From the NCBI GenBank assembly GCA_016218215.1, contig JACREM010000069.1, forward strand, positions 1-58,866: 58,866 nucleotides of DNA, written 5' to 3'. Source of the stretch: Candidatus Gottesmanbacteria bacterium. Lineage in GTDB: Bacteria > Patescibacteriota > Microgenomatia > UBA10105 > UBA927. The position numbers and the translations under genes were made by a program. The notes under the pieces are model-generated. The model worked only from the letters and a program-made list of their open reading frames with translations. It did no database searches and was not told the origin of the DNA. Of this stretch, positions 1-58,866 are shown piece by piece. Positions within the stretch are counted from its first letter, which is position 1, and the number at the start of each line of letters is the position of its first letter.

Positions 1-594
1 ATGAAAAAACTTGCCCGTGCACTTTTTGACCGAGACATCGGGAAGACTCTAGCGATTTCACTATTTTATGCTCTTTGTTGGTCTATGTTTATCTATGCAT
101 ATCAGCCGTTTGCGGCAAAAGCTTTACTGCTGACACCTCAAGAAATCGCGATAAATTTTACCGTTTTTGGCATAGCGGGCCTTTTGAGTCAGGCGTTTGC
201 TGTTTCAAGACTGGTAAAAATGTTTGGTGAGAAAAAAGTACTCTTTGGATCGCTTGTATTTATGACTGTTTCATTTATACTTTTTTCGAAAGTCACATCG
301 TTTTCTATGCTCATGGCTGTATCTTTATTTCATGCGTTTGGGAATTCATTGGTGTCTCCGCTTGTCCAGGCGCTTCTTTCTAAAGAAGCGGATGAATCGT
401 CTCAGGGATCAATTTTGGGTATAAATGCGTCATACATGAGTATCGGTATGATTTTCGGACCGATTATAGGGGGCATACTTGCAACAAATCAGATTCAGCT
501 TCCGTTTATCGGAGGCGCGGTGTTAGCATTTGTTTGTGCCGTTTTTGCGTACAAAATATTATCGACTCCACATCTCCATCAGGTAAAGATTTAG
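1..594 (+). CDS. MFS-type transporter, C-terminal half (5-prime partial, continues upstream of window)
   Basis: 197-aa frame of about six hydrophobic helices with MFS-like loops (FGNSLVSPLVQALLSKEADE, SIGMIFGPIIGGIL). Full MFS proteins are about twice this length, so the ATG at nt 1 is probably internal. Confidence 0.6.
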   Translation: MKKLARALFDRDIGKTLAISLFYALCWSMFIYAYQPFAAKALLLTPQEIAINFTVFGIAGLLSQAFAVSRLVKMFGEKKVLFGSLVFMTVSFILFSKVTSFSMLMAVSLFHAFGNSLVSPLVQALLSKEADESSQGSILGINASYMSIGMIFGPIIGGILATNQIQLPFIGGAVLAFVCAVFAYKILSTPHLHQVKI

Positions 595-617
595 AATCAT
601 ATTACTGATGCAATATT

Positions 618-3332
618 TTATCTAGTATCAAGAATTCCACCCCATTCGACTGCAGCAAAACCATGTCTCAGTGGTACTTGTTCGAATATCGGCGGTTCAA
701 TATGTGAATATTGAGCGAGAGGTTTAATATAAATTTCTACTCGAATAAGCGTGTCTGGTTCGGGACTCATAGAAAGCGGATAGAGTGAATTAATTTCTTT
801 TCGGGATAAATGAGAGAGTTGGTAGAAAGGCGCGGATGGAATTTTTGGCTTCCAAAACGCAAGAAATGCTTGATTTTCATTTTGTGAAAGTCCAAGCCTA
901 AGGGAGTAATCAGATAGTGACTTCATGAGATGTGATTGCGAAACGATATATCCACGATCGGGAATTTTTGGTTTTATCATCGCTTCGTAATAGAGTGAGT
1001 CGCGTGTTTCATTTTCCTGCGTGATCGTGCCGTTTGGCTTTGCTATTATTTTCCATCCGAATATGTCCGGATTGTAGAGTTCGTCTGTATTAAATACTAT
1101 TCCTTGCGGGTGTATAGTAACGTTTACTGGCATTGTGTATTTCGGATACAGATATATTGCGGGCTTACCTCCATACATAGCCTGTTCGGTGACAGCGTAT
1201 TCTACAGCTTTGTATTTTTGCCATACTTTAGATCGTCTGACATATACTACATCGCGTGTATTTTTTAATAGATCGACCGTCCATTTTTCTTTGCTCCAGA
1301 GTTTTGTACCATTGTCACCCTTTCCATATAGGTCTACCGCGAATGGATTCGCGTTGTCATGATTTATGACAAAAGCCTGTTCATTGCCAGGACCGTCATC
1401 CTGGGTATCTATACAATTTACGTGCCAGAGTTCTGTGTTTGCTTCATCAGTTGTAGTGATTGGAGAGAGCGTTGAATCAAATTCGTTTGATGACGCGAAA
1501 GAATTTCCGTCACGGATGTACGAAATTATATACTGTCTGTTTGAATTTTGAGGTTGATACGATATTTCTCCAGTATTTTTTTTCGTAAAAGGGTAGTATG
1601 ACACAACAGGCTCGTTTGTTTCAGATTGCCGTAAATTTGCAAGTGAAAATGATTGAGGAAAATCCGCGAGTGGGATAAGAGAGGGATTTTTACACGTTGA
1701 AACAGTATCGACGAGATGAATACTTTCTGCTATGTGCTGTAGTACATCAGTTGCTGATTCTATGTGGACGCCTTGTGATGCCGCATTTTTATTATTGTAC
1801 ATAAGTTCCATCATGACGCTTCGTACCCGAAAAGGAAGCGTCAGAGTTTCTTCTTTTGGATTATCGTTAATAATTCCTATATCGACAGAAGGACGAAGAA
1901 TTCGAAATGATGATGCATCATATGAAACCGGAGACCGGTCGATTGTAATTATTTCATAAGAATTATCCGGAGAAGTTTGTGAACAAAAAGATACCCCCAT
2001 GCCGGGACATTCAGAGAGAGCCCAGGGGGTATCGAGGGTTATGCCGCCTCTCGAATAGAGTGATTGCGTATACGTATCAATGGTGAAATTTTTTATGGGA
2101 ACTGGTGTTTCAGTTGGAGAAATGTTGGGTATTTGCGTTTTTTCCTGATTTTTTTCTGAGAGGAAGTGAAAAGAGAGTGCGATCTGGCGAAGAATGTTTT
2201 CATTGTCATTTTCATCATTTTTAGAATCCGAGAGGATATCGAATGTGTAATTTTGTCCGTTTTTATGAAGGCACACAGAGGAAACATATCTGGTATCAGT
2301 GCCTGTATAGCGCGTGGTAAGAGTGACAGGACTTCCAGCCATAAGTACTTTTGATGTTAGCGGCGATTGGCAGGGATTGTCGGATTTTACTATATCAAAA
2401 CCTATCTCTTTTGTTCCTTTAAATTTGATAGAGAACTCCGTATCTACTCCTTTGCCCTGAAATGAAATTGAGGATTCTTTCGGGTAAGAAAATGCAATAT
2501 TTTGGTCATTATTTGTATACTCAGAAAGTTTTTCCCGTGGCAGAAAACCTTCTCGCCATATGAGGGTATCGTAGGCCATGCATTCATTTGCAATAGATCC
2601 ACTTGCATCAAATGTGAATGGCTCTATATCATGACAATCCGGGTACGCTGTTTTCCAAAGAGCAAGATCAAGTGCACTGTCATTAACTATTCGAGACAAA
2701 AAAGTAAATTGCGTTCCATCGGTTATTGTTCCCTTCCCGCTTAAATATTGATCATTTGCGTTCGTTACTGCTAATGTGTTGATACCTGTGCAGTACCAGG
2801 GTTTAGGTTTTAATGCTTCATTACAATCTGCTTCAAGAGAATTTTTGACAATTTTTGTTGCATTATTGAGTAATACTCCGTCTGGTAATTTTGGTGTAAT
2901 CGCTATGGCAAAAGAGAACATTATTCCTGTTAATACTATTCCAACAAGCGACCAAAGGATAATCATCGGATCAAATTTTTTTGGAATTTCTTTCAATGAT
3001 TTGGAAATTAAGAGAGAACAAAATAAGGTGAAAAGAGCAGAGGCGAAGGATGTAATAAAGTAAAAAGAGAAAGGTTCCTGGGAATGTGAGACTGTCACGA
3101 GAAAGAGAGATCCAATTATGGATTCTGCAAAGAATAAAAATAGACCTACTTTTGTTCGTTTTAGTTTTAAACATGTGATAAACAAAAGTAGTGCTCCAGT
3201 AAGAGGGCCGGTCAGAAATGATGCAATAAGAATATGGGATAGAGGCCAGACAGTAGGGGCATTGTTTACACTTGAAGCAGTATTAAGGGGCGGTGCAGCA
3301 ATAGGTTGTGGATTTAGCGCAGATTCGTTCAT
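618..3332 (-). CDS. Orphan 904-aa envelope protein: N-terminal four-helix membrane anchor plus large extracytoplasmic region, function unknown
   Basis: Long uninterrupted ORF. Residues ~30-150 form four hydrophobic helices and the rest has no motif I recognise. AAGGA Shine-Dalgarno lies about 6 nt upstream of the ATG at 3332. Confidence 0.6.
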   Translation of the reverse strand: MNESALNPQPIAAPPLNTASSVNNAPTVWPLSHILIASFLTGPLTGALLLFITCLKLKRTKVGLFLFFAESIIGSLFLVTVSHSQEPFSFYFITSFASALFTLFCSLLISKSLKEIPKKFDPMIILWSLVGIVLTGIMFSFAIAITPKLPDGVLLNNATKIVKNSLEADCNEALKPKPWYCTGINTLAVTNANDQYLSGKGTITDGTQFTFLSRIVNDSALDLALWKTAYPDCHDIEPFTFDASGSIANECMAYDTLIWREGFLPREKLSEYTNNDQNIAFSYPKESSISFQGKGVDTEFSIKFKGTKEIGFDIVKSDNPCQSPLTSKVLMAGSPVTLTTRYTGTDTRYVSSVCLHKNGQNYTFDILSDSKNDENDNENILRQIALSFHFLSEKNQEKTQIPNISPTETPVPIKNFTIDTYTQSLYSRGGITLDTPWALSECPGMGVSFCSQTSPDNSYEIITIDRSPVSYDASSFRILRPSVDIGIINDNPKEETLTLPFRVRSVMMELMYNNKNAASQGVHIESATDVLQHIAESIHLVDTVSTCKNPSLIPLADFPQSFSLANLRQSETNEPVVSYYPFTKKNTGEISYQPQNSNRQYIISYIRDGNSFASSNEFDSTLSPITTTDEANTELWHVNCIDTQDDGPGNEQAFVINHDNANPFAVDLYGKGDNGTKLWSKEKWTVDLLKNTRDVVYVRRSKVWQKYKAVEYAVTEQAMYGGKPAIYLYPKYTMPVNVTIHPQGIVFNTDELYNPDIFGWKIIAKPNGTITQENETRDSLYYEAMIKPKIPDRGYIVSQSHLMKSLSDYSLRLGLSQNENQAFLAFWKPKIPSAPFYQLSHLSRKEINSLYPLSMSPEPDTLIRVEIYIKPLAQYSHIEPPIFEQVPLRHGFAAVEWGGILDTR

Positions 3333-3440
3333 GAAATTCCTTTGATATACACAGTATAGAGATTATTTGTGACGTGTGACAACAAGCGAATTTTTTAGGC
3401 AACAAGAAAGATTTAATTACGGGCTCAGAACTGAAAATAT

Positions 3441-3462
3441 GAAGTATTTTGTGATATACTTC
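3441..3462. promoter_or_regulatory. Perfect 7-bp inverted repeat (GAAGTAT-N8-ATACTTC) overlapping a -10 box: candidate operator
   Basis: GAAGTAT at 3441-3447 and ATACTTC at 3456-3462. TGaTATACT (3452-3460) lies inside the repeat, upstream of the small His/Gly-rich ORF. Confidence 0.4.
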
Positions 3463-3473
3463 AATTGATTTTT

Positions 3474-3641
3474 ATGAGCGGACACGGCGGGGGAGGACAT
3501 GGAAAAGAGACAGGGATACTCCCTGTCGAAGAGATGATGGAAGCATCCTCCGGGGTGTGGATTTTTTTAGGTTTTTTGTTTGGCGCATGGGTGTATAGCG
3601 TGACAAAAACAGATCAACCGTCGAGTGGTGGTCATCATTAA
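3474..3641 (+). CDS. Candidate 55-aa single-TM protein with His/Gly-rich termini (MSGHGGGGHGKE...SSGGHH)
   Basis: My own translation; below the 60-aa cutoff of the ORF track. ATG at 3474, TAA at 3639-3641, central hydrophobic helix VWIFLGFLFGAWVY. Extended -10 TGaTATACT at 3452-3460. The stop is 8 nt before the next gene. Confidence 0.35.
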   Translation: MSGHGGGGHGKETGILPVEEMMEASSGVWIFLGFLFGAWVYSVTKTDQPSSGGHH

Positions 3642-3649
3642 ATATATTT

Positions 3650-4555
3650 ATGAATAAAGTGCAAACATTTTTTCGGACACTGTATCGTTCATTAATAGAT
3701 CCTATATATTACAAAGATGTTATTTCAGCAAAAATATCGTTTTCCCTAAAATATTTTTTTGTTCTTCATGTCCTCATTGTTTTTATATCTTCATCGGCAT
3801 TTGCGTTTACCCTCGGACGATACGATGTGTCCAAAATCGGGAAATTTTTACAATCAGTCTATCCTCGAAATTTTTCGCTTCATGTGCAAAACGGAGAGAT
3901 AGAGCTGAATCAGAATTTGCCCTTTGTTGTCCCGATTCCCAAAGAGCTTGAAGATGAAAAAGACCAAAAAGTAGCATCGCCTGCAGCGCTTGTCGTTTTT
4001 GACACGAACGACCATATGAGCTCTATTTCAAGCTTCTGGTCGTATAATGCTCTGGCAGTCGTGACAAAAAATGAGGTGTATTACCGAAAAGATGCGGATT
4101 CACGGGAAATTCGTGTGACGGAAATTCCAAAAGATGTTTCGTTTGAATTTTCCAGTACCATGCTTGATGAGAAGATTTCTTCAATCGTTCATCACCCATT
4201 TTTTTCACAGAAGTGGTACGTTCCTATTCTTTCTTTTTTCTATTTTTTGGTTTCATTTCCGTTTGTTTTGGCCTGGTCCTTTGTCGTTTCGTTTTTGTAC
4301 GCACTTTTTTCCTATATTGTTATTCGAGCGATATATAGTTCTCAATTTTCGTATAGTGCCTTGTGGCAGATGACGATTCATGCGCTGACCGGCGGAATAA
4401 TTTTAAGTACTGTAACGGATATATTTGGATTTCATGTTGTACATGGCGTCATCTTTTTCCTTCTGTACGGAGTCTGGATGTACGTCGTTATAAAAAACTT
4501 GCATGGTTTCAAGATGAATTCCCGCACGCCTCCTAGAAAGAAACGCTCAGTCTAG
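3650..4555 (+). CDS. DUF1189-like polytopic membrane protein
   Basis: The N-terminus FFRTLYRSLIDPIYYKDVISAKISFSLKYFFVLHVL resembles the opening of the DUF1189 family. The C-terminal half has several TM helices. Confidence 0.55.
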   Translation: MNKVQTFFRTLYRSLIDPIYYKDVISAKISFSLKYFFVLHVLIVFISSSAFAFTLGRYDVSKIGKFLQSVYPRNFSLHVQNGEIELNQNLPFVVPIPKELEDEKDQKVASPAALVVFDTNDHMSSISSFWSYNALAVVTKNEVYYRKDADSREIRVTEIPKDVSFEFSSTMLDEKISSIVHHPFFSQKWYVPILSFFYFLVSFPFVLAWSFVVSFLYALFSYIVIRAIYSSQFSYSALWQMTIHALTGGIILSTVTDIFGFHVVHGVIFFLLYGVWMYVVIKNLHGFKMNSRTPPRKKRSV

Positions 4556-4558
4556 TCT

Positions 4559-6133
4559 ATGAAACTTCTCTTCGGAAGTCTTTTCACTATTGTTCTGGTG
4601 TTTTTTCTTGTATTTATATTCATGAGGACTATACCGAGGACAAATTCCACTCCGGTCAATAGTTCAATGATAGTAAAAAAAGTTTTGAAACTTGCCGAAG
4701 AGATGCGCGTAGCTCATGGCAATGTGGAAATGGAGAGAGGTAAAGAGAGATCATTAGTATACGCTACTTCTTCTGCTGTTCTTCTTTCTGAAGGAGATGT
4801 CATACATACGGGGGCAGATGCGCTCGCAACACTTTTTTATAGCCGCGATACACGCGTGACCCTCGGACCTGATACGGATGTTATATTTCATCAAGCAAGT
4901 GTTTCTGCTTCACGGTTAGAAGAGATTGTTGGTTCTGTGTATGTGCGGTTTAAAAGAATTTTTGGGGTTTTGGAAGAGTTTTCTGTTGAAACGCCGACGA
5001 CGGTCGCTGTCGTCCGTGGAACGGCGTTTGGCTCGTTTGTGCGAAAAAATAAATCGGTTCGAACCGTAGTCACTCGAAACAACGTCTTCGTAACAAAAAA
5101 AACAGGAAAGAATGAATCTACGGCAAGCGCTGAAGTGTTGCCTGGACAACTTGTTGATGTATCCATTGAAGATAAACAGTTAAAAGTAGCCTCGGGGAGC
5201 GGAGAAGGTGAAGAGGGTGCGTTTGTGAAGATGAATGTTTCTATTGATACGCTTTTTGATACAAGCGATGATTATGATAATCCATTGTGTACGACCTGCA
5301 GTGCAAAAATACTTACGGAAAGTAGTGATTCTGCAAGCGTATCGGGTGAATATTTTCGATTTCGTGATACTCAAAAGAAAATCAGGGAAATCCCTTCGCT
5401 TCCACCGCTACCTATGCTGCAAACACTCTCCAGTGAGGGGCTGAATCGTGGATTGGTAAAGACAGATTCAGGAACATTTCCACTTACGTGCATCGGCGGG
5501 CGGATAGGAAGTTTTCGGGTTGTAACAGATGCGGCAAGTGAGAATGATTGTAAAAATGACTGTCCGGTATTGCCGCTTCATGAGTATGCAAAAAGAAATA
5601 ATGGATTTGCCGCGATGAACGGCATGTATTTTTGTCCGGCTGATTATCCATCATGCAGTGATAAAAAGAATTCTTTTGATACACTCTTTTTTCACTCGCG
5701 GGCAAAACGATATTTAAATTCTAGTAATAACGTGTATAGTGTTCTGCCATTTCTTGCGATAGATAGTTCCGGTCATCCGATCTTCAAGTTAAAGACTCTT
5801 GAATGGGGTCGGGATACGGGGATACAGGCAGGGATAGCGGGAAATCCTCTCCTTATTTCAGGAGGCAATCTCGTGTTTGATGAAAATTCTCTTGATGCAA
5901 AACAGCGGACAGTAAAATCCAATCGCGGTGCGGTGGTATCGGCCAATGGAATACTATCTTTATGTGTTGTGGGTTTAGCGACTGTCGGCGATAGTGCAAA
6001 AGTTTATAAATCGATAATGGTGGAAAATGCCATGAATATCGATGGCGGCGGGTCTACTGCTCTTTGGGTGAACGGGTCGTATATCTTTGGACCAGGACGG
6101 GCGCTTCCGAACGCGATAGTATTTACGCACTAG
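4559..6133 (+). CDS. Secreted FecR-domain / phosphodiester glycosidase (DUF2233, NAGPA-like) protein
   Basis: N-terminal signal anchor. FecR-like segment GDVIHTGADALATLFYSRDTRVTLGPDTDVIF. C-terminal NAMNIDGGGSTALWVNG motif typical of DUF2233. Confidence 0.65.
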   Translation: MKLLFGSLFTIVLVFFLVFIFMRTIPRTNSTPVNSSMIVKKVLKLAEEMRVAHGNVEMERGKERSLVYATSSAVLLSEGDVIHTGADALATLFYSRDTRVTLGPDTDVIFHQASVSASRLEEIVGSVYVRFKRIFGVLEEFSVETPTTVAVVRGTAFGSFVRKNKSVRTVVTRNNVFVTKKTGKNESTASAEVLPGQLVDVSIEDKQLKVASGSGEGEEGAFVKMNVSIDTLFDTSDDYDNPLCTTCSAKILTESSDSASVSGEYFRFRDTQKKIREIPSLPPLPMLQTLSSEGLNRGLVKTDSGTFPLTCIGGRIGSFRVVTDAASENDCKNDCPVLPLHEYAKRNNGFAAMNGMYFCPADYPSCSDKKNSFDTLFFHSRAKRYLNSSNNVYSVLPFLAIDSSGHPIFKLKTLEWGRDTGIQAGIAGNPLLISGGNLVFDENSLDAKQRTVKSNRGAVVSANGILSLCVVGLATVGDSAKVYKSIMVENAMNIDGGGSTALWVNGSYIFGPGRALPNAIVFTH

Positions 6134-6552
6134 AATCTGATCGTGTATCTTTTTGACGTTGATCCGCCGGACTTAAGAGATGTGGTGATGACGAGCGCCG
6201 CCCGGCTTATGTTGGTATGAGGCGTACAGACTCCCTTGCTGCACGTGCCGAAGTAAAGATCGCGGCTCTCAGATGACCCGGAAGGTACGAGAGATCCGAC
6301 AACGCCCTGATCTATGCCGCTTGCGTTGTAGCTAAGCGTATACGACGCTTTTTTCACGTTAGAAAGATTTATAAATGATATGACGATACTGTGAGTCGGT
6401 CTGGATATTTTGACGCTTGAATATCCTACGGATTTTACAGCTGAGGCCGCCTGGCGAATTCGTTTTTTTGCGGCGAACACTCTATTTTTTTCCGAGAATA
6501 ATAGTGTAAAAAAGAATACGAAAAGCGCTGTAATACGAAGTACTTTGTTCAT
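6130..6552 (-). CDS. Small secreted protein, unknown function
   Basis: Signal-anchor N-terminus MNKVLRITALFVFFFTLLF. I prefer the ATG at 6552 over 6561 because TGgTATAAT (6560-6568, minus) lies 7 nt upstream of it. Confidence 0.5.
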   Translation of the reverse strand: MNKVLRITALFVFFFTLLFSEKNRVFAAKKRIRQAASAVKSVGYSSVKISRPTHSIVISFINLSNVKKASYTLSYNASGIDQGVVGSLVPSGSSESRDLYFGTCSKGVCTPHTNISRAALVITTSLKSGGSTSKRYTIRF

Positions 6553-6559
6553 GAGACGC

Positions 6560-6568
6560 ATTATACCA
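6560..6568 (-). promoter_or_regulatory. Extended -10 (TGgTATAAT), 7 nt before the ATG at 6552
   Basis: The reverse complement of 6560-6568 reads TGGTATAAT. Confidence 0.5.
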
Positions 6569-6583
6569 GAGCTTTGAATATTG

Positions 6584-6592
6584 TGGTATACT
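6584..6592 (+). promoter_or_regulatory. Extended -10 (TGgTATACT), 7 nt before the ATG at 6600
   Basis: Read directly. It is divergent to the 6560-6568 box. Confidence 0.5.
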
Positions 6593-6599
6593 GGGCCGT

Positions 6600-7235
6600 A
6601 TGAACAGGAAAAAACTCATCGCAGTTGCCCTATCGGCGTGTGTATTGATTGCGAGTTTGTCGTCTGTTTTTGTTTTTACAAAAAATCGGGAAAATTCAAA
6701 ACGTCTGGCACAGGAAAAAATTGCAATCGTTCCCACACCTGTCGTGGAAAAGTTGGCTGAGTGGAAGGATCCCGCAGGATTTTCATTTTCATATCCCGAG
6801 GGATTAACGGTAGATAAACATGATGAAGATCAGGAGAATTATGCGCATGTTGAGATGACTTTAAAAGATAAACCAGGAAATGTCATTGTATGGGCCAAGG
6901 ATGCTCCGATTTCTGACCTTGCAACGTGGGTAAAAAAAGAAAAACGATTTACAAATGCACCGGTTCTTGATACGACTCTCGGAGGAGAGAACGCGAAGAA
7001 AATATTACTTAATTCCCCAAAGAAAATGGTTATTGTCGGTGCTTTATACGATGGTATGCTCGTGAGCGTAGAGTCGGAACTTGATGAAGCGGGAGAGTGG
7101 CAAAAACGACACGAAAGTGTTGTCTCGAGTTTAGTATTTGGTGAAAAAAAGACTACGGGTTCATCTGTGTCATCCTCAGATTCTTCCGATGAGGGAAGCG
7201 ATGTGTCTATCGATGAAGAAGAGGTTATTGAGTAA
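6600..7235 (+). CDS. Membrane-anchored secreted protein with acidic Ser/Asp/Glu tail, unknown function
   Basis: 211-aa ORF with N-terminal hydrophobic helix. Extended -10 TGgTATACT lies 7 nt upstream of the ATG. Confidence 0.5.
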   Translation: MNRKKLIAVALSACVLIASLSSVFVFTKNRENSKRLAQEKIAIVPTPVVEKLAEWKDPAGFSFSYPEGLTVDKHDEDQENYAHVEMTLKDKPGNVIVWAKDAPISDLATWVKKEKRFTNAPVLDTTLGGENAKKILLNSPKKMVIVGALYDGMLVSVESELDEAGEWQKRHESVVSSLVFGEKKTTGSSVSSSDSSDEGSDVSIDEEEVIE

Positions 7236-7243
7236 ATTTTGGC

Positions 7244-8293
7244 ATGAAAACGTGGGAAAAGATACGTCAAAATCCTTCATTACTTAAAAAATATTTTGTC
7301 CGCGAGACGGTGATAAAAAGTATCCGGTCTTTTTTTGACTCTCGAAAATTTCATGAAGTAGAAACACCACTCCTCGTCGCGCGTCCTCCTGCTGAATCGT
7401 ATGTAGAAGTATTTGAGACGACGCTTCTAGATCGGTATCGAAATAAAACTCGAGCATTTCTTTCTACATCTCCTGAAATTTTCTTAAAAAAATTACTCGT
7501 CGCAGGGATCGGAAATTGCTACAGTATTACAAAAAGTTTTCGAAATACCGAAACGCAAAGCACGCTTCATGTACCGGAATTTACTATCCTTGAGTGGTAT
7601 AGAGTGGGTGATCCGTACGAGAAAATCATGGATGAGTGTGAAAAACTTATTCGATATATCCATCATGATGTATTGGGGGATAGAACATTTATGTATCAAG
7701 GGAAACGAATAGATATACAAAGTTCATGGGAGCGTATGAGCGTAAGAGAAGCGTTTTCACTATTTGCAAAGGTGGACCTTGATGCTTTTTTTGATATGGG
7801 ATATGCCAGACGCATTATGAAAAAGAAAAAATATAAAGAAACAGATGATACGACGTGGGAAGAGATGTTTCATCAAATTTTTCTCAATGAAGTTGAGCCT
7901 CACATCGGTCGGGAAAAGCCCACAATTCTCTATGAATATCCATCTCTCATAGCTGCTCTTTCAAAGAAAAAAGCATCAGATCCGCGGTACGCAGAGCGGT
8001 TTGAGTTTTATATTGCAGGTTTGGAGCTCGGAGATTGCTACTCGGAACTTACTGATCCCGTAGAACAAAAAAAGAGATTTGACAGCGAAATTTTTGAAAT
8101 AAAAAGACTCGGAAAAACTCACTATGAGTATGACAGTGACTTTATCCATGCACTAGAAGTGGGACTTCCCTCGTGCAGCGGAATTGCAGTCGGGGTCGAT
8201 AGACTTGTCATGCTCTTTTCAGACGCAGCGGATATATCCGACACTCTCTTTTTCCCGGCAAAAGAAGAATTTGAACGTTTCCCTCATGATTGA
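7244..8293 (+). CDS. epmA: EF-P lysine ligase (EpmA/PoxA/GenX-type truncated class II LysRS paralog)
   Basis: Class II aaRS catalytic core without an anticodon-binding domain: FHEVETPLLV, SPEIFLKKLLVAGIGNCYSITKSFRNTE, HVPEFTILEWY, FEFYIAGLELGDCYSELTDPVEQKKRF, GIAVGVDRLVML. Lies directly upstream of efp. Confidence 0.8.
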   Translation: MKTWEKIRQNPSLLKKYFVRETVIKSIRSFFDSRKFHEVETPLLVARPPAESYVEVFETTLLDRYRNKTRAFLSTSPEIFLKKLLVAGIGNCYSITKSFRNTETQSTLHVPEFTILEWYRVGDPYEKIMDECEKLIRYIHHDVLGDRTFMYQGKRIDIQSSWERMSVREAFSLFAKVDLDAFFDMGYARRIMKKKKYKETDDTTWEEMFHQIFLNEVEPHIGREKPTILYEYPSLIAALSKKKASDPRYAERFEFYIAGLELGDCYSELTDPVEQKKRFDSEIFEIKRLGKTHYEYDSDFIHALEVGLPSCSGIAVGVDRLVMLFSDAADISDTLFFPAKEEFERFPHD

Positions 8294-8328
8294 ACATAGA
8301 GCTTATTTTTCGTATAATAACCTTCTCT

Positions 8329-8892
8329 ATGAGCGCAATAACTACCGCGGATTTTAAAAAAGGAATGTTCGTTGAATTCAAAAACGAGACGCATCAGATA
8401 GTGGATTTTCAGCACGTAAACCCAGGGAAAGGCTCAGCGTTTGTGAGGACAAAATTAAAGTCTCTTAAGTCAGGGCGGGTACAGGAGTTTACCTATAAAG
8501 CAGGCGACGCGGTGATAGAGATACCGGTCGAAACACACGAGATGCAGTATCTGTATAAAGAAGGCGACGGGTTTGTGTTTATGGATAATCAGTCGTACGA
8601 ACAATATACTCTCGCGGCTGCCATGATTGGTGATTTTGCCTCTTATATGAAGCCAAATGATACCTATCAGGTTCTCGTTCATAACGAAGATGCGGTGGGC
8701 ATACGATTTCCCAAAAAGGTCCGTTTACTCGTGAGTGAAGCTGATGACGGCGCACGTGGAAATACTGCGACTTCTGCCACTAAAACCGTGAAACTTGAGA
8801 CCGGACTTGTCGTTTCTGTTCCTCTTTTTATCCGCCAGGGAGACCTCATTGCGGTAGATCCCCAAACCGGTTCATATCTTGAGAGATCGTAG
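8329..8892 (+). CDS. efp: Translation elongation factor P
   Basis: MSAITTADFKKGMF...HVNPGKGSAFVRTKLKSLKSG with the conserved modified-loop Lys (PGKG). The ATG at 8329 gives the typical length of about 187 aa. TATAAT at 8313-8318. The TTG at 8290 in the ORF track is rejected. Confidence 0.9.
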   Translation: MSAITTADFKKGMFVEFKNETHQIVDFQHVNPGKGSAFVRTKLKSLKSGRVQEFTYKAGDAVIEIPVETHEMQYLYKEGDGFVFMDNQSYEQYTLAAAMIGDFASYMKPNDTYQVLVHNEDAVGIRFPKKVRLLVSEADDGARGNTATSATKTVKLETGLVVSVPLFIRQGDLIAVDPQTGSYLERS

Positions 8893-8907
8893 TTTCGTTT
8901 TTCTTCG

Positions 8908-8916
8908 TGATATGAT
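8908..8916 (+). promoter_or_regulatory. Thermonuclease extended -10 (TGaTATGAT), 6 nt before the ATG
   Basis: Read directly. The ATG is at 8923. Confidence 0.5.
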
Positions 8917-8922
8917 AGTTTC

Positions 8923-9492
8923 ATGAATTCTTCGCATCTTCGATTTTGGTTTTTGTGCTTTGTCTTTCTCGTTGTTGCGACAGTAGCAATAGGCGTATCA
9001 ATTCGAACGGTGCCGTACGGTTTTTCGTCGTATTCAAAAGAAAAGAAGAGCGCACCGGCTCTCAATTCAACTGAGTCTGTGCCAGCCACAGACAGTGCAC
9101 AAATATTTCGCGTAAAAAGGGTTGTTGATGGCGATACGATTCAGCTTGAAAACGGAGACAAAATACGATACATCGGAGTAAACACACCTGAGACGGTTGA
9201 TCCACGCCGTCCGGTTCAGTGTTTTGGAAAAGAGGCAAAAGAGAAAAATCGAGAGTTGGTTGAAGGAAAATTGGTACGTCTTGAAAAAGATATCTCAGAG
9301 ATAGACAAGTATGGAAGAAAATTGAGGTACGTGTATATCGGTGAAACGTTTATAAACAGTGAGTTAGTCAGACTCGGATATGCAACGGTTGACACGGTTC
9401 CTCCGGATATACATTTTTCAAAATTATTTCGAAGCCTTGAAGGTGTAGCTCGAGCGGAAAAAATAGGACTTTGGAAGTCATGTAGAGGATAG
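8923..9492 (+). CDS. Secreted thermonuclease (staphylococcal nuclease-like)
   Basis: SNase motifs VVDGDTIQLENGDKIRYIGVNTPE, GKEAKEKNRELVEGKLVRLEKD, DKYGRKLRYVY, after an N-terminal signal anchor. Confidence 0.8.
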   Translation: MNSSHLRFWFLCFVFLVVATVAIGVSIRTVPYGFSSYSKEKKSAPALNSTESVPATDSAQIFRVKRVVDGDTIQLENGDKIRYIGVNTPETVDPRRPVQCFGKEAKEKNRELVEGKLVRLEKDISEIDKYGRKLRYVYIGETFINSELVRLGYATVDTVPPDIHFSKLFRSLEGVARAEKIGLWKSCRG

Positions 9493-9496
9493 TATT

Positions 9497-9523
9497 GGTA
9501 ATTTTTTCCTGGTAATTTTTTCC
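9497..9523. repeat. Direct repeat GGTAATTTTTTCC x2 (14-nt period) just after the thermonuclease stop
   Basis: Copies at 9497-9509 and 9511-9523, preceded by TATTGGTA, which is related to the ATTGGTAGTATT word. Confidence 0.7.
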
Positions 9524-9565
9524 GGATTTATTGACAGGTAGTCTCTAACCTGAAAGAATAAATCT

Positions 9566-10474
9566 ATGGATACTCCGAGTCAGGATGAGTCAACCCAGGC
9601 AATGCCGCAAGCTCCTTCAGCTCCGCTGATATACGAGGAAACGCCGGTTGTTTCAGAGGAGCCTTCCGCTATTGCGGATACTTCGTCTCCTCAACAACAG
9701 GTTTCAAAACCCCCAGATACTCAATCTATTCCTCAGACGTCAAAAAGAAATGGTATTGGCTCGTTTTTTGCTAAAATATTTGGATTTATTTTTCTATTCC
9801 TTTTGGGGATTGGGCTTAGCGTACTGCTCCGACAGTATCTGCCGACCAAAACCCCGTCACTTTCAGAATCGCTTCCGACAGAAGATGTGGTAAAAGCGAC
9901 GCCGACGGTTGCCGAACAGAACATAGATCCACTTGCATCGTGGAAGACATTTTCTGTTGTGAGCGGGGTGACAAGACTTCCATTAGACTCTCTTACGTTT
10001 AAACTTCCACCGGATGTGTTGTCGCCGATCTGCGATGGAACCACGTGTGCGTCGCAGGGTACGTATCTACCCGGTGGGACGCGGTTTACTGTCGCACCTC
10101 GCGGGCAGGGGCAGCTCCTTTCAGATTTTCGGGGAAAAATTGTGAGCGATCTGGCCGGAAAGTCATTTAGCGTAAAGCAGGCTACTATTTCTGGTAAAAG
10201 TGCAACAGAATTTACCGGTTCATTTACTGGTTCTACTGCTGGCGGTTATGCGTTTTCCCGGATGCGCGGAGTCATGATAGAGGCATCACCAACCCTTTCT
10301 TTAGAAATAAATCATTTTGTCCCGAGTGGTATTTCTGCGAATTTTGATTCTGATGACACGCTTTTTGATACGATACTTACGACGCTTAGTTTCTCGACTT
10401 TGGTAAATCCTATAGAGACCCAAACGCTTTCACCTTCTCTGACACCGTCAACTTCGTCCGGAACTACTCAGTAA
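9566..10474 (+). CDS. Membrane-anchored protein with Pro/Gln/Ser-rich cytoplasmic tail, unknown function
   Basis: 302-aa ORF: about 65 aa of low-complexity N-tail, one TM (FFAKIFGFIFLFLLGIGLSVLL), then an extracytoplasmic domain. Confidence 0.5.
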   Translation: MDTPSQDESTQAMPQAPSAPLIYEETPVVSEEPSAIADTSSPQQQVSKPPDTQSIPQTSKRNGIGSFFAKIFGFIFLFLLGIGLSVLLRQYLPTKTPSLSESLPTEDVVKATPTVAEQNIDPLASWKTFSVVSGVTRLPLDSLTFKLPPDVLSPICDGTTCASQGTYLPGGTRFTVAPRGQGQLLSDFRGKIVSDLAGKSFSVKQATISGKSATEFTGSFTGSTAGGYAFSRMRGVMIEASPTLSLEINHFVPSGISANFDSDDTLFDTILTTLSFSTLVNPIETQTLSPSLTPSTSSGTTQ

Positions 10475-12724
10475 CTTCCGACTCATGGTCGTCGGCCTTC
10501 GGACTGGCCATGAAGAGAGTATCAATGGATGTGTTGTAAGTCTAGGAATACGTTGCCAGAGAGCTTCAGTGACAAATGGCATGAAGGGGTGAAGAAGTTT
10601 AAGGATCGTAAGAAATACGTGACGAAATACGCTTAAAGCTTCTGAGTCTCCTTCTCCAAATCGAGTTTTATTTTCTTCTATATACCGGTCAGCTATCCTA
10701 TGCCAGGAAAATTCGTAGAGTTTTTTGGCTGCGTCTGAGAATCTGTATTTTTCCATATCTTTTGTCACTGAGGAGGTAAGCATATTGATCTCTGAGATAA
10801 GGCGTTTATCGGCGTCGTTTGTAAGTGCAGAGTGAAGTGTCTCGGTGTAAAAAGGTATTTCTTCGTTTTTCATTTTGGCGTTATCCAAAGACAGAAGCAG
10901 GAATCTTCCAATATTCCACAGTTTATTGGCAAAATTTCTCATGCCACGAATTTTGTCTTCGGAAAGGGCGAGATCATTTCCCGCTGCTGTCCCGAAAACG
11001 AGAGCAAACCGGAGAGCATCCGCTCCAAATTGGTCGATCATTTTGAGAGGATTGACAACATTCCCTTTTGATTTACTCATTTTTTGGCCCTTACTATCAC
11101 GAACGAGTCCATGAAGATAGACCGTTTTAAACGGAACTTTCCCTGTCATGTGAATTCCAAGCATAAGCATGCGGCATACCCACCAAGGAAGAATATCGTA
11201 GCCTGTTTCCATGACAGATGTAGGATAAAATTTGCTGTAGTCATTCGTGCCACTTGCACGAAGTGCGGCAAACGGCCATTGACCGGAAGAAAACCAGGTA
11301 TCAAATGTGTCGGTGTCCTGAACGAGATTTTTTCCGTGACACTCTGGGCATTCTGTTGGTATTGCACCGTCAGTTATAATCCAGTGATCTGATTTTTTAT
11401 TTTTGATATTTGATATTTGATTTAAACATGTTTGGCATTTCCATGCCGGTATCCTGATGCCCCAGACGTTTTGACGGCTGATATTCCAATCGTGGAAATT
11501 AGAGAGCCACTGTTTTGCCGTTTTTTCAAAACGCTTTGGTACAAATGCCACTTGTTTTTTATTTATTGCATCAGTAGCTTTTTTAGCAAGCGGGGAGACT
11601 TTTATATACCACTGCTCAAGCGGAAGCGGTTCTATGACCGTGCCGCATTTCCAACATGTGCCGATCCTATGCGTGTACGCTTCGTCTATTTTTATGAGAA
11701 GTCCATCGGTTTTCAGATCTTCAACCATCAGTGGCCGTACGATTGCAATTTTTTTGCCGTGATATTTTTCTGCTCGTTCCCGGTATTTTGGTTCAATGTT
11801 TTTTTGTGATAGAAACCATGAGAAGTCCATCCGTCCATGAAAATCGATGATAGGAGTGACCGGAAGATTAAATTTTTTCCCGAGTTCAAAGTCATGCGAA
11901 TCATGCGCAGGGGTGACCTTCATAATTCCAGTTCCAAACGATGGATCGACTTCCGGATCCGGAATGACCGTCATGCTGATGGGTCCCAAAAGCCCCATGA
12001 TCTCCAGTGTTTTTCCTATGTATTCTTTATATCGTTTGTCTTTGGGGTTTACCGCTAGTGCAGTGTCACGAAATTTTGTCTCGGGACGGGCTGTCGCGAT
12101 AGTAAATGGGCCATATTTCATGTAATACAGAGGATCGTTTCTCTCAATATACAACACTTCTAGGTCTGAAAATCCCGTTCCGTCTTTGGTGCAGTAGTTG
12201 ACAAGTCTGTTGTCCCGATAGATGAGTCCTTCATCAAAAAGTTTCTTAAATGATGTATAGACAGTGGCAATAATTTTTGGATTGAGGGTAAAAATATTCC
12301 GACTCCAGTCGAGTGAAAAACCAAGTTTACGGAGTTGGTTTTCCATGGTGCCGCGGTTTTCGTGAACAAAATTCCAGATGTCTTTATATAAAGTTTCCCT
12401 ATCAAAATCAAATCTGCTTTTGCCCATTTTGGCAAGATGCTTTTCGTACACAAATTGTGTTTCAAACCCTGCGTGGTCTGCCCCCGGAAGCCAAAGTGTG
12501 TTGTCTCCGAGCATCCTATGGTAGCGGATCATGATATCTTCCACCACATACATCGCATGACCTACGTGTAGATCTGCGTTTGCGTTGGGAGGAGGAAGGA
12601 GAACAGAAAATGGTTTAGACCCTTTTTTGTCATTTGGGGAAAAATATCCGTTTTTTTCCCAGAGTGCATAGATTTCGTCTTCTGTCGTTTGAGGTGAGTA
12701 TGCTTTATCAAGAGTAGAGTCCAT
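10448..12724 (-). CDS. valS: Valine--tRNA ligase (short form without C-terminal coiled coil)
   Basis: PPPNANADLHVGHAM (HIGH), WLPGADHAGFETQ, KMSKSKGN. 758 aa. TGgTATAAT lies 7 nt upstream of the ATG. Confidence 0.92.
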   Translation of the reverse strand: MDSTLDKAYSPQTTEDEIYALWEKNGYFSPNDKKGSKPFSVLLPPPNANADLHVGHAMYVVEDIMIRYHRMLGDNTLWLPGADHAGFETQFVYEKHLAKMGKSRFDFDRETLYKDIWNFVHENRGTMENQLRKLGFSLDWSRNIFTLNPKIIATVYTSFKKLFDEGLIYRDNRLVNYCTKDGTGFSDLEVLYIERNDPLYYMKYGPFTIATARPETKFRDTALAVNPKDKRYKEYIGKTLEIMGLLGPISMTVIPDPEVDPSFGTGIMKVTPAHDSHDFELGKKFNLPVTPIIDFHGRMDFSWFLSQKNIEPKYRERAEKYHGKKIAIVRPLMVEDLKTDGLLIKIDEAYTHRIGTCWKCGTVIEPLPLEQWYIKVSPLAKKATDAINKKQVAFVPKRFEKTAKQWLSNFHDWNISRQNVWGIRIPAWKCQTCLNQISNIKNKKSDHWIITDGAIPTECPECHGKNLVQDTDTFDTWFSSGQWPFAALRASGTNDYSKFYPTSVMETGYDILPWWVCRMLMLGIHMTGKVPFKTVYLHGLVRDSKGQKMSKSKGNVVNPLKMIDQFGADALRFALVFGTAAGNDLALSEDKIRGMRNFANKLWNIGRFLLLSLDNAKMKNEEIPFYTETLHSALTNDADKRLISEINMLTSSVTKDMEKYRFSDAAKKLYEFSWHRIADRYIEENKTRFGEGDSEALSVFRHVFLTILKLLHPFMPFVTEALWQRIPRLTTHPLILSSWPVRRPTTMSRKLLSSSGRS
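11390..11424. repeat. Heptanucleotide array (5 units, TGATWTT on plus = AAWATCA in coding sense) inside valS
   Basis: TGATTTT TTATTTT TGATATT TGATATT TGATTTA. It encodes the NQISNIKNKKSD insertion between Cys pairs of ValRS. Confidence 0.8.
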
Positions 12725-12731
12725 GGTTGTT

Positions 12732-12740
12732 ATTATACCA
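12732..12740 (-). promoter_or_regulatory. valS extended -10 (TGgTATAAT), 7 nt before the ATG
   Basis: The reverse complement of 12732-12740 reads TGGTATAAT. The ATG is at 12724. Confidence 0.6.
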
Positions 12741-12754
12741 TTGAGTCTTGCGAG

Positions 12755-13894
12755 TTAAATTTCGACTGATAAATTCGATACGGCAGTGATTTCGTTCCAA
12801 GAGATTGGTGTACTAAATATAGATGCATAGATTCCTATAGTAACAGCGTTGTCGGTACACAAAGAGAATGGGGGAGCGAAAAGGCGAAATGATATGCCGG
12901 AGTTCTGAATTGCTCCTTCAAACTTTTCTCGAAGTCGTGTATTTGATGCTACTCCACCCGAGAGAAGAATTGAATGAGCATTATGTATTTTGGCAGCATG
13001 GATCGTTTTTCTTACTAATACATCTGTAATTGATTCCTGAATTTCGTACGCACATTGTTGTATGGTTTCATCTTTATATTGTTTTTGCTTTTTAAGTGAA
13101 TCGACCACTCGTACTGCTGCGGTTTTGAGTCCGCTAAAAGAAAAACTGTAGGGCTTATCCGGAAGATATGGTCTTGGGAGCGTAATTTTTGAATTTTGAT
13201 CTTTGATTTTTGATTTGAGATTTTGAGTGGTGGAAAATTGTGACGCTGCCTCCTGGATGGCTGCACCTCCCCGGTTTTCAAACCCTAGGAGTCGCGCTGT
13301 TTTATCAAATGCTTCGCCAGCTGCATCGTCAAGAGTGCCACCGAGCCATTGAATATTTTTTATTGACTTCATTACATAGAGCTCAGTGTGTCCGCCGCTC
13401 ACAACCAGAGAAATTGCGGGAAAAGCTATGAGCCTTTTGCTTTCAGCTTCCAGGATATTAGCTGACGGCTGACGGCTGACGGCTGACGGCTGAATAATAA
13501 AATTCGCAAACATATGTGCAATGACGTGATTGACAGGAATGATAGGAATGCCTGTTGCAAAAGAGATTGTTTTAGCAGTTTCTATTCCAATAAGAAGAGA
13601 CCCGATCAGTCCTGGACCTATAGTGACCGCAATCGCATCAATATACCTTTTTATTGTTTGCATATATGTTTCATTTGTATTTTTTGTTCTTAGCGGTGCC
13701 AATGCTTCTGTGAGGACCGGAATGATAGACCGAATTTGTTCTCGGGCAGCTAATTCCGGTACTATCCCGCCGTATTTTTTATGTACAAGAGTAGACGAAG
13801 CTATGCTTGATGAAAGAATCGTTTTCCCATTGAGAATTACAGCCGCGGCGGTTTCATCGCAAGAGGATTCTATGGCGAGAATATGTGAATTCAT
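12755..13894 (-). CDS. tsaD: tRNA N6-adenosine threonylcarbamoyltransferase (Kae1/Gcp family) with two repeat-encoded insertions
   Basis: ILAIESSCDETAAAV, VSGGHTELY, LCTDNAVTIG. At 379 aa it is longer than the usual ~340 aa because of the KSKIKDQNSKI and QPSAVSRQPSA insertions. Confidence 0.9.
   Translation of the reverse strand: MNSHILAIESSCDETAAAVILNGKTILSSSIASSTLVHKKYGGIVPELAAREQIRSIIPVLTEALAPLRTKNTNETYMQTIKRYIDAIAVTIGPGLIGSLLIGIETAKTISFATGIPIIPVNHVIAHMFANFIIQPSAVSRQPSANILEAESKRLIAFPAISLVVSGGHTELYVMKSIKNIQWLGGTLDDAAGEAFDKTARLLGFENRGGAAIQEAASQFSTTQNLKSKIKDQNSKITLPRPYLPDKPYSFSFSGLKTAAVRVVDSLKKQKQYKDETIQQCAYEIQESITDVLVRKTIHAAKIHNAHSILLSGGVASNTRLREKFEGAIQNSGISFRLFAPPFSLCTDNAVTIGIYASIFSTPISWNEITAVSNLSVEI
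13187..13226. repeat. Heptanucleotide array (TTTGAWY units) inside tsaD
   Basis: TTTGAAT TTTGATC TTTGATT TTTGATT, followed by degenerate units. It encodes LKSKIKDQNSKI. Confidence 0.75.
13461..13493. repeat. Perfect (GCTGACG)x4.7 heptanucleotide array inside tsaD
   Basis: 33 nt, in frame, encoding QPSAVSRQPSA. Confidence 0.9.
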
Positions 13895-14328
13895 GTTTCA
13901 AGTCCGATAAGTTTGGCGAGTTGAGTCGTCGAGGGGGTGTGAATTTTTGGTATTTCAATGACCGATGCGCCGATTGAGGCCGCCTGAGATGATTTTTTTT
14001 CTTTATACGGATCTCCTTCGGTAATTGCGATAACGGAAGGCTTGATCGTTGTTACCAGATTAAAATACTTTTGGTCTGTATCCATGGTCGGTAGTTCTAT
14101 AACTTCATCGACACATGAGAGGGCCAAAAGCATAGCTTTCCTTTGTGCCTGTGTATGAATGGGTCGGTTGTTGCCTTTTCGAGTTTTTACGTTTTCATCT
14201 GACTCGAGCGCCACTATAAGTCGGTCTCCATGATTTTTTGCCGTGATAAGGAATTGTATGTGGCCATAATGCAGGACATCAAAGCATCCCCCTACAAGAA
14301 CTATTTTTTCGTGTGTATTGTATTCCAT
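13891..14328 (-). CDS. Cytidylyltransferase-family nucleotidyltransferase (RfaE domain II / TagD / RibL-like)
   Basis: VLVGGCFDVLHYGHIQFL (the HxGH nucleotidyltransferase motif), GDRLIVALESDENV...NNRPI. The 4-nt ATGA overlap with tsaD suggests translational coupling. Confidence 0.7.
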   Translation of the reverse strand: MEYNTHEKIVLVGGCFDVLHYGHIQFLITAKNHGDRLIVALESDENVKTRKGNNRPIHTQAQRKAMLLALSCVDEVIELPTMDTDQKYFNLVTTIKPSVIAITEGDPYKEKKSSQAASIGASVIEIPKIHTPSTTQLAKLIGLET

Positions 14329-14341
14329 TATTTATTTGGGA

Positions 14342-14369
14342 ATTGGTAGTATTGGACATTGGTAGTATT
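14342..14369. repeat. Direct repeat ATTGGTAGTATT x2 just downstream of the vanW stop
   Basis: Copies at 14342-14353 and 14358-14369. The same word occurs on the opposite strand at 56107-56140. Confidence 0.8.
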
Positions 14370-14373
14370 CATG

Positions 14374-15756
14374 TTATACACCCCGTAGGTATATTGCCTG
14401 CCATGGTCTGAAGTTTGACGTAAATGTTGTGTCTTCTAGTACTTCACCACGTCGGGTAACCCTGTATTGAAACGAAGCATTTGCTCCCCAAGCCGGAAAA
14501 TCAATTTGTCTTACGATCCCTTTGGGTAACGTCGGGTCATCCTGATAAAGCGGCGCAGGGGGAGCGGATTCGCCCCATGTTTTATGGTTTAGTATCTCCG
14601 CTTTTCTTCCGTCGCTTGTACCATAGAGAGTAAATGTGAGATTGAGATTTTTTGTATCAGTTTTTGATTGGATGAGAATAGACTGTCCGGTGTTGTTGGA
14701 AAATTTTAAATCGACTGTTGGCGAATAGACAGTGGCGTCGAGTCCCGGCTTAAATCCTCCTTCTTCATAGTAATGTACGCGGTATGCATGGGCATGCCGC
14801 TCCACGATAGGAAGGCCTGCATTTAACGCCGCACGAAAGAGCGTAGAGGATACCTGACAGACGCCGCCTCCGTCTCCCAAGACCGTTCTTCCTTCTTTTA
14901 TAATATATGCGGCCTGGTAGCCAGTAGTCGCGGATATATCTCCTAAAGCGTCGTTAAACGAGAATGTTTTTCCCGGTGGAATAAGGATTCCATGAAGTTT
15001 TGAGGCTGCTAAGGCAACGTTATGAATTCTTCCGGGAATAGATCCGGAAAATTCAGAATATCCTCTGCCGATGAGCTCTTTTACTCCAAATGTATTTGTT
15101 TCACTTGTGACAATAGACGGCGTAACTGGATCCACAGGAAGAGTGACTACGAGTGTGGTTTGTTCTTTACTGCCGGATGAGACTGCCAGTAATTCAAAAA
15201 GTTGTATAGCTTTCTCGACATTGACCTTTCTTCCCGTCTGAGACGGTTTAAATGATGAAACCCTGTTGTTTGCGAATTGAAAGAGAGCATCCTGACTTGG
15301 TATATCTATTGATTCACTTAAAAATCCAACGGTGTCTCTTACGAGATCTTTGTTGTATGAAAATGACAACGGAAGGTCGACGTTTCGTAGCCCAAAGAGA
15401 GATAGGAGGTGCTGGATAAATGTCGTATTTCTCCCGATAGAATATGCCTGCACAGCCGCGAGTGTCGCATCATACCCGACGCCAGCATCGAGCGCTGAAA
15501 GTGTCGCAATCGTATCTTCAAACCGGAATTGGAAATATTTTTCTCTAATCGGGGTATTGAGATGTTCTACGTATCTTTGTACGTCGTCCTTCTTTGCACC
15601 CCCAAAAGAAACAGAAGCGAGTGAGACATTGGGGTAGACTCGAAGCGAATATTGATGTACCCGGTAATAATACAAGAGGATACCGAATACGATAAGAAAA
15701 AATGCGGTGATGTAAATATTTTTTTTCATTGATGTATTGTTCTTTCTTGCCTCCAT
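14374..15756 (-). CDS. VanW-family cell-wall associated protein
   Basis: VanW core PPGKTFSFNDALGDISATTGYQAAYII...GGGVCQVSSTLFRAALNAGLPIVERHAHAY. Start set at the ATG at 15756 (MEARKNN...), with TACAAT 9 nt upstream. The 126-aa extension in the ORF track overlaps the divergent gene. Confidence 0.8.
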   Translation of the reverse strand: MEARKNNTSMKKNIYITAFFLIVFGILLYYYRVHQYSLRVYPNVSLASVSFGGAKKDDVQRYVEHLNTPIREKYFQFRFEDTIATLSALDAGVGYDATLAAVQAYSIGRNTTFIQHLLSLFGLRNVDLPLSFSYNKDLVRDTVGFLSESIDIPSQDALFQFANNRVSSFKPSQTGRKVNVEKAIQLFELLAVSSGSKEQTTLVVTLPVDPVTPSIVTSETNTFGVKELIGRGYSEFSGSIPGRIHNVALAASKLHGILIPPGKTFSFNDALGDISATTGYQAAYIIKEGRTVLGDGGGVCQVSSTLFRAALNAGLPIVERHAHAYRVHYYEEGGFKPGLDATVYSPTVDLKFSNNTGQSILIQSKTDTKNLNLTFTLYGTSDGRKAEILNHKTWGESAPPAPLYQDDPTLPKGIVRQIDFPAWGANASFQYRVTRRGEVLEDTTFTSNFRPWQAIYLRGV

Positions 15757-15778
15757 GATATGATAATTGTACAAGCGA

Positions 15779-17371
15779 ATGCGTAAATTCGCTAGTGTGT
15801 TTATGGATACGAATGAACCACTGTCCGGAACTATCGAGATGGCTGATTTTCCTGTGGTTGGGCAGCCAGCGCCTTTGGTCGCACCACCTCCTGCTTCAGA
15901 AGCACAACCGGTCGGATCTGCGGTACATTCGACAGTAGGTGAACCAGAAAATCCGTTTATACCAAAAGGCGCTACACCTGAGATTGTGCCGTCTATGCCG
16001 CAAGAGAGTGGATTTACCGGGGACAATGGAAATCCGCTTATGCGAAGACTTGTCATGGTTGGGGCGTTTGTGGGGGTGCTTCTCGTACTTTTTTTTGTTG
16101 GAAAATTTATCTTAGGATTTCTTGCAAGCAACAAAGAAGTAACAATAACGTATTGGGGTCTTTGGGAGAATGATGCGACGGTGAAAAATGTTATCGCTGG
16201 TTTTGAATCAAAAAATCCTAAGATAAAAGTAAAGTACCTGAAACAGTCGCAAAAGCAGTATCGCGAAAAACTCCAGGCTGCAATTGCCCGTGGGGACGGT
16301 CCGGATGTGTTTCGCTTTCATAACACGTGGGTGCCGATGCTGAAAAATGATCTTCTCCCGTCTCCTAAAACCGGTATGACCGCGCAGGAATTTTCAGTTT
16401 CATATTTTCCTGTCGCCAAAAACGATCTCGTCGCAGGATCGACGATTTTTGGAGTTCCAATGATGATCGATGGACTTGGTCTTTACTATAACGAAGACCT
16501 GTTCGCATCGGCAGGAGTAAAACCTCCGACTACCTGGGAGGAGTTACTTAGCATCATACCAAAGCTTCGCGTATCAAACGGGACGAGTATGACAACTGCT
16601 GCAGTTGCATTGGGAACAACAAATAATATCGAAAATTTTAGTGATATTGTGGCAACCATGATGATGCAAAATGGTGCGGATTTACGAAATCCTACAAGTA
16701 AAGAAGCTGAGGAAACCCTCGTGTTTTATAGAAAATTTGCTGATCCGACAGATCCTGTGTACACATGGAATGAATCGCTTGATAATTCCATCTATGCATT
16801 TGCCATGGGGCGTGTTGCTATGATTTTTGCTCCATCCTGGCGCGCATTTGATATAAAAGAAATGAGTAAAGCCGGAAATCCAAGACTACGATTCAAAATT
16901 GTTCCTATCCCTCAGCTTCCCGGAAATACTGTAACATGGGCATCGTATTGGGTGGAAGGTGCGAGCAGCAAATCAAAATATCCTGACCAGGCGTGGAAAT
17001 TTATACAATATCTTACGAGTAAAGAAGGTGAAACGAAGCTGTATACCGATGCATCCCGTAATAGACTTTTTGGAGAACCTTATAGTAGGGTGGATTTATC
17101 CGGAAGTGTGACTGGCGATGATTATGTAGAGGCGTATGTAAAACAAGCACCCAGTAGCAAGTCATTTCCACTGGCATCCCGAACGTTTGACAATGGGCTG
17201 AATGATAAGCTTTCAAAATATCTTGAAGATGCACTCAACGCTGTGGCAAAAGGAACTGCTCCGGCTCAGGCGCTTCAAACAATGTCTGCAGGGTTTCATC
17301 AGGTTTTTACCACATATGGTCTTTCGTCCGGAACCGCTGCCTCTCCTCGTGGAGATACCACGATACAATAA
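15779..17371 (+). CDS. ABC transporter extracellular solute-binding protein (family 1, sugar-type) with long N-terminal tail and TM anchor
   Basis: ITYWGLWENDATVKNVIAGFESKNPKIKVKY, GDGPDVFRFHNTW, GLYYNEDLF. The start is uncertain: TTG 15767, ATG 15779 or ATG 15803. Confidence 0.75.
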   Translation: MRKFASVFMDTNEPLSGTIEMADFPVVGQPAPLVAPPPASEAQPVGSAVHSTVGEPENPFIPKGATPEIVPSMPQESGFTGDNGNPLMRRLVMVGAFVGVLLVLFFVGKFILGFLASNKEVTITYWGLWENDATVKNVIAGFESKNPKIKVKYLKQSQKQYREKLQAAIARGDGPDVFRFHNTWVPMLKNDLLPSPKTGMTAQEFSVSYFPVAKNDLVAGSTIFGVPMMIDGLGLYYNEDLFASAGVKPPTTWEELLSIIPKLRVSNGTSMTTAAVALGTTNNIENFSDIVATMMMQNGADLRNPTSKEAEETLVFYRKFADPTDPVYTWNESLDNSIYAFAMGRVAMIFAPSWRAFDIKEMSKAGNPRLRFKIVPIPQLPGNTVTWASYWVEGASSKSKYPDQAWKFIQYLTSKEGETKLYTDASRNRLFGEPYSRVDLSGSVTGDDYVEAYVKQAPSSKSFPLASRTFDNGLNDKLSKYLEDALNAVAKGTAPAQALQTMSAGFHQVFTTYGLSSGTAASPRGDTTIQ

Positions 17372-17374
17372 CCA

Positions 17375-18298
17375 ATGTATGATTTAACCCTTCGGGACGC
17401 TGTATTGGTCGCTGTTTCTTATTCAGATATTTTTTCTTATCCTCTCACAATAGAGGAATTAATCCGTTTTCTTCCGTATAGATCAGATGCATCGAGGATA
17501 CGAATTCAAAGAGTAGTAAATGCGCTTCATTTACTGACTCGAGACGGATTTATTACATTTTCAAAAGCTTCGGGATATATTGCGCTTCGAAAAAAAAGAG
17601 ACACAATTGCCCAGAGGAAATGGAATATTGTGTATAGCGTGTTATGGATATTTCGGTATATTCCAACAGTTCGTCTCGTTGCAGTAACAGGAGCATTATC
17701 AATGAACAATGTCGAAAAAAAAGATGACATTGATCTTTTGGTGATTGCTGAAGGAAAGAGCGTGTGGATTACACGTTTTATCGTGACTTTTTTATTTGAT
17801 GTCTTTGGCATACGAAGAAAGCCAAACCAACGTCATGTTTCTAATTTATTTTGTCTGAATATGTATCTTTCATCCGACGCGTTAGAAATCCCGAAAGAAA
17901 AAAGAAATTTTTATATTGCACATGAAATCGTCCAGATGGTGCCTGTTTTTGATAGAAAGAATACGTATAATTTATTTTGTCAAAAAAACTTGTGGGTGAG
18001 AGACATGCTCCCGCATGCACTAAAAAGGGTACAAATCAGGACAGGACATACTCGTATTGGATTTGGTATTGTCGGGGAATGGGTACAGCAATTATTTTTT
18101 ACCAGTATGGAATATTTAGATGTGTTGTTTATGCGCGTGCAGCTTTTGTATATGAAGACTCGTCATACCCGTGAAGTAGTCCTTCGGGATATGATTCGAT
18201 TTCATCCTTTTGATGCAAACGAGTGGGTCTATAAAAAATTAGCTATTCGATTGCGACGAAAGAAAATACCACTTGACAAGATTTTTTTCTCCCATTAA
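17375..18298 (+). CDS. Hypothetical protein with minimal nucleotidyltransferase-fold motif
   Basis: GALSMNNVEKKDDIDLLVI resembles the GS...D.D motif of pol-beta-type nucleotidyltransferases. No other recognisable motif. Confidence 0.4.
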   Translation: MYDLTLRDAVLVAVSYSDIFSYPLTIEELIRFLPYRSDASRIRIQRVVNALHLLTRDGFITFSKASGYIALRKKRDTIAQRKWNIVYSVLWIFRYIPTVRLVAVTGALSMNNVEKKDDIDLLVIAEGKSVWITRFIVTFLFDVFGIRRKPNQRHVSNLFCLNMYLSSDALEIPKEKRNFYIAHEIVQMVPVFDRKNTYNLFCQKNLWVRDMLPHALKRVQIRTGHTRIGFGIVGEWVQQLFFTSMEYLDVLFMRVQLLYMKTRHTREVVLRDMIRFHPFDANEWVYKKLAIRLRRKKIPLDKIFFSH

Positions 18299-18301
18299 AA
18301 T
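18273..18301 (+). promoter_or_regulatory. groESL sigma-70-type promoter (TTGACA - 17 nt - TAAAAT)
   Basis: TTGACA at 18273-18278, 17-nt spacer, TAAAAT at 18296-18301. It lies in the last codons of the upstream gene and directly abuts the CIRCE-like repeat. Confidence 0.7.
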
Positions 18302-18326
18302 AGCAGTCACTTCAAAAGACTGCCAG
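18300..18326 (+). promoter_or_regulatory. CIRCE-like HrcA operator variant (ATAGCAGTC-N9-GACTGCCAG)
   Basis: Inverted repeat with the canonical 9-nt spacer, at the canonical position just downstream of the -10 of groES. It differs from TTAGCACTC-N9-GAGTGCTAA by a compensatory C/G swap in both arms. Confidence 0.55.
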
Positions 18327-18369
18327 TGAATATTGGTATTCAATGTATAAATTTTAAAGGAGGATCCAT

Positions 18370-18666
18370 ATGGCAACAATAAATATAAAGCCGTTATTTG
18401 ATAACGTACTCGTAAAACCTCTTCAGAGCGAGGAAAAACTTCCATCAGGCATCGTGCTTCCGGATAGCGCAAAGGAAAAACCACAAGTAGGTCAGGTTAT
18501 GGCTGTCGGAGCAGGATCGGTAAACGAGAAGGGCGTGAAGACTGAAATGGTAGTTAGGGTTGGGCAAAAAGTTATGTATAAAAAGTGGGGAGGGAATGAA
18601 GTCAAAGTGAACGGGGAAGAGTGGATGATAGTTGAACAAAAAGATATATTGGCGGTTGTTGAGTAA
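18370..18666 (+). CDS. groES: Co-chaperonin GroES
   Basis: IKPLFDNVLVKPLQSEEKLPSGIVLPDSAKEKPQVGQVMAVG. Strong SD AAAGGAGGA at 18356-18364. Confidence 0.95.
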   Translation: MATINIKPLFDNVLVKPLQSEEKLPSGIVLPDSAKEKPQVGQVMAVGAGSVNEKGVKTEMVVRVGQKVMYKKWGGNEVKVNGEEWMIVEQKDILAVVE

Positions 18667-18672
18667 AAATAA

Positions 18673-20337
<1,665 letters not shown>

Positions 20338-20341
20338 TTTA

Positions 20342-20362
20342 GTGAGTAGAAAGTAGAAATAT
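20342..20362. repeat. Short heptanucleotide array (GTGAGTA GAAAGTA GAAATAT) just after the groEL stop
   Basis: Three degenerate units starting 5 nt after the TAA. This is the weakest member of the set. Confidence 0.45.
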
Positions 20363-20374
20363 AATACAAAAATA

Positions 20375-20406
20375 AAAAAGTCCTCTGATTATTCAGGGGA
20401 CTTTTT
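20375..20406 (+). terminator. Rho-independent terminator of groESL
   Basis: AAAAAGTCCTCTGA-TTAT-TCAGGGGACTTTTT: 10-bp stem with one G-U pair, A-tract and T-tract flanks, 38 nt after the groEL stop. Confidence 0.75.
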
Positions 20407-20414
20407 GGTAAGAT
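20406..20414 (+). promoter_or_regulatory. Alpha/beta hydrolase extended -10 (TGgTAAGAT), 8 nt before the ATG
   Basis: Read directly. It overlaps the 3-prime end of the groEL terminator T-tract. Confidence 0.45.
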
Positions 20415-20422
20415 AAGATATC

Positions 20423-21199
20423 ATGATCGAAGAGAAAGTTACTATTGCAAACGAGAAAGGATTGAAGTTGGTTGGGGTTTTGCACCTACCCACTGGAAGA
20501 AAACGATGTCCCGCCGTTATTAATCTTCATGGCTTTACAGGGTATAAGGAAGAGGAAAATAGTAGTTCCTTAGCACGTGACCTAGCTTCAAAAGGGTATG
20601 TTGTCATTCGATTTGACGCTTCAGGAGATGGTGAAAGCGAAGGGACGCTTTCTGATGATTACCGGATGACAAATTATCTTTCAGATATTGATAGTGTGTA
20701 TCAATATCTAATCCATCATCCGTGCGTTGATCCAGAAAAGATAGGAGTATGGGGACATAGTATGGGAGCGACATTGTCTCTTATATGGGGAAGTATGCAT
20801 AATGAAATAAAAGTAATTTGTGCAGTGTCTCCGCCTATAGAGCTTGGATCGACTGATTGGCTTGGACCAAGGCTTGAATCCTGGAAAAGAACGGGGTGGT
20901 TTTCAAAAATTAGCTCAAATGGAAATATTGAAAAACGAATACCATGGGCATTTGTGGAAGATGCACGTAAATATAACGTTTTAAAATTTGTTCAGGGTGT
21001 GAAGAGTCCAACTATGATAGTCCTTGGACTTTCGGATGATACAGTTCCTCCCGAACAATCAAGAAAAATATATCGACGCCTCACATGCAAAAAGGAGCTT
21101 ATTGAAGTCGAAGGAATGAGCCATGATTACAAAAAATTTCCTGACCAAGTTTTGAAGGTAAATGAAAAAGTACTTCCGTTTTTTCGGCAATTTTTATAG
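20423..21199 (+). CDS. Alpha/beta hydrolase (dienelactone hydrolase / S9-like)
   Basis: Nucleophile elbow GHSMGA and an HG oxyanion-type motif (NLHGFTG). Late D and H (GLSDD, MSHDY) would complete a catalytic triad. Confidence 0.7.
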   Translation: MIEEKVTIANEKGLKLVGVLHLPTGRKRCPAVINLHGFTGYKEEENSSSLARDLASKGYVVIRFDASGDGESEGTLSDDYRMTNYLSDIDSVYQYLIHHPCVDPEKIGVWGHSMGATLSLIWGSMHNEIKVICAVSPPIELGSTDWLGPRLESWKRTGWFSKISSNGNIEKRIPWAFVEDARKYNVLKFVQGVKSPTMIVLGLSDDTVPPEQSRKIYRRLTCKKELIEVEGMSHDYKKFPDQVLKVNEKVLPFFRQFL

Positions 21200-21242
21200 G
21201 ATTTGTTTGAGCTTGTTCTCCTGTGCTATGATTGTAGGCGCT

Positions 21243-22124
21243 ATGAAGCGAAAAGTTATTTTCCTTGCGATTCTTGTCCTTCTCTTTTTTTTCGCGATTC
21301 TCCTCGTAAAATACGTCATAGGACGAACGCCTAAACAGGGTGTTTTGAAAGTCCAAAGTGTACCTCAGGCAAGCGTATTTCTTGATAATAAGCACATCGG
21401 GAGAACTCCATATGAAGATAAAGTTGAGGAGGGACAATATACGATAAAAATTGTTCCGGATGAATCAATTCAATCACTCGCCGCATGGCAGGCAAATATC
21501 CGAATTTCCCCAAATACACTTACCTATGTCAATCGTGATCTATCAGACTCTGAGCTCACGTCTGCAGGAGATGTGCTGTGGCTTGAAAAAATATCGAGCA
21601 AGCAATCAGAAATTTCTGTCACCACGATTCCGGACGGCTCATCGCTTCTTTTAGATACTGGGGGAAAAAGTGTCACGCCAATCCTTCTTCAAAATATCAC
21701 CCCCGGAGATCACACACTCACTGTTTCTTCCCCCGGGTTTTTGACACGGACGCTCAAAATTCGGACTACCGGTGGGTATAAACTTATAGCGACCTTGCAG
21801 CTTGCTTTATCTGCTACAGGACCCTCAGAAGCGACTTCATCTTCACAGGTGGTTTCGCCCACTCCGACTCTATCCCAAGGGAAACAGGCTTCTGGGTCCG
21901 GGAGCGTGAAAGATCCACTCCGACCATATATAGTTGTGAAAGAAACACCGACCGGGTACCTTCGGGTTCGCATGGAGCCTACTACCAGTGCGACTGAAGC
22001 GGCTCGGGTAAAGCCCGGAGATAAATTTTCTATCTTGTCTTCCAAAACCGGGTGGTATCAGATAACGTTTGAAGAAGGAAAAAAAGGCTGGGTGTCTGGA
22101 CAATATGCGGAAAAAGTTGAGTAG
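21243..22124 (+). CDS. Membrane-anchored PEGA-repeat protein with C-terminal SH3-like domain
   Basis: Two PEGA-like segments (VQSVPQASVFLDNKHIGRTPY, VTTIPDGSSLLLDTGGKSVTP). C-terminal YLRVRMEPTTSA...GWYQITFEEGKKGWVSGQY. Start moved to the ATG at 21243 (MKRKVIFLAIL). Confidence 0.65.
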   Translation: MKRKVIFLAILVLLFFFAILLVKYVIGRTPKQGVLKVQSVPQASVFLDNKHIGRTPYEDKVEEGQYTIKIVPDESIQSLAAWQANIRISPNTLTYVNRDLSDSELTSAGDVLWLEKISSKQSEISVTTIPDGSSLLLDTGGKSVTPILLQNITPGDHTLTVSSPGFLTRTLKIRTTGGYKLIATLQLALSATGPSEATSSSQVVSPTPTLSQGKQASGSGSVKDPLRPYIVVKETPTGYLRVRMEPTTSATEAARVKPGDKFSILSSKTGWYQITFEEGKKGWVSGQYAEKVE

Positions 22125-22133
22125 TTTTTTACT

Positions 22134-22796
22134 TTAAAGCCTCAAAGATTCAAGGAGTATGATAAGCGTTCCGACGCACCAATGAGTGATAATGAGCGTA
22201 TAGATATTTCTATATTTTAGAAAATTACTCGATAAGATAAGTCCCAGAAAAAATGTACCGATGAGTATAGAGATGCCGCCATGCATATACGGGGTATGAA
22301 TAAGCATGAAGATAAGCGAGCAATAGAGGCAAAGAAATATTTTATTTTCCGTAACATAGGTAAGCCTTGTAAGATAGAATCCAAAAAATATAATTTCCTG
22401 AAGTGGAACTGAGAGCAGGACATAATATGCTATGCCAAACGGAAGCGGTATAAACGCTGTTTCATTGAGCATTTCTTTCAATGCGCTAAACGAAGGGACT
22501 GTGAAGTAGATGAAAAGAATGGAGAGAATATACAGTATCGCTGGCGGAAGTATTGATTTCATGCTTTCGGAAAATAATCTCTTTTGCAATCCGAGTGCTT
22601 TTACGGATATATTTAATTTATGCATGACGACCGCGATATACCCGAGACTTGCAAACATGATAAACGTTCGAAAGAGCATAATTTTTGGAATAAATAATAT
22701 GAGAAGGAGTGGGAGAAAGATAAGATACGTTGTTTCTACGAGAAGAAAGATAGGGCTTTTAAAAAGTTTGGGAGGTGAAATTTTCATACATTTCAT
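22134..22796 (-). CDS. CPBP-family (CAAX/Abi-like) intramembrane protease homolog
   Basis: Polytopic. Degenerate EExxxR-type motif (LQEIIFFGFYLTR), plus FMLIH and ITHW motifs in later helices. Confidence 0.45.
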   Translation of the reverse strand: MKCMKISPPKLFKSPIFLLVETTYLIFLPLLLILFIPKIMLFRTFIMFASLGYIAVVMHKLNISVKALGLQKRLFSESMKSILPPAILYILSILFIYFTVPSFSALKEMLNETAFIPLPFGIAYYVLLSVPLQEIIFFGFYLTRLTYVTENKIFLCLYCSLIFMLIHTPYMHGGISILIGTFFLGLILSSNFLKYRNIYTLIITHWCVGTLIILLESLRL

Positions 22797-23731
22797 CCAC
22801 CGATGCCGTAAATAACGACGAGGATTAATCCCGCCCAGAGGATAACCGTCAAAAGGAGCGGAAGATCTGAAGTGAGAATTTTTTCAGGTGATTCTCCTTT
22901 TCCTTCGTAAATAAGCTGCATATACCGCATGATGCCAAAAAGGACAAATGGGATGGTAATCATCATCCATTTTCTGTCGGGTAGATCCGGTGCAAAATCA
23001 TAGTATGAGCGAAGGAAAAATCCCCGGTTTGTTGGTTTTTCAAGAAATGTATAAAAGGCGTAGGTAATAAACGTAGAATTTGCAAACATTGCGGTATACG
23101 TGTCGAGTAATTTTTCTGAGTAGTGAGATAAGCTTTCCCGGGTGTCGCGCGGAATGACGCCGCTATATCCCTGTAAAAGTGTAAGTTCTGCCCGTCGTTT
23201 TCCGATAGCCAAAAATAATGCTAAGGATAAAGCGGCAAGCGCAAGCCAGATCGAGATATGAAATCCAGTTGCAGCCTCTCCGGCGTATACACGAAGAAAA
23301 TACGCGGTAGTGATGGTAAGAATATCTATAACAGTGATGTGTTTTAAGAAGAGCGAATATGAATACTCCAGGACGATAAATAGAACAGAAATAAAGAAAA
23401 ATGACTGACTGATCGTGGAGCTAATTTTTAACCCCAGGCCGAGAAATACAAGCGACGTTGTAAGTGCAAGCGCTGGTGACAGGAGCCTGCTGGCCACCGG
23501 ACGAAATTTTTTGAACGGGTGTTTTCGGTCTTTTGGCGCATCGAGGATATCATTAAAAATATAATTTGATGACGACAAGAGACAAAAAGAAATAAATGCC
23601 CAGAGAGTAGGTGTAAGTACCTTTGGTTCTAAGACATGACCGGTAAAGAGAATCGTGGTAAAGACAGCGAGATTTTTTAACCACTGTCTTGGTCGTGCTG
23701 TTTTGAGAATTGCGTAAAGAAGTTTACCCAT
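22793..23731 (-). CDS. UbiA-family decaprenyl-phosphate phosphoribosyltransferase-like enzyme (DPPR synthase type)
   Basis: ARPRQWLKNLAVF and NDILDAPKDRKHPFKKFRPVASR closely resemble the signature regions of mycobacterial Rv3806c-type enzymes. Confidence 0.75.
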   Translation of the reverse strand: MGKLLYAILKTARPRQWLKNLAVFTTILFTGHVLEPKVLTPTLWAFISFCLLSSSNYIFNDILDAPKDRKHPFKKFRPVASRLLSPALALTTSLVFLGLGLKISSTISQSFFFISVLFIVLEYSYSLFLKHITVIDILTITTAYFLRVYAGEAATGFHISIWLALAALSLALFLAIGKRRAELTLLQGYSGVIPRDTRESLSHYSEKLLDTYTAMFANSTFITYAFYTFLEKPTNRGFFLRSYYDFAPDLPDRKWMMITIPFVLFGIMRYMQLIYEGKGESPEKILTSDLPLLLTVILWAGLILVVIYGIGG

Positions 23732-24756
23732 AGGAGAAACCCTCCAACTGCGACCATCACAAGCAGAAACGTAAACACTTTTTCTTTACTTGTTACAGTA
23801 AGAGCGATTGATCCCAGTATAGCTGACACTATCCAGTAAAACAAGGCAATTCTTCTCTTTCCCCACCCGAGATCCAGAAGTCTGTGGTGCAGGTGTCCTC
23901 TGTCTGCTAGTACCGGAAGTTTTTTTGATCCAATCCGTCGGATGAGCGTATAGACTGCGTCAATCATAGGAACACCCAATACCAACAGCGCCGTGCCGAC
24001 CTTTGCGTATGAGAGAATACCGATGAGAGCCAAGAGAAATCCGGCAAGTGTTTTCCCTCCATACCCTGGCATGATTTTTTGTGGATAAAAGTTCCATGGA
24101 AGAAATCCAAAAAAAGCGCCTGCCGTGATAAATGCAAGCGTGGTGACAAACGATTGGGTTGGATCTTGAATGCTAAATCTCATTGAAAGAAGACCTAGGA
24201 CGACAGCGCTAATCGTGACAAAGCCTGGCATTTGTCCATCAACTCCCGCAGACCATCCGATGATATTCATCGTCCACATAATCCAAAGAAGTGCAAAAAG
24301 ATCAGCAAGGATAATGATGGTATGAATACCAAACAAAGGAAAAGAGTAGGTCCATATTGAAAGATCGATAATGCCACCAGTGAATGGGTTGGTAATATAG
24401 GGAATTCCGACTCCTACGCCGATGACGATGAGGGAAGCGACTAAGTTTGTTCCGAGTCTTATGTAGGGGTGAATGTCTTTTTTGTCATCCAACAGTCCAA
24501 CGATAATAAGAATGGAGGATGCACCAAGGATTGCCCACGTGCGTACAGTAAGCGGAAGAAAAAGAATGGTTGAAACGAAAAGACCAATAAATATTGCGAG
24601 TCCTCCGGCCCTTGGGATAATGCCTTTGTGTACATGAGCCGGGTGAAAGCGTTTTTTTGGATCGTCTACCAGATCATATTTTTTGGCAAAACGGATAATG
24701 ACAGGGGTGATGAAAAGAGTGGTAAGAAATGCGATAAGAAAGGGAATATACGGCAT
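23677..24756 (-). CDS. Polyprenyl-phosphate N-acetylhexosamine-1-phosphate transferase (MraY/WecA, GT4 family)
   Basis: About 10-11 TM helices, DDKKDI and HLHHRLLDLG motifs typical of the WecA/MraY family. The 3-prime end overlaps the next gene by 55 nt. Confidence 0.8.
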   Translation of the reverse strand: MPYIPFLIAFLTTLFITPVIIRFAKKYDLVDDPKKRFHPAHVHKGIIPRAGGLAIFIGLFVSTILFLPLTVRTWAILGASSILIIVGLLDDKKDIHPYIRLGTNLVASLIVIGVGVGIPYITNPFTGGIIDLSIWTYSFPLFGIHTIIILADLFALLWIMWTMNIIGWSAGVDGQMPGFVTISAVVLGLLSMRFSIQDPTQSFVTTLAFITAGAFFGFLPWNFYPQKIMPGYGGKTLAGFLLALIGILSYAKVGTALLVLGVPMIDAVYTLIRRIGSKKLPVLADRGHLHHRLLDLGWGKRRIALFYWIVSAILGSIALTVTSKEKVFTFLLVMVAVGGFLLWVNFFTQFSKQHDQDSG

Positions 24757-24771
24757 ACTTCTTTTGCTCAG

Positions 24772-25158
24772 TTATGTTACGAGTGAAATGATACTCAATA
24801 TAACAACGCACGAGAAAAGACTGACAACAAATGATGTGAGAGATAAAATTTGTGCAAAGATGAGGTGCTCCCGTGTGCTATAAACACTTGTAAGTATTGC
24901 AGCTATTTGCCAGATGAAGCTTCCTACCGGAAGAATGACGAGCCAGAAGGATTTTTCCAATTGTTCATCTCCCCATGGAAGCGAATACCAAAGGGGTACC
25001 ATTGGAGGAAGTTTTTTCCATACGACGAAAAAAGCTATACATTGAACTGCAATGAGAATAAAAGAGAGCTTCATAGAAATATTGATGACCCAATTTTTGT
25101 TAAGAGTAGTCCATGTTTCGCGAATAAATGAAGCTCGGTGTTTGAGCGAAATAGTCAT
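24772..25158 (-). CDS. Small polytopic membrane protein, unknown function
   Basis: 128-aa ORF with about four hydrophobic helices, tightly packed between the GT-C and WecA-like genes. Confidence 0.45.
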   Translation of the reverse strand: MTISLKHRASFIRETWTTLNKNWVINISMKLSFILIAVQCIAFFVVWKKLPPMVPLWYSLPWGDEQLEKSFWLVILPVGSFIWQIAAILTSVYSTREHLIFAQILSLTSFVVSLFSCVVILSIISLVT

Positions 25159-25159
25159 G

Positions 25160-26518
25160 TTATTTTTTTAGTTTTAGGGCAGTCGTCTGTATCGGTGATC
25201 TGTACATAAGCGTGTATGACCCATCTTCGTGGACCAGGAATGCCCGCGTCGGATAGAGAGGCAGATCACGGGCCATCTGCGATGGTTTTACGAGAGAGTC
25301 TCCAACGTACCATGGAAAAGCTGATTCATCCGGATTATACAGATACACAGACTCTGGATGGGTGCTATAGTATATCGTTTCAAAAAATATAAGCGGAGAA
25401 GTTGCAAATACAACATCTGACGGTTTTTTTAATGAATTTATTTGCGTGATAGTATCGCGGATGGGAAGCTTTGGGTGTAGCGGAGGATACCATATATTTA
25501 CCCAGAGTAAAAATCCCACATAGAGTGCCGAGAGGAGCACTTGGACTGATTTATTTTTGATCATCTCCAGTACAGAGACGACAAGAAATATTTCTCCGAA
25601 TGTTACAGGCAGAAAATAGCGGTTTGTAAACATTGGTTTAACGAGAAGTGAAAATCCAAGAACAAGCGTTAAAGGTGCAGCAACCAGTAAAAGAATAAAA
25701 AGATTCGTTTTTCTCTGATGCTTTGAAATGAGTAGGATCGCCATAAGTCCTAGAAGAACAAGAGATCCGAATGCTGTCCATCCCCAGAGATACCAGGGTG
25801 TTCCTTCATACCCAAGAAACATATTTCCAAGTACGGAAGTAATCAGGTGCAGGTCAACGGGAAAATACCAGGAAGAGGAGAGTTTTGAAATATGTGAAGA
25901 AGACACAATGATCCAGGGGAGCATACAAAGGCTCACAAGTGCGATGCTTTGTATGTATTTTTGTTGAAATACGTGTTTTAGAGAAATATGTCTGTATTCG
26001 GTGATCAGAAAATGAAGCGTCGTTACGATCGGGAAAAAAATCATGTACACATGGGTATAAAATCCCAAGATTGTGGCTGTGGTAAAAATGATCCATTTTT
26101 TTTCAAGATATCCGTATAAAGCAAGAGCAATAAACGCCATGAACCATCCGTACGCGCGAGCTTCAAACGCGTAATAGAGAAGCATCGGATTTAATATAAA
26201 CGTAAGAGGGGTGACCCATGAGAGAAAATGTTTTCCAAATCGTTTTTCAGACCAAACAACGACAACAGAGCATGCGATGAGAAATCCTACAAGCGAGAGC
26301 GATCGCACCGCGACTTCGCTTGTGCCGAAGAGTTTGATCCAAAAATGAAGAAGTATGTAGTATAAAGGAGGCTCAAACGTGAGCGTCGGGAGGAAGTGTA
26401 AAAGCGGTTCTTTCGCGGCAAGAATAGAGAATGCTTCATCGCGCCAAATACTTTGGGTAAGGTAGAGAAGCGGCGTATGTGACAAAAGAAATTGAAAGGC
26501 GGAAACAACAAGAGACAT
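25160..26518 (-). CDS. GT-C fold membrane glycosyltransferase (GT39 / ArnT-like)
   Basis: About 11 TM helices, with an acidic first-loop motif SIWRDEAFSIL as in polyprenyl-phosphate-sugar dependent GT-C enzymes. TATAAT lies 8 nt upstream of the ATG. Confidence 0.6.
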   Translation of the reverse strand: MSLVVSAFQFLLSHTPLLYLTQSIWRDEAFSILAAKEPLLHFLPTLTFEPPLYYILLHFWIKLFGTSEVAVRSLSLVGFLIACSVVVVWSEKRFGKHFLSWVTPLTFILNPMLLYYAFEARAYGWFMAFIALALYGYLEKKWIIFTTATILGFYTHVYMIFFPIVTTLHFLITEYRHISLKHVFQQKYIQSIALVSLCMLPWIIVSSSHISKLSSSWYFPVDLHLITSVLGNMFLGYEGTPWYLWGWTAFGSLVLLGLMAILLISKHQRKTNLFILLLVAAPLTLVLGFSLLVKPMFTNRYFLPVTFGEIFLVVSVLEMIKNKSVQVLLSALYVGFLLWVNIWYPPLHPKLPIRDTITQINSLKKPSDVVFATSPLIFFETIYYSTHPESVYLYNPDESAFPWYVGDSLVKPSQMARDLPLYPTRAFLVHEDGSYTLMYRSPIQTTALKLKK

Positions 26519-26593
26519 ACGCGTTTATTATACCGCTTTCATCCCCCTTCGCGAAGTACTCGCTTCGGCGGGATTCCGCAAGATTAAATAGCT

Positions 26594-28075
26594 TCAAATT
26601 TTTTCTGTTACTCTATATTCAAGTCGTTTGCCAAACAGGAGTCTCGTATGAGCGTCGAGCCCTGGGAGAGCGCTTAGGAAAAAAGAGATGAATGGGAGCG
26701 TCAGCCATTGAAGGTAAAAAAACGGCAGTTTCCAAGTGGCAAAATCCTTTGGTTTCGGCGGTTTTATTTTCCAATCAATGTAAAAGATGACCAACAAAAA
26801 GAGTGTTGAAAGCGTGAGGATTCCGGATGATATTTTTGGGATATTATGACCCAATACCGTGCGGCCGAACGCAGGATTTATAAGTGTCGGGATAGTACTG
26901 CCGATCGTCAGGACAAACCAATTTGCCGGCCAGAATATATGATGTTCAAGTATTTGGATAAGTCGACGAAGCCGGTCTTTTAGAGGAATTTCCGGGTGGG
27001 TCAGGATCCCTCGGATGATGAATGGAACGTCAGATACTCCCCATGCCCAGCGTTTAGACTGTTCATATTGATTGATCATGGTTTTAAAGAACCCATGACT
27101 CTCCGCAGCGTCTACGTACACAGGCAAGAAGATGCCTTTCGTCGAGACTTTTTCTCCAAGAGAAAAATATACAGTGAAAAAAAGATGATAGTCTTCAGGA
27201 ATGACGTCTACGCCCCAGTATCCTGCTGATACTGCTGTTTTAAAAGAAAGTGAGTATGTAGAAAAATTTATGAGTTTATCTTGTTCGGATAACACTGCAA
27301 GATTCCAGATACTGTTTAACGTGTTTAAGAATTTATTTGGAAGCGGGAGTCTCCAGATATTTGAGTAGAAAAGAATCGCTCCTTGATAAAAGTGATAGTA
27401 TCGGTCTGGATCACTTAAAAAGTGATACGAAAAACAGGCAAAATATTTTGGGTGTAAAAATGCATCGGCGTCGCAGGAGGTCACCGTGACATGTTCTAGT
27501 GAAATGCGCCATTGCTTGAGTTTTCCCATGGCTGCTCGGGCCGCATATGCCATATTGGATGATTTTCCTGCTATTTCGCCTGGTACGAGAGGATGAGACG
27601 TGACGAGGAATTTGCCGAACATATTTCCGAATTTACGCTTCAATATATCTGACGCTTGCTTTGCGTCTGTATCTTTTTCTTCAGTTGCAAGGACTATCAT
27701 GAGATGGTCAAGAGGGTAGTCTTGTTTTGTCAGATTTAAAATGGTTCGCTCAAGGATATGAATCGGTTCTTTGTACTCCGGAATAATGATAATGTGATGC
27801 AGTTTTTGAAAATCTGGCACTGTTTTTGCTTTTGTAAGCCAATCGATTTGAATATGAGCGATCATTTTGACATACGACCTGAGAGCATTGAGCGCTGAGA
27901 CAGAAGATTTTGATAACCAGTACACGTCGAAAAGAATAACGAGATATGCGACGAATGCCGGATGAGAGAGAGATAACCATGCGGGCATAGTGATAAGAGA
28001 CCAGGACATGAGCGGCACGAGTATCTCAAATAACCGTTGGAACGTTCGGGGGTACTTTTCGTAGAGTTGGCGCAT
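26594..28075 (-). CDS. Membrane-embedded processive family-2 glycosyltransferase (cellulose/chitin synthase-like)
   Basis: D, DxD, ED and QxxRW signature series: IIIPEYKEP, TSCDADAF, VIPEDYH, QSKRWAWG. TM helices flank the catalytic domain. Confidence 0.7.
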   Translation of the reverse strand: MRQLYEKYPRTFQRLFEILVPLMSWSLITMPAWLSLSHPAFVAYLVILFDVYWLSKSSVSALNALRSYVKMIAHIQIDWLTKAKTVPDFQKLHHIIIIPEYKEPIHILERTILNLTKQDYPLDHLMIVLATEEKDTDAKQASDILKRKFGNMFGKFLVTSHPLVPGEIAGKSSNMAYAARAAMGKLKQWRISLEHVTVTSCDADAFLHPKYFACFSYHFLSDPDRYYHFYQGAILFYSNIWRLPLPNKFLNTLNSIWNLAVLSEQDKLINFSTYSLSFKTAVSAGYWGVDVIPEDYHLFFTVYFSLGEKVSTKGIFLPVYVDAAESHGFFKTMINQYEQSKRWAWGVSDVPFIIRGILTHPEIPLKDRLRRLIQILEHHIFWPANWFVLTIGSTIPTLINPAFGRTVLGHNIPKISSGILTLSTLFLLVIFYIDWKIKPPKPKDFATWKLPFFYLQWLTLPFISFFLSALPGLDAHTRLLFGKRLEYRVTEKI

Positions 28076-28103
28076 AAATACCTGCTAATTATAGCACAGA
28101 AGA

Positions 28104-28799
28104 CTAACGAATGTCGGGAAAACCGACTACGTCTGCGCGATGTTGCAATAGATAATAATAGTTTGCCTTGATATATCTTGGGATGATTCCAATGCCTTCA
28201 TTTCCTCTTCTTCCGGAAGAGATAACAACGAGATTTTTATTAAATACCACTTTGCCGACGGTTTTGAGTCTTCGTGCTATTTCTATATCTTCAGCAATTT
28301 TAAAATTTTTCGGAAAGCCTCCAACTTGCATTGCTTTTTCTTTCCAGAATGCAATATTTTGACCCGGTGCCATCGGGATACCGAACCATGACAAAATCAA
28401 ATTCAGAGTAGGTTGTATGAAATTTATAAAAACTCGATACGCCAACGGCCCGTCTGGAACTCGGTAAATTCCATAAACACATGACACATTTGGTTTTAAT
28501 AACGATTTTTCAATTTTTGACAACCAATCATAGGGTACTTCGGTGTCTGCGTCAGTAAAAGCTACAATGTCACCCTTGGCTTTTTCAAGGCCTATCTGTC
28601 TTGCGTATCCGATACCTCGATGTTCAACAGTTTCAACGATTGCATTTTTTCCTTTGGCTACTTTTGCCGTCCCGTCTGTCGATTTTCCATCAATAACAAT
28701 GATTTCATCTGGCTTTCTGTCCAGTTTCCAAAGAGAGTCAATAGTCCTGGGAAGAAATTTTTCTTCGTTGTATGCGGGAATGACGACTGAGATGGTCAT
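28104..28799 (-). CDS. Family-2 glycosyltransferase (polyprenyl-phosphate sugar synthase, GtrB/DPM1-like)
   Basis: ISVVIPAYNEEKFLPRTIDSL, IIVIDGKSTDGT, IVAFTDADTEVP. Start moved to the ATG at 28799. Confidence 0.8.
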   Translation of the reverse strand: MTISVVIPAYNEEKFLPRTIDSLWKLDRKPDEIIVIDGKSTDGTAKVAKGKNAIVETVEHRGIGYARQIGLEKAKGDIVAFTDADTEVPYDWLSKIEKSLLKPNVSCVYGIYRVPDGPLAYRVFINFIQPTLNLILSWFGIPMAPGQNIAFWKEKAMQVGGFPKNFKIAEDIEIARRLKTVGKVVFNKNLVVISSGRRGNEGIGIIPRYIKANYYYLLQHRADVVGFPDIR

Positions 28800-28897
28800 A
28801 CGTATATAATAATCCCTGCCTGAGCAGGCGGGCAATAATCAAATTATCTCCTGCAAAGCAGGATCTGGCTCCGCCAGACAATAAACAAATAAATTGA

Positions 28898-29725
28898 TCA
28901 AGTATTTATATGAAATAATTTTTTGGCGTTTAATGTTGTTTGATTTTCTATCATGGATTCTGGCTCGTGTATTAAGGAAGATATTGTTTTTGCAATAAGT
29001 GGAATATATTTTGGTTCGTTCCGTTCTCCACGATGAGGTTCTGGAGTAAGATACGGAGCATCTGTTTCGAGGAGTAATGTATCTAGACGCATAGACGGAA
29101 GAATCGATTGTATATGCTTTGTGTAGGTGATATTTCCGTCAACACCGAAGTATAAATTTCGTTCAGTTGCCATTCTCATATCCTGAAGTCCTCCGGAAAA
29201 ACAGTGGATGACACCCAGTGGCATTTTGGGAAGCGCATCGAGTACCGAAAAAAGATCCTCGAACGCATCGCGGCAGTGAATGATGGCTGGAAGGCCGTAT
29301 TTTATGGCAAGGAGTAGTTGATCTTCGAATAAATGTTTCTGTTGGTCTTTTTTGCCATCTGCTTTTTCGCTTTTGAATTTGTGGTAATCCAATCCGCATT
29401 CGCCGATAGCGATAATTGTCCCCACTTCGCTTCTCGCTACGCTTAAGCTACGCGGGGTAAACTTTGTACCCTGGTATTTTTTTAGTAACAACTCGAGGTC
29501 GTGGGTGTCGGGGGATTTGTTGGCTTCGTACGGGTGATATCCGATGCTTGCAAAAAGGGACTGCGGTTGTGTAAGCGCAATGTCTATGGCTTTTTGAGAA
29601 AAATAAAGGTTAACTCCCGGGATGATAATTCTTTTTACTCCTGTTTTTTTTGCATTGCCGATTACAGAAACTACGTCTGTATTAAATTCAGGAAGATTGA
29701 GATGACAGTGAGTATCGATGTACAT
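28898..29725 (-). CDS. tatD: TatD-family metal-dependent hydrolase/DNase with a palindrome-encoded insertion
   Basis: MYIDTHCHLN, AIGECGLDYH, PAIIHCRDA, ETDAPYLTP. Start moved to the ATG at 29725. Confidence 0.85.
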   Translation of the reverse strand: MYIDTHCHLNLPEFNTDVVSVIGNAKKTGVKRIIIPGVNLYFSQKAIDIALTQPQSLFASIGYHPYEANKSPDTHDLELLLKKYQGTKFTPRSLSVARSEVGTIIAIGECGLDYHKFKSEKADGKKDQQKHLFEDQLLLAIKYGLPAIIHCRDAFEDLFSVLDALPKMPLGVIHCFSGGLQDMRMATERNLYFGVDGNITYTKHIQSILPSMRLDTLLLETDAPYLTPEPHRGERNEPKYIPLIAKTISSLIHEPESMIENQTTLNAKKLFHINT

Positions 29726-29732
29726 GATAGAA

Positions 29733-29788
29733 ATATCAAAAATCAAATATTAAATATCAAAAAATACAGATTTAAAATCAAAAAATAT
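29733..29788. repeat. Eight-unit heptanucleotide array (ATATCAA/AAATCAA family) between the metG stop and the tatD start
   Basis: ATATCAA AAATCAA ATATTAA ATATCAA AAAATAC AGATTTA AAATCAA AAAATAT. The 7-nt phase is kept across all 56 nt. Confidence 0.8.
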
Positions 29789-29796
29789 TAGCAATA

Positions 29797-31230
29797 CTAT
29801 ATGATTCTTGGAAATAGGGCGGGCCCGGAAATGATTTTTTTGGATGTGAATTGTTTTATGATTTTACTTGAAGTATCCGGCATAAATGGCTCAAGCAATG
29901 TTGCGATTTCAACTATTCTATTTGACGCATCTTCAATGATGCGGGTTAGGCCTTTCCCCTCTAGTTTCCAGGGTTCGTTTGTGTCTATGAATTGATCCGC
30001 TTCTTTCATCTTTTTCCAGATGTTTGCCAGCGCATCGTTAAATCGAAATTCTTCGAGTTCTGTTTTACACACGTCTTTGCATACGACTTTATAGTTGTAT
30101 GTTTTTGTGTTGAGTGATGATGCTTTTTCAGCAAGCTTAGCGACGCGGGCGACGAGATTTCCTAGTCCTCCGGCAAGGTCGCTATTGTAGACCTCTTTGA
30201 ACCGTCTTTCGGAATAGTCTCCGTCGCTATACGAAGGGATTTCTTTTAGAAGATAATACCGCACTGCATCTGAGCCGTATTTTGTAATAATCGTCATCGG
30301 GTCAACGACGTTTCCTAAGGTTTTACTCATTTTTTGACCATCTACTGTGAGATAGCCATGTGAAAAACAAGATTTCGGAAGAGGAAGTCCGGCGGATGTT
30401 AGAATTGCCGGCCAGTAGACGACGTGAAATCGTAAGATACCTTTGCCGATGACCATGCAATCCTGTCCGGCCCATGTGTCAAATAGGGTTTGGTCATATC
30501 CAAACCCTATGCCGGTCTGGTAGATATTTAGCGCATCAAACCAGACATACATAATCTGGTCTGAATCTCCCGGTACCGGTACGCCCCAGCCTTTTGCGCG
30601 CTTAGTACTTCTTGAGATGGAAAAATCTTCAAGGCCGCGTCTCACAAAAGCGAGCGCTTCGTTTTTACGGATTTTTGGAAGAATTTTAAGCGTATCAGAT
30701 TCGAGCAAATTTTCAATGAACGATTGGTATTTTGAGAGGCTGAAGAAATAATTTTCCTCCGAGACTTGTTCAAGTTTTCTCCCAGGGTGTTCATAGCATT
30801 CGCCGTGTTCGTTTAATTCTTCTTTGGGGTAGAATTGTTCACATCCGACGCAATACAGTCCTGTATATGATTTTTTGTAGATATCGCCATTTTTTTCACA
30901 GAGTTTCCAGAGTTTTTGGGAAGAGGCAAAATGATGTATCTGATCCGTCCCGCGCTGCCAGATATCAAAATGGACGGAAAGTTTTTGCGCAAGATCCAAA
31001 AATTCCTTTTGATGTATGTCTGTAAATTCTTGAGGATTTTGTTTTGCTTTTTCTGCCGCCTGGACAATTTTCAATGCGTTTTCATCTGCTCCGCAGAGAT
31101 ACGTAACCGTGTAGCCCAAAAGCATTCTAAAGCGCCTGATAACGTCAGAGTAGACAAACTCCTGTGCGTGACCTATATGAGGAGCTGCATTGACGTACGG
31201 AATTGCGCTCGTGAGATAAAATTTTGCCAT
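29797..31230 (-). CDS. metG: Methionine--tRNA ligase (minimal form, no C-terminal tRNA-binding domain)
   Basis: YVNAAPHIGHAQE (HIGH), KMSKTLGN (KMSKS), CVGCEQF...C zinc knuckle region. Confidence 0.92.
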   Translation of the reverse strand: MAKFYLTSAIPYVNAAPHIGHAQEFVYSDVIRRFRMLLGYTVTYLCGADENALKIVQAAEKAKQNPQEFTDIHQKEFLDLAQKLSVHFDIWQRGTDQIHHFASSQKLWKLCEKNGDIYKKSYTGLYCVGCEQFYPKEELNEHGECYEHPGRKLEQVSEENYFFSLSKYQSFIENLLESDTLKILPKIRKNEALAFVRRGLEDFSISRSTKRAKGWGVPVPGDSDQIMYVWFDALNIYQTGIGFGYDQTLFDTWAGQDCMVIGKGILRFHVVYWPAILTSAGLPLPKSCFSHGYLTVDGQKMSKTLGNVVDPMTIITKYGSDAVRYYLLKEIPSYSDGDYSERRFKEVYNSDLAGGLGNLVARVAKLAEKASSLNTKTYNYKVVCKDVCKTELEEFRFNDALANIWKKMKEADQFIDTNEPWKLEGKGLTRIIEDASNRIVEIATLLEPFMPDTSSKIIKQFTSKKIISGPALFPRII

Positions 31231-31263
31231 TTGATGCGATTGTAGCGAAATTAAACCTGAGAC

Positions 31264-31575
31264 TCAATGTTCGCTTTTCGTGTGTACCATCTGGTCTATA
31301 ATGACAAGGATACTCGTAAGTAAGATCGGATACAGGATATTTTTCAGTCCAAAGAGCCGTAGGACGAGTACCATGGAAACTCCGAGAGAGATGAGAAAGC
31401 ATCGGACAAATGATTTTGTCATTATGCTGCATGTGACAAAAAGAAAGCAAAAAAGTATAAAAAAGAAGAAAAGTATTGATGCGCTACTCGTTGGCGCTAT
31501 GGTTTGGATATAGAAACCAAAAAGTGACACAAGACTGATCCAGAGAAAAAGACGGAGCGGCGTATAAGATTTCAT
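31264..31575 (-). CDS. Small membrane protein, unknown function
   Basis: Three to four hydrophobic helices. Start moved to the ATG at 31575 to avoid overlap with rmuC and to leave room for divergent promoters. Confidence 0.4.
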   Translation of the reverse strand: MKSYTPLRLFLWISLVSLFGFYIQTIAPTSSASILFFFFILFCFLFVTCSIMTKSFVRCFLISLGVSMVLVLRLFGLKNILYPILLTSILVIIDQMVHTKSEH

Positions 31576-31625
31576 GTGTACTACTATAATACAAATTATT
31601 AAAAGAGCAGTATACTGTACCCAGA

Positions 31626-32627
31626 ATGTCTTTTGATTCAATCATTCTTATCACGGTTTTGATTTTAGGATTTATTTCCCTGGGTATATTTTTTGTATGG
31701 TATGCTGAAAAATCTAAGGCTCCGGCTAATGATAAAGCACTCCTGTCATGGCTTGGGTCAATGCAGCAATCTATTGAGCAAACAAATAAAACGCTTCATG
31801 AATCTATGCGGGGGTCTACGAGTGAGATGTCAAAGGTTTTGTCTGAAAATTCGAGACAGCTAAACGACAGACTCGATACAGCATCCCGAGTGATTGGGGA
31901 TCTAAAGAAAAACCTTGGAGAGATGTCTGAAGTTGGGCGGGGGATAAAGAGCCTGCAGGAGTTTTTACAATCCCCGAAACTTCGGGGGAATATAGGCGAA
32001 GAAGTGCTAAAAGACATGATCGGACAGACGTTTCCCCGTAATTCATTTCACTTGCAGTATTCGTTTCATTCAGGCGTCAAAGTAGATGCGGTACTTAAAA
32101 CCGATGCGGGTCTCCTTTGTATAGACTCAAAATTTCCCATGGAAAATTTTACCCTGATGCACACAGGAGAGAGTGAAGAGGAGAGAAAGAGAGCAGGAAA
32201 AGAGTTTGCGGCGGATATAAAAAAACATATTAGCGATATAAGTAAGAAATATATTTTGCCCGAGGAGGGGACGATGGATTTTGCACTCATGTATATACCA
32301 TCTGAAGCCGTCTATTACGAACTCGTCAATATTGCCGATGTCATGGAGTATGCCCGCAAAGAACGGGTGTACCCGGTTTCGCCAAACACACTGTATGCGC
32401 ATTTACAACTTCTTCTCGTCAGTTTTCAGGGGAAAGCCATGGAGGAAAAATCCAAAGAAGTGTTTACGCTTCTACGCGCCATACAAAAAGATTACAAAAA
32501 GATTGACGACCAGCTGTCGACACTGAATAAGCACGTGACAAATGCATACAACAGCATGTCTTCTGTTTCAAGCGCCCATGCCCAGATGGGGCAGAAGCTT
32601 CAGGGCAAAAATGCGCTTATTGAGTAA
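31626..32627 (+). CDS. rmuC: DNA recombination protein RmuC
   Basis: N-terminal TM, coiled coil, then LQSPKLRGNIGEEVLKDMI...VDAVLKTDAGLLCIDSKFPMENF...MYIPSEAVYYE, typical of the RmuC nuclease-like domain. Confidence 0.8.
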   Translation: MSFDSIILITVLILGFISLGIFFVWYAEKSKAPANDKALLSWLGSMQQSIEQTNKTLHESMRGSTSEMSKVLSENSRQLNDRLDTASRVIGDLKKNLGEMSEVGRGIKSLQEFLQSPKLRGNIGEEVLKDMIGQTFPRNSFHLQYSFHSGVKVDAVLKTDAGLLCIDSKFPMENFTLMHTGESEEERKRAGKEFAADIKKHISDISKKYILPEEGTMDFALMYIPSEAVYYELVNIADVMEYARKERVYPVSPNTLYAHLQLLLVSFQGKAMEEKSKEVFTLLRAIQKDYKKIDDQLSTLNKHVTNAYNSMSSVSSAHAQMGQKLQGKNALIE

Positions 32628-33351
32628 CGGCGCCTGTTGCTCCTGATGGAGTTGCGGTAGATTTCACTGGAAGAGAGAAATCTTTTAGATGCGTGACTTC
32701 TGTGATGGTACTCAGCTTTGAATCCCAAAGACCTTTCACCTGTACTCTGTCGTTTACATTGACCACGTCAAGCGTCATAGTTTCATTTTTTCTGTTCACA
32801 ATTTTTGCTTTTGACGTGTCTACCGTTACAGACTGGCTGCCGCGGTTTACCGTTTGAAGGGTAAAGGTGTTTCCTGATTTGCTGCTCACCGTGCCGACGA
32901 ATGTACCTTTTCGTTTCTGAACAGACGTGTCACGAATCATCGTGGCATTCATAGCTGTAGCGTCTGCATTTGTCCATTTTCCCCAGACGTTCACTACATC
33001 TCCGACTGAAATTTCGGAGAACATGCCGCTACCCCAGAAGCGCCTACGGTATTTTGTGCTTGAGTCAGTCGTGACAGAAATAGTTTTTCCGTCTTTAGTG
33101 ACAGTGAGTGTAGAACCCGAGACTCCCGTAATTGAACCGCCAGTAAAATGTGCGGGTCTGTTGGTTTTGTCTGTACGAAGAGTTTTTATCTCCTCTTTTA
33201 TTTCTTTACGGTTTTCCTGGATAGATTCTCGAATCTGTTGCCTTGTGGTGGTTGGCGTTTGAGCAAAGATGCTTCCTGCTGTGAGAAACGGACTGACAGC
33301 AATAGTGGAAAGTACGGCTACGCGAAAAATCGGGTTATTTTTGAATGTCAT
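32617..33351 (-). CDS. Secreted protein with repeated beta-barrel (DUF5666-like) modules
   Basis: Signal peptide ending IFAQ. Two similar segments: GSITGVSGSTLTVTKDGKTISVTTD and GTVSSKSGNTFTLQTVNRGSQSVTVD. Strong SD AAGGAGGA. Confidence 0.5.
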   Translation of the reverse strand: MTFKNNPIFRVAVLSTIAVSPFLTAGSIFAQTPTTTRQQIRESIQENRKEIKEEIKTLRTDKTNRPAHFTGGSITGVSGSTLTVTKDGKTISVTTDSSTKYRRRFWGSGMFSEISVGDVVNVWGKWTNADATAMNATMIRDTSVQKRKGTFVGTVSSKSGNTFTLQTVNRGSQSVTVDTSKAKIVNRKNETMTLDVVNVNDRVQVKGLWDSKLSTITEVTHLKDFSLPVKSTATPSGATGAVTQ

Positions 33352-33488
33352 AGTATTCCTCCTTATGAACTTTTTGTACTCTCTAAAAAGGCCGCTTCTA
33401 TTATATTTTTATTTAAGGATGCGGCACTAGGGTTCGTAATCACAAATATCTATGAAGCTATTTGCGAACGTTCCCTTAGTAATACGTA

Positions 33489-33508
33489 GAAACTTTCTAA
33501 AAAGTTTC
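33489..33508. promoter_or_regulatory. Perfect 8-bp palindrome GAAACTTT-CTAA-AAAGTTTC upstream of the helicase-nuclease gene
   Basis: Read directly. It lies about 30-50 nt upstream of TATAAT (33537-33542), between divergent genes, so it is not a terminator position. Confidence 0.35.
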
Positions 33509-33553
33509 AAACACACACAATTTTGATTGTGAAGGGTATAATGGTGACACAGT

Positions 33554-36460
33554 ATGAGTGATGCTGATAAACGAATTTTAAATGATGAGCAGAAGGATGC
33601 GGTAGAACATGGCGAAGGGCCGCTTCTTATCATAGCCGGAGCGGGAACGGGGAAAACGACCGTCATAACCGAGCGGATCGTACACCTTATCACTTCAGGA
33701 AGAGCAAAGCCTCAGGAGATACTAGCGCTCACGTTTACTGAAAAAGCAAGCCAAGAGATGGAGGAGCGGGTAGATAAAGCGCTTCCGTATGGTGTAACTC
33801 AGATGTGGATTTCGACATTTCATGCGTTTTGCGATCGGGTGATTCGGGCTCACGGGATACATATTGGTATAGATCCCGGATTTCGCGTGATGACAGAGGC
33901 AGAAACGATACAATTTTTTAAGCGTCATTTATTTTCGTTTGGCTTGTCGTATTTCAGGCCTCTCGGGAATCCCCAAAAATTTATCCAAGGGATGATTACG
34001 CACTTTTCAAGGCTTAAAGATGAAGACGTGACACCCAATGCTTATTTAGATTGGGTGAAATCAAATTTTAAAAATCAAAAATCAAAAATGCAGACTGAAG
34101 AGAAAGAAGAACGGGAAAAATATAGGGAATTGGCGGAGGCGTATGGTCTGTATGAAAAATTAAAACTCAAGGAGAGTGTATTTGATTTTAGTGACCTTAT
34201 TTCTTACTGTCTCAAGCTTTTTCGTGAGAGGTCATCGGTACTTAAGGAGTATCAAGATCAATTTTCGTATGTATTGATCGACGAATTTCAGGATACAAAT
34301 TTTGCGCAAAACGAACTTGCGATGCTTCTTGCAGCTCCCAAAAACAATCTTACTGTCGTCGGTGATGATGATCAGGCCATTTACCGATGGCGTGGAGCAG
34401 CAGTGTCTAATATTGTCCAGTTTCGGTCAACATACAAGGAAGCTAAAGTAATAGTGTTGACAAAAAATTACCGGTCAACACAGGAAATTTTAGATAGGTC
34501 TCATGATGCCGTAGAACACAATAACCCGGATCGGTTAGAAGTGGTAGAAAAAATAGATAAGAAACTCGAAAGCATGAGGCGGATAAAAGGCGAACAGGTA
34601 CAGTTGATTTTGACTAACCGTGGAGAGGATGAGGCAGATGAGGTTGTAAAGCTAATATTAAAAATTAAAAATCAAATATCAAATAAATATGAGTGGAGGG
34701 ACTTTGCTATTCTTGTGCGTGCAAATGCGCACGCAGAACCATTTGTTCGTTCTCTTTCCCGCGCCGGAATACCATATCAGTTCCTAGGACCAGGCCAGCT
34801 TCTCCGTCAAGCGGAGATAAAAGATCTGATCGCGTACCTGACGCTTCTAACAAACTTTTACGATAATGTTGCGTTTTATCGAGTGCTTTCGATGGACTGG
34901 ATGCATATAGACGGAAGAGATATCGTCGCAATCGCCGCGTCGGCTCGAAAGCAAGGCATATCTCTTTTTGAGGTGTGCGAAAAAGTTGAATCGTTATCGA
35001 TTTCTGAAGCATCAAAGAGTGCAGTCGCATCTTTTGTTTCTATGGTTCATCGTCACATGGAGCGTATGAAAAAAGAATCGGCTGGTCAGATACTCTACTA
35101 TTTTTTGGAAGATTCGGGACTGCTCGTAAACCTCGCAGCGTACAAGACTGAAGCAGACGAACGAAGAGCCATGAACGTTGCTAAATTTTTTAATAAGCTC
35201 AAGTCATATGAGACGACACATGGCGACGCCAGTGTCTTTGCTGTTTTGGATTGGATTTCGCTTTCACTTGATCTCGGCGAATCTCCGGCTTCAAGCGACA
35301 CCGACTGGGCAGAGGAAAATGCAGTAAATATATTAACAATTCATGGTTCAAAAGGTCTTGAATTTCCGGTCGTATTTGTGGTGAATCTCGTGTCCGGCAG
35401 ATTCCCAACCATAGAGCGCAAAGAACAGATTCCTCTTCCGGATGTGTTTATACATGAAATACTCCCATCAGGAGAATACCACGAACAGGAAGAGCGTCGG
35501 ATTTTTTACGTGGCGATGACCCGCGCACGGGACCATTTAATAGTATCCGGATCGAAGTTTTATAACGAAGGAAAACGTGAAAGAAAACTTTCACCGTTTA
35601 TAGGAGAGGCGCTGGGCGAAAGAATATCCAATATCCAATATCCAATATCCAACGAGGAGAAGCAGTTATCATTTTTAGATTGGGGCAAGAAAGAGGAGGC
35701 GAAGCCTTCTCCCAAAAATGCATCACCAGTATCATTTCTCTCATACTCACAGCTCAATTCCTTTGAGACGTGTCCTTTGCAGTATAAATATCGATATATA
35801 GTGAAACTTCCTGTTCCGCCGTCTGCTGCGTTGTCGTTTGGCGATACCATTCATAAAACGGTGTATGCATTTTATGATCTGGTACGAAAAGGGGAGAGAC
35901 CGACGTCTAAAACACTCCTTTCACTGTATACTGGTTTCTGGTCGAGGATCGGGTACGGAAATGCATCATATGAGGAAAAAATGAAAGCGCATGGAGTAGA
36001 GCTTCTCGAAGGATTTTATAAAAAGGGATACATAAAAGGACATGTGCCAATTGCTCTAGAAGAGCCGTTTAAGATAAAAATAACTCCCCATCTGACACTT
36101 GGCGGCAAAGTAGACCGTATAGATGCACGGGAGGACGGCAAAGTAGAAATTATAGATTACAAGACCGGAAAGACTCCGAAAAATAGAGATGTGACGAAAG
36201 ATTTTCAGCTTTCAGTTTACGCTCTCGCGGCGACTGCGCCGACACTGTACACAAGAAAACCTGAAGATGTCATCGTATCTTTTTATTTTTTTGAAGATCA
36301 GATGAAGGTGAGCGGTACCCGAACACAGGAACAGCTTGATGAGGCGCGGGAGACTGTCAAGAAGCGTGCGGAGGAAATACAAACGAGTACTTTTTCGCCT
36401 ACTTCAGGAAAACACTGTGATTTTTGTGAATTTAAACTCATCTGTGAAGCCTGGCAGTAA
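33554..36460 (+). CDS. UvrD/Rep-family helicase fused to C-terminal PD-(D/E)XK (AddB/Cas4-like, Cys4) nuclease
   Basis: AGAGTGKTT, DEFQDTN, VGDDDQAIYRWRGA, TIHGSKGLEFPVVF, YVAMTRAR. C-terminus has CPLQYKY ... GKVDRIDAREDGKVEIIDYKTGK ... CDFCEFKLIC. Confidence 0.85.
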   Translation: MSDADKRILNDEQKDAVEHGEGPLLIIAGAGTGKTTVITERIVHLITSGRAKPQEILALTFTEKASQEMEERVDKALPYGVTQMWISTFHAFCDRVIRAHGIHIGIDPGFRVMTEAETIQFFKRHLFSFGLSYFRPLGNPQKFIQGMITHFSRLKDEDVTPNAYLDWVKSNFKNQKSKMQTEEKEEREKYRELAEAYGLYEKLKLKESVFDFSDLISYCLKLFRERSSVLKEYQDQFSYVLIDEFQDTNFAQNELAMLLAAPKNNLTVVGDDDQAIYRWRGAAVSNIVQFRSTYKEAKVIVLTKNYRSTQEILDRSHDAVEHNNPDRLEVVEKIDKKLESMRRIKGEQVQLILTNRGEDEADEVVKLILKIKNQISNKYEWRDFAILVRANAHAEPFVRSLSRAGIPYQFLGPGQLLRQAEIKDLIAYLTLLTNFYDNVAFYRVLSMDWMHIDGRDIVAIAASARKQGISLFEVCEKVESLSISEASKSAVASFVSMVHRHMERMKKESAGQILYYFLEDSGLLVNLAAYKTEADERRAMNVAKFFNKLKSYETTHGDASVFAVLDWISLSLDLGESPASSDTDWAEENAVNILTIHGSKGLEFPVVFVVNLVSGRFPTIERKEQIPLPDVFIHEILPSGEYHEQEERRIFYVAMTRARDHLIVSGSKFYNEGKRERKLSPFIGEALGERISNIQYPISNEEKQLSFLDWGKKEEAKPSPKNASPVSFLSYSQLNSFETCPLQYKYRYIVKLPVPPSAALSFGDTIHKTVYAFYDLVRKGERPTSKTLLSLYTGFWSRIGYGNASYEEKMKAHGVELLEGFYKKGYIKGHVPIALEEPFKIKITPHLTLGGKVDRIDAREDGKVEIIDYKTGKTPKNRDVTKDFQLSVYALAATAPTLYTRKPEDVIVSFYFFEDQMKVSGTRTQEQLDEARETVKKRAEEIQTSTFSPTSGKHCDFCEFKLICEAWQ
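34058..34092. repeat. Heptanucleotide array (AAATCAA family, 5 units) inside the helicase-nuclease gene
   Basis: AAATCAA ATTTTAA AAATCAA AAATCAA AAATGCA. It encodes SNFKNQKSKMQ. Confidence 0.8.
34657..34684. repeat. Heptanucleotide array (ATTAAAA x2, ATCAAAT x2) inside the helicase-nuclease gene
   Basis: It encodes LKIKNQISNK. Confidence 0.75.
35624..35651. repeat. Perfect (ATATCCA)x4 heptanucleotide array inside the helicase-nuclease gene
   Basis: It encodes ISNIQYPISN. Confidence 0.9.
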
Positions 36461-36466
36461 AATAAT

Positions 36467-36487
36467 GAGCTTAGAGCTTAGAGACTG
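36467..36487. repeat. Heptanucleotide array GAGCTTA GAGCTTA GAGACTG spanning the convergent helicase/fem gene ends
   Basis: It starts 7 nt after the helicase TAA and includes the stop codon and last codons of the fem paralog on the other strand. Confidence 0.7.
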
Positions 36488-37316
36488 GGTAGTACAGTTC
36501 TTTTCCGCCGAAGCCTTCCTTGAATTTGGTAAATCCTTTCCACTGAGTATTTTCCTTAGGAATTCGTTCATCCCATACGCCGATAAAGTCAAACCATTTC
36601 ATCCTTTTTGTTTTTGACAGTTTCATGGCTTCAAAAACAAGAAGTGTCGGGGCAGAGAGTTTTTTCCCCTCATGTGTCGCGCCTGCGATCCAGTAATATG
36701 CTGTCTGTTTATGGAAAATGAGAAGGATGCCCCCGATAGGATTATGTGAAGCGGAAGCTGGTACTGTTTTATATGCAAGAAGAATAGATGCATGATCTGG
36801 TGAAAATGTATCCCAGAGTTCTCTGGTGCCGTGGGTTGTGATAAACCCTAAAAAACCTGCGGATGTATTTTTGACGGCAATAAGATCATAAATCGCGTGT
36901 GATTCCCGAATAAGCACGCCGTTTTTTTCTGCGCGCCTGACGGCGCGTCTCTTGGCTTCGGAAAAATGTCCAAATATGGTGTCTACAGGTGGTGCAAGAT
37001 CAGCGCGGATGGTTTTTGTCGCAAGATATGGAGTGGTATTGATTTTTACATACCCAGATAATGATTTGATCCATGGTGTAAATATTTGTTGAGATACACG
37101 TTCTGAAGGCTCAATAGCGAGAGTTTTGATGGTATATTTTTTGATGACGGCTAAAAGAGAAGGAAGAGGAGGGAGAGAGGAAATTCGCTGAAGTTTTGCA
37201 AGAGTGCCCAAAAAGGGAATTTTTTTCACGAATACTGCGCATTGACCAAGAGAAGTTACCTGCCAACCAAGTGACTGAATATACTTTCTATACAGTGGTG
37301 ACTGTTGAAGTTCCAT
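36471..37316 (-). CDS. FemAB-family peptidoglycan interpeptide-bridge aminoacyltransferase paralog (short)
   Basis: Similar to the upstream paralog in the C-terminal half (YYWIAGATHEGKKLSAPTLLVFEAM..., WKGFTKFKEGFGGK). Its ATG shares an A with the upstream TAA (TAATG). Confidence 0.65.
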   Translation of the reverse strand: MELQQSPLYRKYIQSLGWQVTSLGQCAVFVKKIPFLGTLAKLQRISSLPPLPSLLAVIKKYTIKTLAIEPSERVSQQIFTPWIKSLSGYVKINTTPYLATKTIRADLAPPVDTIFGHFSEAKRRAVRRAEKNGVLIRESHAIYDLIAVKNTSAGFLGFITTHGTRELWDTFSPDHASILLAYKTVPASASHNPIGGILLIFHKQTAYYWIAGATHEGKKLSAPTLLVFEAMKLSKTKRMKWFDFIGVWDERIPKENTQWKGFTKFKEGFGGKELYYPVSKL

Positions 37317-38341
37317 TATATGCGACTAAAGAAATGGAGAAGTGAAAAACGAGCGGTGTCTGCAAATGTATAGAGTGAATAGAGAACTGGCTGAAGCACT
37401 AGGTCAAATGAGCCGATAAATTCTATGAGAGTCGGACTATATCCCTCCTTAAATTTATGAAATCCAAACCAAGGATCCTTCTCGTTGGACCCGTTAGCTT
37501 TCGGAGGTCCGAGCGCTCCCCAGAGGTCTATGGTTTTTATACCATGCTTTTTCCCCCATCGAATAATCTCCCAGAGCATCAGATTTGGTGCCATGACGTC
37601 TCTATGATCCCGTGATGATGCACCGTAGGGATAATAAAGCGTGTCGTGGAGGATAAACATAACCCAAGCTGCAAGCGTTTTCCCTTCATATGTCGCAGTA
37701 AAGAGCTGTGCATTCTGGTTTTTTGAAAATATGTTCCAGAGAGTTTTCTGATAAATTTCGTTATGCGCATAAAACCCCTGTCTTTTGGTGGTTTCTTTTG
37801 AGAGTCTGATAAACTCTTCAAATGCATTGTCGCTATTATCTTCGGCAATTTTTACCCCTTTTTTTTGAGCGAGACGAATATTGTATCGGGTTTTTTGATG
37901 AAAAGACTGTAGAAGTTCCTCTTCGGTTTTTGCGATATCGAGAATGAATGTGTACTTCGTAAATAATGGATGATGGGATGGTTTTAGAGCCGATGGCTGA
38001 CAGCTTTCAGCTGACAGCTGAATATTTGGTTCAAGTTGAATAAATATAGCATTGTTCTTTTTTCCTAGATCCTTGAGGGTTGAGATCATGAAGTCATAAG
38101 GTTTTGGACCTTTGGGGAAATACCCGATTGTATATGGCAATTTTGGAATTTTATGAAATGAAATCTGCCATGCATCGACTGGTTTTTTATTTTTGAGCAT
38201 GAGGAGTCGTTCGACTTTTACGCCCATCGCTTTCCGAAATTCCCCCCACGCCCATGATTGGAGTGGATGAGTAGCGAGTGAGTCCCACAGCGATCGGTCA
38301 GATTTTTCTGGAGTGCGCATCGACAGATTTTCTGAAGTCAT
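37316..38341 (-). CDS. FemAB-family peptidoglycan interpeptide-bridge aminoacyltransferase (lipid II amino acid transferase)
   Basis: HPLQSWAWGEFRKAMG, TRYNIRLAQKKGV, LYYPYGASS, PNLMLWEIIRW, FGFHKFKEGY. Confidence 0.75.
   Translation of the reverse strand: MTSENLSMRTPEKSDRSLWDSLATHPLQSWAWGEFRKAMGVKVERLLMLKNKKPVDAWQISFHKIPKLPYTIGYFPKGPKPYDFMISTLKDLGKKNNAIFIQLEPNIQLSAESCQPSALKPSHHPLFTKYTFILDIAKTEEELLQSFHQKTRYNIRLAQKKGVKIAEDNSDNAFEEFIRLSKETTKRQGFYAHNEIYQKTLWNIFSKNQNAQLFTATYEGKTLAAWVMFILHDTLYYPYGASSRDHRDVMAPNLMLWEIIRWGKKHGIKTIDLWGALGPPKANGSNEKDPWFGFHKFKEGYSPTLIEFIGSFDLVLQPVLYSLYTFADTARFSLLHFFSRI
37996..38023. repeat. Heptanucleotide array (GCTGACA GCTTTCA GCTGACA GCTGAAT) inside the FemAB gene
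   Basis: It encodes IQLSAESCQPS. The unit is one substitution away from the tsaD GCTGACG array. Confidence 0.8.
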
Positions 38342-38386
38342 GAGCGTATTATCGCTCTTTTTTTCGTGTGGTACAATGGATATACC

Positions 38387-38605
38387 ATGAAGTCAAAGAC
38401 AGCAAAGAAGAGGATAACGAAACATGAGAATGATTTTTCATGGTTGCCTATTGATTCACGACTTCTTCCGCATCTGTTTTCTTTTGGTCATGTAAAGGGG
38501 ATAGCACGGGTGTTTATCGAGATAGAGATGATACTGTCCGTGTTTGTTGTTCTTGGAACATTTCTCGTTGTCCTCATGAAAATATCCGGTGTTTACAATA
38601 GGTAA
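38387..38605 (+). CDS. Candidate small protein (72 aa) with basic N-terminus and C-terminal TM helix
   Basis: ATG at 38387 with extended -10 TGgTACAAT (38369-38377) 9 nt upstream. MKSKTAKKRITKHEND..., C-terminal ILSVFVVLGTFLVVLM. The 3-prime end overlaps the pcrA stop by 13 nt. Confidence 0.3.
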   Translation: MKSKTAKKRITKHENDFSWLPIDSRLLPHLFSFGHVKGIARVFIEIEMILSVFVVLGTFLVVLMKISGVYNR

Positions 38606-40449
38606 TCATCTCTTTGAAATCCACGGCTTGCATCAAGTGATACTTGAAGATGGAGTGTCCACTGCGGAATGTCAGAGATAAATCGCGAGATGATGTTTTC
38701 CGTTCGTGTACCAAAAAATAACCGTTTATTTGCGTGGGTGAGATAAATTTGCTCTTTGGCTCGCGTGAGTGCGACATAGCAAAGGCGACGTTCTTCTTCG
38801 AGCTCATCTTTATCCATGACAGATCTACTATGAGGGAATAACCCTTCTTCCATGCCGATAAGAAATACTATGGGAAACTCAAGGCCTTTGGATGCATGGA
38901 CTGTCGTCATAACAACGGCTTTTTTTTTGTCTGTGTTCGATTTTGATCGTGGTTCAGATGCTTGTTCAACCAAGGAAATGGTTTCCAAAAATTCGCGAAG
39001 AACGGGAAATTCCAGAGCCACAGACCGAAGCTCCTTGATATTTTCAATTCTCGATGCTTCTTCCTCCACATGAGCATCATAAAGAGAAAGATATGATGTG
39101 ACAGACAGAATGTCATCAAGAATTTCAGTGGCCGTACGCGCGATAAGTGCATCTTCTGATTCTAGGGTCTTGCGATAGTCAAGAAATTTTGCCAGTTTTG
39201 TTTTTCCAATTTTTTCGGCTCTTCGAAATGAGACTTCATCTTTTTTGTTTTCTATGAGACGCAAGTAACAGAGAACATCTTTTATCTCTTTTCGTTCATA
39301 AAATCTCGTGCCTCCTACAAGAGCATACGGGACTCCGGCACGGATAAACGCTTCTTCTAGTACTCGAGACTGAGCGTTTGTTCTATAAAGAATAGCAAAA
39401 TCTTCATATGGGCGTCCTGACTGCAGTACTGTTTGGAGGATAAAAGACGCCTCATCATGTTCGTTTCTGGCTTCATACAGTGTAATTTTTTCGCCTCCGG
39501 CTTTATTGGTCCAAAGTTTTAGAATTGGATGACTTTTATTTTTTGCGATTACTCCATACGCTGCGTCGAGAATGATCTGTGTAGAACGATAATTTTGAGA
39601 AAGATGAAATTCTTTTGCCTCCGGATAATCGGATTTAAAATTGATGATATTTCGAAAGTCAGCTCCCCGCCAGCGGTAGATTGATTGAGAAGCGTCGCCG
39701 ACGACGGAAATATTCCGAAACCGTTTTGCTAGAAGTTTTGTCAGTTCATACTGTGCTTTGTTTGTATCCTGATATTCATCGACAAAAATATAGCGAAATC
39801 GATTCTGATAACTTCCTAAAACTTCGCTATTTTTTTGAAACAGAGAAACGGTATATGACAAGAGGTCATCAAAGTCCAGCGCGCCATTTTTTGCAAGCGT
39901 CGACTGGTATTTTGCGTAGACAGTAGACACAATTTCCTGAAAATACCCTCGCGCTATCCCTCCATAGTCAGATGGAGAAATGAGTTCATTTTTTGCTTCA
40001 GATATAGTATGAAGAACGCTGCCCGGATTGGTATTTTTCGTTGAAATATCAAGCTCTTTCATAATTTCTTTTACCGTGTCGAGCTGGTCGGAATCATCGT
40101 AGATGACAAAATTTTGCGGAATGCCTATGTGTTTTCCGTCTCTTCGAAGGATGAGCGCTGAGAGGGCATGGAACGTTCCGGCATAAGGGATTGCGTTTGT
40201 ATGGTGTGATTCTTGAGCGAGAAGCGAGGCAATGCGTTCTTTCATCTCCATCGCGGCTTTATTTGTAAATGTCACCATAAGTATTTCTAAGGGAAGAATG
40301 TGTTTTTCCGAAATAAGATATGCGCTTTTATGTGTGAGCACTTTTGTTTTTCCGCTTCCGGCGCCTGCAAGTATGAGAGCCGGTCCGTCTGCATGGAGTA
40401 CCGCTTCCTGCTGTTCGGTATTTAGGCCTTGAAGAAGAATGGATGCCAT
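38593..40449 (-). CDS. pcrA: ATP-dependent DNA helicase PcrA/UvrD (short form)
   Basis: LNTEQQEAV, AGAGSGKTKVLT, DEYQDTN, VGDASQSIYRWRGA, TVHASKGLEFP, YVALTRAK. Start moved to the ATG at 40449 (MASILLQGLN). Confidence 0.9.
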   Translation of the reverse strand: MASILLQGLNTEQQEAVLHADGPALILAGAGSGKTKVLTHKSAYLISEKHILPLEILMVTFTNKAAMEMKERIASLLAQESHHTNAIPYAGTFHALSALILRRDGKHIGIPQNFVIYDDSDQLDTVKEIMKELDISTKNTNPGSVLHTISEAKNELISPSDYGGIARGYFQEIVSTVYAKYQSTLAKNGALDFDDLLSYTVSLFQKNSEVLGSYQNRFRYIFVDEYQDTNKAQYELTKLLAKRFRNISVVGDASQSIYRWRGADFRNIINFKSDYPEAKEFHLSQNYRSTQIILDAAYGVIAKNKSHPILKLWTNKAGGEKITLYEARNEHDEASFILQTVLQSGRPYEDFAILYRTNAQSRVLEEAFIRAGVPYALVGGTRFYERKEIKDVLCYLRLIENKKDEVSFRRAEKIGKTKLAKFLDYRKTLESEDALIARTATEILDDILSVTSYLSLYDAHVEEEASRIENIKELRSVALEFPVLREFLETISLVEQASEPRSKSNTDKKKAVVMTTVHASKGLEFPIVFLIGMEEGLFPHSRSVMDKDELEEERRLCYVALTRAKEQIYLTHANKRLFFGTRTENIISRFISDIPQWTLHLQVSLDASRGFQRDDYLL

Positions 40450-40467
40450 AGGGTATAATAGTATCAC
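40450..40467. promoter_or_regulatory. 18-bp divergent pcrA/tpiA intergenic region holding a shared TATAATA box
   Basis: AGGGTATAATAGTATCAC. TATAAT (40454-40459) is 8 nt from the tpiA ATG. On the other strand, TATTAT (40455-40460) is 5 nt from the pcrA ATG. Confidence 0.5.
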
Positions 40468-41136
40468 ATGAAACGACCCCTTATCGTCGGAAATTGGAAG
40501 AGCAATAAGACGAGCACAGAGATGCTGTCTTGGATTGATGAAGCAGTGAAACAAAAAGAATTCATCAATATATTTCCGGGACAAATGATCATCTGTCCGC
40601 CATTTCCGTATCTTGATCTATTCTCAAGAGAGATATTGAAGCATAAACTCCGTATCGGTATCGGGGCACAGGATATTTCTCCGTTTGAACTTGGTGCTTT
40701 TACCGGTGAGGTCGCGGCTGAGCACGTAAAAGAATATGCATCATTTGTGATCATAGGTCATACTGAACGGAGAAAATATTTTTTGGAGTCAGATGAATTG
40801 CTTTCAAAGAAAGTTGCGCAGGCAAAACGTGTGGGTCTAAGCGTGATCTACTGTGTAAATGATGAAGATATGTTTATACCAGATGGTGTTGATGTTTTTT
40901 CGTACGAACAGACGTGGGCGATAGGATCCGGTAAGCCTGATACGCCGGAACACGCAGCTCTTGTGATCGAAAATTTGAAAAAATTGCATCCAACAGTACT
41001 GTCTCTTTATGGCGGGAGCGTGACAAAAGATAATGTCTCCTCGTATATGTCAGAAAATTGTATAGATGGAGTGCTATTGGGCGGTGCGAGCTTGAAATTT
41101 GATTCGTTTTTTTCACTTCTCCAAGCGCTCTCATAA
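40468..41136 (+). CDS. tpiA: Triosephosphate isomerase (compact, 222 aa)
   Basis: IVGNWKSNKT (catalytic Asn/Lys), IIGHTERR (His), YEQTWAIGSGK (Glu), YGGSV. Confidence 0.88.
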   Translation: MKRPLIVGNWKSNKTSTEMLSWIDEAVKQKEFINIFPGQMIICPPFPYLDLFSREILKHKLRIGIGAQDISPFELGAFTGEVAAEHVKEYASFVIIGHTERRKYFLESDELLSKKVAQAKRVGLSVIYCVNDEDMFIPDGVDVFSYEQTWAIGSGKPDTPEHAALVIENLKKLHPTVLSLYGGSVTKDNVSSYMSENCIDGVLLGGASLKFDSFFSLLQALS

Positions 41137-41151
41137 GAGTATAATCCCACT

Positions 41152-42174
41152 ATGAGAAAAAAATGGCTAGAGCGACCGTGGGGTTTTCTGACTACTTTTG
41201 CCTCACTTCTCCTTTTCGTCTGTGCCATTGTTGCTATACGCGATGTTTACGCGCTGCTCTCTCTAACTCATGTAACTATTCCTGATATGTATGCCATCGT
41301 TACATCTAAAGGAGATTCGTTGAAACAGGAAAATGGACGAACGAATATACTTCTATTGGGCTCCGGCGGCGGGACGCATGAAGGAAGCGATCTCACTGAT
41401 ACGATCATCATATTTTCTTATTCTTATGCATCAAAGTCAGCATCTCTAATCTCTGTGCCTCGCGATATCTGGTCTGAGACTTTGAAAGACAAGATAAATT
41501 CGGCATTTCATTATGGGGAAGAGAAAGCGAAAGGGGGAGGGTATGCTATGGCGCGAGCGATAGTAAGCGAAGTTACCGGCATACCGCTGCACTATTCCGT
41601 ATCTATGGAATTTTTTGGTTTTAAAACAGTGATAAATACTGTTGGGGGTATTGATGTTTTAGTATCTCAAGGGTTTACTGACTCAGAATATCCTATTGAA
41701 GGAAAAGAAAATGATGCGTGCAATGGCGATCCGCTGTATAGGTGTCGGTATATGACTGTTGTGTTTATAAAAGGAAGGGAACACATGAATGGCGATAGAG
41801 CGCTTGCATACGTAAGAAGTCGGCATGCAGATGGGGTAGAGGGCACTGACTTTGCACGGAGTAAACGCCAACAGGAAGTGCTCTCTGCGTTGAAGTCAAA
41901 GTTTTTTGATCCTCAGGTTTGGTATTCTCTCGAGTCTATAAAAAATGTCTATACATCTCTTGATACTGCGGTAAATACTGACATGGCCATGAAAGAAATC
42001 GGGATACTTGGGAAACTTTTTTGGTTGTCAGAACGGGAATCTATTGCAAAAATCAGTTTTGAAGATTTACTTATGAGTCCTTCGGAGGATCTCTATGAAG
42101 GAAGATATGTGCTATTGCCGCAAAGCGGAACGTTCGATGCAATCCATACGTATCTCAAGCAAAAACTCCAGTAA
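41152..42174 (+). CDS. LytR-CpsA-Psr (LCP) family cell-wall glycopolymer ligase
   Basis: TM anchor, then NILLLGSGGG...SDLTDTIIIFSY...SLISVPRDIW...GGIDV...ALAYVRSRH...DFARSKRQQEVL. Confidence 0.85.
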   Translation: MRKKWLERPWGFLTTFASLLLFVCAIVAIRDVYALLSLTHVTIPDMYAIVTSKGDSLKQENGRTNILLLGSGGGTHEGSDLTDTIIIFSYSYASKSASLISVPRDIWSETLKDKINSAFHYGEEKAKGGGYAMARAIVSEVTGIPLHYSVSMEFFGFKTVINTVGGIDVLVSQGFTDSEYPIEGKENDACNGDPLYRCRYMTVVFIKGREHMNGDRALAYVRSRHADGVEGTDFARSKRQQEVLSALKSKFFDPQVWYSLESIKNVYTSLDTAVNTDMAMKEIGILGKLFWLSERESIAKISFEDLLMSPSEDLYEGRYVLLPQSGTFDAIHTYLKQKLQ

Positions 42175-42178
42175 TTTT

Positions 42179-42964
42179 TTACCAGACAAGGCCGATGAGA
42201 AGAAGCAGGAGTCCGCTTCCGACAACTGACGCTCCAAGCACTGCGCCAGTACCCGAGACTGGGATTTTTGGTACCGGCGCTTCCGTCGGTGTGACACAGA
42301 GACAATTTGTACTCGTGGGACAACTCGGGTTTCGACAGACTCCATTGGAACATAACATGCCCGAAGTACAATCTGTTGAAGTCGAACATGTCGTGCCGCA
42401 GTATGGAGCAGGGGTCGGTGTTGGGCCGGTTCCTATAGGAATAGAAACCTTACAGACATCAGGAGTGGTGGAGTAGGTTCCATTGTTATCCCGGACCCTA
42501 CACGACGCGCCAAATGTGCCGCCTCTGGTAAATGTGTAGGTCGACGAAATCGATCCAGGGCTCCCTACATCTTTTTCGACAACCTTTGTATTGCCATCTC
42601 CAAAGCTAAATTCTGCCGCGAGGATTTTTCCGTCCGAGTCACGACCCGTACACGTAAATTCAACGGTCAGAGGAGAACTTGAGCCTGAATTTGGGTTTGC
42701 GGTGAGTTTTGTACATTCCGGGACGTTGTTTGATCCTCCTGGTGTAGGCGTTGGTGTTGGTGTAGCGGTCGGTGTAGGGGTAGGGCCAAGAGCAAACGTA
42801 AGCGTACATGCGGGCTCAGCGGCTTTTGGGGTAATCTGCGGTACCGTCGGAGCCACAGAATTTTTCTGTTCAAGTTTTTGTGTAGTAAGAAATATAACAG
42901 CCCCCATGCCCGCGACAAAAAGGAGAGTGAATAATATATTGAGTATTTTTTTTAGTTTTTGCAT
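42179..42964 (-). CDS. Surface protein: signal anchor, (PT)n linker, PKD-like domain, Cys-rich knot, C-terminal IPVSG + TM sorting-type signal
   Basis: PTPTPTATPTPTPTPG linker. PKD-like SPLTVEFTCTG...FSFGDGNT...TYTFTRGGTFGASCRVRDNNG. C-terminus KIPVSGTGAVLGASVVGSGLLLLLIGLVW. Confidence 0.6.
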   Translation of the reverse strand: MQKLKKILNILFTLLFVAGMGAVIFLTTQKLEQKNSVAPTVPQITPKAAEPACTLTFALGPTPTPTATPTPTPTPGGSNNVPECTKLTANPNSGSSSPLTVEFTCTGRDSDGKILAAEFSFGDGNTKVVEKDVGSPGSISSTYTFTRGGTFGASCRVRDNNGTYSTTPDVCKVSIPIGTGPTPTPAPYCGTTCSTSTDCTSGMLCSNGVCRNPSCPTSTNCLCVTPTEAPVPKIPVSGTGAVLGASVVGSGLLLLLIGLVW

Positions 42965-42968
42965 ATGT

Positions 42969-44510
42969 TTATTTCCACGCTCCGTTTACGAGCACTTCTG
43001 CCTCTATTGAGAAATTCGTCGTTCCGGCTGGGATGGTAAATGCGACGGTGTATTCATTCTGTGCGTTTAACGTCGATGACTCGTTCCAGCTGCCGCCATT
43101 CACTCTAATTCTACCCTTTGACGCATTGGTTCCGGCAACTGCCAATACGACTGCGTCTCCGGCTTTCAGCGTCGCGGGATCCACTGCCACAGTATCTTTA
43201 TACACTTTTATTCTTGTACATTGTCCGCCGGGTGGAAGTGTTCCAGTTCCAGGAGGTGGCGTTCCGGTTCCGCCAGGAGGTGGCGTGCCGGTCCAGCCGG
43301 GAGGAATGGTGACAGGAGGTGTGATTTTCGGCGGCGGCGTTATTGTAATGCCACATTTTTTCTCAAAATCTTTCCAATCATTGCTCGTTGTTGAATCTGT
43401 CCAGCCTTCTGCTTTCCAGTAGCCACCTCCGCATCCTTCAATCCATGTACATTTTGAAATAAATGGATCTGGGATACACTTATACAAATCTGTTCCACCA
43501 TGATCTCCGGGAGTACAGGAATCAACACCAGTTTTCGGCGGACAACAAGCATCTGTTTTATTTGCCCTAGGCCATGAGCAAACCGGGATAGTGCATGTTG
43601 CCGTAAGATCTGGTTGCCACCCCTTGTCTCCCTGACAGATATATCGAGTGGATGTCTGACCATCTAAACATTCTGCGTTCTGTACTGCACCAACAGGCAA
43701 ACATGGTTGCCACGCTATAATTTTTCCAGGAGTAGGTGGAGGAGGAGTCGCTTTGAACAAATTATCGCAAATGGCTTTACCATAGAGCAATAGACAATCA
43801 GAGTATTGTTTTTCTATGGTTATGATCGGAGTTGTCGGGTTATTACATGCTCTGACGCAGCGAGGGTCTCCTTGGCAAAGCGTCGCGCATTGTCCGCTTG
43901 AAATTGATGGTGAAGGAAATATACTTATCGTTGAACACAAGCTTGTACAATATCCTCCATCATGGCCAGTTTTGAAACAATCATTCATGCATGAGGCGCT
44001 TGTTGTTGGACTTGGAATAATAAGTGTCGGAACTGTACCACATTCGACGCGGCATTCGCTTGGACTATCTCCACGCTTTCGGCAATCATTCATACAATTT
44101 TCTATTGCCTGAGGATTTGGGCTAATTGAGTAGTTTGGGTTCGTATTTCCAGCAGCTTTACTTCTAACATCAGTCGTTTGTTTTTTCTGGTTCATGAAAC
44201 TTACCACTAACGGGAGGGATAATAGTAAAACAAGAATTCCTGCTATTAGAACACTTACCCCTCTGGATTTTTTGGGTGACTTTGGCGGTGGCGTGACATC
44301 CGTTTTTTTTACGAGTACAGCCATAGGTACCGGTGTACCATCAGAAACCGGCGGCTGAGCTGAGCCAATAGGGAGAATAGTTTTTGAAGGTTCCGCGTTT
44401 GAAGCCGTTGGTTGATTTTGTTCGTTTAATATAGAAGCGATAAGATCTGCTCCTGGGTCATCAGCAGGTTGGTTTTGTGTTTCGGTATTTGGTTTTATCG
44501 GATCTGACAT
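42969..44510 (-). CDS. Cysteine-rich surface protein with three tandem twin-Cx3C modules and C-terminal beta-sandwich-like domain
   Basis: About 85-aa Pro-rich N-tail and one TM, then CMNDC-x9-CRVEC, CMNDC-x9-CTSLC, CATLC-x5-CVRAC, followed by many further Cys. ATG at 44510 preferred over TTG at 44528. Confidence 0.6.
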   Translation of the reverse strand: MSDPIKPNTETQNQPADDPGADLIASILNEQNQPTASNAEPSKTILPIGSAQPPVSDGTPVPMAVLVKKTDVTPPPKSPKKSRGVSVLIAGILVLLLSLPLVVSFMNQKKQTTDVRSKAAGNTNPNYSISPNPQAIENCMNDCRKRGDSPSECRVECGTVPTLIIPSPTTSASCMNDCFKTGHDGGYCTSLCSTISIFPSPSISSGQCATLCQGDPRCVRACNNPTTPIITIEKQYSDCLLLYGKAICDNLFKATPPPPTPGKIIAWQPCLPVGAVQNAECLDGQTSTRYICQGDKGWQPDLTATCTIPVCSWPRANKTDACCPPKTGVDSCTPGDHGGTDLYKCIPDPFISKCTWIEGCGGGYWKAEGWTDSTTSNDWKDFEKKCGITITPPPKITPPVTIPPGWTGTPPPGGTGTPPPGTGTLPPGGQCTRIKVYKDTVAVDPATLKAGDAVVLAVAGTNASKGRIRVNGGSWNESSTLNAQNEYTVAFTIPAGTTNFSIEAEVLVNGAWK

Positions 44511-44580
44511 ACAACAATTCGGCCACAATAAGCCTTATATATAGACTATGGTTTCGTGAGTCTTAAAGTCAAGCACTGTA

Positions 44581-45885
44581 CTATTCCTTTAGTACCGAAA
44601 GACTTATCGAACCCGTCAAAAATAATCCGATTCCAAGAAAGATAAATAGGATGGTTGGAGAAGTAGATCCGCTTGTAGGCAGAGGCTTTGTTGTTGGGAT
44701 AGCTGTGGCTGTAGCAATTGGTGTTGGTTCTAGAGTTGCTGATGGCGTTGCATCTCCGAGTACCTGTGTCCCGCTTTTTAGAACCGTAAATGAGTGAGTC
44801 AGGGCAACAGGAGTGCCTTTGTCGTTTGTTGATGTAATAGTGACACTCTGTTTTCCTGGGGCAAGGGCTTCCCGAGATGAATACTTCCAGAGGCCATCAG
44901 CACCGACGGAAGTAGTATCGGAGAATGGTGAGGTAAGTCCCAGGGTAACTGCGACTGTTTTTCCTGGTACCCCTGTCCCTGCAATGAGCGGAAATTGGGT
45001 TGCCAGAGACGCACTTTCCTGTGGCGAGGTGAGAGAGACTGTAAATGGTCCGGCTGCAGGCAATACAGCTTGAGCTCCCAATACCGACGCGTTTGTATCT
45101 ACTGGTTTTGCATTTTGGGCAAGTTGTTGAGCAACCTTATTTGCCTGTTGGCGTCTAAAGTCGTACGATTTTCCAAGTGTCATGGTGGGCACTGGTGAGT
45201 CATTGAGCGTATCGGTTATAGCACTTGATTCCAGGTCAGATTCTCCGCGTATGAGGATATTTTCCGTTATTCGCTCTTCAAGCGGAATATATTGACTCAG
45301 ATCTTCCGTTCGTACAAAACTTAACGGCAAGAGCCACGTGCCGGAAGGTTTTGAAAGAGTGGAGAGTGTTTGTCCTGAGTCGAGAGTCAGATATACGATC
45401 GCTCCGTTTATGGGTTGGTTATTTTCATCGACAATTGTACCGTAAGAAGGTTCAAAATTTGGCGCTTGTGCCGTAAGCTCTGGTGCTGTTTTTATTTTCA
45501 GTGGTTTGTCGTTTTTTGGAAATGACGATCCGTTTGAAAGTATCGTCAGTGTGTATGTAAAGCTCGGCGAGAGACCATGAATAGGAACACTGTGGGATGT
45601 ATATTTTTTTAGTTTTCCGTCGCTGTCTCTTTCATCTTGTGCAAACTGTTTTGGCTGCTGTATTGTCACGGCGCCGGTGGTTGGGATGTTCGTCGTCCAG
45701 GTAATAGTGACACTGGTATCCGTAATGTTTGTCACTTGAATATTTGAAGGCTGTATGGATACTGATGCCTGAGTGTTTAGGCGAGTAGCGGTTTCAACAA
45801 GAGCAATACTTCCCCCAATGCCGAAAATGAGGAGCAATAATCCGAGTAGTGTTGGTATTTTATTTGGCAGGTGCATACTATGCAT
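44581..45885 (-). CDS. Surface protein: signal anchor, FN3-like, carboxypeptidase-regulatory-like and Ig-like domains, C-terminal LPTSG + TM sorting-type signal
   Basis: IQVTNITDTSVTITWTTNIPTTGAV (FN3-like), YGTIVDENNQPINGAIVYLTLDSGQ, GTGVPGKTVAVTLG...ADGLWKYSS. C-terminus KPLPTSGSTSPTILFIFLGIGLFLTGSISLSVLKE. Confidence 0.6.
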   Translation of the reverse strand: MHSMHLPNKIPTLLGLLLLIFGIGGSIALVETATRLNTQASVSIQPSNIQVTNITDTSVTITWTTNIPTTGAVTIQQPKQFAQDERDSDGKLKKYTSHSVPIHGLSPSFTYTLTILSNGSSFPKNDKPLKIKTAPELTAQAPNFEPSYGTIVDENNQPINGAIVYLTLDSGQTLSTLSKPSGTWLLPLSFVRTEDLSQYIPLEERITENILIRGESDLESSAITDTLNDSPVPTMTLGKSYDFRRQQANKVAQQLAQNAKPVDTNASVLGAQAVLPAAGPFTVSLTSPQESASLATQFPLIAGTGVPGKTVAVTLGLTSPFSDTTSVGADGLWKYSSREALAPGKQSVTITSTNDKGTPVALTHSFTVLKSGTQVLGDATPSATLEPTPIATATAIPTTKPLPTSGSTSPTILFIFLGIGLFLTGSISLSVLKE

Positions 45886-45892
45886 TCAAGTT

Positions 45893-46093
45893 TCAATAGG
45901 GCCGATCTTTAATTTTTGACAGTGTTTGTGTGTCAAATTTTGAAGTGATCGGTGTAATGACAAACTGTTCTGTTGTTGAAATGACTGCTGTTTTTGTGGT
46001 TTTGACCAGTTCAAAGAAAATCCACAAAGAGACCGTAAGAAAGGTAAAAACTGATACCAAAAGCATGTCTCTGTCTGTGGTGTCGCGGTTCAT
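45893..46093 (-). CDS. Small single-TM protein in the pilN/pilO operon
   Basis: 66-aa ORF with helix MLLVSVFTFLTVSLWIFFELV. Lies 3 nt after the pilO-like stop and 7 nt before the next gene. Confidence 0.4.
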   Translation of the reverse strand: MNRDTTDRDMLLVSVFTFLTVSLWIFFELVKTTKTAVISTTEQFVITPITSKFDTQTLSKIKDRPY

Positions 46094-46096
46094 ATA

Positions 46097-46777
46097 TTAT
46101 TGCGATAGATAGTATGATTTTAATTTTAGAACAAGTCGGATAAGACTACTAGAGGAGCTTGCAGAAAGTCCCTCTTTTTGCGGCGTCATGGCAAGTGTGT
46201 CTATGGTCATAAGACGTCTGTATTCCCGGCTTTTTTCTAAAAATGTTTTGACCTGAGGATACTGTCCGTTGACTGAGAGCGAAAGGTTAAATTCTAATAA
46301 TTTTTTCTCCTTATTTGTATTTTTTTGCACTATGGTGCCCGGCAAACTAGCTTCTGCAGTATACAGCGGGACTTCCGGAATTTGGACAGAAGCAATTTGT
46401 ACACCTGACTGGCTCGCAATATTTTTGAGTGCAGATACCAGGTCGACCACATTTGTCGTTCTCGGAATAGCCTGGTATAAGACCGGAATGTCTTTTTGAA
46501 TTTTTTGATACGCGGCCTGTGCTTCTATAAGCGAGGTGATTTTCTGATCCATTTTTTTGTTGATATCAGTTTTATCTTTTATCTCACGTTTCAGATAAAG
46601 AATTGTTTGAAGGGTCGGCCGTATGGCATACCAGCCAAACAGTGAGATGGCAAGAAACGAGAAGATCGTTGTGGAGTAGATGATTGTTTTTGGCTTTTGC
46701 GAAGCCTCTTCTATTGCTTTTACATATCTGCCAAAGGGCTTTTCGACTGTAGCTGGTGTTGGTTTTAGAGCATCCAT
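46097..46777 (-). CDS. pilO: Type IV pilus assembly protein PilO-like
   Basis: TM helix, coiled coil (LKREIKDKTDINKKMDQKITSLIEAQAAYQKIQKD), then C-terminal FNLSLSVNGQYPQVKTFLEKSREYRRLMTIDTLAM, matching the PilO pattern. Directly follows pilN. Confidence 0.6.
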   Translation of the reverse strand: MDALKPTPATVEKPFGRYVKAIEEASQKPKTIIYSTTIFSFLAISLFGWYAIRPTLQTILYLKREIKDKTDINKKMDQKITSLIEAQAAYQKIQKDIPVLYQAIPRTTNVVDLVSALKNIASQSGVQIASVQIPEVPLYTAEASLPGTIVQKNTNKEKKLLEFNLSLSVNGQYPQVKTFLEKSREYRRLMTIDTLAMTPQKEGLSASSSSSLIRLVLKLKSYYLSQ

Positions 46778-46778
46778 A

Positions 46779-47327
46779 TTATTTTTTAGGCTGAACTATC
46801 TGAGCTGAGATTAAAAAATCTATGCCAAAGGGTGGTTTCTTTTTTATATCTCCAATTTCGACCTGCGTGAGGTTTTTCCCGGATTTTATATTTGTCAAAA
46901 ATTGTGCAAACCCTTGTGTCGTTCCTGCGTTGGCGCGAAGCGACATTTTTTCGCGGTTGAGTTCAATTGAGAGAAGGAATACATCAGGGGGAAGAAGGGT
47001 GTAGAGCGATGAGAGAATTTCTACCGGCTTTTCCTGCTCTGTCAGTATTGTTTTTGTTTTAAGAAGTTGGTTTTGCGTATTTTTTATGTCGCTCTCAAGC
47101 GCGGTGTTTGCAAGTAATATCTGTTGTTTTTGGCCAATCTCTTCTTTGAGATCAGTAAGTTTTCTATCAAGACTAAAGCGCGAAATAAATGCCAAGAGAA
47201 CAACGATTTCAGTGCCGATCATGATATATCTTCCATAGGTGAGTGCCCAATTGGTAATACGGTCAATAGGGGACTCGGTTAGGTCATGAGTGAGAAGATT
47301 TATATTTGAAGATGGAGTCGATGGCAT
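46779..47327 (-). CDS. pilN: Type IV pilus assembly protein PilN-like
   Basis: N-terminal NINLL (PilM-binding type motif), TM helix, coiled coil, then a C-terminal domain with LPPDVFLLSIELNREKMSLRANAGT. TGcTATACT lies 9 nt upstream of the ATG. Confidence 0.7.
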   Translation of the reverse strand: MPSTPSSNINLLTHDLTESPIDRITNWALTYGRYIMIGTEIVVLLAFISRFSLDRKLTDLKEEIGQKQQILLANTALESDIKNTQNQLLKTKTILTEQEKPVEILSSLYTLLPPDVFLLSIELNREKMSLRANAGTTQGFAQFLTNIKSGKNLTQVEIGDIKKKPPFGIDFLISAQIVQPKK

Positions 47328-47336
47328 ACTCTTATC

Positions 47337-47345
47337 AGTATAGCA
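47337..47345 (-). promoter_or_regulatory. pilN extended -10 (TGcTATACT), 9 nt before the ATG
   Basis: The reverse complement of 47337-47345 reads TGCTATACT. The ATG is at 47327. Confidence 0.55.
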
Positions 47346-47387
47346 ATCGCGACACGGGAGGGAAAGGAGGCGTACGACGGATGCCGT

Positions 47388-47624
47388 TTATTTCTTCAGA
47401 AGCTTAGAAAGTCGAGATTTAAGCCTTGCAGCTTTGTTTTTATGTATGACGTGAAGTTTTGCTGCCTTGTCCAGAGCCTGGAATACGATATTTAACGTTT
47501 TTTTACTTGGAGATTTTCTGTGATCCTTGATAAGGCTTCGTACGTGCGTGCGAACAGCCATGGTTTGCTTGGTGCGTTTCTTGTCGTGTCGTAATTTTTT
47601 ACTCGCCTGTTTTGTGATTGGCAT
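47388..47624 (-). CDS. rpsT: 30S ribosomal protein S20
   Basis: MPITKQASKKLRHDKKRTKQTMAVRTHVRSLIK...HKNKAARLKSRLSKLLKK. TGaTATACT lies 9 nt upstream of the ATG. Confidence 0.9.
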   Translation of the reverse strand: MPITKQASKKLRHDKKRTKQTMAVRTHVRSLIKDHRKSPSKKTLNIVFQALDKAAKLHVIHKNKAARLKSRLSKLLKK

Positions 47625-47633
47625 AAGAAGCTA

Positions 47634-47642
47634 AGTATATCA
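47634..47642 (-). promoter_or_regulatory. rpsT extended -10 (TGaTATACT), 9 nt before the ATG
   Basis: The reverse complement of 47634-47642 reads TGATATACT. The ATG is at 47624. Confidence 0.6.
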
Positions 47643-47669
47643 TAGATCTGTCTTTTTAGTGAATAAGCT

Positions 47670-47678
47670 TGGTATAAT
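47670..47678 (+). promoter_or_regulatory. murJ extended -10 (TGgTATAAT), 6 nt before the ATG
   Basis: Read directly from the sequence. No Shine-Dalgarno can fit in the 6-nt gap. Confidence 0.6.
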
Positions 47679-47684
47679 GCCTAT

Positions 47685-49334
47685 ATGAAGCAGATTTTTT
47701 CGTTTTTTTCGCGTAAGCAAGCGACTATCGGATCTGCTGCATTTGTCCTCATGTCGATGGTGCTTGCTTCCCGCGTGCTTGGACTTTTTCGCGACAGGCT
47801 TCTCGCATCGTATTTTTCCCCGGATGAACTCGGCGTGTACTTTGCCGCGTTTCGCGTTCCAAATATGATATTCGAACTTTTGGTTATGGGCGCCCTCACG
47901 AGTGCCTTTATCCCTGTATTTACGAAATATAAGTCCGAACACGGTGAGTCTGGTGCGTGGCATATGACCAGTTCTCTTATAAATGTAAGTCTCGTTGCAT
48001 TTGCATTGTTCGCCCTACCGTTTTTTTTGTGGACCCGCGAAATATCTCGGTTTTTGGCTCCCGGATTTTCCCCGGTCGAACTAGAACAAATGGTGGTATT
48101 TACTCGTTTTATGATGGTAGGACAGGTCATTCCACTACTGATCGGAAATTTTTTTACCGGCATACTTCAGTCGTATAATTTGTTCCTTATTCCGGCTATC
48201 GCTCCTGTTGTCTACAACATCGGTATTATTATCGGGACAATCATACTGTATCCGGCATTTGGACTCTTTGCTCCGGTTTACGGTGTGGGAATCGGAGCAC
48301 TTTTTTTTATGCTCATCCAGATTCCACTGCTTTTTAGCATTGGGTTTCGCTATAAAGCAGTGCTTGATGTCAAAAATCATGGGGTACGCGAGGTTGGCAG
48401 ACTTATGGCTCCGCGAACGCTCGGGCTTGCGATATCTCAGATTGATACAACAGTCGATTTGATGCTCGCGTCGATCCTCGGAGCAAAAATGGTGACCGTG
48501 TTTAACTTTGCACAACACCTGCAACAACTTCCGATCGGACTTTTTGGTGCGACCATTGCACAGGCCGCCCTGCCTTCACTTTCTCAATCTTCTGTAAATG
48601 AAAATAAAGAGCAGTTTCGACAAGCGATCATAAGTTCCTTGCATCAGGTATTTTTCTTCGTATTTCCATCGACTGTTTTTTTTATTGTCCTTCGGATTCC
48701 CATTGTCCGACTGGTATTTGGTGCGTCTAGGTTCGACTGGGAAGCAACGAGTCTTACCGGTCTGACGCTTGCTGCATTTAGTGTTTCGCTTTTTGCCCAA
48801 GCAGCGGTACACGTGCTCGCTCGAGGATTTTATGCGCTGTACGATACGAAGACGCCGGTCGTTATTGGGGTGATCTGTATAGTGGTAAATTCACTATTGA
48901 GTTTATATTTTATACAATTTTTGGGGTATCCGGTTTGGTCGCTTGGGGTCTCTACGTCTGTTGCAAGTATCATCAATGGTATACTTTTGTTTTGGTATCT
49001 GAATAAGAAACTTACTGGCATTTCAACGTTTGAGTTTTATACGCCAACGATAAAAATGTTTATAGTATCAGTTATTACTGGTGTTATGCTTTATATCCCG
49101 CTAAAACTTCTTGATCAACTCGTTTTTGATACAACTCGTGCATTTCCCTTGTTCTTTCTGACGGGCGTGGTCGGCGGCATTGGGACGCTTACATATATAT
49201 TTCTCTCCTGGGTTTTTGGTATAACCCAGGTGCAATCGGTATTTGCGTTTATTCAACGCATGAAGAAACCGCTTGTATTTTTAGAACCAGCAAGCGAAGC
49301 AGTTGACGCCGGGATTCAGGATACGATTTCGTAA
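47685..49334 (+). CDS. murJ: Lipid II flippase MurJ (MviN)
   Basis: VLASRVLGLFRDRLLASYFSPDELGVYFAAFRVPNMIFELLVMGALTSAFIPVF plus about 14 TM helices. TGgTATAAT lies 6 nt upstream of the ATG. Confidence 0.9.
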   Translation: MKQIFSFFSRKQATIGSAAFVLMSMVLASRVLGLFRDRLLASYFSPDELGVYFAAFRVPNMIFELLVMGALTSAFIPVFTKYKSEHGESGAWHMTSSLINVSLVAFALFALPFFLWTREISRFLAPGFSPVELEQMVVFTRFMMVGQVIPLLIGNFFTGILQSYNLFLIPAIAPVVYNIGIIIGTIILYPAFGLFAPVYGVGIGALFFMLIQIPLLFSIGFRYKAVLDVKNHGVREVGRLMAPRTLGLAISQIDTTVDLMLASILGAKMVTVFNFAQHLQQLPIGLFGATIAQAALPSLSQSSVNENKEQFRQAIISSLHQVFFFVFPSTVFFIVLRIPIVRLVFGASRFDWEATSLTGLTLAAFSVSLFAQAAVHVLARGFYALYDTKTPVVIGVICIVVNSLLSLYFIQFLGYPVWSLGVSTSVASIINGILLFWYLNKKLTGISTFEFYTPTIKMFIVSVITGVMLYIPLKLLDQLVFDTTRAFPLFFLTGVVGGIGTLTYIFLSWVFGITQVQSVFAFIQRMKKPLVFLEPASEAVDAGIQDTIS

Positions 49335-49345
49335 AACGAGATCGG

Positions 49346-49915
49346 TTACTTCTTGAGGAATGGAAAGAGTTTTGAGACGAATCTCCACATGGCTTCAATT
49401 GGAGATTCATTTTCTATCGTGAGTGCTAACGGTTTTGGTATAGAAGAAAGGAGGTCTAACCCTTTAAAATCGATGACGCCGGTTTTGGACGTGTCCCCCG
49501 CGGCGTAGTCGAATCGTATCATTGTTTTCCCTTTTTTAAGAGGTGAAAATGTTATTTTACCAAACACTCCTGTCGCCGGAATCGGTGAATTAAAACCGGT
49601 TGATCCCGAAAGTGTAATTTTCCCTTTATCGTTATTTACGCGTGCGTCTTTCGAAGGAGTATAGGTCGGATACAAAGATCCTTGTGCTACCGTGACTGCA
49701 CGAAGCATGGTGTGGTCATAGAGAATAATAGTGTCTGTGCCGAGTGTCTGTTCTCCGCCAGACAAAACTACTCCGATTGTATATGGTGCGTGTACGATTG
49801 CTTTTGGTTCCCCGAGGAGAGTCAGGCTTGCTGCTTCGACTGTCCTTGGATGTGCGAGCAGGAAGAGAAAGAAAATGTTTATGGAAATAAATAACAGTAA
49901 TTTTTTCATAGGCAA
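49346..49915 (-). CDS. Secreted single cohesin-like domain protein
   Basis: Signal peptide ending VEA-AS. Cohesin-like pattern: APYTIGVVLSGGEQTLGTDTIILYDHTMLRAVTVAQGSLYP...NNDKGKITLSGS...PIPATGVFGKITFSPLKKGKTMIRFDY. Confidence 0.55.
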   Translation of the reverse strand: MPMKKLLLFISINIFFLFLLAHPRTVEAASLTLLGEPKAIVHAPYTIGVVLSGGEQTLGTDTIILYDHTMLRAVTVAQGSLYPTYTPSKDARVNNDKGKITLSGSTGFNSPIPATGVFGKITFSPLKKGKTMIRFDYAAGDTSKTGVIDFKGLDLLSSIPKPLALTIENESPIEAMWRFVSKLFPFLKK

Positions 49916-49930
49916 AGCATGGTGGGCGTG

Positions 49931-50230
49931 TTATCTCGGCGCGTCAGCGCGTGTTGGTGTGTTTATATATGTTGGTGGGCCAATCATTCCTTCACCATAT
50001 CGTTCGAATATAGACACCGGAACAGATGATACCGGTTGAGTCTCTCCTCTTTTATTAAAATTGGAAAGCATGAGTGCGAGGTCACGCGTATTGACGACGC
50101 CATCTCGATTGAGGTCCCCTGATCCTGCTGGTTGCTTTCTTATGTCTGAAAAACCTTCAGTTCCTTTTTCGCTTGCTCCAGACCACTGGGTATATAATAC
50201 GCTGACATCGAAGGAATTAATTTTTTCATT
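49931..50230 (-). pseudogene. Dockerin-like module without a usable in-frame start (decayed C-terminal module of the hydrolase, or a frameshifted small gene)
   Basis: My own minus-strand translation: NEKINSFDVSVLYTQWSGASEKGTEGFSDIRKQPAGSGDLNRDGVVNTRDLALMLSNFNKRGETQ...APR*. GDLNRDGVVNTRDLALMLSNF is a classic dockerin calcium-binding repeat. The frame is identical to the GH39-like gene but is separated from it by TAA (50303-50305) and TAG (50231-50233). The ATG at 50229 is one nt out of frame. Confidence 0.45.
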
Positions 50231-50302
50231 CTATTTTAAGATTAAAGAGTCATGAAAAGTGTTGTCAAGGCGTAATCGTGAAATGTGTATGAAATCGTAC
50301 GG

Positions 50303-51706
50303 TTATTGCTTTGTGATTTCGAGAATCGCCATACTTGATGCCGGCATAAAAAGTTGTTTTGAAAAAGTATTTTCTGTGACTGTTTCAGTGAGAGTCACGT
50401 CTCTTCCGAAGAGGATTTTTTCGCGATATGAATATGTTCCAGGTTCGAGATTGGTGTACGAAATAGGCACAGTCTCTGTATGAGTGCCGGCTTCATCAAA
50501 ATTTACGAGAAAGAGCCGAATGGTATTGTCTTTTTGAGTTGCAAATCCCGTGACCCAAGAACCTTCTCCTGAGACGCCAATTCTATTTCCTACCATAGTG
50601 TCTATAAAATTGTACACAGAGTAACGGGGTTTTAGTTTTTTGCCGTTGTCGTCATGTGTAACAAGTCCCCATCCGTCTCCCGCTTGCTGGTTCGGGCCGT
50701 CTTTCGGCTGAAACGAAAAGGCATAGAGTGGTCCGCCTGAGATGAGTTGACGGATGACAGCTCCTGTATGTGCGGCGGCGTACGTCGTGCCATATCCTTT
50801 GCTCTTGCTTCCGGTAAATCCAAATTCAGTGATGAGTTTTGGTAAAAGGGTTGCCTGGGGATAGGGGAGAAGCCACGATATGACATTTTGCTGGTCTTCA
50901 CCAAATTTTTTCGGGTTCGGAAGATATGAGTGCCAGGAAAGAAAATCGAGTCTATTGCCGCTTGCGACAAGCCCTGTGACCCAGTTTTTGTATAGTCCGG
51001 TTGTGGCAGGTCCGCCAAGATAAAACGGATTGACTCCACTTGCTCTACCGGCTCCGACAGATGCAAAGTGATAGAGCGAGAGGTAGTTTTTTTCACCACC
51101 CATTTTCCATGAGCCGAACTGATCCAGGTCTGGTTCGTTCCATACCTCATAATAGATTCCCGAAAGGTTTTTCCCTCCTTTGCCGCTAAAATGTTCGATT
51201 GTTTTTTGTACCACCATGGCCCAGTCTTCCCAGTTGTTCGGTGGGTTTATGATGCTTCCGTCTTTCGCAATATTTTTTGGCATAAAGGAGAGTGCAAGGA
51301 GTGGTTTTGCTCCTGTTGCAAGAATAGTGTTGACAGCCACGTCGAGCTTTTCGAAATTAAAAGACAGGCTGCCGGATCCCCCTCCGACGACATCGTAGTG
51401 ATCAAAAAGATGATCCAGGCGAATGAGCTTTGGCTTGAGAGTTTTTAACTGCGGTACGATAGATGCGAGCATGTCGTTTGACTCTTCGCCGCCTTGTGAA
51501 AATGCGTGATAGAAATCTGTTTTGATCGGTTCAAGTACTGCCTTGGTGTCTACGACGATGGCTGCTGGTGTTCCGGTTGCGCGGGATATAAGCGTCACGG
51601 TTTGATATGTCACTAAAATAAAAAGAGGTAGGAAAAAAAGAAGCGCAATGATGCTTACGAGTTGTGTTGCCTTTGACGATGTATTGTTTTCAAAAATATT
51701 AGCCAT
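50303..51706 (-). CDS. Membrane-anchored clan GH-A glycoside hydrolase (GH39-like)
   Basis: N-terminal TM. YYEVWNEPD (acid/base Glu in the NEP motif) and LITEFGF (nucleophile Glu) at TIM-barrel-type spacing, then a C-terminal beta-sandwich-like region. Confidence 0.7.
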   Translation of the reverse strand: MANIFENNTSSKATQLVSIIALLFFLPLFILVTYQTVTLISRATGTPAAIVVDTKAVLEPIKTDFYHAFSQGGEESNDMLASIVPQLKTLKPKLIRLDHLFDHYDVVGGGSGSLSFNFEKLDVAVNTILATGAKPLLALSFMPKNIAKDGSIINPPNNWEDWAMVVQKTIEHFSGKGGKNLSGIYYEVWNEPDLDQFGSWKMGGEKNYLSLYHFASVGAGRASGVNPFYLGGPATTGLYKNWVTGLVASGNRLDFLSWHSYLPNPKKFGEDQQNVISWLLPYPQATLLPKLITEFGFTGSKSKGYGTTYAAAHTGAVIRQLISGGPLYAFSFQPKDGPNQQAGDGWGLVTHDDNGKKLKPRYSVYNFIDTMVGNRIGVSGEGSWVTGFATQKDNTIRLFLVNFDEAGTHTETVPISYTNLEPGTYSYREKILFGRDVTLTETVTENTFSKQLFMPASSMAILEITKQ

Positions 51707-52772
51707 AGGCGCGTCGAGTGGTGGGGTAGAGCAGACCAGCGAGGATAAGGATTGATCCTAAAATGATAATACCATATGTAGTAGAGGCATCTCCCGAGAT
51801 GGGCATGGCGCTTTGTGTGGAAACGGAGCCTCCGCCTGATGCTACGACGAATGAAGTAGTAGAAGTGAGCTGTTTTCCAGTTTTTGGATCTTGTGCAGAA
51901 ACGATGACATTGTGCGTTCCGGAATCAAGTGCTGTAGTCGGCGTGTAGACCCAGTTGCCGTTTGCATCAGCTGTGACAACAACAGTTTGCGGAGTAGAGT
52001 GTATGGTAATAGTGACTGTAGAACCTGGTGGTGCTTTCCCTTGAAGTGTCGGTTTTGAACTTGAAAGATTGGCGTCTTTTGCGGGAGTAAGAATATTAAG
52101 AGTAGCAGACGACGAGGCCTGGGCACTTCCCGACGCCTGCGGCGTAGGTGAAGGCGTAAGTATTGGTTGTTGAGTTTGAGAAATAGTATTCCCTGAGTTG
52201 GTTGCAGTGTTTGCAGTATTGGCAAGGGATGTTTTTGCCGCGGAACTATCGCCGGTTATAGTAATATTGGCTGGTGTTGATCCGGTGAGTACATTCGTTG
52301 ACCCTTCTCCCAGGCTACCGACAAACGTATTTTGTGCAAGTCGAATTTGAATTGGTCCCTCAGTTTTTTCGAGAGCCTTGAATTTTATGACGGCTGCGGT
52401 GCCAGTGCCGGTGATCGGCGTGCGGCTATTGAGAGCGCCGATGGTGATAGACGCAGATCCACGGTCGACAACCCCCGAAACCAGGATACTTGGGAATAAA
52501 GGGCCATTGGTAATAGTCTGTGCCTCTAGTTTTTGTGGATCAAATACCAGGTGAAGTTCTGCAGCTACTACTTGATTACTCCCTGTATCGATGAGGGTTT
52601 CGAGGGTAAACGTGTCTCCAACTTTTTTTGTGATGCTTGAAGGAGAGAGGGAGAGTGATGTTGCAGGTGCGGCTTTTTTTCGAAGCTCCTGGCTTTGGCC
52701 AGCTAGGAATACAGTCGCCGGAATTGCAACCAGAGCAAACACAATAGAGATAAGCAGGAGTACTTTTTTCAT
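51699..52772 (-). CDS. Surface scaffold-like protein: signal peptide, cohesin-like domain, Ser/Thr linker, Ig-like domain, C-terminal MPISG + TM + RR sorting-type signal
   Basis: Cohesin-like KKVGDTFTLETLIDTGSNQVVAAELHLVFDPQKLEAQTITNGPLFP...TPITGTGTAAVIKFKALEKTEGPIQI. Ig-like GKAPPGSTVTITIHS...ANGNWVYTP. C-terminus AMPISGDASTTYGIIILGSILILAGLLYPTTRRAYG. Start moved to the ATG at 52772 (MKKVLLLISIVF). Confidence 0.65.
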   Translation of the reverse strand: MKKVLLLISIVFALVAIPATVFLAGQSQELRKKAAPATSLSLSPSSITKKVGDTFTLETLIDTGSNQVVAAELHLVFDPQKLEAQTITNGPLFPSILVSGVVDRGSASITIGALNSRTPITGTGTAAVIKFKALEKTEGPIQIRLAQNTFVGSLGEGSTNVLTGSTPANITITGDSSAAKTSLANTANTATNSGNTISQTQQPILTPSPTPQASGSAQASSSATLNILTPAKDANLSSSKPTLQGKAPPGSTVTITIHSTPQTVVVTADANGNWVYTPTTALDSGTHNVIVSAQDPKTGKQLTSTTSFVVASGGGSVSTQSAMPISGDASTTYGIIILGSILILAGLLYPTTRRAYG

Positions 52773-52834
52773 CCTATATATATTATTAGATAGATATGAG
52801 AGAGAAGACAAGAGGGAGAAGTCAAAATTCGGAC

Positions 52835-52862
52835 TTGACAGGGAATTAGCACTCGTTATATA
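52835..52862 (+). promoter_or_regulatory. hrcA-grpE-dnaK promoter (TTGACA - 16 nt - TATATA)
   Basis: TTGACA at 52835-52840. The -10-like TATATA at 52857-52862 lies inside the CIRCE spacer. Confidence 0.55.
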
Positions 52863-52872
52863 GTAGTGCTAA
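52846..52872 (+). promoter_or_regulatory. CIRCE operator (TTAGCACTC-N9-TAGTGCTAA)
   Basis: Matches the CIRCE consensus TTAGCACTC-N9-GAGTGCTAA at 17 of 18 arm positions. Lies 22 nt upstream of the hrcA ATG. Confidence 0.85.
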
Positions 52873-52893
52873 TGTTTGGGAAAAGGTAAAATT

Positions 52894-53628
52894 ATGGATG
52901 AAACTATACATTTATCAGAGAGACAGATAAAGATATTGCAGGCTATTATTGAGGAATACATCACGACCGCAGAACCGGTAGGCAGCGAAACGCTTGAGAA
53001 AAAATACAACCTTGGTGTATCACCTGCGACGATACGAAACGAGATGGTGAGACTTTCTGACATGAAGCTCCTGTCTCAGCCTCATACGTCGTCCGGACGT
53101 TCGCCTACTCCTGTGGCGCTTAAGTATTATGTTGATCATCTTTTAAAGACCAAAGACATATCTGTTTCCGAAGAAGTGGCGCTCAAAGAAAAAATTTGGA
53201 ATTATCGACAGGAGGTGGATAAACTACTTCGGGAAGCGACAAAAATGCTTGCTTTAAAAACAAAAGCTCTTGCGATTACAGCAACAAAAGATGGTGATCT
53301 GTATTACGCAGGTGCGGCAAATATACTAAGCATGCCTGAGTTTTATGATTACGAACTCACGCATCATCTTTTTGAAACACTGGATGAGTCTGATTTTTGG
53401 TGGGCTCTTATGGAACGACAGATCGATCCATTTGACATTCTTCTGGGTGAGGAAGTAGAGAAGCGGGGAACATTGAACCAATGCGGTCTTATTTACTGTA
53501 AATTTACAACACCGCATATGACCGGCGCCATTGGCGTCGTTGGTCCGTCTCGATTAAACTATTCATCTGCAATCCCGCTTGTTCGGTACGTAGGAGGACT
53601 CATCGGTGAATTTGCAAGTGCATGGTAA
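52894..53628 (+). CDS. hrcA: Heat-inducible transcription repressor HrcA (short form)
   Basis: SERQIKILQAIIEEYITTAEPVGSETLEKKYNLGVSPATIRNEMVRLSDMKLLSQPHTSSGRSPT. A CIRCE operator lies immediately upstream. ATG at 52894 preferred over TTG at 52876. Confidence 0.85.
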   Translation: MDETIHLSERQIKILQAIIEEYITTAEPVGSETLEKKYNLGVSPATIRNEMVRLSDMKLLSQPHTSSGRSPTPVALKYYVDHLLKTKDISVSEEVALKEKIWNYRQEVDKLLREATKMLALKTKALAITATKDGDLYYAGAANILSMPEFYDYELTHHLFETLDESDFWWALMERQIDPFDILLGEEVEKRGTLNQCGLIYCKFTTPHMTGAIGVVGPSRLNYSSAIPLVRYVGGLIGEFASAW

Positions 53629-53635
53629 TAGAAAT

Positions 53636-53670
53636 TATAGAGTTTAGGGTTTAGAGTGTAGAGTTTAATA
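53636..53670. repeat. Heptanucleotide array (TATAGAG TTTAGGG TTTAGAG TGTAGAG TTTAATA) between hrcA and grpE
   Basis: It begins 8 nt after the hrcA stop and ends 7 nt before the grpE ATG. Confidence 0.75.
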
Positions 53671-53677
53671 AAAATAT

Positions 53678-54145
53678 ATGAAACAACAGAAACAACCAAC
53701 AGATGATCAGGAAGTAAAAGTTGATGAGAGTGAAGAATGGAAAGGGAAGTACCTGAGAGCCTTGGCTGATTATCAGAATCTTGAAAAACGGACGTATCAG
53801 GAGGCCCAAATAACACGAAAATATGCAAATGAATTTTTGTTGACTCGTCTTCTTTCGGTTTCAGATACATTTGAACGGGCATTGGATCACTTAAAAGACC
53901 AGGGTCTTGGACTTGCAGTAAAAGAATTGCGTTCGGTATTTAGCGAGCACGGCGTGACAAAGATGGAAGTAATAGGCAAGCCGTTTGACCCGATGACCAT
54001 GGAATGCATTGATGTCGTCGATGGGCAAGAGGGGATAGTGATAGAAGAAGTAGCGCCTGGGTATTTGCTCTATGACAAAGTTATTCGGGTAGCTAAGGTG
54101 AACGTAGGAAAGAAAGTAAACCAACCTGCAGGTGATCAAATATAG
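53678..54145 (+). CDS. grpE: Nucleotide exchange factor GrpE
   Basis: KYLRALADYQNLEKRTYQE..., VSDTFERAL, KPFDPMTMECI, GYLLYDKVIRVAKVNV. Confidence 0.9.
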   Translation: MKQQKQPTDDQEVKVDESEEWKGKYLRALADYQNLEKRTYQEAQITRKYANEFLLTRLLSVSDTFERALDHLKDQGLGLAVKELRSVFSEHGVTKMEVIGKPFDPMTMECIDVVDGQEGIVIEEVAPGYLLYDKVIRVAKVNVGKKVNQPAGDQI

Positions 54146-54172
54146 GCATATTTAATTATAAAAGGAGGAAAT

Positions 54173-56101
54173 ATGGCAAAAATAATTGGTATTGATCTTG
54201 GAACAACAAATTCATGTATCGGGGTGATGGAAGGCGGAGCACCGAAGGTGATTTATTCCTCTGAAGGAAGAAACGTGATTCCGTCTGTCGTGGATCCTGT
54301 GAAAAATATCGTAGGAGATGTGGCCAAGCGTCAGATGGTCATGAATCCAAAAACGACTCTATATTCAGTAAAGCGACTCATGGGACGAAAATTTAGCGAC
54401 CCATCGGTTAAAACCGACCTTAAGCTTTTGCCGTATCTTGTGAAATCCGGGAAAAATGACATGGCGCTTGTAGAGGTAGATGGGCGACAGTATACGCCTC
54501 AGGAAATATCTGCAAAGATACTGTCAAGAATAAAAGCAGACGCAGAACACTATCTGGGTGAGCCGGTAAAACAAGCCGTTATTACAGTTCCAGCATATTT
54601 TGATGACAGTCAGCGACAAGCGACAAAGCAAGCAGGAGAGATAGCAGGACTTGAAGTCATGCGTATATTAAATGAGCCTACTGCTGCAGCACTCGCATAT
54701 GGTTTAGACAAAAAAAATGCACACACCATCGCAGTCTACGATCTGGGTGGAGGTACGTTTGATATAAGCGTTCTTGAGCTTGGAGACGGTGTCTATGAGG
54801 TGAAGTCGACCAACGGTGATACCCACCTTGGAGGAGATGATTTTGACAAAAAAATTGTCGATTACATAGCTGAGGAATTTAAAAAAGAAAATGGAGTGGA
54901 TCTACGAAATGATCCTCAAGCACTGCAGCGACTTCGCGATGCGGCAGAAAAGGCAAAAATTGAGCTTTCGTCATCTATGGAAGCGGAGATTAATTTGCCG
55001 TTTGTCACTCAAGGCAAAGCAGGACCACTCCATCTCGTCATGAAGTTGTCACGATCAAAGCTTGAGTCGATTGTCGGAGATCTGATTGCCCGTTCCATTG
55101 AACCCGTAAAAAAGTGTCTGACTGATGCAAAGCTCAAGACCAGTGACATAGACGAGGTGGTGCTCGTCGGAGGTATGACGAGGATGCCCAAGGTCATCGA
55201 AACGGTGAAAGAATTTTTTGGAAAAGATCCGAATCGATCGGTAAATCCTGATGAGGTAGTCGCGCTTGGAGCGGCCGTACAAGCAGGGGTCCTTGCAGGT
55301 GATGTCAAAGATGTCGTTCTTCTTGACGTGACACCATTGACACTTGGAGTAGAAACACTCGGCGGGGTATCGACGCCGCTTATTACGCGAAATACCACGG
55401 TACCGACGAGTAAGATGGAGATATTTTCAACTGCCGCAGATAGCCAGACGTCTGTTGAGATTAATGTGCTTCAGGGTGAACGTCCGATGGCTGGGGACAA
55501 CAAGTCTCTGGGACGATTTGTCCTATCCGGTATCCCTGCTGCACCTCGCGGTGTGCCGCAGATAGAGGTGACGTTTGATATCGATGCATCAGGAATATTA
55601 AACGTAACAGCCAAAGATAAAGCGAGCGGAAAGGTATCGAATATAAAAATAACAGGCTCGACTGGGCTTTCAAAAGACGAGATAGAAAAGATGAAAGCAG
55701 AAGCTGAGGCGCATGCGGCTGAGGATAGCGCGAAAAAAGATCGCATAGAGGCAAAAAACAAAGCAGATAATATGCTCTATGTAGCCGAAAAAACGCTCAA
55801 AGATGCAGGCGAGAAAGCAAAACCGGAAGATAAAACTGCTGTAGAGGAGAAGTCTAAATCTTTGAAAGACATACTTGAGAGCGGGTCTAAGGAAGATCTT
55901 GAAGCTAAAACGAACGAGCTATCGGAGGCAGTGCAAAAAGTCGGCGCAGCGGCGTATGCCGAATCTGGCGGTACTCCGCCTGGGGGAACAGCTCCAGATG
56001 GTGGAGCGCAGGAGCCAGGATCAGATACTGCCGGGTCAGAGCCAAAAGTGGAAGACAAAAAAGAAGAAGGAAAAGTGGAAGAGGGACAGGTAGTGGGTTA
56101 A
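54173..56101 (+). CDS. dnaK: Molecular chaperone DnaK (Hsp70)
   Basis: [45 protein letters not shown] upstream. Confidence 0.97.
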
Positions 56102-56106
56102 TGGAT

Positions 56107-56140
56107 CAATACTACCAATACTACAAATACTACCAATAAG
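56107..56140. repeat. Nonanucleotide array (CAATACTAC x2, AAATACTAC, CAATAAG) just after the dnaK stop
   Basis: It begins 6 nt after the TAA. It is the reverse complement of the ATTGGTAGTATT word seen at 14342-14369. Confidence 0.8.
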
Positions 56141-56150
56141 CCAAAATGGA

Positions 56151-56180
56151 GGGGGCGTGCGTAAGCGCGCCTCTATTCTT
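56151..56180 (+). terminator. Candidate terminator after dnaK
   Basis: GGCGTGC-GTAA-GCGCGCC: GC-rich 7-10 bp stem with one G-U pair, followed by the pyrimidine-rich tract TCTATTCTT. Confidence 0.55.
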
Positions 56181-56223
56181 CATGTGCTCATCATGTGGTA
56201 AAATCATGTGCTAATCTAGATAT

Positions 56224-57129
56224 ATGGCAACAAAAAAAGATTTTTATGAAGTATTAGGTGTTTCTAAATCTGCTACGGCGGACGAGCTCAAACGTGCGTA
56301 TCGTAAACTTGCGCTTGAATGGCATCCTGATCGAAACAAAAAACCTGAAGCAAATACAAAATTTAAAGAAATAAACGAAGCATACGCAGTACTTTCGGAT
56401 GCTAAAAAAAAGCAGCAATACGATCAATTCGGTCATGATGCATTCGCGCCCGGAATGGGTACTGGAGGATGGGGTCAATCCCGCGAAGCGGGATCCGGCT
56501 TCGCCGGACAAGGCCCATTCTCTTATTCTTATTCATCTTCTGGTTCTCCGTTTGGAGAGGGTGATTTTGTCGATCCGTTTGAGATATTTGAACAGTTTTT
56601 TGGCGGTGGATTTTCAGGTGGACGAAGTGCCCGAAAGAGAAGAGAAACATACAGGATTACCATTTCATTTATGGACGCGGTGAACGGGGTGACAAAAGAT
56701 GTGCATCTCCCTCGCGGCCAAGCAGGAGAGGGGTCAATGCAAAAGACAATAAAAATTCCAGCAGGGGTAGATTCTGGATCCCGCATACGATTTGATGAGT
56801 TTGATATTTTAGTTGAGGTTGCAGGCGATAAACGGTTTAAGCGTGAAGGGTCGGATGTCATCTCAGATTTCGAAATTTCTTATCCTGACGCAGTTCTTGG
56901 GACCATCATAGATGTGCCAGGACTTCGTGGAAGCACAAAACTTCGGATCCAGCCTGGAACACAGCCAGGTACGCTCATCCGGCTTCGGGGAAAAGGAATA
57001 CCACACTTACAAGGCAGTGGGTCAGGCGATCAGTATGTGCGTATTCAGATGAAAGTACCATCGCATGTTTCAAGAAAACAAAAAGAGATTATAGAGGCAC
57101 TCAAAAGAGAAATGACGAGCGAAAGTTGA
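56224..57129 (+). CDS. dnaJ: J-domain co-chaperone, class B (DnaJ/CbpA-like, no zinc-finger domain)
   Basis: J domain [33 protein letters not shown], a G/F-rich region and two C-terminal beta domains. The protein contains no cysteine, so the CxxCxGxG zinc finger is absent. Confidence 0.85.
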
Positions 57130-57144
57130 CGGTGCCTCAAGAGG

Positions 57145-57153
57145 TGATATAAT
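57145..57153 (+). promoter_or_regulatory. Extended -10 promoter (TGaTATAAT) at the head of the nusA leader
   Basis: TG at 57145-57146 and TATAAT at 57148-57153, 16 nt after the dnaJ stop and 190 nt upstream of the nusA ATG. Confidence 0.5.
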
Positions 57154-57178
57154 AGCCATATTGTAGGGGTTTTTACTA

Positions 57179-57206
57179 GGTGGGAAGAGATACCCGCCTT
57201 TTTTAT
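57179..57206 (+). terminator. Terminator after dnaJ, also a possible attenuator in the nusA leader
   Basis: GGTGGG-AAGAGATA-CCCGCC followed by TTTTTTATT. Lies 25 nt downstream of an extended -10 box. Confidence 0.6.
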
Positions 57207-57220
57207 TAAAAATTAAAGAA

Positions 57221-57330
57221 ACCCGCCGCATCTTGCTTTGCTCCTTAGCTACTTTCGTAGCGCGGTGCAAAGAGCGATTGCTGGCGGGTACAGAGGCCAC
57301 TAGGCTCCCGCGATGACGCGGATCGCCTGT
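57221..57330. other. GC-rich structured element (two stem-loops) upstream of nusA: candidate leader, attenuator or ncRNA
   Basis: Hairpin 1: ACCCGCC (57221-57227) pairs with GGCGGGT (57283-57289), with inner helices CTTTGC/GCAAAG and GCTAC-TTTC-GTAGC. Hairpin 2: CAGAGGC (57291-57297) pairs with GCCTGTG (57324-57330), with inner CCGCG-ATGA-CGCGG. The GC content is well above the surrounding spacer. Confidence 0.4.
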
Positions 57331-57342
57331 GGACACTAGTAT

Positions 57343-58425
57343 ATGCCAGCGATAGTACGAAGTGAATTTGCATTAGCCCTAAACCAGGTAGCCACTGAGC
57401 GTGGTATTGATCCTACTGTGGTCATAGAGACCATTAAAGCTGCAATTCTTGCGGCATACAGAAAAGACTACGGCGGCACAGAACTTGACGCCTATGTCGT
57501 TGAACTAAACGGTGATACGGGTGAGGCAAAGATATCTAAAGACGGAAAAGACATAACCCCTCCGGGGTTTGGCAGAATTGCCGCGCAGACCGCAAAACAA
57601 GTCATCCTCCAACGTATACGAGAAGCCGAGAAGCAGGCGGTTCTTGCTGACTATCAGACAAAAGTCGGCAATATAGTTCCGGGTATGATCCTTCGGTTTG
57701 ACGGACCAAATATCATCGTTGATATCGGTCGGACTCAGGCTATTATGCCTCCACAGGAGCAAAGTCAGGGTGAACGGTATCACCTCAATCAGAGACTGAC
57801 ATTTTATATTGAAGGAATTCGCGAGACGATGCGCGGAAACGAGATTATTGTTTCCAGGGCGCACAAAGGTCTTATTGAAGGATTGTTTAAACGGGAAGTT
57901 CCGGAAGTAGCCCAAGGATCTGTGGAGCTACGAGTAGTAGCGCGTGAAGCCGGTGGTAGAACAAAAATAGCTGTCTATTCGCATCAATCCGGAGTTGATC
58001 CTGTAGGATCCTGTGTCGGACAAAAAGGTATTCGCGTGCAAGCTGTGATTGGAGAGCTTGGCGGAAACGAGAAGGTGGATATCATCCAATGGAGTGATGA
58101 CGCGAAGTTGTTTATTATTGCTGCTCTTGCTCCTGCAAAAGATCTGGATGTACTGTTAGATGAAACTCGGAAATGCGCTGAGGTCATGGTGCCGGATGAT
58201 CAACTCTCTTTGGCCATAGGCCGTGATGGACAAAATGTGAGACTCGCAGCAAAGATCACCGGATGGAAGATTGATATAAAAGGAAAAGGCGGCGTACCTC
58301 CTTCAGTAATTGCAGAAGCTGTGGTAGCTTCGGATGAGTCAAAGGAATCAAGTGAAATACCAAAAGTTGAAGTTGTGGAAAAAAATGACGAAACAGAAAA
58401 ATTACCAGAAAAACAATCTGAATAA
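57343..58425 (+). CDS. nusA: Transcription termination/antitermination factor NusA
   Basis: N-terminal ALNQVATERGIDPTVVIETIKAAILAAYRK, an S1-like region, and KH motifs VGSCVGQKGIRVQAVIGEL and LAIGRDGQNVRLAAKITGWKIDI. Confidence 0.92.
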   Translation: MPAIVRSEFALALNQVATERGIDPTVVIETIKAAILAAYRKDYGGTELDAYVVELNGDTGEAKISKDGKDITPPGFGRIAAQTAKQVILQRIREAEKQAVLADYQTKVGNIVPGMILRFDGPNIIVDIGRTQAIMPPQEQSQGERYHLNQRLTFYIEGIRETMRGNEIIVSRAHKGLIEGLFKREVPEVAQGSVELRVVAREAGGRTKIAVYSHQSGVDPVGSCVGQKGIRVQAVIGELGGNEKVDIIQWSDDAKLFIIAALAPAKDLDVLLDETRKCAEVMVPDDQLSLAIGRDGQNVRLAAKITGWKIDIKGKGGVPPSVIAEAVVASDESKESSEIPKVEVVEKNDETEKLPEKQSE

Positions 58426-58465
58426 ACGAGTATGTATCGAATAATTCAGATCGAACAGAGTAAAA

Positions 58466-58866
58466 ATGACAGATTCGACAACACATATAGCATCCTCTTT
58501 TCGTCCGCCGATCGTTGCGGTTTTAGGGCACGTAGATCACGGTAAGACGACGCTTCTTGATACGATTCGAACTTCTCATGTCGCTCAAGGCGAACATGGT
58601 GGAATAACGCAGCATATCGGTGCATATCAGATTACCCGTAAAACAAAAGAAGGAGCAAGGCAGATATCATTTTTGGATACCCCGGGACATGAAGCGTTTA
58701 AAAAAATGAGAAGCCGAGGGGTAAGTGCTGCAGATATTGCTATCTTAGTCGTTGGGGCTGATGATAGTGTAAAGCCCCAAACACTCGAATCAATAGCGCA
58801 GATAAAAGAAGCCGGAATTCCGATCATAGTCGCTATGAATAAGATGGATCTACAGACGGCAAGTCC
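58466..58866 (+). CDS. infB: Translation initiation factor IF-2 (3-prime partial), beginning directly at the G domain
   Basis: My own translation: [35 protein letters not shown]...[10 protein letters not shown]...[10 protein letters not shown]...AMNKMD. An in-frame TAA at 58442-58444 excludes any longer N-terminus. Confidence 0.9.

Follow-up and report, generated by a model that had tools for sequence, protein, structure and literature searches.

In-frame heptanucleotide arrays in the tsaD gene of a CPR bacterium are members of a genome-wide class of tandem repeats

The tsaD gene of an uncultured CPR bacterium (Candidatus Gottesmanbacteria bacterium; genome of 1.27 Mb, 97% complete) carries two tandem arrays of heptanucleotide units that are real, in frame and placed in loops of the encoded protein. 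They belong to a class of about 170 such arrays in the genome, and their sites persist in relatives while the unit sequences turn over. Our preferred reading, to which we give a probability of roughly 0.6, is that the tsaD arrays are ordinary members of this class: tolerated heptamer repeats that arise through slippage or gene conversion and appear in the protein as disordered loops. Most probably they serve no function themselves, and they are not on/off switches. The window referred to below is the whole stretch of DNA that was analyzed, 58,866 nucleotides of contig JACREM010000069.1.

Results

Two heptamer arrays occupy extra loops of TsaD

The ORF at 12755-13894 matches Pfam PF00814 (E 8.9e-68) and the PDB TsaD chains (best E 6.8e-58), and the genome contains no second tsaD match. 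The HxxxH motif (H123, H127) and the TDN motif (T347, D348, N349) are invariant in an alignment with TsaD from other phyla. Judged by its PF00814 domain, HxxxH motif and C-terminal TDN, the 379-aa product is a member of the TsaD / Kae1 / Qri7 family, and its AlphaFold model has a mean pLDDT of 85.9 and a pTM of 0.86. An exact-protein look-up found no identical protein on record elsewhere, the 90% protein cluster has one member, and a flank-gap-flank pattern scan found no metagenome contigs matching the array flanks. The features of the gene are as follows.

12755..13894, minus strand: tsaD (tRNA N6-adenosine threonylcarbamoyltransferase), 379 aa, single copy, intact
13461..13493, minus strand: array B, perfect, (GCTGACG)x4.7 on the + strand, CGTCAGC on the sense strand; 33 nt, TRF period 7
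13439..13447, minus strand: lone GCTGAAAGC unit (sense strand), just downstream of array B in the same extra loop (ANILEAESK); direct reading
13187..13226, minus strand: array C, imperfect, TTTGAWY on the + strand, ATCAAAN on the sense strand; about 5.9 units by TRF
Predicted array-derived peptides of TsaD: QPSAVSRQPSANILEAESK and NLKSKIKDQNSK

Array B was called by TRF with 4.7 copies, 100% matches and a score of 66, and encodes QPSAVSRQPSA (IQPSAVSRQPSA) at residues of about 134-145. Array C was called with period 7 (5.9 copies, 74% matches, 14% indels) and also with period 14, and encodes NLKSKIKDQNSKI at residues of about 223-236. A preliminary description of the window had reported both arrays with these peptides, together with a protein longer than is usual in the family, and all three points are borne out: TsaD measures 379 aa here, whereas the solved bacterial proteins have 327-343 aa and eight of the shorter same-family relatives 322-347 aa; these eight include every genome with no arrays in its sample apart from G002. 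The ortholog alignment that had been proposed as a check places the residues of both arrays in gaps relative to the PDB TsaD chains and to TsaD from other phyla. About 19 extra residues, which include the GCTGAAAGC unit, follow the HxxxH helix, and about 12 precede LPRP. The only segments of the AlphaFold model with pLDDT below 50 are the array loops (residues 136-144 and 146-152 at array B, 229-234 at array C) and residues 37-42. The two arrays run in the same direction, are separated by 235 nt and have positions that correspond to 35% and 59% of the gene length.

Both arrays are lineage-specific in-frame additions in loops. In the strict sense of an insertion, as originally claimed, this holds for array B, which is a gap against PDB chains and other phyla, and only partly for array C, where many relatives have arrays at the modal loop length. 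An artefact was rejected, as the independent assemblies of relatives have arrays at the same loop sites. Because seven is not a multiple of three, translation passes through the unit in each of the three frames and yields a peptide with a period of seven residues; such peptides, for example QPSAVSR or KSKIKDQ, are hydrophilic and unstructured.

The arrays belong to a genome-wide class

We counted 169 arrays in the genome: 104 in genes, 19 at gene edges and 46 in spacers. The ORF-internal share is therefore 62%, yet array density is about fourfold greater outside genes. Among perfect tandem repeats of at least three copies, period 7 accounts for 41, while periods 5, 6 and 8-15 give 0-1. The genome-wide periodicity scan suggested in the preliminary description gave a clear answer, with 131 period-7 arrays at a TRF score of at least 40 against 0 in three 5th-order Markov simulations. 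The largest families are AGCTATC (19 arrays), AAAAATC (18), AAAGATC (17) and AAATATC (16). Array length has its mode at 30-33 nt (4-5 units), arrays of 18-24 nt are few, and perfect runs fall off steeply above 34 nt. Many arrays contain interrupting variant units, and many occupy the entire 40-50-nt spacer between a stop codon and the next start. The longest perfect arrays, 6-13.7 units of AGCTATC, are found in spacers or where genes begin; ftsH (13.7 units) and lgt, for instance, each have one upstream. Further arrays of the window are as follows.

11390..11423, minus strand: ATCAAAN-family array in valS (NQISNIKNKKSD); TRF; Pfam tRNA-synt_1, E 2.2e-120
29731..29761, no strand assigned: ATCAAAN-family array, mostly in an intergenic spacer; TRF; classed as an edge array and grouped with the non-genic ones
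34058..34089, plus strand: AAATCAA array in a UvrD/PD-(D/E)XK helicase-nuclease gene (33554-36460); TRF, Pfam
34654..34690, plus strand: ATTAAAA/ATCAAAT array in the same helicase-nuclease gene; TRF
35623..35652, plus strand: perfect (AATATCC)x4.3 array in the same gene, encoding ISNIQYPISN; TRF, 100% matches, score 60
37996..38021, minus strand: GCTGACA-family array in a FemAB-family gene (37316-38341); TRF; Pfam FemAB, E 2.8e-39
53638..53667, no strand assigned: TAGAGTT array, intergenic, filling a 50-nt spacer; TRF

The first 16 nt of the array at 29731..29761 overlap the end of an ORF call (28898..29746), and the array at 53638..53667 lies 10 nt past a stop codon and 11 nt ahead of the next start. 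TRF thus located arrays in the fem gene, in valS, in the helicase gene and in spacers, wherever recurrence of the tsaD unit families had been reported, and it found the array noted at 35624 to be perfect as described.

The units are not random in sequence. TGA/TCA occurs in the units of 111 of the 169 arrays against an expected 46 +/- 6, with the consensus TWKYTGA, and spacer arrays behave likewise. In 94 of the 104 genic arrays the sense unit is stop-free, and 82 of those 94 have stops on the antisense strand. The stop-free genic orientation pointed out earlier is therefore correct as an observation; it reflects a survivorship filter, since the spacers between co-directional genes hold arrays in both orientations without bias (13 forward, 10 reverse) and we found no replication-strand bias of arrays beyond gene orientation, and it is partly circular with ORF calling. 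A coupling to transcription or replication was rejected on the same unbiased orientation. The spread over genes, edges and spacers, with the higher density outside genes, fits a DNA-level process filtered by selection.

We found no conserved flanks around the arrays, and the order of unit variants was not significantly shared between arrays (30 and 4 pairs against 24.7 and 1.6 in shuffled data). With flanks unconserved and unit order at chance level, a dispersed element with defined ends was rejected. The variant unit came second in the array in 11 of 17 cases; the comparison of second with third position (11 against 5) was not significant, and the bias is mostly one of ascertainment between interior and terminal units. 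Writing of the arrays by a reverse transcriptase or in a telomerase-like manner was also rejected, the 97%-complete genome having no RVT_1 (PF00078) reverse transcriptase gene.

A 7-nt unit shifts the reading frame when gained or lost, and the concern about frameshifts in an essential gene raised in the preliminary description is logically sound. The arrays could be contingency loci in which one-unit slippage switches tsaD and other genes or creates population heterogeneity. Perfect arrays, of which the window has two, are slippage-prone, and the longest AGCTATC arrays at gene starts and in spacers could modulate expression. Moreover, heptanucleotide phase variation is known from the Haemophilus influenzae hmw promoter (PMC8262952) and from NeuO of Escherichia coli K1 (PMC13001214), where gain or loss of a 7-nt unit changes expression or frame. 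Those arrays, however, are long and polymorphic and sit in the promoter or at the 5' end of surface or modification genes, whereas the tsaD arrays have 4-6 units and lie mid-gene and in frame in a housekeeping gene. The tsaD, valS and helicase genes are single-copy housekeeping genes; their arrays are short (4-5 units), mid-gene and in frame, the orthologous sites of relatives are in frame too, and many arrays hold interrupting variant units. A one-unit change would join two open frames at only 4 of 169 arrays, and on this count of mendable frame breaks we rejected frameshift switches. The contingency reading as a whole is, in our judgment, extremely improbable.

The uniform size of the arrays and their habit of filling 40-50-nt spacers would also suit RNA or DNA cis elements, such as sites for a cold-shock or S1-type single-strand-binding regulator, pause sites or insulators, with the coding copies kept for that role. 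The TWKYTGA core is found in genes and spacers alike and is one base away from TAACTGA, for which translational regulation has been proposed (PMC4679880). Against this, spacer arrays have no orientation preference relative to their flanking genes, and even within the genus a site does not keep its unit sequence. The tsaD array region itself has unremarkable RNA structure (fold z-score -0.71, no hairpin formed by the arrays alone) and no Rfam match, and an RNA element was rejected on these grounds. A cis-element role is accordingly quite improbable.

Loop sites persist in relatives while units turn over

Of the seven genic array sites in the window, six also hold a short-period repeat in a same-genus genome (G001), whose flanking proteins are 64-88% identical; at four of these sites the unit differs. 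At the array B site G001 carries a degenerate version of the same family, broken by a GC-rich insert, with the GCTGAAAGC unit doubled (GCTGAAAGCTGAAAGC). At the array C site it has (AGCTATC)x3. Its valS ortholog (88% identical) has a different repeat, the 8-mer CAATTCAA, at the site of our 11390..11423 array. In the helicase-nuclease gene, a different and degenerate 7-mer corresponds to 34058..34089, and a longer array of the same family, split by a GC-rich insert, corresponds to 34654..34690; at the 35623..35652 site there is no array but a segment of exactly equal length with a GGGAGAC...GTCTCCC inverted repeat. The fem site at 37996..38021 is occupied by (TCAAATT)x5.

The same picture extends to a wider set of TsaD proteins. 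Among 120 relatives, 12 have a protein periodicity of seven residues and two a periodicity of eight, with none at five, six or nine, and the seven-residue periodicity is concentrated in loops B and C. The tsaD gene is open through the loops in 20 of 20 relatives, and in each relative examined the orthologous array sites keep the reading frame. Heptamer arrays of other units occur in loop C of many relatives, and these array-bearing versions have the modal length of the family, which points to homogenization without a change in length. In the genome studied here, loop C exceeds the mode by seven residues, that is, three units. A general stepwise expansion by three units (seven residues) was rejected, as the loop C histogram of 118 relatives peaks at 37-38 and has no 45/52/59 series. 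The loop sites thus persist while their unit sequences turn over.

One may ask whether the array peptides are selected for a protein function, as flexible linkers, interaction surfaces or solubility tags. They are hydrophilic and lie in loops, and loop C keeps a loose pattern across different units (aromatic or Leu, any residue, Ile or Val, any residue, Asn or Ser). This pattern is accounted for by the native K-F-x-I codons beside LPRP, which seed the repeat. The same units also occur in spacers, the peptide at one site is wholly different in the congener (KSKIKDQ here, SYQLSAI there), and relatives with no arrays in the sample lack the loops, their TsaD measuring 322-346 aa with the exception of one genome at 379 aa (G002). 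Selection for peptide function is on balance very improbable.

Array units recur as inverted arms of PF05635 genes

Three genes of the genome score above the Pfam cut-off for PF05635, the family of 23S rRNA intervening-sequence (IVS) proteins and Avd-like four-helix bundles, and the window contains none.

Contig C50, 18416-18733: PF05635 gene
Contig C8, 7426-7728: PF05635 gene
Contig C74, 2944-3222: PF05635 gene

All three of these bona fide genes have pairing inverted heptamer arrays within tens of nucleotides, with arm duplex energies of -45.5, -20.4 and -22.3 kcal/mol, respectively. The arm units (AGCTTTC/GCTGATA, AATATCA/TTTGATC and TATCCAA-like) are those of the dominant solo array families, and arms and solo arrays are equal in size, at about 4-5 units. 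The same cassette architecture, each with its own unit, was seen at at least 7 of 12 PF05635 loci of relatives. Across 18 genomes, array density and PF05635 density are correlated (Spearman 0.76, p 2.5e-4), in a test that ignores phylogeny, and all four genomes without a bona fide PF05635 gene have 0 arrays per 100 kb.

These observations raise the possibility that the arrays belong, as solo arms or recognition sites, to a small selfish or protein-guided system centered on the PF05635 genes, in which the cassette or its multimeric protein creates, copies or stabilizes blocks of 4-5 heptamers and the tsaD copies are tolerated strays. PF05635 proteins resemble Avd, a nucleic-acid-handling accessory protein of diversity-generating retroelements (PMC10053308), and the small genes here are bracketed by inverted arms of the tsaD array families. 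Classical IVS elements, however, are embedded in helices of 23S rRNA, and Avd has a reverse transcriptase as its partner, whereas the cassettes here stand between protein genes in a genome that has no PF00078 gene. The numbers also fit poorly: 3-6 PF05635 genes face about 170 arrays, arms make up 0-4 of 11-16 sampled arrays in relatives, and three genomes (G002, G018 and G007) have 4-9 PF05635 genes yet 0 arrays in 100 kb. Flanks are unconserved and unit order is unshared. The tsaD arrays are direct rather than inverted, with no PF05635 gene nearby, and so do not bracket such a gene as the arrays on the three contigs do. Recruitment of existing arrays as arms by the cassettes may be all that lies behind the correlation. 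We regard an origin of the arrays in a PF05635 system as rather unlikely.

Discussion

We favor the reading of the tsaD arrays as tolerated repeats. A DNA-level process in 7-nt register, acting across the entire genome, would make the arrays and keep their units homogeneous; the likeliest candidates are slipped-strand mispairing while DNA is replicated or repaired and gene conversion in which units pair out of register. Of the copies in genes, only those survive that add a multiple of three nucleotides, present the stop-free strand as sense and fall in disordered surface loops. Such sites stay occupied for long periods while the unit sequence changes. The selective survival of genic copies is established, or largely so; the slippage or conversion mechanism is what we infer from the arrays themselves.

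Several features sit uneasily with simple slippage. The length mode of 30-33 nt counts against a simple stepwise process, under which numbers should fall monotonically with length, but a peak is also possible in length-dependent slippage models. Simple slippage does not predict the non-random TGA/TCA units, the few dominant families common to the PF05635 arms, or a density that is patchy among close relatives and correlated with that of PF05635. For perfect arrays to occur at the modal loop length, homogenization would have to preserve length, a postulated step. It is conceivable, if doubtful, that a dedicated activity beyond generic slippage writes or homogenizes TWKYTGA-like blocks of about 31 nt (4-5 units) over permissive DNA whose length stays the same and, functionally tied to the PF05635 proteins, continually rewrites the loops of TsaD, ValRS and other essential proteins in CPR and some other uncultured lineages.

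Heptamer repeats have precedents. In the work of Mrazek, Guo & Shah (2007; as summarized in PMC4692102 and PMC4679880), heptamers are over-represented among the long simple-sequence repeats (LSSRs) of many prokaryotes, with polymerase slippage proposed as their source, and coding-region repeats tend to have units in multiples of three. The arrays described here share with those LSSRs the 7-nt direct tandem repeat, the period-7 excess and the patchy distribution across phyla. They differ in lying mostly in ORFs, essential genes included, at conserved loop sites and with a mode of about 31 nt. The preliminary description had likened them to the short tandemly repeated repetitive (STRR) heptamers of heterocystous cyanobacteria (Calothrix PCC 7601, Nostoc; PMC4692102). 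Both form tandem arrays with between a few and a dozen copies, in which few unit families recur at many loci; the likeness does not extend to location, as STRRs are mainly intergenic, like the heptamers of Xanthomonas and Nostoc, whereas our host is a CPR bacterium with most copies in ORFs. Nor does it cover the unit sequences, since GCTGAYN, ATCAAAN and similar units presumably match no cyanobacterial STRR unit.

A near counterpart in sequence is the TAACTGA repeat of Beggiatoaceae, cyanobacteria and Bacteroidetes (MacGregor 2015, PMC4679880), from which the dominant TAGCTGA unit here (AGCTATC rotated, on the other strand) differs by one base; the tsaD units themselves are CGGCTGA and (A/T)TTTTGA-like, not TAACTGA. 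Both kinds have forward strands with stops in all frames, 'reverse' copies in ORFs and inverted pairs, and the ORF-internal peptides are LSAISYQ here and LSVISYQ there (PMC4679880). In Beggiatoa, however, the sets are mostly intergenic, forward and end 1 nt before the start codon, whereas our intergenic arrays run in both directions. The preliminary description knew of no such repeats inside conserved genes of this kind of organism. This needs qualification, in that 'reverse' ORF-internal heptamers are known (PMC4679880), though mostly in hypothetical proteins or protein ends and not in CPR essential enzymes such as those concerned here, where the loops of TsaD, ValRS, a UvrD-type helicase and a FemAB protein are occupied. 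The present arrays are best seen as a variant of the known LSSR, STRR and TAACTGA heptamers.

Two further systems invite comparison at the level of the protein. The genic repeats of Borgs reportedly have unit lengths compatible with the reading frame. Borg tandem repeats resemble ours in being perfect, recent, fast-evolving ORF repeats that add disordered segments (PMC9879509). Here, by contrast, the 7-nt unit is read in three frames, and it is whole-array lengths divisible by three that survive. Rickettsia palindromic elements, which Ogata et al. in 2000 reportedly described as 100-150 bp elements of conserved sequence placed in frame in protein genes, are alike in that a reduced genome tolerates selfish or neutral repeated DNA within surface parts of its essential proteins. 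They are unlike the present arrays, which are about 31 nt long, tandem, without conserved flanks and without a hairpin of their own.

On the practical side, the arrays inflate protein length and lower apparent identity, TsaD being 64-70% identical to its same-genus ortholog against 75-88% for neighboring genes, and near gene starts they can lead gene callers astray, ftsH being a case in point. The class offers features open to testing: the block of about 31 nt, the TGA-containing core, length-preserving homogenization at conserved loops and co-occurrence with Avd-like PF05635 cassettes. It also sharpens the old question of why heptamers are favored among prokaryotic long simple-sequence repeats. 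For the organism, these arrays show that a reduced genome can add and rewrite protein loops with sequence read in three frames, a simple source of disordered segments in essential enzymes.

Results

Heptamer arrays within tsaD

The genome to which the contig belongs (1.27 Mb, 96 contigs, 42.5% GC) yields a single tsaD match, an ORF that matches Pfam PF00814 (E 8.9e-68) and whose top TsaD match in the PDB has an E value of 6.8e-58. As the preliminary description had claimed, this gene holds a perfect GCTGACG array and a second heptamer array, in frame; TRF places both inside the ORF.

12755-13894, minus strand: tsaD, ORF encoding a 379-aa TsaD
13461-13493: array B, perfect (GCTGACG)x4.7, read as CGTCAGC on the sense strand, encoding IQPSAVSRQPSA
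13187-13226: array C, imperfect, period 7, read as ATCAAAN on the sense strand, encoding NLKSKIKDQNSKI

No sequences near-identical to the array region were found in the protein records, metagenome contigs, and protein clusters searched. When the protein is aligned by HMMER with solved TsaD structures, both arrays correspond to gaps, one loop adding ~19 residues behind the HxxxH helix and the other ~12-13 ahead of the conserved LPRP. The same gaps appear in an alignment with 11 TsaDs from other phyla, in which the TDN motif and the metal-binding residues H123 and H127 do not vary. In an AlphaFold2 model built on this alignment, which was confident overall (mean pLDDT 85.9, pTM 0.86), pLDDT below 50 was limited to residues 37-42, 136-144, 146-152, and 229-234, the last three segments being the two array-encoded loops. 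Judged from these alignments and the predicted structure, both arrays are additions in loops, as had been proposed. The arrays were also said to extend TsaD past the usual family size, and eight of the shorter same-family relatives indeed have TsaDs of 322-347 aa; these eight take in every relative whose sample held no arrays (see below) except G002, whose TsaD has 379 aa.

A genome-wide class of period-7 arrays

Among perfect tandem repeats of at least three copies, period 7 is represented 41 times and each of the periods 5, 6, and 8-15 at most once. TRF returned 131 period-7 arrays with a score of at least 40, compared to none in three 5th-order Markov simulations, which places heptamer periodicity well above chance. 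The only other strongly enriched period, 14, is composed of the same arrays. A merged set of 169 arrays (TRF score ≥36) comprises 104 within ORFs, 19 at ORF edges, and 46 in spacers, the density being about four times higher outside genes than inside in a genome that is 90% coding. The dominant unit families are AGCTATC (19), AAAAATC (18), AAAGATC (17), and AAATATC (16), and the unit consensus is TWKYTGA; TGA/TCA is present in 111 of the 169 units, compared to 46 ± 6 among shuffled units, an enrichment also seen in spacers. Array length peaks at 30-33 nt in genes and spacers alike, while perfect runs plateau up to 34 nt, beyond which there are only four AGCTATC arrays of 76-96 nt.

The two longest perfect arrays, (AGCTATC)x13.7 at C53:7941-8036 and x13.3 at C48:2067-2159 (C-numbers denote contigs of this genome), lie directly upstream of a probable ftsH start and 3 nt upstream of lgt, respectively. 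The former is stop-free and lengthens the ORF call upstream by ~40 codons; both are candidates for expression modulation or mis-called gene starts. At window 53638-53667, C19:9212, C26:1189, C41:10578, C90:17505, and elsewhere, many stop-to-start spacers of 40-50 nt are almost filled by one ~30-nt heptamer array that starts 4-15 nt past the stop codon and ends 4-11 nt ahead of the next start. A separate short-period family is represented by two 9-nt-period arrays in spacers of the window, on opposite strands (56107-56138 and 14342-14369; CAATACTAC and its complement ATTGGTAGTATT).

With three or more units, a heptamer array shows its unit in all three frames. Genic arrays were claimed to take the stop-free orientation, and this holds for 94 of the 104 ORF-internal arrays, 82 of which have stops on the opposite strand. 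Such an orientation is a necessary product of selection and of ORF calling itself. Arrays between co-directional genes showed no bias (13 forward, 10 reverse, 13 ambiguous), and orientation relative to GC skew merely mirrors gene orientation; the bias is therefore a filter and not a trait of the generating process.

We also considered a dispersed element, an RNA element, and a switch. The first was rejected, as array flanks have nothing in common and arrays agree in the order of their unit variants no more than a shuffled control does. RNA folding of the tsaD array region was unremarkable, and Rfam gave no match to it. A switch was likewise rejected, since gain or loss of one unit would fuse two open frames, each of 80 or more codons, at just 4 of the 169 arrays and relatives' tsaD genes are all open through the loops. 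The four arrays (C54:3271-3302, C59:14706-14728, C70:10934-10974, and C95:11252-11282) mark possible frameshifted or phase-variable genes.

Persistent sites and changing units

The window has a syntenic counterpart in the same-genus genome G001 (identities: ValRS 88%, helicase 83%, FemAB 75%, TsaD 64%). The sites compared bear out the recurrence of the GCTGACA family in fem and of the ATCAAAN family in valS and the helicase gene, as well as the second perfect array reported for the window.

valS: ATCAAAN here; 8-mer CAATTCAA in G001
fem: GCTGACA family here; (TCAAATT)x5 in G001
tsaD loop C: ATCAAAN here; (AGCTATC)x3 in G001
tsaD loop B: perfect CGTCAGC here; degenerate CGTCAGC-family copies split by a GC-rich insert in G001
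helicase site 1: AAATCAA here; a different, degenerate 7-mer in G001
helicase site 2: ATTAAAA/ATCAAAT here; same family, longer, split by a GC-rich insert in G001
helicase site 3: perfect (AATATCC)x4.3 here; no array in G001 but an identical-length segment with a short inverted repeat

Six of the seven genic sites thus carry a short-period repeat in both species, with different units at four. Perfect arrays must be young relative to the divergence of the two congeners. In the G001 valS ortholog (contig C16, ~88036-90297; loci L038-L039), the period-8 repeat has 2.6 copies and the total length is nearly equal; another relative, G017, is rich in arrays of period 8 (9 per 100 kb). A register other than 7 therefore also occurs.

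Across the family, loops B and C and two further sites (D and E) are insert hot spots in TsaD. Loop C heptamer arrays with differing units occur in at least nine genera and a Saccharibacteria MAG. Among the 120 closest TsaD cluster representatives, 12 showed 7-residue periodicity (eight cases in loop C, three in loop B), two showed period 8, and none showed periods 5, 6, or 9. Together with the congener comparison, this survey indicates that the sites persist while unit sequences turn over. Array-bearing loop C has the family's modal length (36-38 residues between anchors), the window's being 7 residues, or three units, longer; homogenization of the loop would thus often proceed without a change in length.

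The same TsaD loops also tolerate small repeats of a second class, GC-rich palindromic inserts read in frame, in several relatives: L034 (sites C and E, CCTGCCTCGCCGGCAGGCAGG occurring twice), L023, L016, and L033 (site D), and L021/L030 (site B). Loop C tails of 44-60 residues among the 120 relatives resemble this class.

Distribution and association with PF05635 cassettes

Array density (period 7, TRF score ≥40) was compared on samples of 100 kb per genome for 15 relatives; for G030 and G006 the samples were 80 and 20 kb, respectively. The trait is patchy. The window's genome has 10.3 arrays per 100 kb and G001 has 3; six genomes from the same family, order, or class have 6-11, two others have 1, and seven same-family genomes (one sampled at just 20 kb) have none. 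Some non-CPR MAGs matched by the TsaD query (Nitrospirae, Thermodesulfovibrionales, Bacteroidia) have several heptamer arrays in or close to tsaD, so the phenomenon is not limited to CPR bacteria. Several unrelated uncultured bacteria have 3-9 arrays per 4-7 kb tsaD neighborhood, some inside tsaD: L012 (Saccharibacteria MAG CAYMCH010000034.1, 968-2546), L011 (Bacteroidia MAG, 4228-4851), and L014 and L003 (Thermodesulfovibrionales and Nitrospirae MAGs).

Three PF05635 (23S-rRNA-IVS-protein, Avd-like) genes score above the Pfam cut-off in the genome, and all are flanked by inverted heptamer arrays able to pair.

C50:18040-18860: arms AGCTTTC and GCTGATA/GCTGAAA, -45.5 kcal/mol
C74:2840-3345: arms AATATCA and TTTGATC, -22.3 kcal/mol
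C8:7310-7860: inverted arms, -20.4 kcal/mol

At C50, the cassette additionally includes a third array, AGCTATC, at 18060-18096 and an 87-aa ORF that matches no Pfam family. Arm units are the genome's dominant solo array families. Such arms accompany PF05635 at seven or more of 12 loci fetched from relatives, the unit differing from locus to locus. Array and PF05635 densities correlate across 18 genomes (Spearman 0.76, p 2.5e-4, uncorrected for phylogeny). Four genomes without bona fide PF05635 had no arrays in their samples, and neither did three with 4-9 PF05635 genes. The majority of arrays are not PF05635 arms, and no RVT_1 reverse transcriptase was found in the genome. As co-occurrence, the link is real; it may mean no more than that cassettes take arrays as their arms.

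Discussion

The arrays belong to the heptanucleotide simple-sequence repeats, a kind spanning LSSRs, the cyanobacterial STRRs to which they had been likened, and the TAACTGA repeats of Beggiatoaceae. TAGCTGA, the dominant unit in this genome, differs from the last by a single base (PMC4679880), and its reverse translation reads LSAISYQ rather than LSVISYQ. Unlike in the known repeats, the majority of copies lie within genes, essential ones included, arrays are uniform in size and occupy loop sites conserved across genera while their units turn over, and unit families are common to arrays and Avd-like cassette arms. Our literature search returned no paper describing such a phenomenon in CPR bacteria.

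We give a probability of about 0.6 to a reading in which a 7-nt-register process at the DNA level would make and re-homogenize short arrays genome-wide and selection would purge genic arrays except in-frame, stop-free-oriented copies located in loops. These survivors would be read in all three frames, giving disordered, hydrophilic peptides of 7-residue periodicity. Slipped-strand mispairing and out-of-register conversion are the likely candidates for the process; a slippage-type explanation has already been proposed for heptamer LSSRs in general (Mrazek 2007, as cited in PMC4692102 and PMC4679880). The native loop C codons for K-F-x-I beside LPRP (AAATTCAGAATT-like) include a 4-nt direct repeat at 7-nt spacing, which may be why arrays recur there.

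This reading leaves four features without explanation, namely the 31-nt size mode, the TGA-containing unit core, length-neutral homogenization, and the PF05635 association. They keep alive a more specific 'writer' model, a dedicated DNA-writing activity in a 7-nt register tied to PF05635, which we consider unlikely.

Follow-up and report, generated by a model that had tools for sequence, protein, structure and literature searches.

We conclude that the cohesin and dockerin sequences in this stretch of DNA (the window, which covers 58.9 kb) do not encode a mini-cellulosome, given that the gene for the dockerin-bearing protein has been destroyed and that the GH39 enzyme has no dockerin. The best reading is a non-cellulosomal system for surface assembly by cohesin and dockerin, half of which the present strain has lost. 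Probably, then, this is a cell-surface locus made of two separate conserved modules, A and B, in which a deletion has inactivated DOCP, the name given here to a dockerin protein of ~600-720 aa that is encoded intact in relatives; that grading is a joint one, for the two-module surface locus, the deletion and the inferred assembly role together. We regard as established the identities of the domains, the deletion itself, the synteny and the limits of the modules. Where a sequence-only reading had seen four packed units, the locus holds three intact genes and one pseudogene fragment. Its parts and neighbours are as follows.

52876-53628, plus strand: hrcA, which lies divergently upstream of module A and is conserved there (from gene tables of relatives), followed by grpE (53678-54145) and dnaK (54173-56101)
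51699-52772, minus strand: g1, membrane-anchored cohesin-Ig surface protein, 357 aa, with an N-terminal TM leader carrying a QELRKKA motif
about 52254-52661, minus strand: cohesin of g1 (aa 38-173), with an S/T linker, disordered in the AF2 model, at aa 184-222
about 51843-52097, minus strand: Big_13 Ig domain of g1 (aa 226-310)
about 51702-51812, minus strand: C-terminal SAMPISGD, hydrophobic stretch/TM and RR of g1
50303-51706, minus strand: g2, N-terminally TM-anchored GH39-like clan GH-A retaining glycosidase, 467 aa
50222-50302, minus strand: retained 5' region of DOCP; here lie the start of the original gene, ATG-AAA-AAA (ATG at 50229), and a promoter-like element, TTGACA-N16-TTTAAT, that is conserved
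50140-50229, minus strand: out-of-frame junk ORF of 29 codons (MKKLIPSMSAYYIPSGLEQAKKELKVFQT, then stop), a product of the deletion (from the ORF list, BLASTN breakpoints and junction alignment)
49931-50221, minus strand: untranslatable 3' remnant of DOCP, its last ~95-96 codons and stop, with the helix of repeat 1, the whole of repeat 2 (GDLNRDGVVNTRDLALMLSNF) and the C-terminal tail
49346-49915, minus strand: g4, small secreted single-cohesin protein, 187-189 aa, with a signal peptide ending VEA/AS and an amphipathic C-terminal tail that is conserved (...FVSKLFPFLKK)
47685-49334, plus strand: murJ (lipid II flippase family), the convergent gene conserved downstream (Pfam MurJ in relatives)

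The sequence features listed in the earlier reading are all present, and its domain calls (two cohesins, GH39, a dockerin-type repeat, membrane anchors, a CPR-type genome) are right; the host is one of the tiny, groundwater-type Gottesmanbacteria, within the Microgenomates. The anchored cohesin-Ig protein that it proposed at g1 is borne out by Pfam scores of 38.1 bits for Cohesin (cutoff 24.1) and 41.9 bits for Big_13 (cutoff 27), by the SAMPISGD and RR tail, and by an AF2 model (pLDDT 83) consisting of a helix at 2-33, a beta-sandwich at 38-173, the Ig domain at 226-310 and a C-terminal helix at 329-356. Cohesins top its Foldseek list (TMt 0.74-0.81), led by 2w1n (cohesin plus FN3 from a GH84 enzyme of Clostridium perfringens), with the Archaeoglobus fulgidus cohesin 2xdh at number 16, and type I cohesins superpose on the sandwich with a TM of about 0.8 and an rmsd of 2.3-2.6 A. 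Nearly all of the 354 homologues of g1 combine Cohesin with Big_13, and P324 and G327 are invariant across 78 homologues. Part of the homologues are annotated as 'cohesin domain-containing protein [Patescibacteria]'.

The claim of a TM-anchored GH-A hydrolase overlapping g1 by 8 nt likewise stands. GH39 is matched by g2 at 70.6 bits (cutoff 26); its sequence matches in the PDB are GH39 beta-xylosidases (E 3e-15), and in its AF2 model, which has an N-terminal helix at 11-44, the closest folds by Foldseek are GH39 xylosidases and iduronidase (TM 0.6-0.7). Both catalytic glutamates, E191 (WNEPD) and E294 (ITEFG), are invariant in 18 homologues. It has 1783 homologues (the best 120 at 63-88% identity), and GH39 occurs in at least 469 genome stretches of Gottesman-, Woese-, Shapiro-, Collier-, Chisholm- and Pacebacteria. 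Also as first read, g4 is a secreted single-cohesin protein: it scores 34 bits for Cohesin, above the cutoff, shares 30% identity with the cohesin of g1 (E 5e-7), and its family profile matches cohesins and nothing else in the PDB. That family is rare, forming 8 clusters in 5.8 billion proteins.

The dockerin call stood only in part. The repeat GDLNRDGVVNTRDLALMLSNF is found in the frame claimed, and the stop of that frame lies 15 nt ahead of g4, but the frame has no ATG, GTG or TTG upstream of the Ca-loop and contains one complete repeat only. Pfam places both cohesins and GH39 above cutoff, but the dockerin of the window falls just short (22.2 bits against 22.9 for Dockerin_1). Intact DOCP lies at the same position in four related contigs, and an intact orthologue clears the cutoff at 25.2 bits with both repeats. 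In the relatives DOCP begins with a TM leader, continues with a cohesin-like domain, which a Cys-rich insert interrupts, and a beta-sandwich, and ends at the C-terminus in a dockerin of two repeats; residues 43-308 align with the entire small cohesin (hhalign probability 96.5%), and no catalytic Pfam domain is found in these proteins. Repeat 1 has an unusually long loop (GDINGDTYGKKDQIINSFD), and may bind non-canonically.

Alignment of the window with L001 by BLASTN gives two blocks that skip L001:6489-8421, window positions 50219/50221 corresponding to L001 6488/8422. The deletion is internal and out of frame, of ~1.5-1.9 kb, with its junction at about 50219-50221, where ATGAAAAAA is joined one base out of frame and the ATG-AAA-AAA start runs into the middle of dockerin repeat 1. 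What survives of DOCP is the promoter-like element, the first three codons and the last ~95 codons. The 5' part was identified by aligning its DNA with the start of the gene in L094, L088 and L001; TTGACA-N16-TTTAAT was read directly off that alignment, and is absent from the consensus scan, position 2 of its -10 hexamer being T. The 3' part aligns as protein with the C-termini of the intact L001_719, L094_597 and L088_603 at 73-78% identity with no internal stop. Judged from these alignments, the 'dockerin module' of the window is a pseudogene remnant, and since DOCP is inactivated the cassette is here without a functional dockerin. The remnant is the sole match to a dockerin motif scan of the whole window; dockerin proteins coded elsewhere in the genome could serve g1 and g4.

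The gene order proposed at the outset does recur, the intact four-gene arrangement being kept in L001, L087/L095, L094 and L086. The 'four-gene cassette' is nevertheless a juxtaposition of modules that differ in phylogenetic spread. Module A consists of g1 and g2 and lies, in Gottesmanbacteria, between hrcA-grpE-dnaK and murJ: HrcA is found less than 3 kb upstream of GH39 in 54 of 72 loci, and MurJ less than 4.5 kb downstream in 47 of 67. By itself, GH39 is conserved throughout the Microgenomates. Module B is the non-enzymatic pair of DOCP followed by the small secreted cohesin, which adjoin one another in 9 distinct arrangements; the small cohesin is beside the dockerin protein in every intact relative, and directly downstream of it in all arrangements but one. 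This pair occurs without GH39 in L096, L097 and L101, and with its gene order reversed in L099/L100. We do not retain the idea of a self-contained unit of anchor, enzyme, dockerin and free cohesin, given that GH39 lacks a dockerin, that DOCP is non-catalytic and has a cohesin-like domain of its own, and that DOCP is inactivated.

We propose that g1 is translationally coupled to g2, and that in the relatives the dockerin of DOCP plugs into a cohesin. The most likely partner would be g4, since the genes for DOCP and g4 are neighbours in every case and are inherited together; this choice is based on gene adjacency, and the cohesin of g1 and DOCP's own cohesin are alternatives. Such binding would build a protein complex without catalytic activity at the cell surface, for example an adhesin or a scaffold, while GH39 would work independently, as an envelope-tethered glycosidase acting on surface glycan of the cell itself or of a partner cell. 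The strain of the window would have lost the dockerin-bearing component and kept both cohesins and the enzyme.

There are four other explanations to consider. The first, which we think unlikely, is that no cohesin–dockerin system exists here: the 'cohesins' would be generic beta-sandwich surface modules for other ligands (glycans, host surface), in a neighbourhood of envelope-biogenesis genes. Non-cellulosomal cohesins with unknown partners are described as widespread (Peer et al. 2009, PMC3035643, as cited in PMC10066038), many genomes keep g1 but have no dockerin gene near the locus, and envelope genes are close by (murJ; an LCP gene at 41152-42174 of the window; DUF2079 near the locus in L002/L004). 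However, the small cohesin sits strictly beside a dockerin-bearing protein in its 9 independent arrangements, across differing genomic contexts, and L050:2007-3338 joins both modules in a single chain (Cohesin 39.8 bits, Dockerin 28.1 bits), observations that are hard to explain unless cohesin and dockerin work together.

The second is a minimal cellulosome-like enzyme display, in which g1 as anchored scaffold would hold GH39, a dockerin-bearing partner or both for polysaccharide degradation. True cohesins and a dockerin-type repeat do adjoin a glycoside hydrolase, the 8-nt overlap is consistent with coupling of g1 to GH39, the cohesin-Ig gene is directly upstream of GH39 in 37 of 77 species-level loci, and the top structural match of g1 comes from a glycosidase. 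Yet Pfam and NCBIfam scans of g2 give GH39 only, with no dockerin, and a dockerin regex flagged none of the GH39 ORFs of 80 related loci; having its own TM anchor and no dockerin motif, g2 is therefore not dockerin-borne cargo. The sole dockerin protein of the cassette is non-catalytic, and a pseudogene here; each protein has a single cohesin, Pfam detects no CBM, and in distant Microgenomates GH39 keeps its position with no cohesin gene upstream. Enzyme display in the cellulosome sense is thus unsupported, because no enzyme bears a dockerin, and we hold this explanation to be improbable.

We are as sceptical of the third, that the deletion is an assembly artefact or minority variant and that the true genome has an intact DOCP and a functional four-gene cassette. 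Regions can collapse in metagenome assemblies, the four nearest relatives all have the intact gene, and the openness of the remnant and its similarity to orthologues mean that any deletion is recent. Against this, the identical junction is found in L092, a separate Logan assembly of SRR12113407 (99.99% identity, with a single mismatch and no gap along 9135 bp), although L092 may come from the same or a sister sample and so is not fully independent evidence; the junction is also a clean one between unrelated sequences, from start codon to mid-dockerin, so that no collapse-causing repeat is apparent. The last, expression of the remnant by a -1 slip on ATG-AAA-AAA-T or from an unusual start, giving a ~97-aa half-dockerin that binds g4 or g1, is very improbable: the native promoter-like element and ATG are kept, six A directly follow the ATG, and the dockerin frame is exactly -1 to it and open over 96 codons, but G-AAA-AAA-T departs from the canonical slippery heptamer X-XXY-YYZ, the first Ca-loop is missing, the product would have no TM or signal leader and so could not reach extracellular cohesins, and the arrangement is not conserved, every relative having a full DOCP gene or none.

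Returning to the two-module surface locus, the closest known systems include the anchoring and adaptor scaffoldins of cellulosomes (Clostridia, Ruminococcus; sortase-anchored ScaE, adaptor ScaA/ScaB with cohesin and dockerin). The type-I-like fold of g1 (TM about 0.8 to CaCohA2, C. cellulolyticum CipC Coh and A. cellulolyticus ScaB Coh6) and its C-terminal surface anchor resemble these, as does the presence of cohesin and dockerin in one protein in the DOCP of relatives. Unlike them, the present system has one cohesin per protein, no CBM, no dockerin-bearing enzyme and a ~1-Mb CPR host, and its dockerin protein is non-catalytic and, in the window, deleted. In C. perfringens, cohesins and dockerins are on the enzymes themselves, whereas here GH39 has neither and the dockerin lies on a distinct, structural partner protein. 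Non-cellulosomal cohesin and dockerin modules (Peer et al. 2009, PMC3035643), such as the cohesin-FN3 of C. perfringens GH84C (2w1n) and the cohesin of Archaeoglobus fulgidus (2xdh), resemble our locus in that a surface protein from a non-cellulolytic organism has an Ig/FN3-type domain after its cohesin, and in the genomic or physical association of a glycoside hydrolase. A dockerin-domain cell-envelope protein has also been described in a Patescibacteria episymbiont, the saccharibacterium Southlakia epibionticum, for whose essential SEML1_0315 a role in adhesion or in the targeting of host glycans has been speculated (Wang et al. 2023, PMC10633639). It comes from a different CPR lineage than DOCP, to which we liken it by description and not by homology, and the text on it names no partner cohesin ('cohesin' occurs 0 times).

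With the bacterial beta-xylosidase XynB (1px8, 2bs9) and human alpha-L-iduronidase, both GH39s, g2 shares the (beta/alpha)8 barrel with C-terminal beta-sandwich and the conserved NEP acid/base and TE(F) nucleophile glutamates, but it is only 15-19% identical to solved members and, unlike them, is a syntenic core gene beside hrcA/murJ across Microgenomates. PslG of Pseudomonas is a membrane-tethered GH39 with an N-terminal tether as in g2, and is absent from the sequence matches of g2 and from its top 50 fold matches. As best solved relatives, the beta-xylosidases would fit a predicted role of g2 in nutrient scavenging as well as one in envelope remodelling.

The interval between hrcA and murJ holds, on the minus strand, three intact open reading frames and one gap, arranged as follows:

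52876-53628, plus strand: hrcA, one flank of the minus-strand block
51699-52772, minus strand: cohesin-Ig surface protein, 357 aa counted from ATG
50303-51706, minus strand: TM-anchored GH39-like glycosidase, 467 aa, its start overlapping the stop of the cohesin-Ig gene by 8 nt
49916-50302: gap of 387 nt between the glycosidase gene and the small cohesin gene
49346-49915, minus strand: small secreted single-cohesin protein, 189 aa from TTG or 187 aa from ATG
47685-49334, plus strand: murJ, the other flank

The sequence-only reading had seen here a cellulosome-style cassette of anchor, enzyme, dockerin and free cohesin. All of the peptide motifs it quoted are present, and the names on the best homologues bear out its view of the genome as CPR-type, placing it among Gottesmanbacteria-like Microgenomates.

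The cohesin assignment of the cohesin-Ig protein is borne out both by profile and by predicted fold. Pfam Cohesin (PF00963) scores 38.1 bits against a cutoff of 24.1, and Big_13 scores 41.9 bits. In an AF2 model, built with 78 homologues as input (mean pLDDT 83), residues 2-33 form an N-terminal helix and residues 38-173 a beta-sandwich, mostly at pLDDT >90; a Ser/Thr linker at 184-222 is disordered, and an Ig domain at 226-310 and a C-terminal helix at 329-356 complete the chain. Foldseek matches of the model in the PDB are almost exclusively cohesins, with the sandwich aligning to type I cohesins at TMt 0.74-0.81 and rmsd 2.2-3.0 A; as modelled, residues 38-173 would thus form the nine-stranded jelly roll that superposes on solved cohesins. 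The cohesin-FN3 pair of C. perfringens GH84C (2w1n) matches best, and the non-cellulosomal Archaeoglobus cohesin (2xdh) is hit 16. Members of this family carry the NCBI name 'cohesin domain-containing protein [Patescibacteria group bacterium]'.

The protein ends in MPISG, a TM helix and RR, a layout resembling a tripartite sorting signal, and the P and G of MPISG are invariant across the family. NCBIfam gave no sorting-signal match for the protein, and neither an SLH domain nor a sortase gene was found within the 58.9-kb window, where a search for TLxTC also returned no plausible sortase ORF. The same xPxSG plus TM layout as in SAMPISGD + TM + RR is seen at the end (KPLPTSG, that is LPTSG, then a TM helix) of a 434-aa fn3/CarboxypepD_reg/Big_13-like surface protein encoded at 44581-45885 (minus), directly after pilN/pilO, and a homologous gene of ~430 aa follows pilO in most Gottesmanbacteria loci. 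Such a tail may be a lineage-specific sorting signal. At the other end, the leader of the cohesin-Ig protein (52674-52772, minus) is a TM helix followed by Q..ELR(K/R)KA, an arrangement common to the cohesin-type proteins of these genomes (L094:8538-8650; L050:2007-2130; L052:3227-4657, minus). Across 85 loci this motif is enriched ~9-fold at N-termini and is almost confined to cohesin/dockerin proteins. The leader may serve specifically in export or processing.

The neighbouring enzyme had been called GH39-like from its motifs, and this call holds. PF01229 matches at 70.6 bits (cutoff 26), over profile positions 57-228 of 472 only. In the AF2 model (pLDDT 79, pTM 0.77) a TM helix at the N-terminus (11-44) precedes a (beta/alpha)8 barrel, which is followed by a beta-sandwich at the C-terminus; the top Foldseek neighbours of the model are all GH39, beta-xylosidases and alpha-L-iduronidase, at E 1e-23 to 1e-19, TM 0.6-0.7 and 15-19% identity. 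E191 (WNEPD) and E294 (ITEFG) are invariant in 18 homologues, and the NEP motif aligns with that of XynB; the segment around E294 is modelled at low confidence (pLDDT <50). Profile, predicted fold and conservation of the putative acid/base and nucleophile glutamates together argue for membership of family 39. That its nearest relative is a PslG-like exopolysaccharide hydrolase is not supported, PslG appearing neither in the sequence hits nor among the 50 best fold hits.

Given 15-19% identity to characterised GH39 enzymes, transfer of a substrate is unjustified. GH39 genes of CPR genomes have so far been counted as hemicellulose-related or intracellular (PMC5581439, PMC9868632, PMC7143001). 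The enzyme described here is a membrane-tethered, syntenic core gene product encoded beside murJ, and the locus thereby corrects what is an easy mis-annotation. As a substrate, an envelope or partner-surface glycan would be no less plausible than plant xylan, because the enzyme is kept at 40-90% identity in ~1-Mb genomes, occupies a fixed site by murJ and is occasionally paired with DUF2079.

The small protein at the murJ end had likewise been read as a cohesin, and Pfam agrees (34.0 bits, cutoff 24.1). It shares 30% identity with the cohesin of the cohesin-Ig protein (E 5e-7). A phmmer search of the PDB with the single sequence returned nothing at E<=1; the family profile was required, and the 13 sequences it matched are all cohesins (best E 1e-4). 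Its C-terminus (49346-49405, minus) is a conserved amphipathic basic tail, ...MWRFVSKLFPFLKK, represented in distant members by ...LLSFFQSLWKK, by which the 'free' cohesin might be retained at the membrane or wall.

It is the gap between the glycosidase and the small cohesin that alters the interpretation of the locus. The sequence-only reading placed a dockerin unit here, and the calcium-binding repeat it quoted does lie in a reading frame, but that frame scores 22.2 bits against Pfam Dockerin_1 (cutoff 22.9) with half of the model covered, and has no ATG, GTG or TTG ahead of the Ca-loop, the first start being the Met within ...LALMLSNF. An NCBIfam scan of the four products gave one match only, a 12.5-bit GC-type dockerin, and a search for a second dockerin loop across the 58.9-kb window found the same loop alone. 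In the closest relative as judged by GH39 (L001, GH39 88% identical), a gene of 719 aa stands between GH39 and the small cohesin, and its product has a dockerin of two repeats at its end, ...GDINGDTYGKKDQIINSFDVSVLYTQW...GDLNRDGVVNTRDLALLLANF... Aligned to this contig by BLASTN, the window falls into two collinear blocks that meet at window position 50219/50221 and omit L001:6489-8421, or 1,933 bp. The window frame aligns, without an internal stop, to the C-terminal ~95 residues of the full-length orthologues L001_719, L094_597 and L088_603 at 73-78% identity. Since this alignment begins within the helix of dockerin repeat 1, the Ca-loop of that repeat has been lost, and repeat 2 alone is complete.

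The upstream end of the gene also survives. The window retains a TTGACA-N16-TTTAAT element conserved upstream of the gene. It also retains the gene's own start, ATG-AAA-AAA (L094 and L088 likewise begin MKK...), which now runs into ...TTAATTCCTTCGATGTC of repeat 1 with a shift of one base. The dockerin frame is thus -1 relative to the retained ATG, which opens a junk ORF of 29 codons (50140-50229) and so gives no translation of the dockerin tail. There are two possible ways in which this conclusion might be escaped. The first is that the junction is a mis-assembly; the identical junction in a separate Logan assembly (L092, run SRR12113407), 99.99% identical to the window and gapless over 9,135 bp, disfavours a one-off error, with the proviso that the two samples may be related. 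The second, rescue by frameshifting, is very unlikely: its product would be half a dockerin with no export signal. The window therefore lacks a type I dockerin in the sense of two Ca-binding repeats in a translated, exported protein, and on these alignments its dockerin unit is a pseudogene fragment, the remnant of a deletion. The strain has lost the sole dockerin-bearing component of the locus. Decay of the small cohesin after this loss was considered and rejected, because its identity is 65-67% in all three pairings among the window, L001 and L094, so that it diverges no faster in the window lineage.

What was deleted can be described from the relatives in which it is intact. This protein, which we call DOCP, begins with a TM leader and ...FELRKKA..., followed by a cohesin-like domain that a Cys/Pro-rich insert interrupts. 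Pro/Thr linkers, a beta-sandwich bearing the SHLRK motif and a C-terminal dockerin make up the rest. By hhalign, DOCP residues 43-308 align with the entire small-cohesin domain (96.5% probability, the insert as a gap), and its leader and first strands align with the cohesin-Ig protein (96.4%). The intact orthologues carry a genuine dockerin, scoring 25.2 bits in L094 (positions 6-53 of 57, both repeats) and 32.3 bits in P0363. No catalytic Pfam domain was found in the 12 family members scanned. A search with the 96-residue remnant against 1.84 billion representatives returned 359 proteins at E<=0.001, of which the full-length-type matches have the DOCP architecture and the others are dockerin proteins of a generic multi-repeat kind. 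Beside GH39 in other Microgenomates there are further related architectures, among them L050:2007-3338, with cohesin (39.8 bits), fn3 and dockerin (28.1 bits) in one chain.

That locus, from another Gottesmanbacteria MAG, has two dockerin proteins (L050:109-3338, plus) just upstream of its cohesin-Ig/GH39 pair. Near GH39 in other Microgenomates we also observed TM-anchored fn3 proteins of 180-252 aa whose ends carry one or two dockerin-like Ca-loops; they are possible minimal dockerin ligands:

L053:838-1380: small fn3/dockerin-like protein
L079:515-1114, minus strand: small fn3/dockerin-like protein
L052:1287-1886, minus strand: small fn3/dockerin-like protein
L055:64-822, minus strand: small fn3/dockerin-like protein

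The gene order was compared in 80 species-level loci around GH39 homologues in GTDB genomes, annotated by phmmer against the window proteins. GH39 has at least 469 relatives, in Gottesman-, Woese-, Shapiro-, Chisholm-, Collier- and Pacebacteria. It usually has HrcA on its upstream side (within 3 kb in 54 of 72 loci) and MurJ on its downstream side (within 4.5 kb in 47 of 67), while a cohesin-Ig gene stands immediately upstream in 37 of 77; these last are essentially Gottesmanbacteria-like (GH39 identity >= ~53%), and in more distant lineages the position is often left without a replacement gene. A DUF2079 membrane protein sometimes directly follows GH39. The small-cohesin family is tiny (8 clusters among 5.8 billion proteins), and all members with enough context adjoin a DOCP homologue, directly downstream of it in every arrangement but one. 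A metagenome scan with the DOCP alignment found further, more distant DOCP/small-cohesin pairs at 35-39% identity, among them those of L096, L097 and L101, with no GH39 nearby, and one arrangement in reversed order (L099/L100).

The cassette is thus two modules that behave differently across genomes: cohesin-Ig with GH39, between hrcA-grpE-dnaK and murJ, and DOCP with the small cohesin. The four-gene order does exist intact in relatives, in L001, L087/L095, L094 (GCA_038064255.1) and L086; it is conserved in a narrow clade and reflects the juxtaposition of two modules, the second sitting between GH39 and murJ. At 2600-3720 of L086 (GCA_964363025.1) the gene table gives a pair of short ORFs on the minus strand, although the plus strand has an intact cohesin-Ig ORF of 371 aa there; this is probably a difference in gene calling and not loss of the gene.

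The features noted in the sequence-only reading were therefore largely right, but with its dockerin unit reduced to a gene fragment, the mini-cellulosome built on them is unsupported. Cellulosomes carry dockerins on catalytic subunits, whereas no dockerin was found on GH39 by Pfam/NCBIfam scans of the window enzyme, by motif scan or in the GH39 ORFs of 80 related loci, and the DOCP family is non-catalytic. In place of a multi-cohesin scaffoldin with a CBM, the cohesin-Ig and small proteins have a single cohesin each, and no CBM matched the locus products in Pfam at E<=1. Lacking these defining features, the locus is best filed as a variant among non-cellulosomal cohesin-dockerin systems, and cohesin and dockerin motifs alone should not be taken for a cellulosome. 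Non-cellulosomal cohesin and dockerin modules are known from each of the three domains of life (Peer et al. 2009, PMC3035643, as cited in PMC10066038). A dockerin-domain envelope protein is essential in a cultivated saccharibacterium (PMC10633639), and dockerin repeats occur in Omnitrophota giant proteins proposed to be adhesins. Beyond these and generic counts, the literature on cohesin/dockerin in CPR, Patescibacteria and Gottesmanbacteria yielded no description of this locus, nor of the cohesin-Ig/GH39 or DOCP/small-cohesin pair.

What remains is a conserved, uncharacterised CPR surface locus. In the window it encodes two surface-exposed cohesins, one predicted to be membrane-anchored at its C-terminus and one predicted to be secreted. 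In relatives, we infer that the dockerin of DOCP binds a cohesin, that of the small protein being favoured because of strict adjacency and co-inheritance. Alternative partners would be the cohesin of the cohesin-Ig protein or DOCP's own cohesin-like domain, the latter allowing head-to-tail polymers. The outcome would be a non-catalytic assembly at the cell surface, with GH39 acting alone as an envelope-tethered glycosidase. The three window genes are kept under apparently normal constraint, and so may act with dockerin proteins whose genes lie in other parts of the genome.

A more ambitious scheme, which we put forward as speculation and think improbable, is that Gottesmanbacteria and other Microgenomates build a cohesin-dockerin fibre or lattice for partner attachment, with tethered GH39 trimming surface glycan and the deletion a natural on/off variation at strain level. 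Proteins with both modules (DOCP; L050:2007-3338) would form head-to-tail polymers or attach to the membrane-anchored cohesin of the cohesin-Ig protein and the secreted one of the small protein, so that the pairing would build a non-enzymatic assembly rather than organise enzymes. Surface building and partner attachment are largely unknown in the cultivation-resistant CPR/Patescibacteria, for which the locus is relevant. With one dockerin and three cohesin-type domains, it provides a few well-defined candidate interaction pairs, open to expression and in vitro testing without a culture.

On an unrelated metagenome contig (L107:407-3189, plus), the gene for a 720-aa dockerin protein precedes an ORF of 198 aa, cohesin-like by eye and with a PEP-CTERM-like tail (VPLPASAWLLLSGFIGLASIVRRKPA). 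Given this gene pair, the pairing of a dockerin protein with a small anchored cohesin is possibly more widespread and may be a wider theme.

Elsewhere in the window, an LCP (LytR-CpsA-Psr) wall-polymer ligase homologue (41152-42174, plus; 109 bits) and a PKD-domain protein (42179-42964, minus) lie within a few kb of the locus, and lend the neighbourhood a more envelope-related character. Two UvrD-family helicases are encoded at 33554-36460 (plus) and 38593-40584 (minus), the former AddA-like with a C-terminal PD-(D/E)XK nuclease domain. Extreme strand disparity has been reported for a complete Microgenomates genome (PMC7143001); GC skew across window positions 1-58866 is positive in all 2-kb bins, whatever the gene strand, and fits a single replichore.
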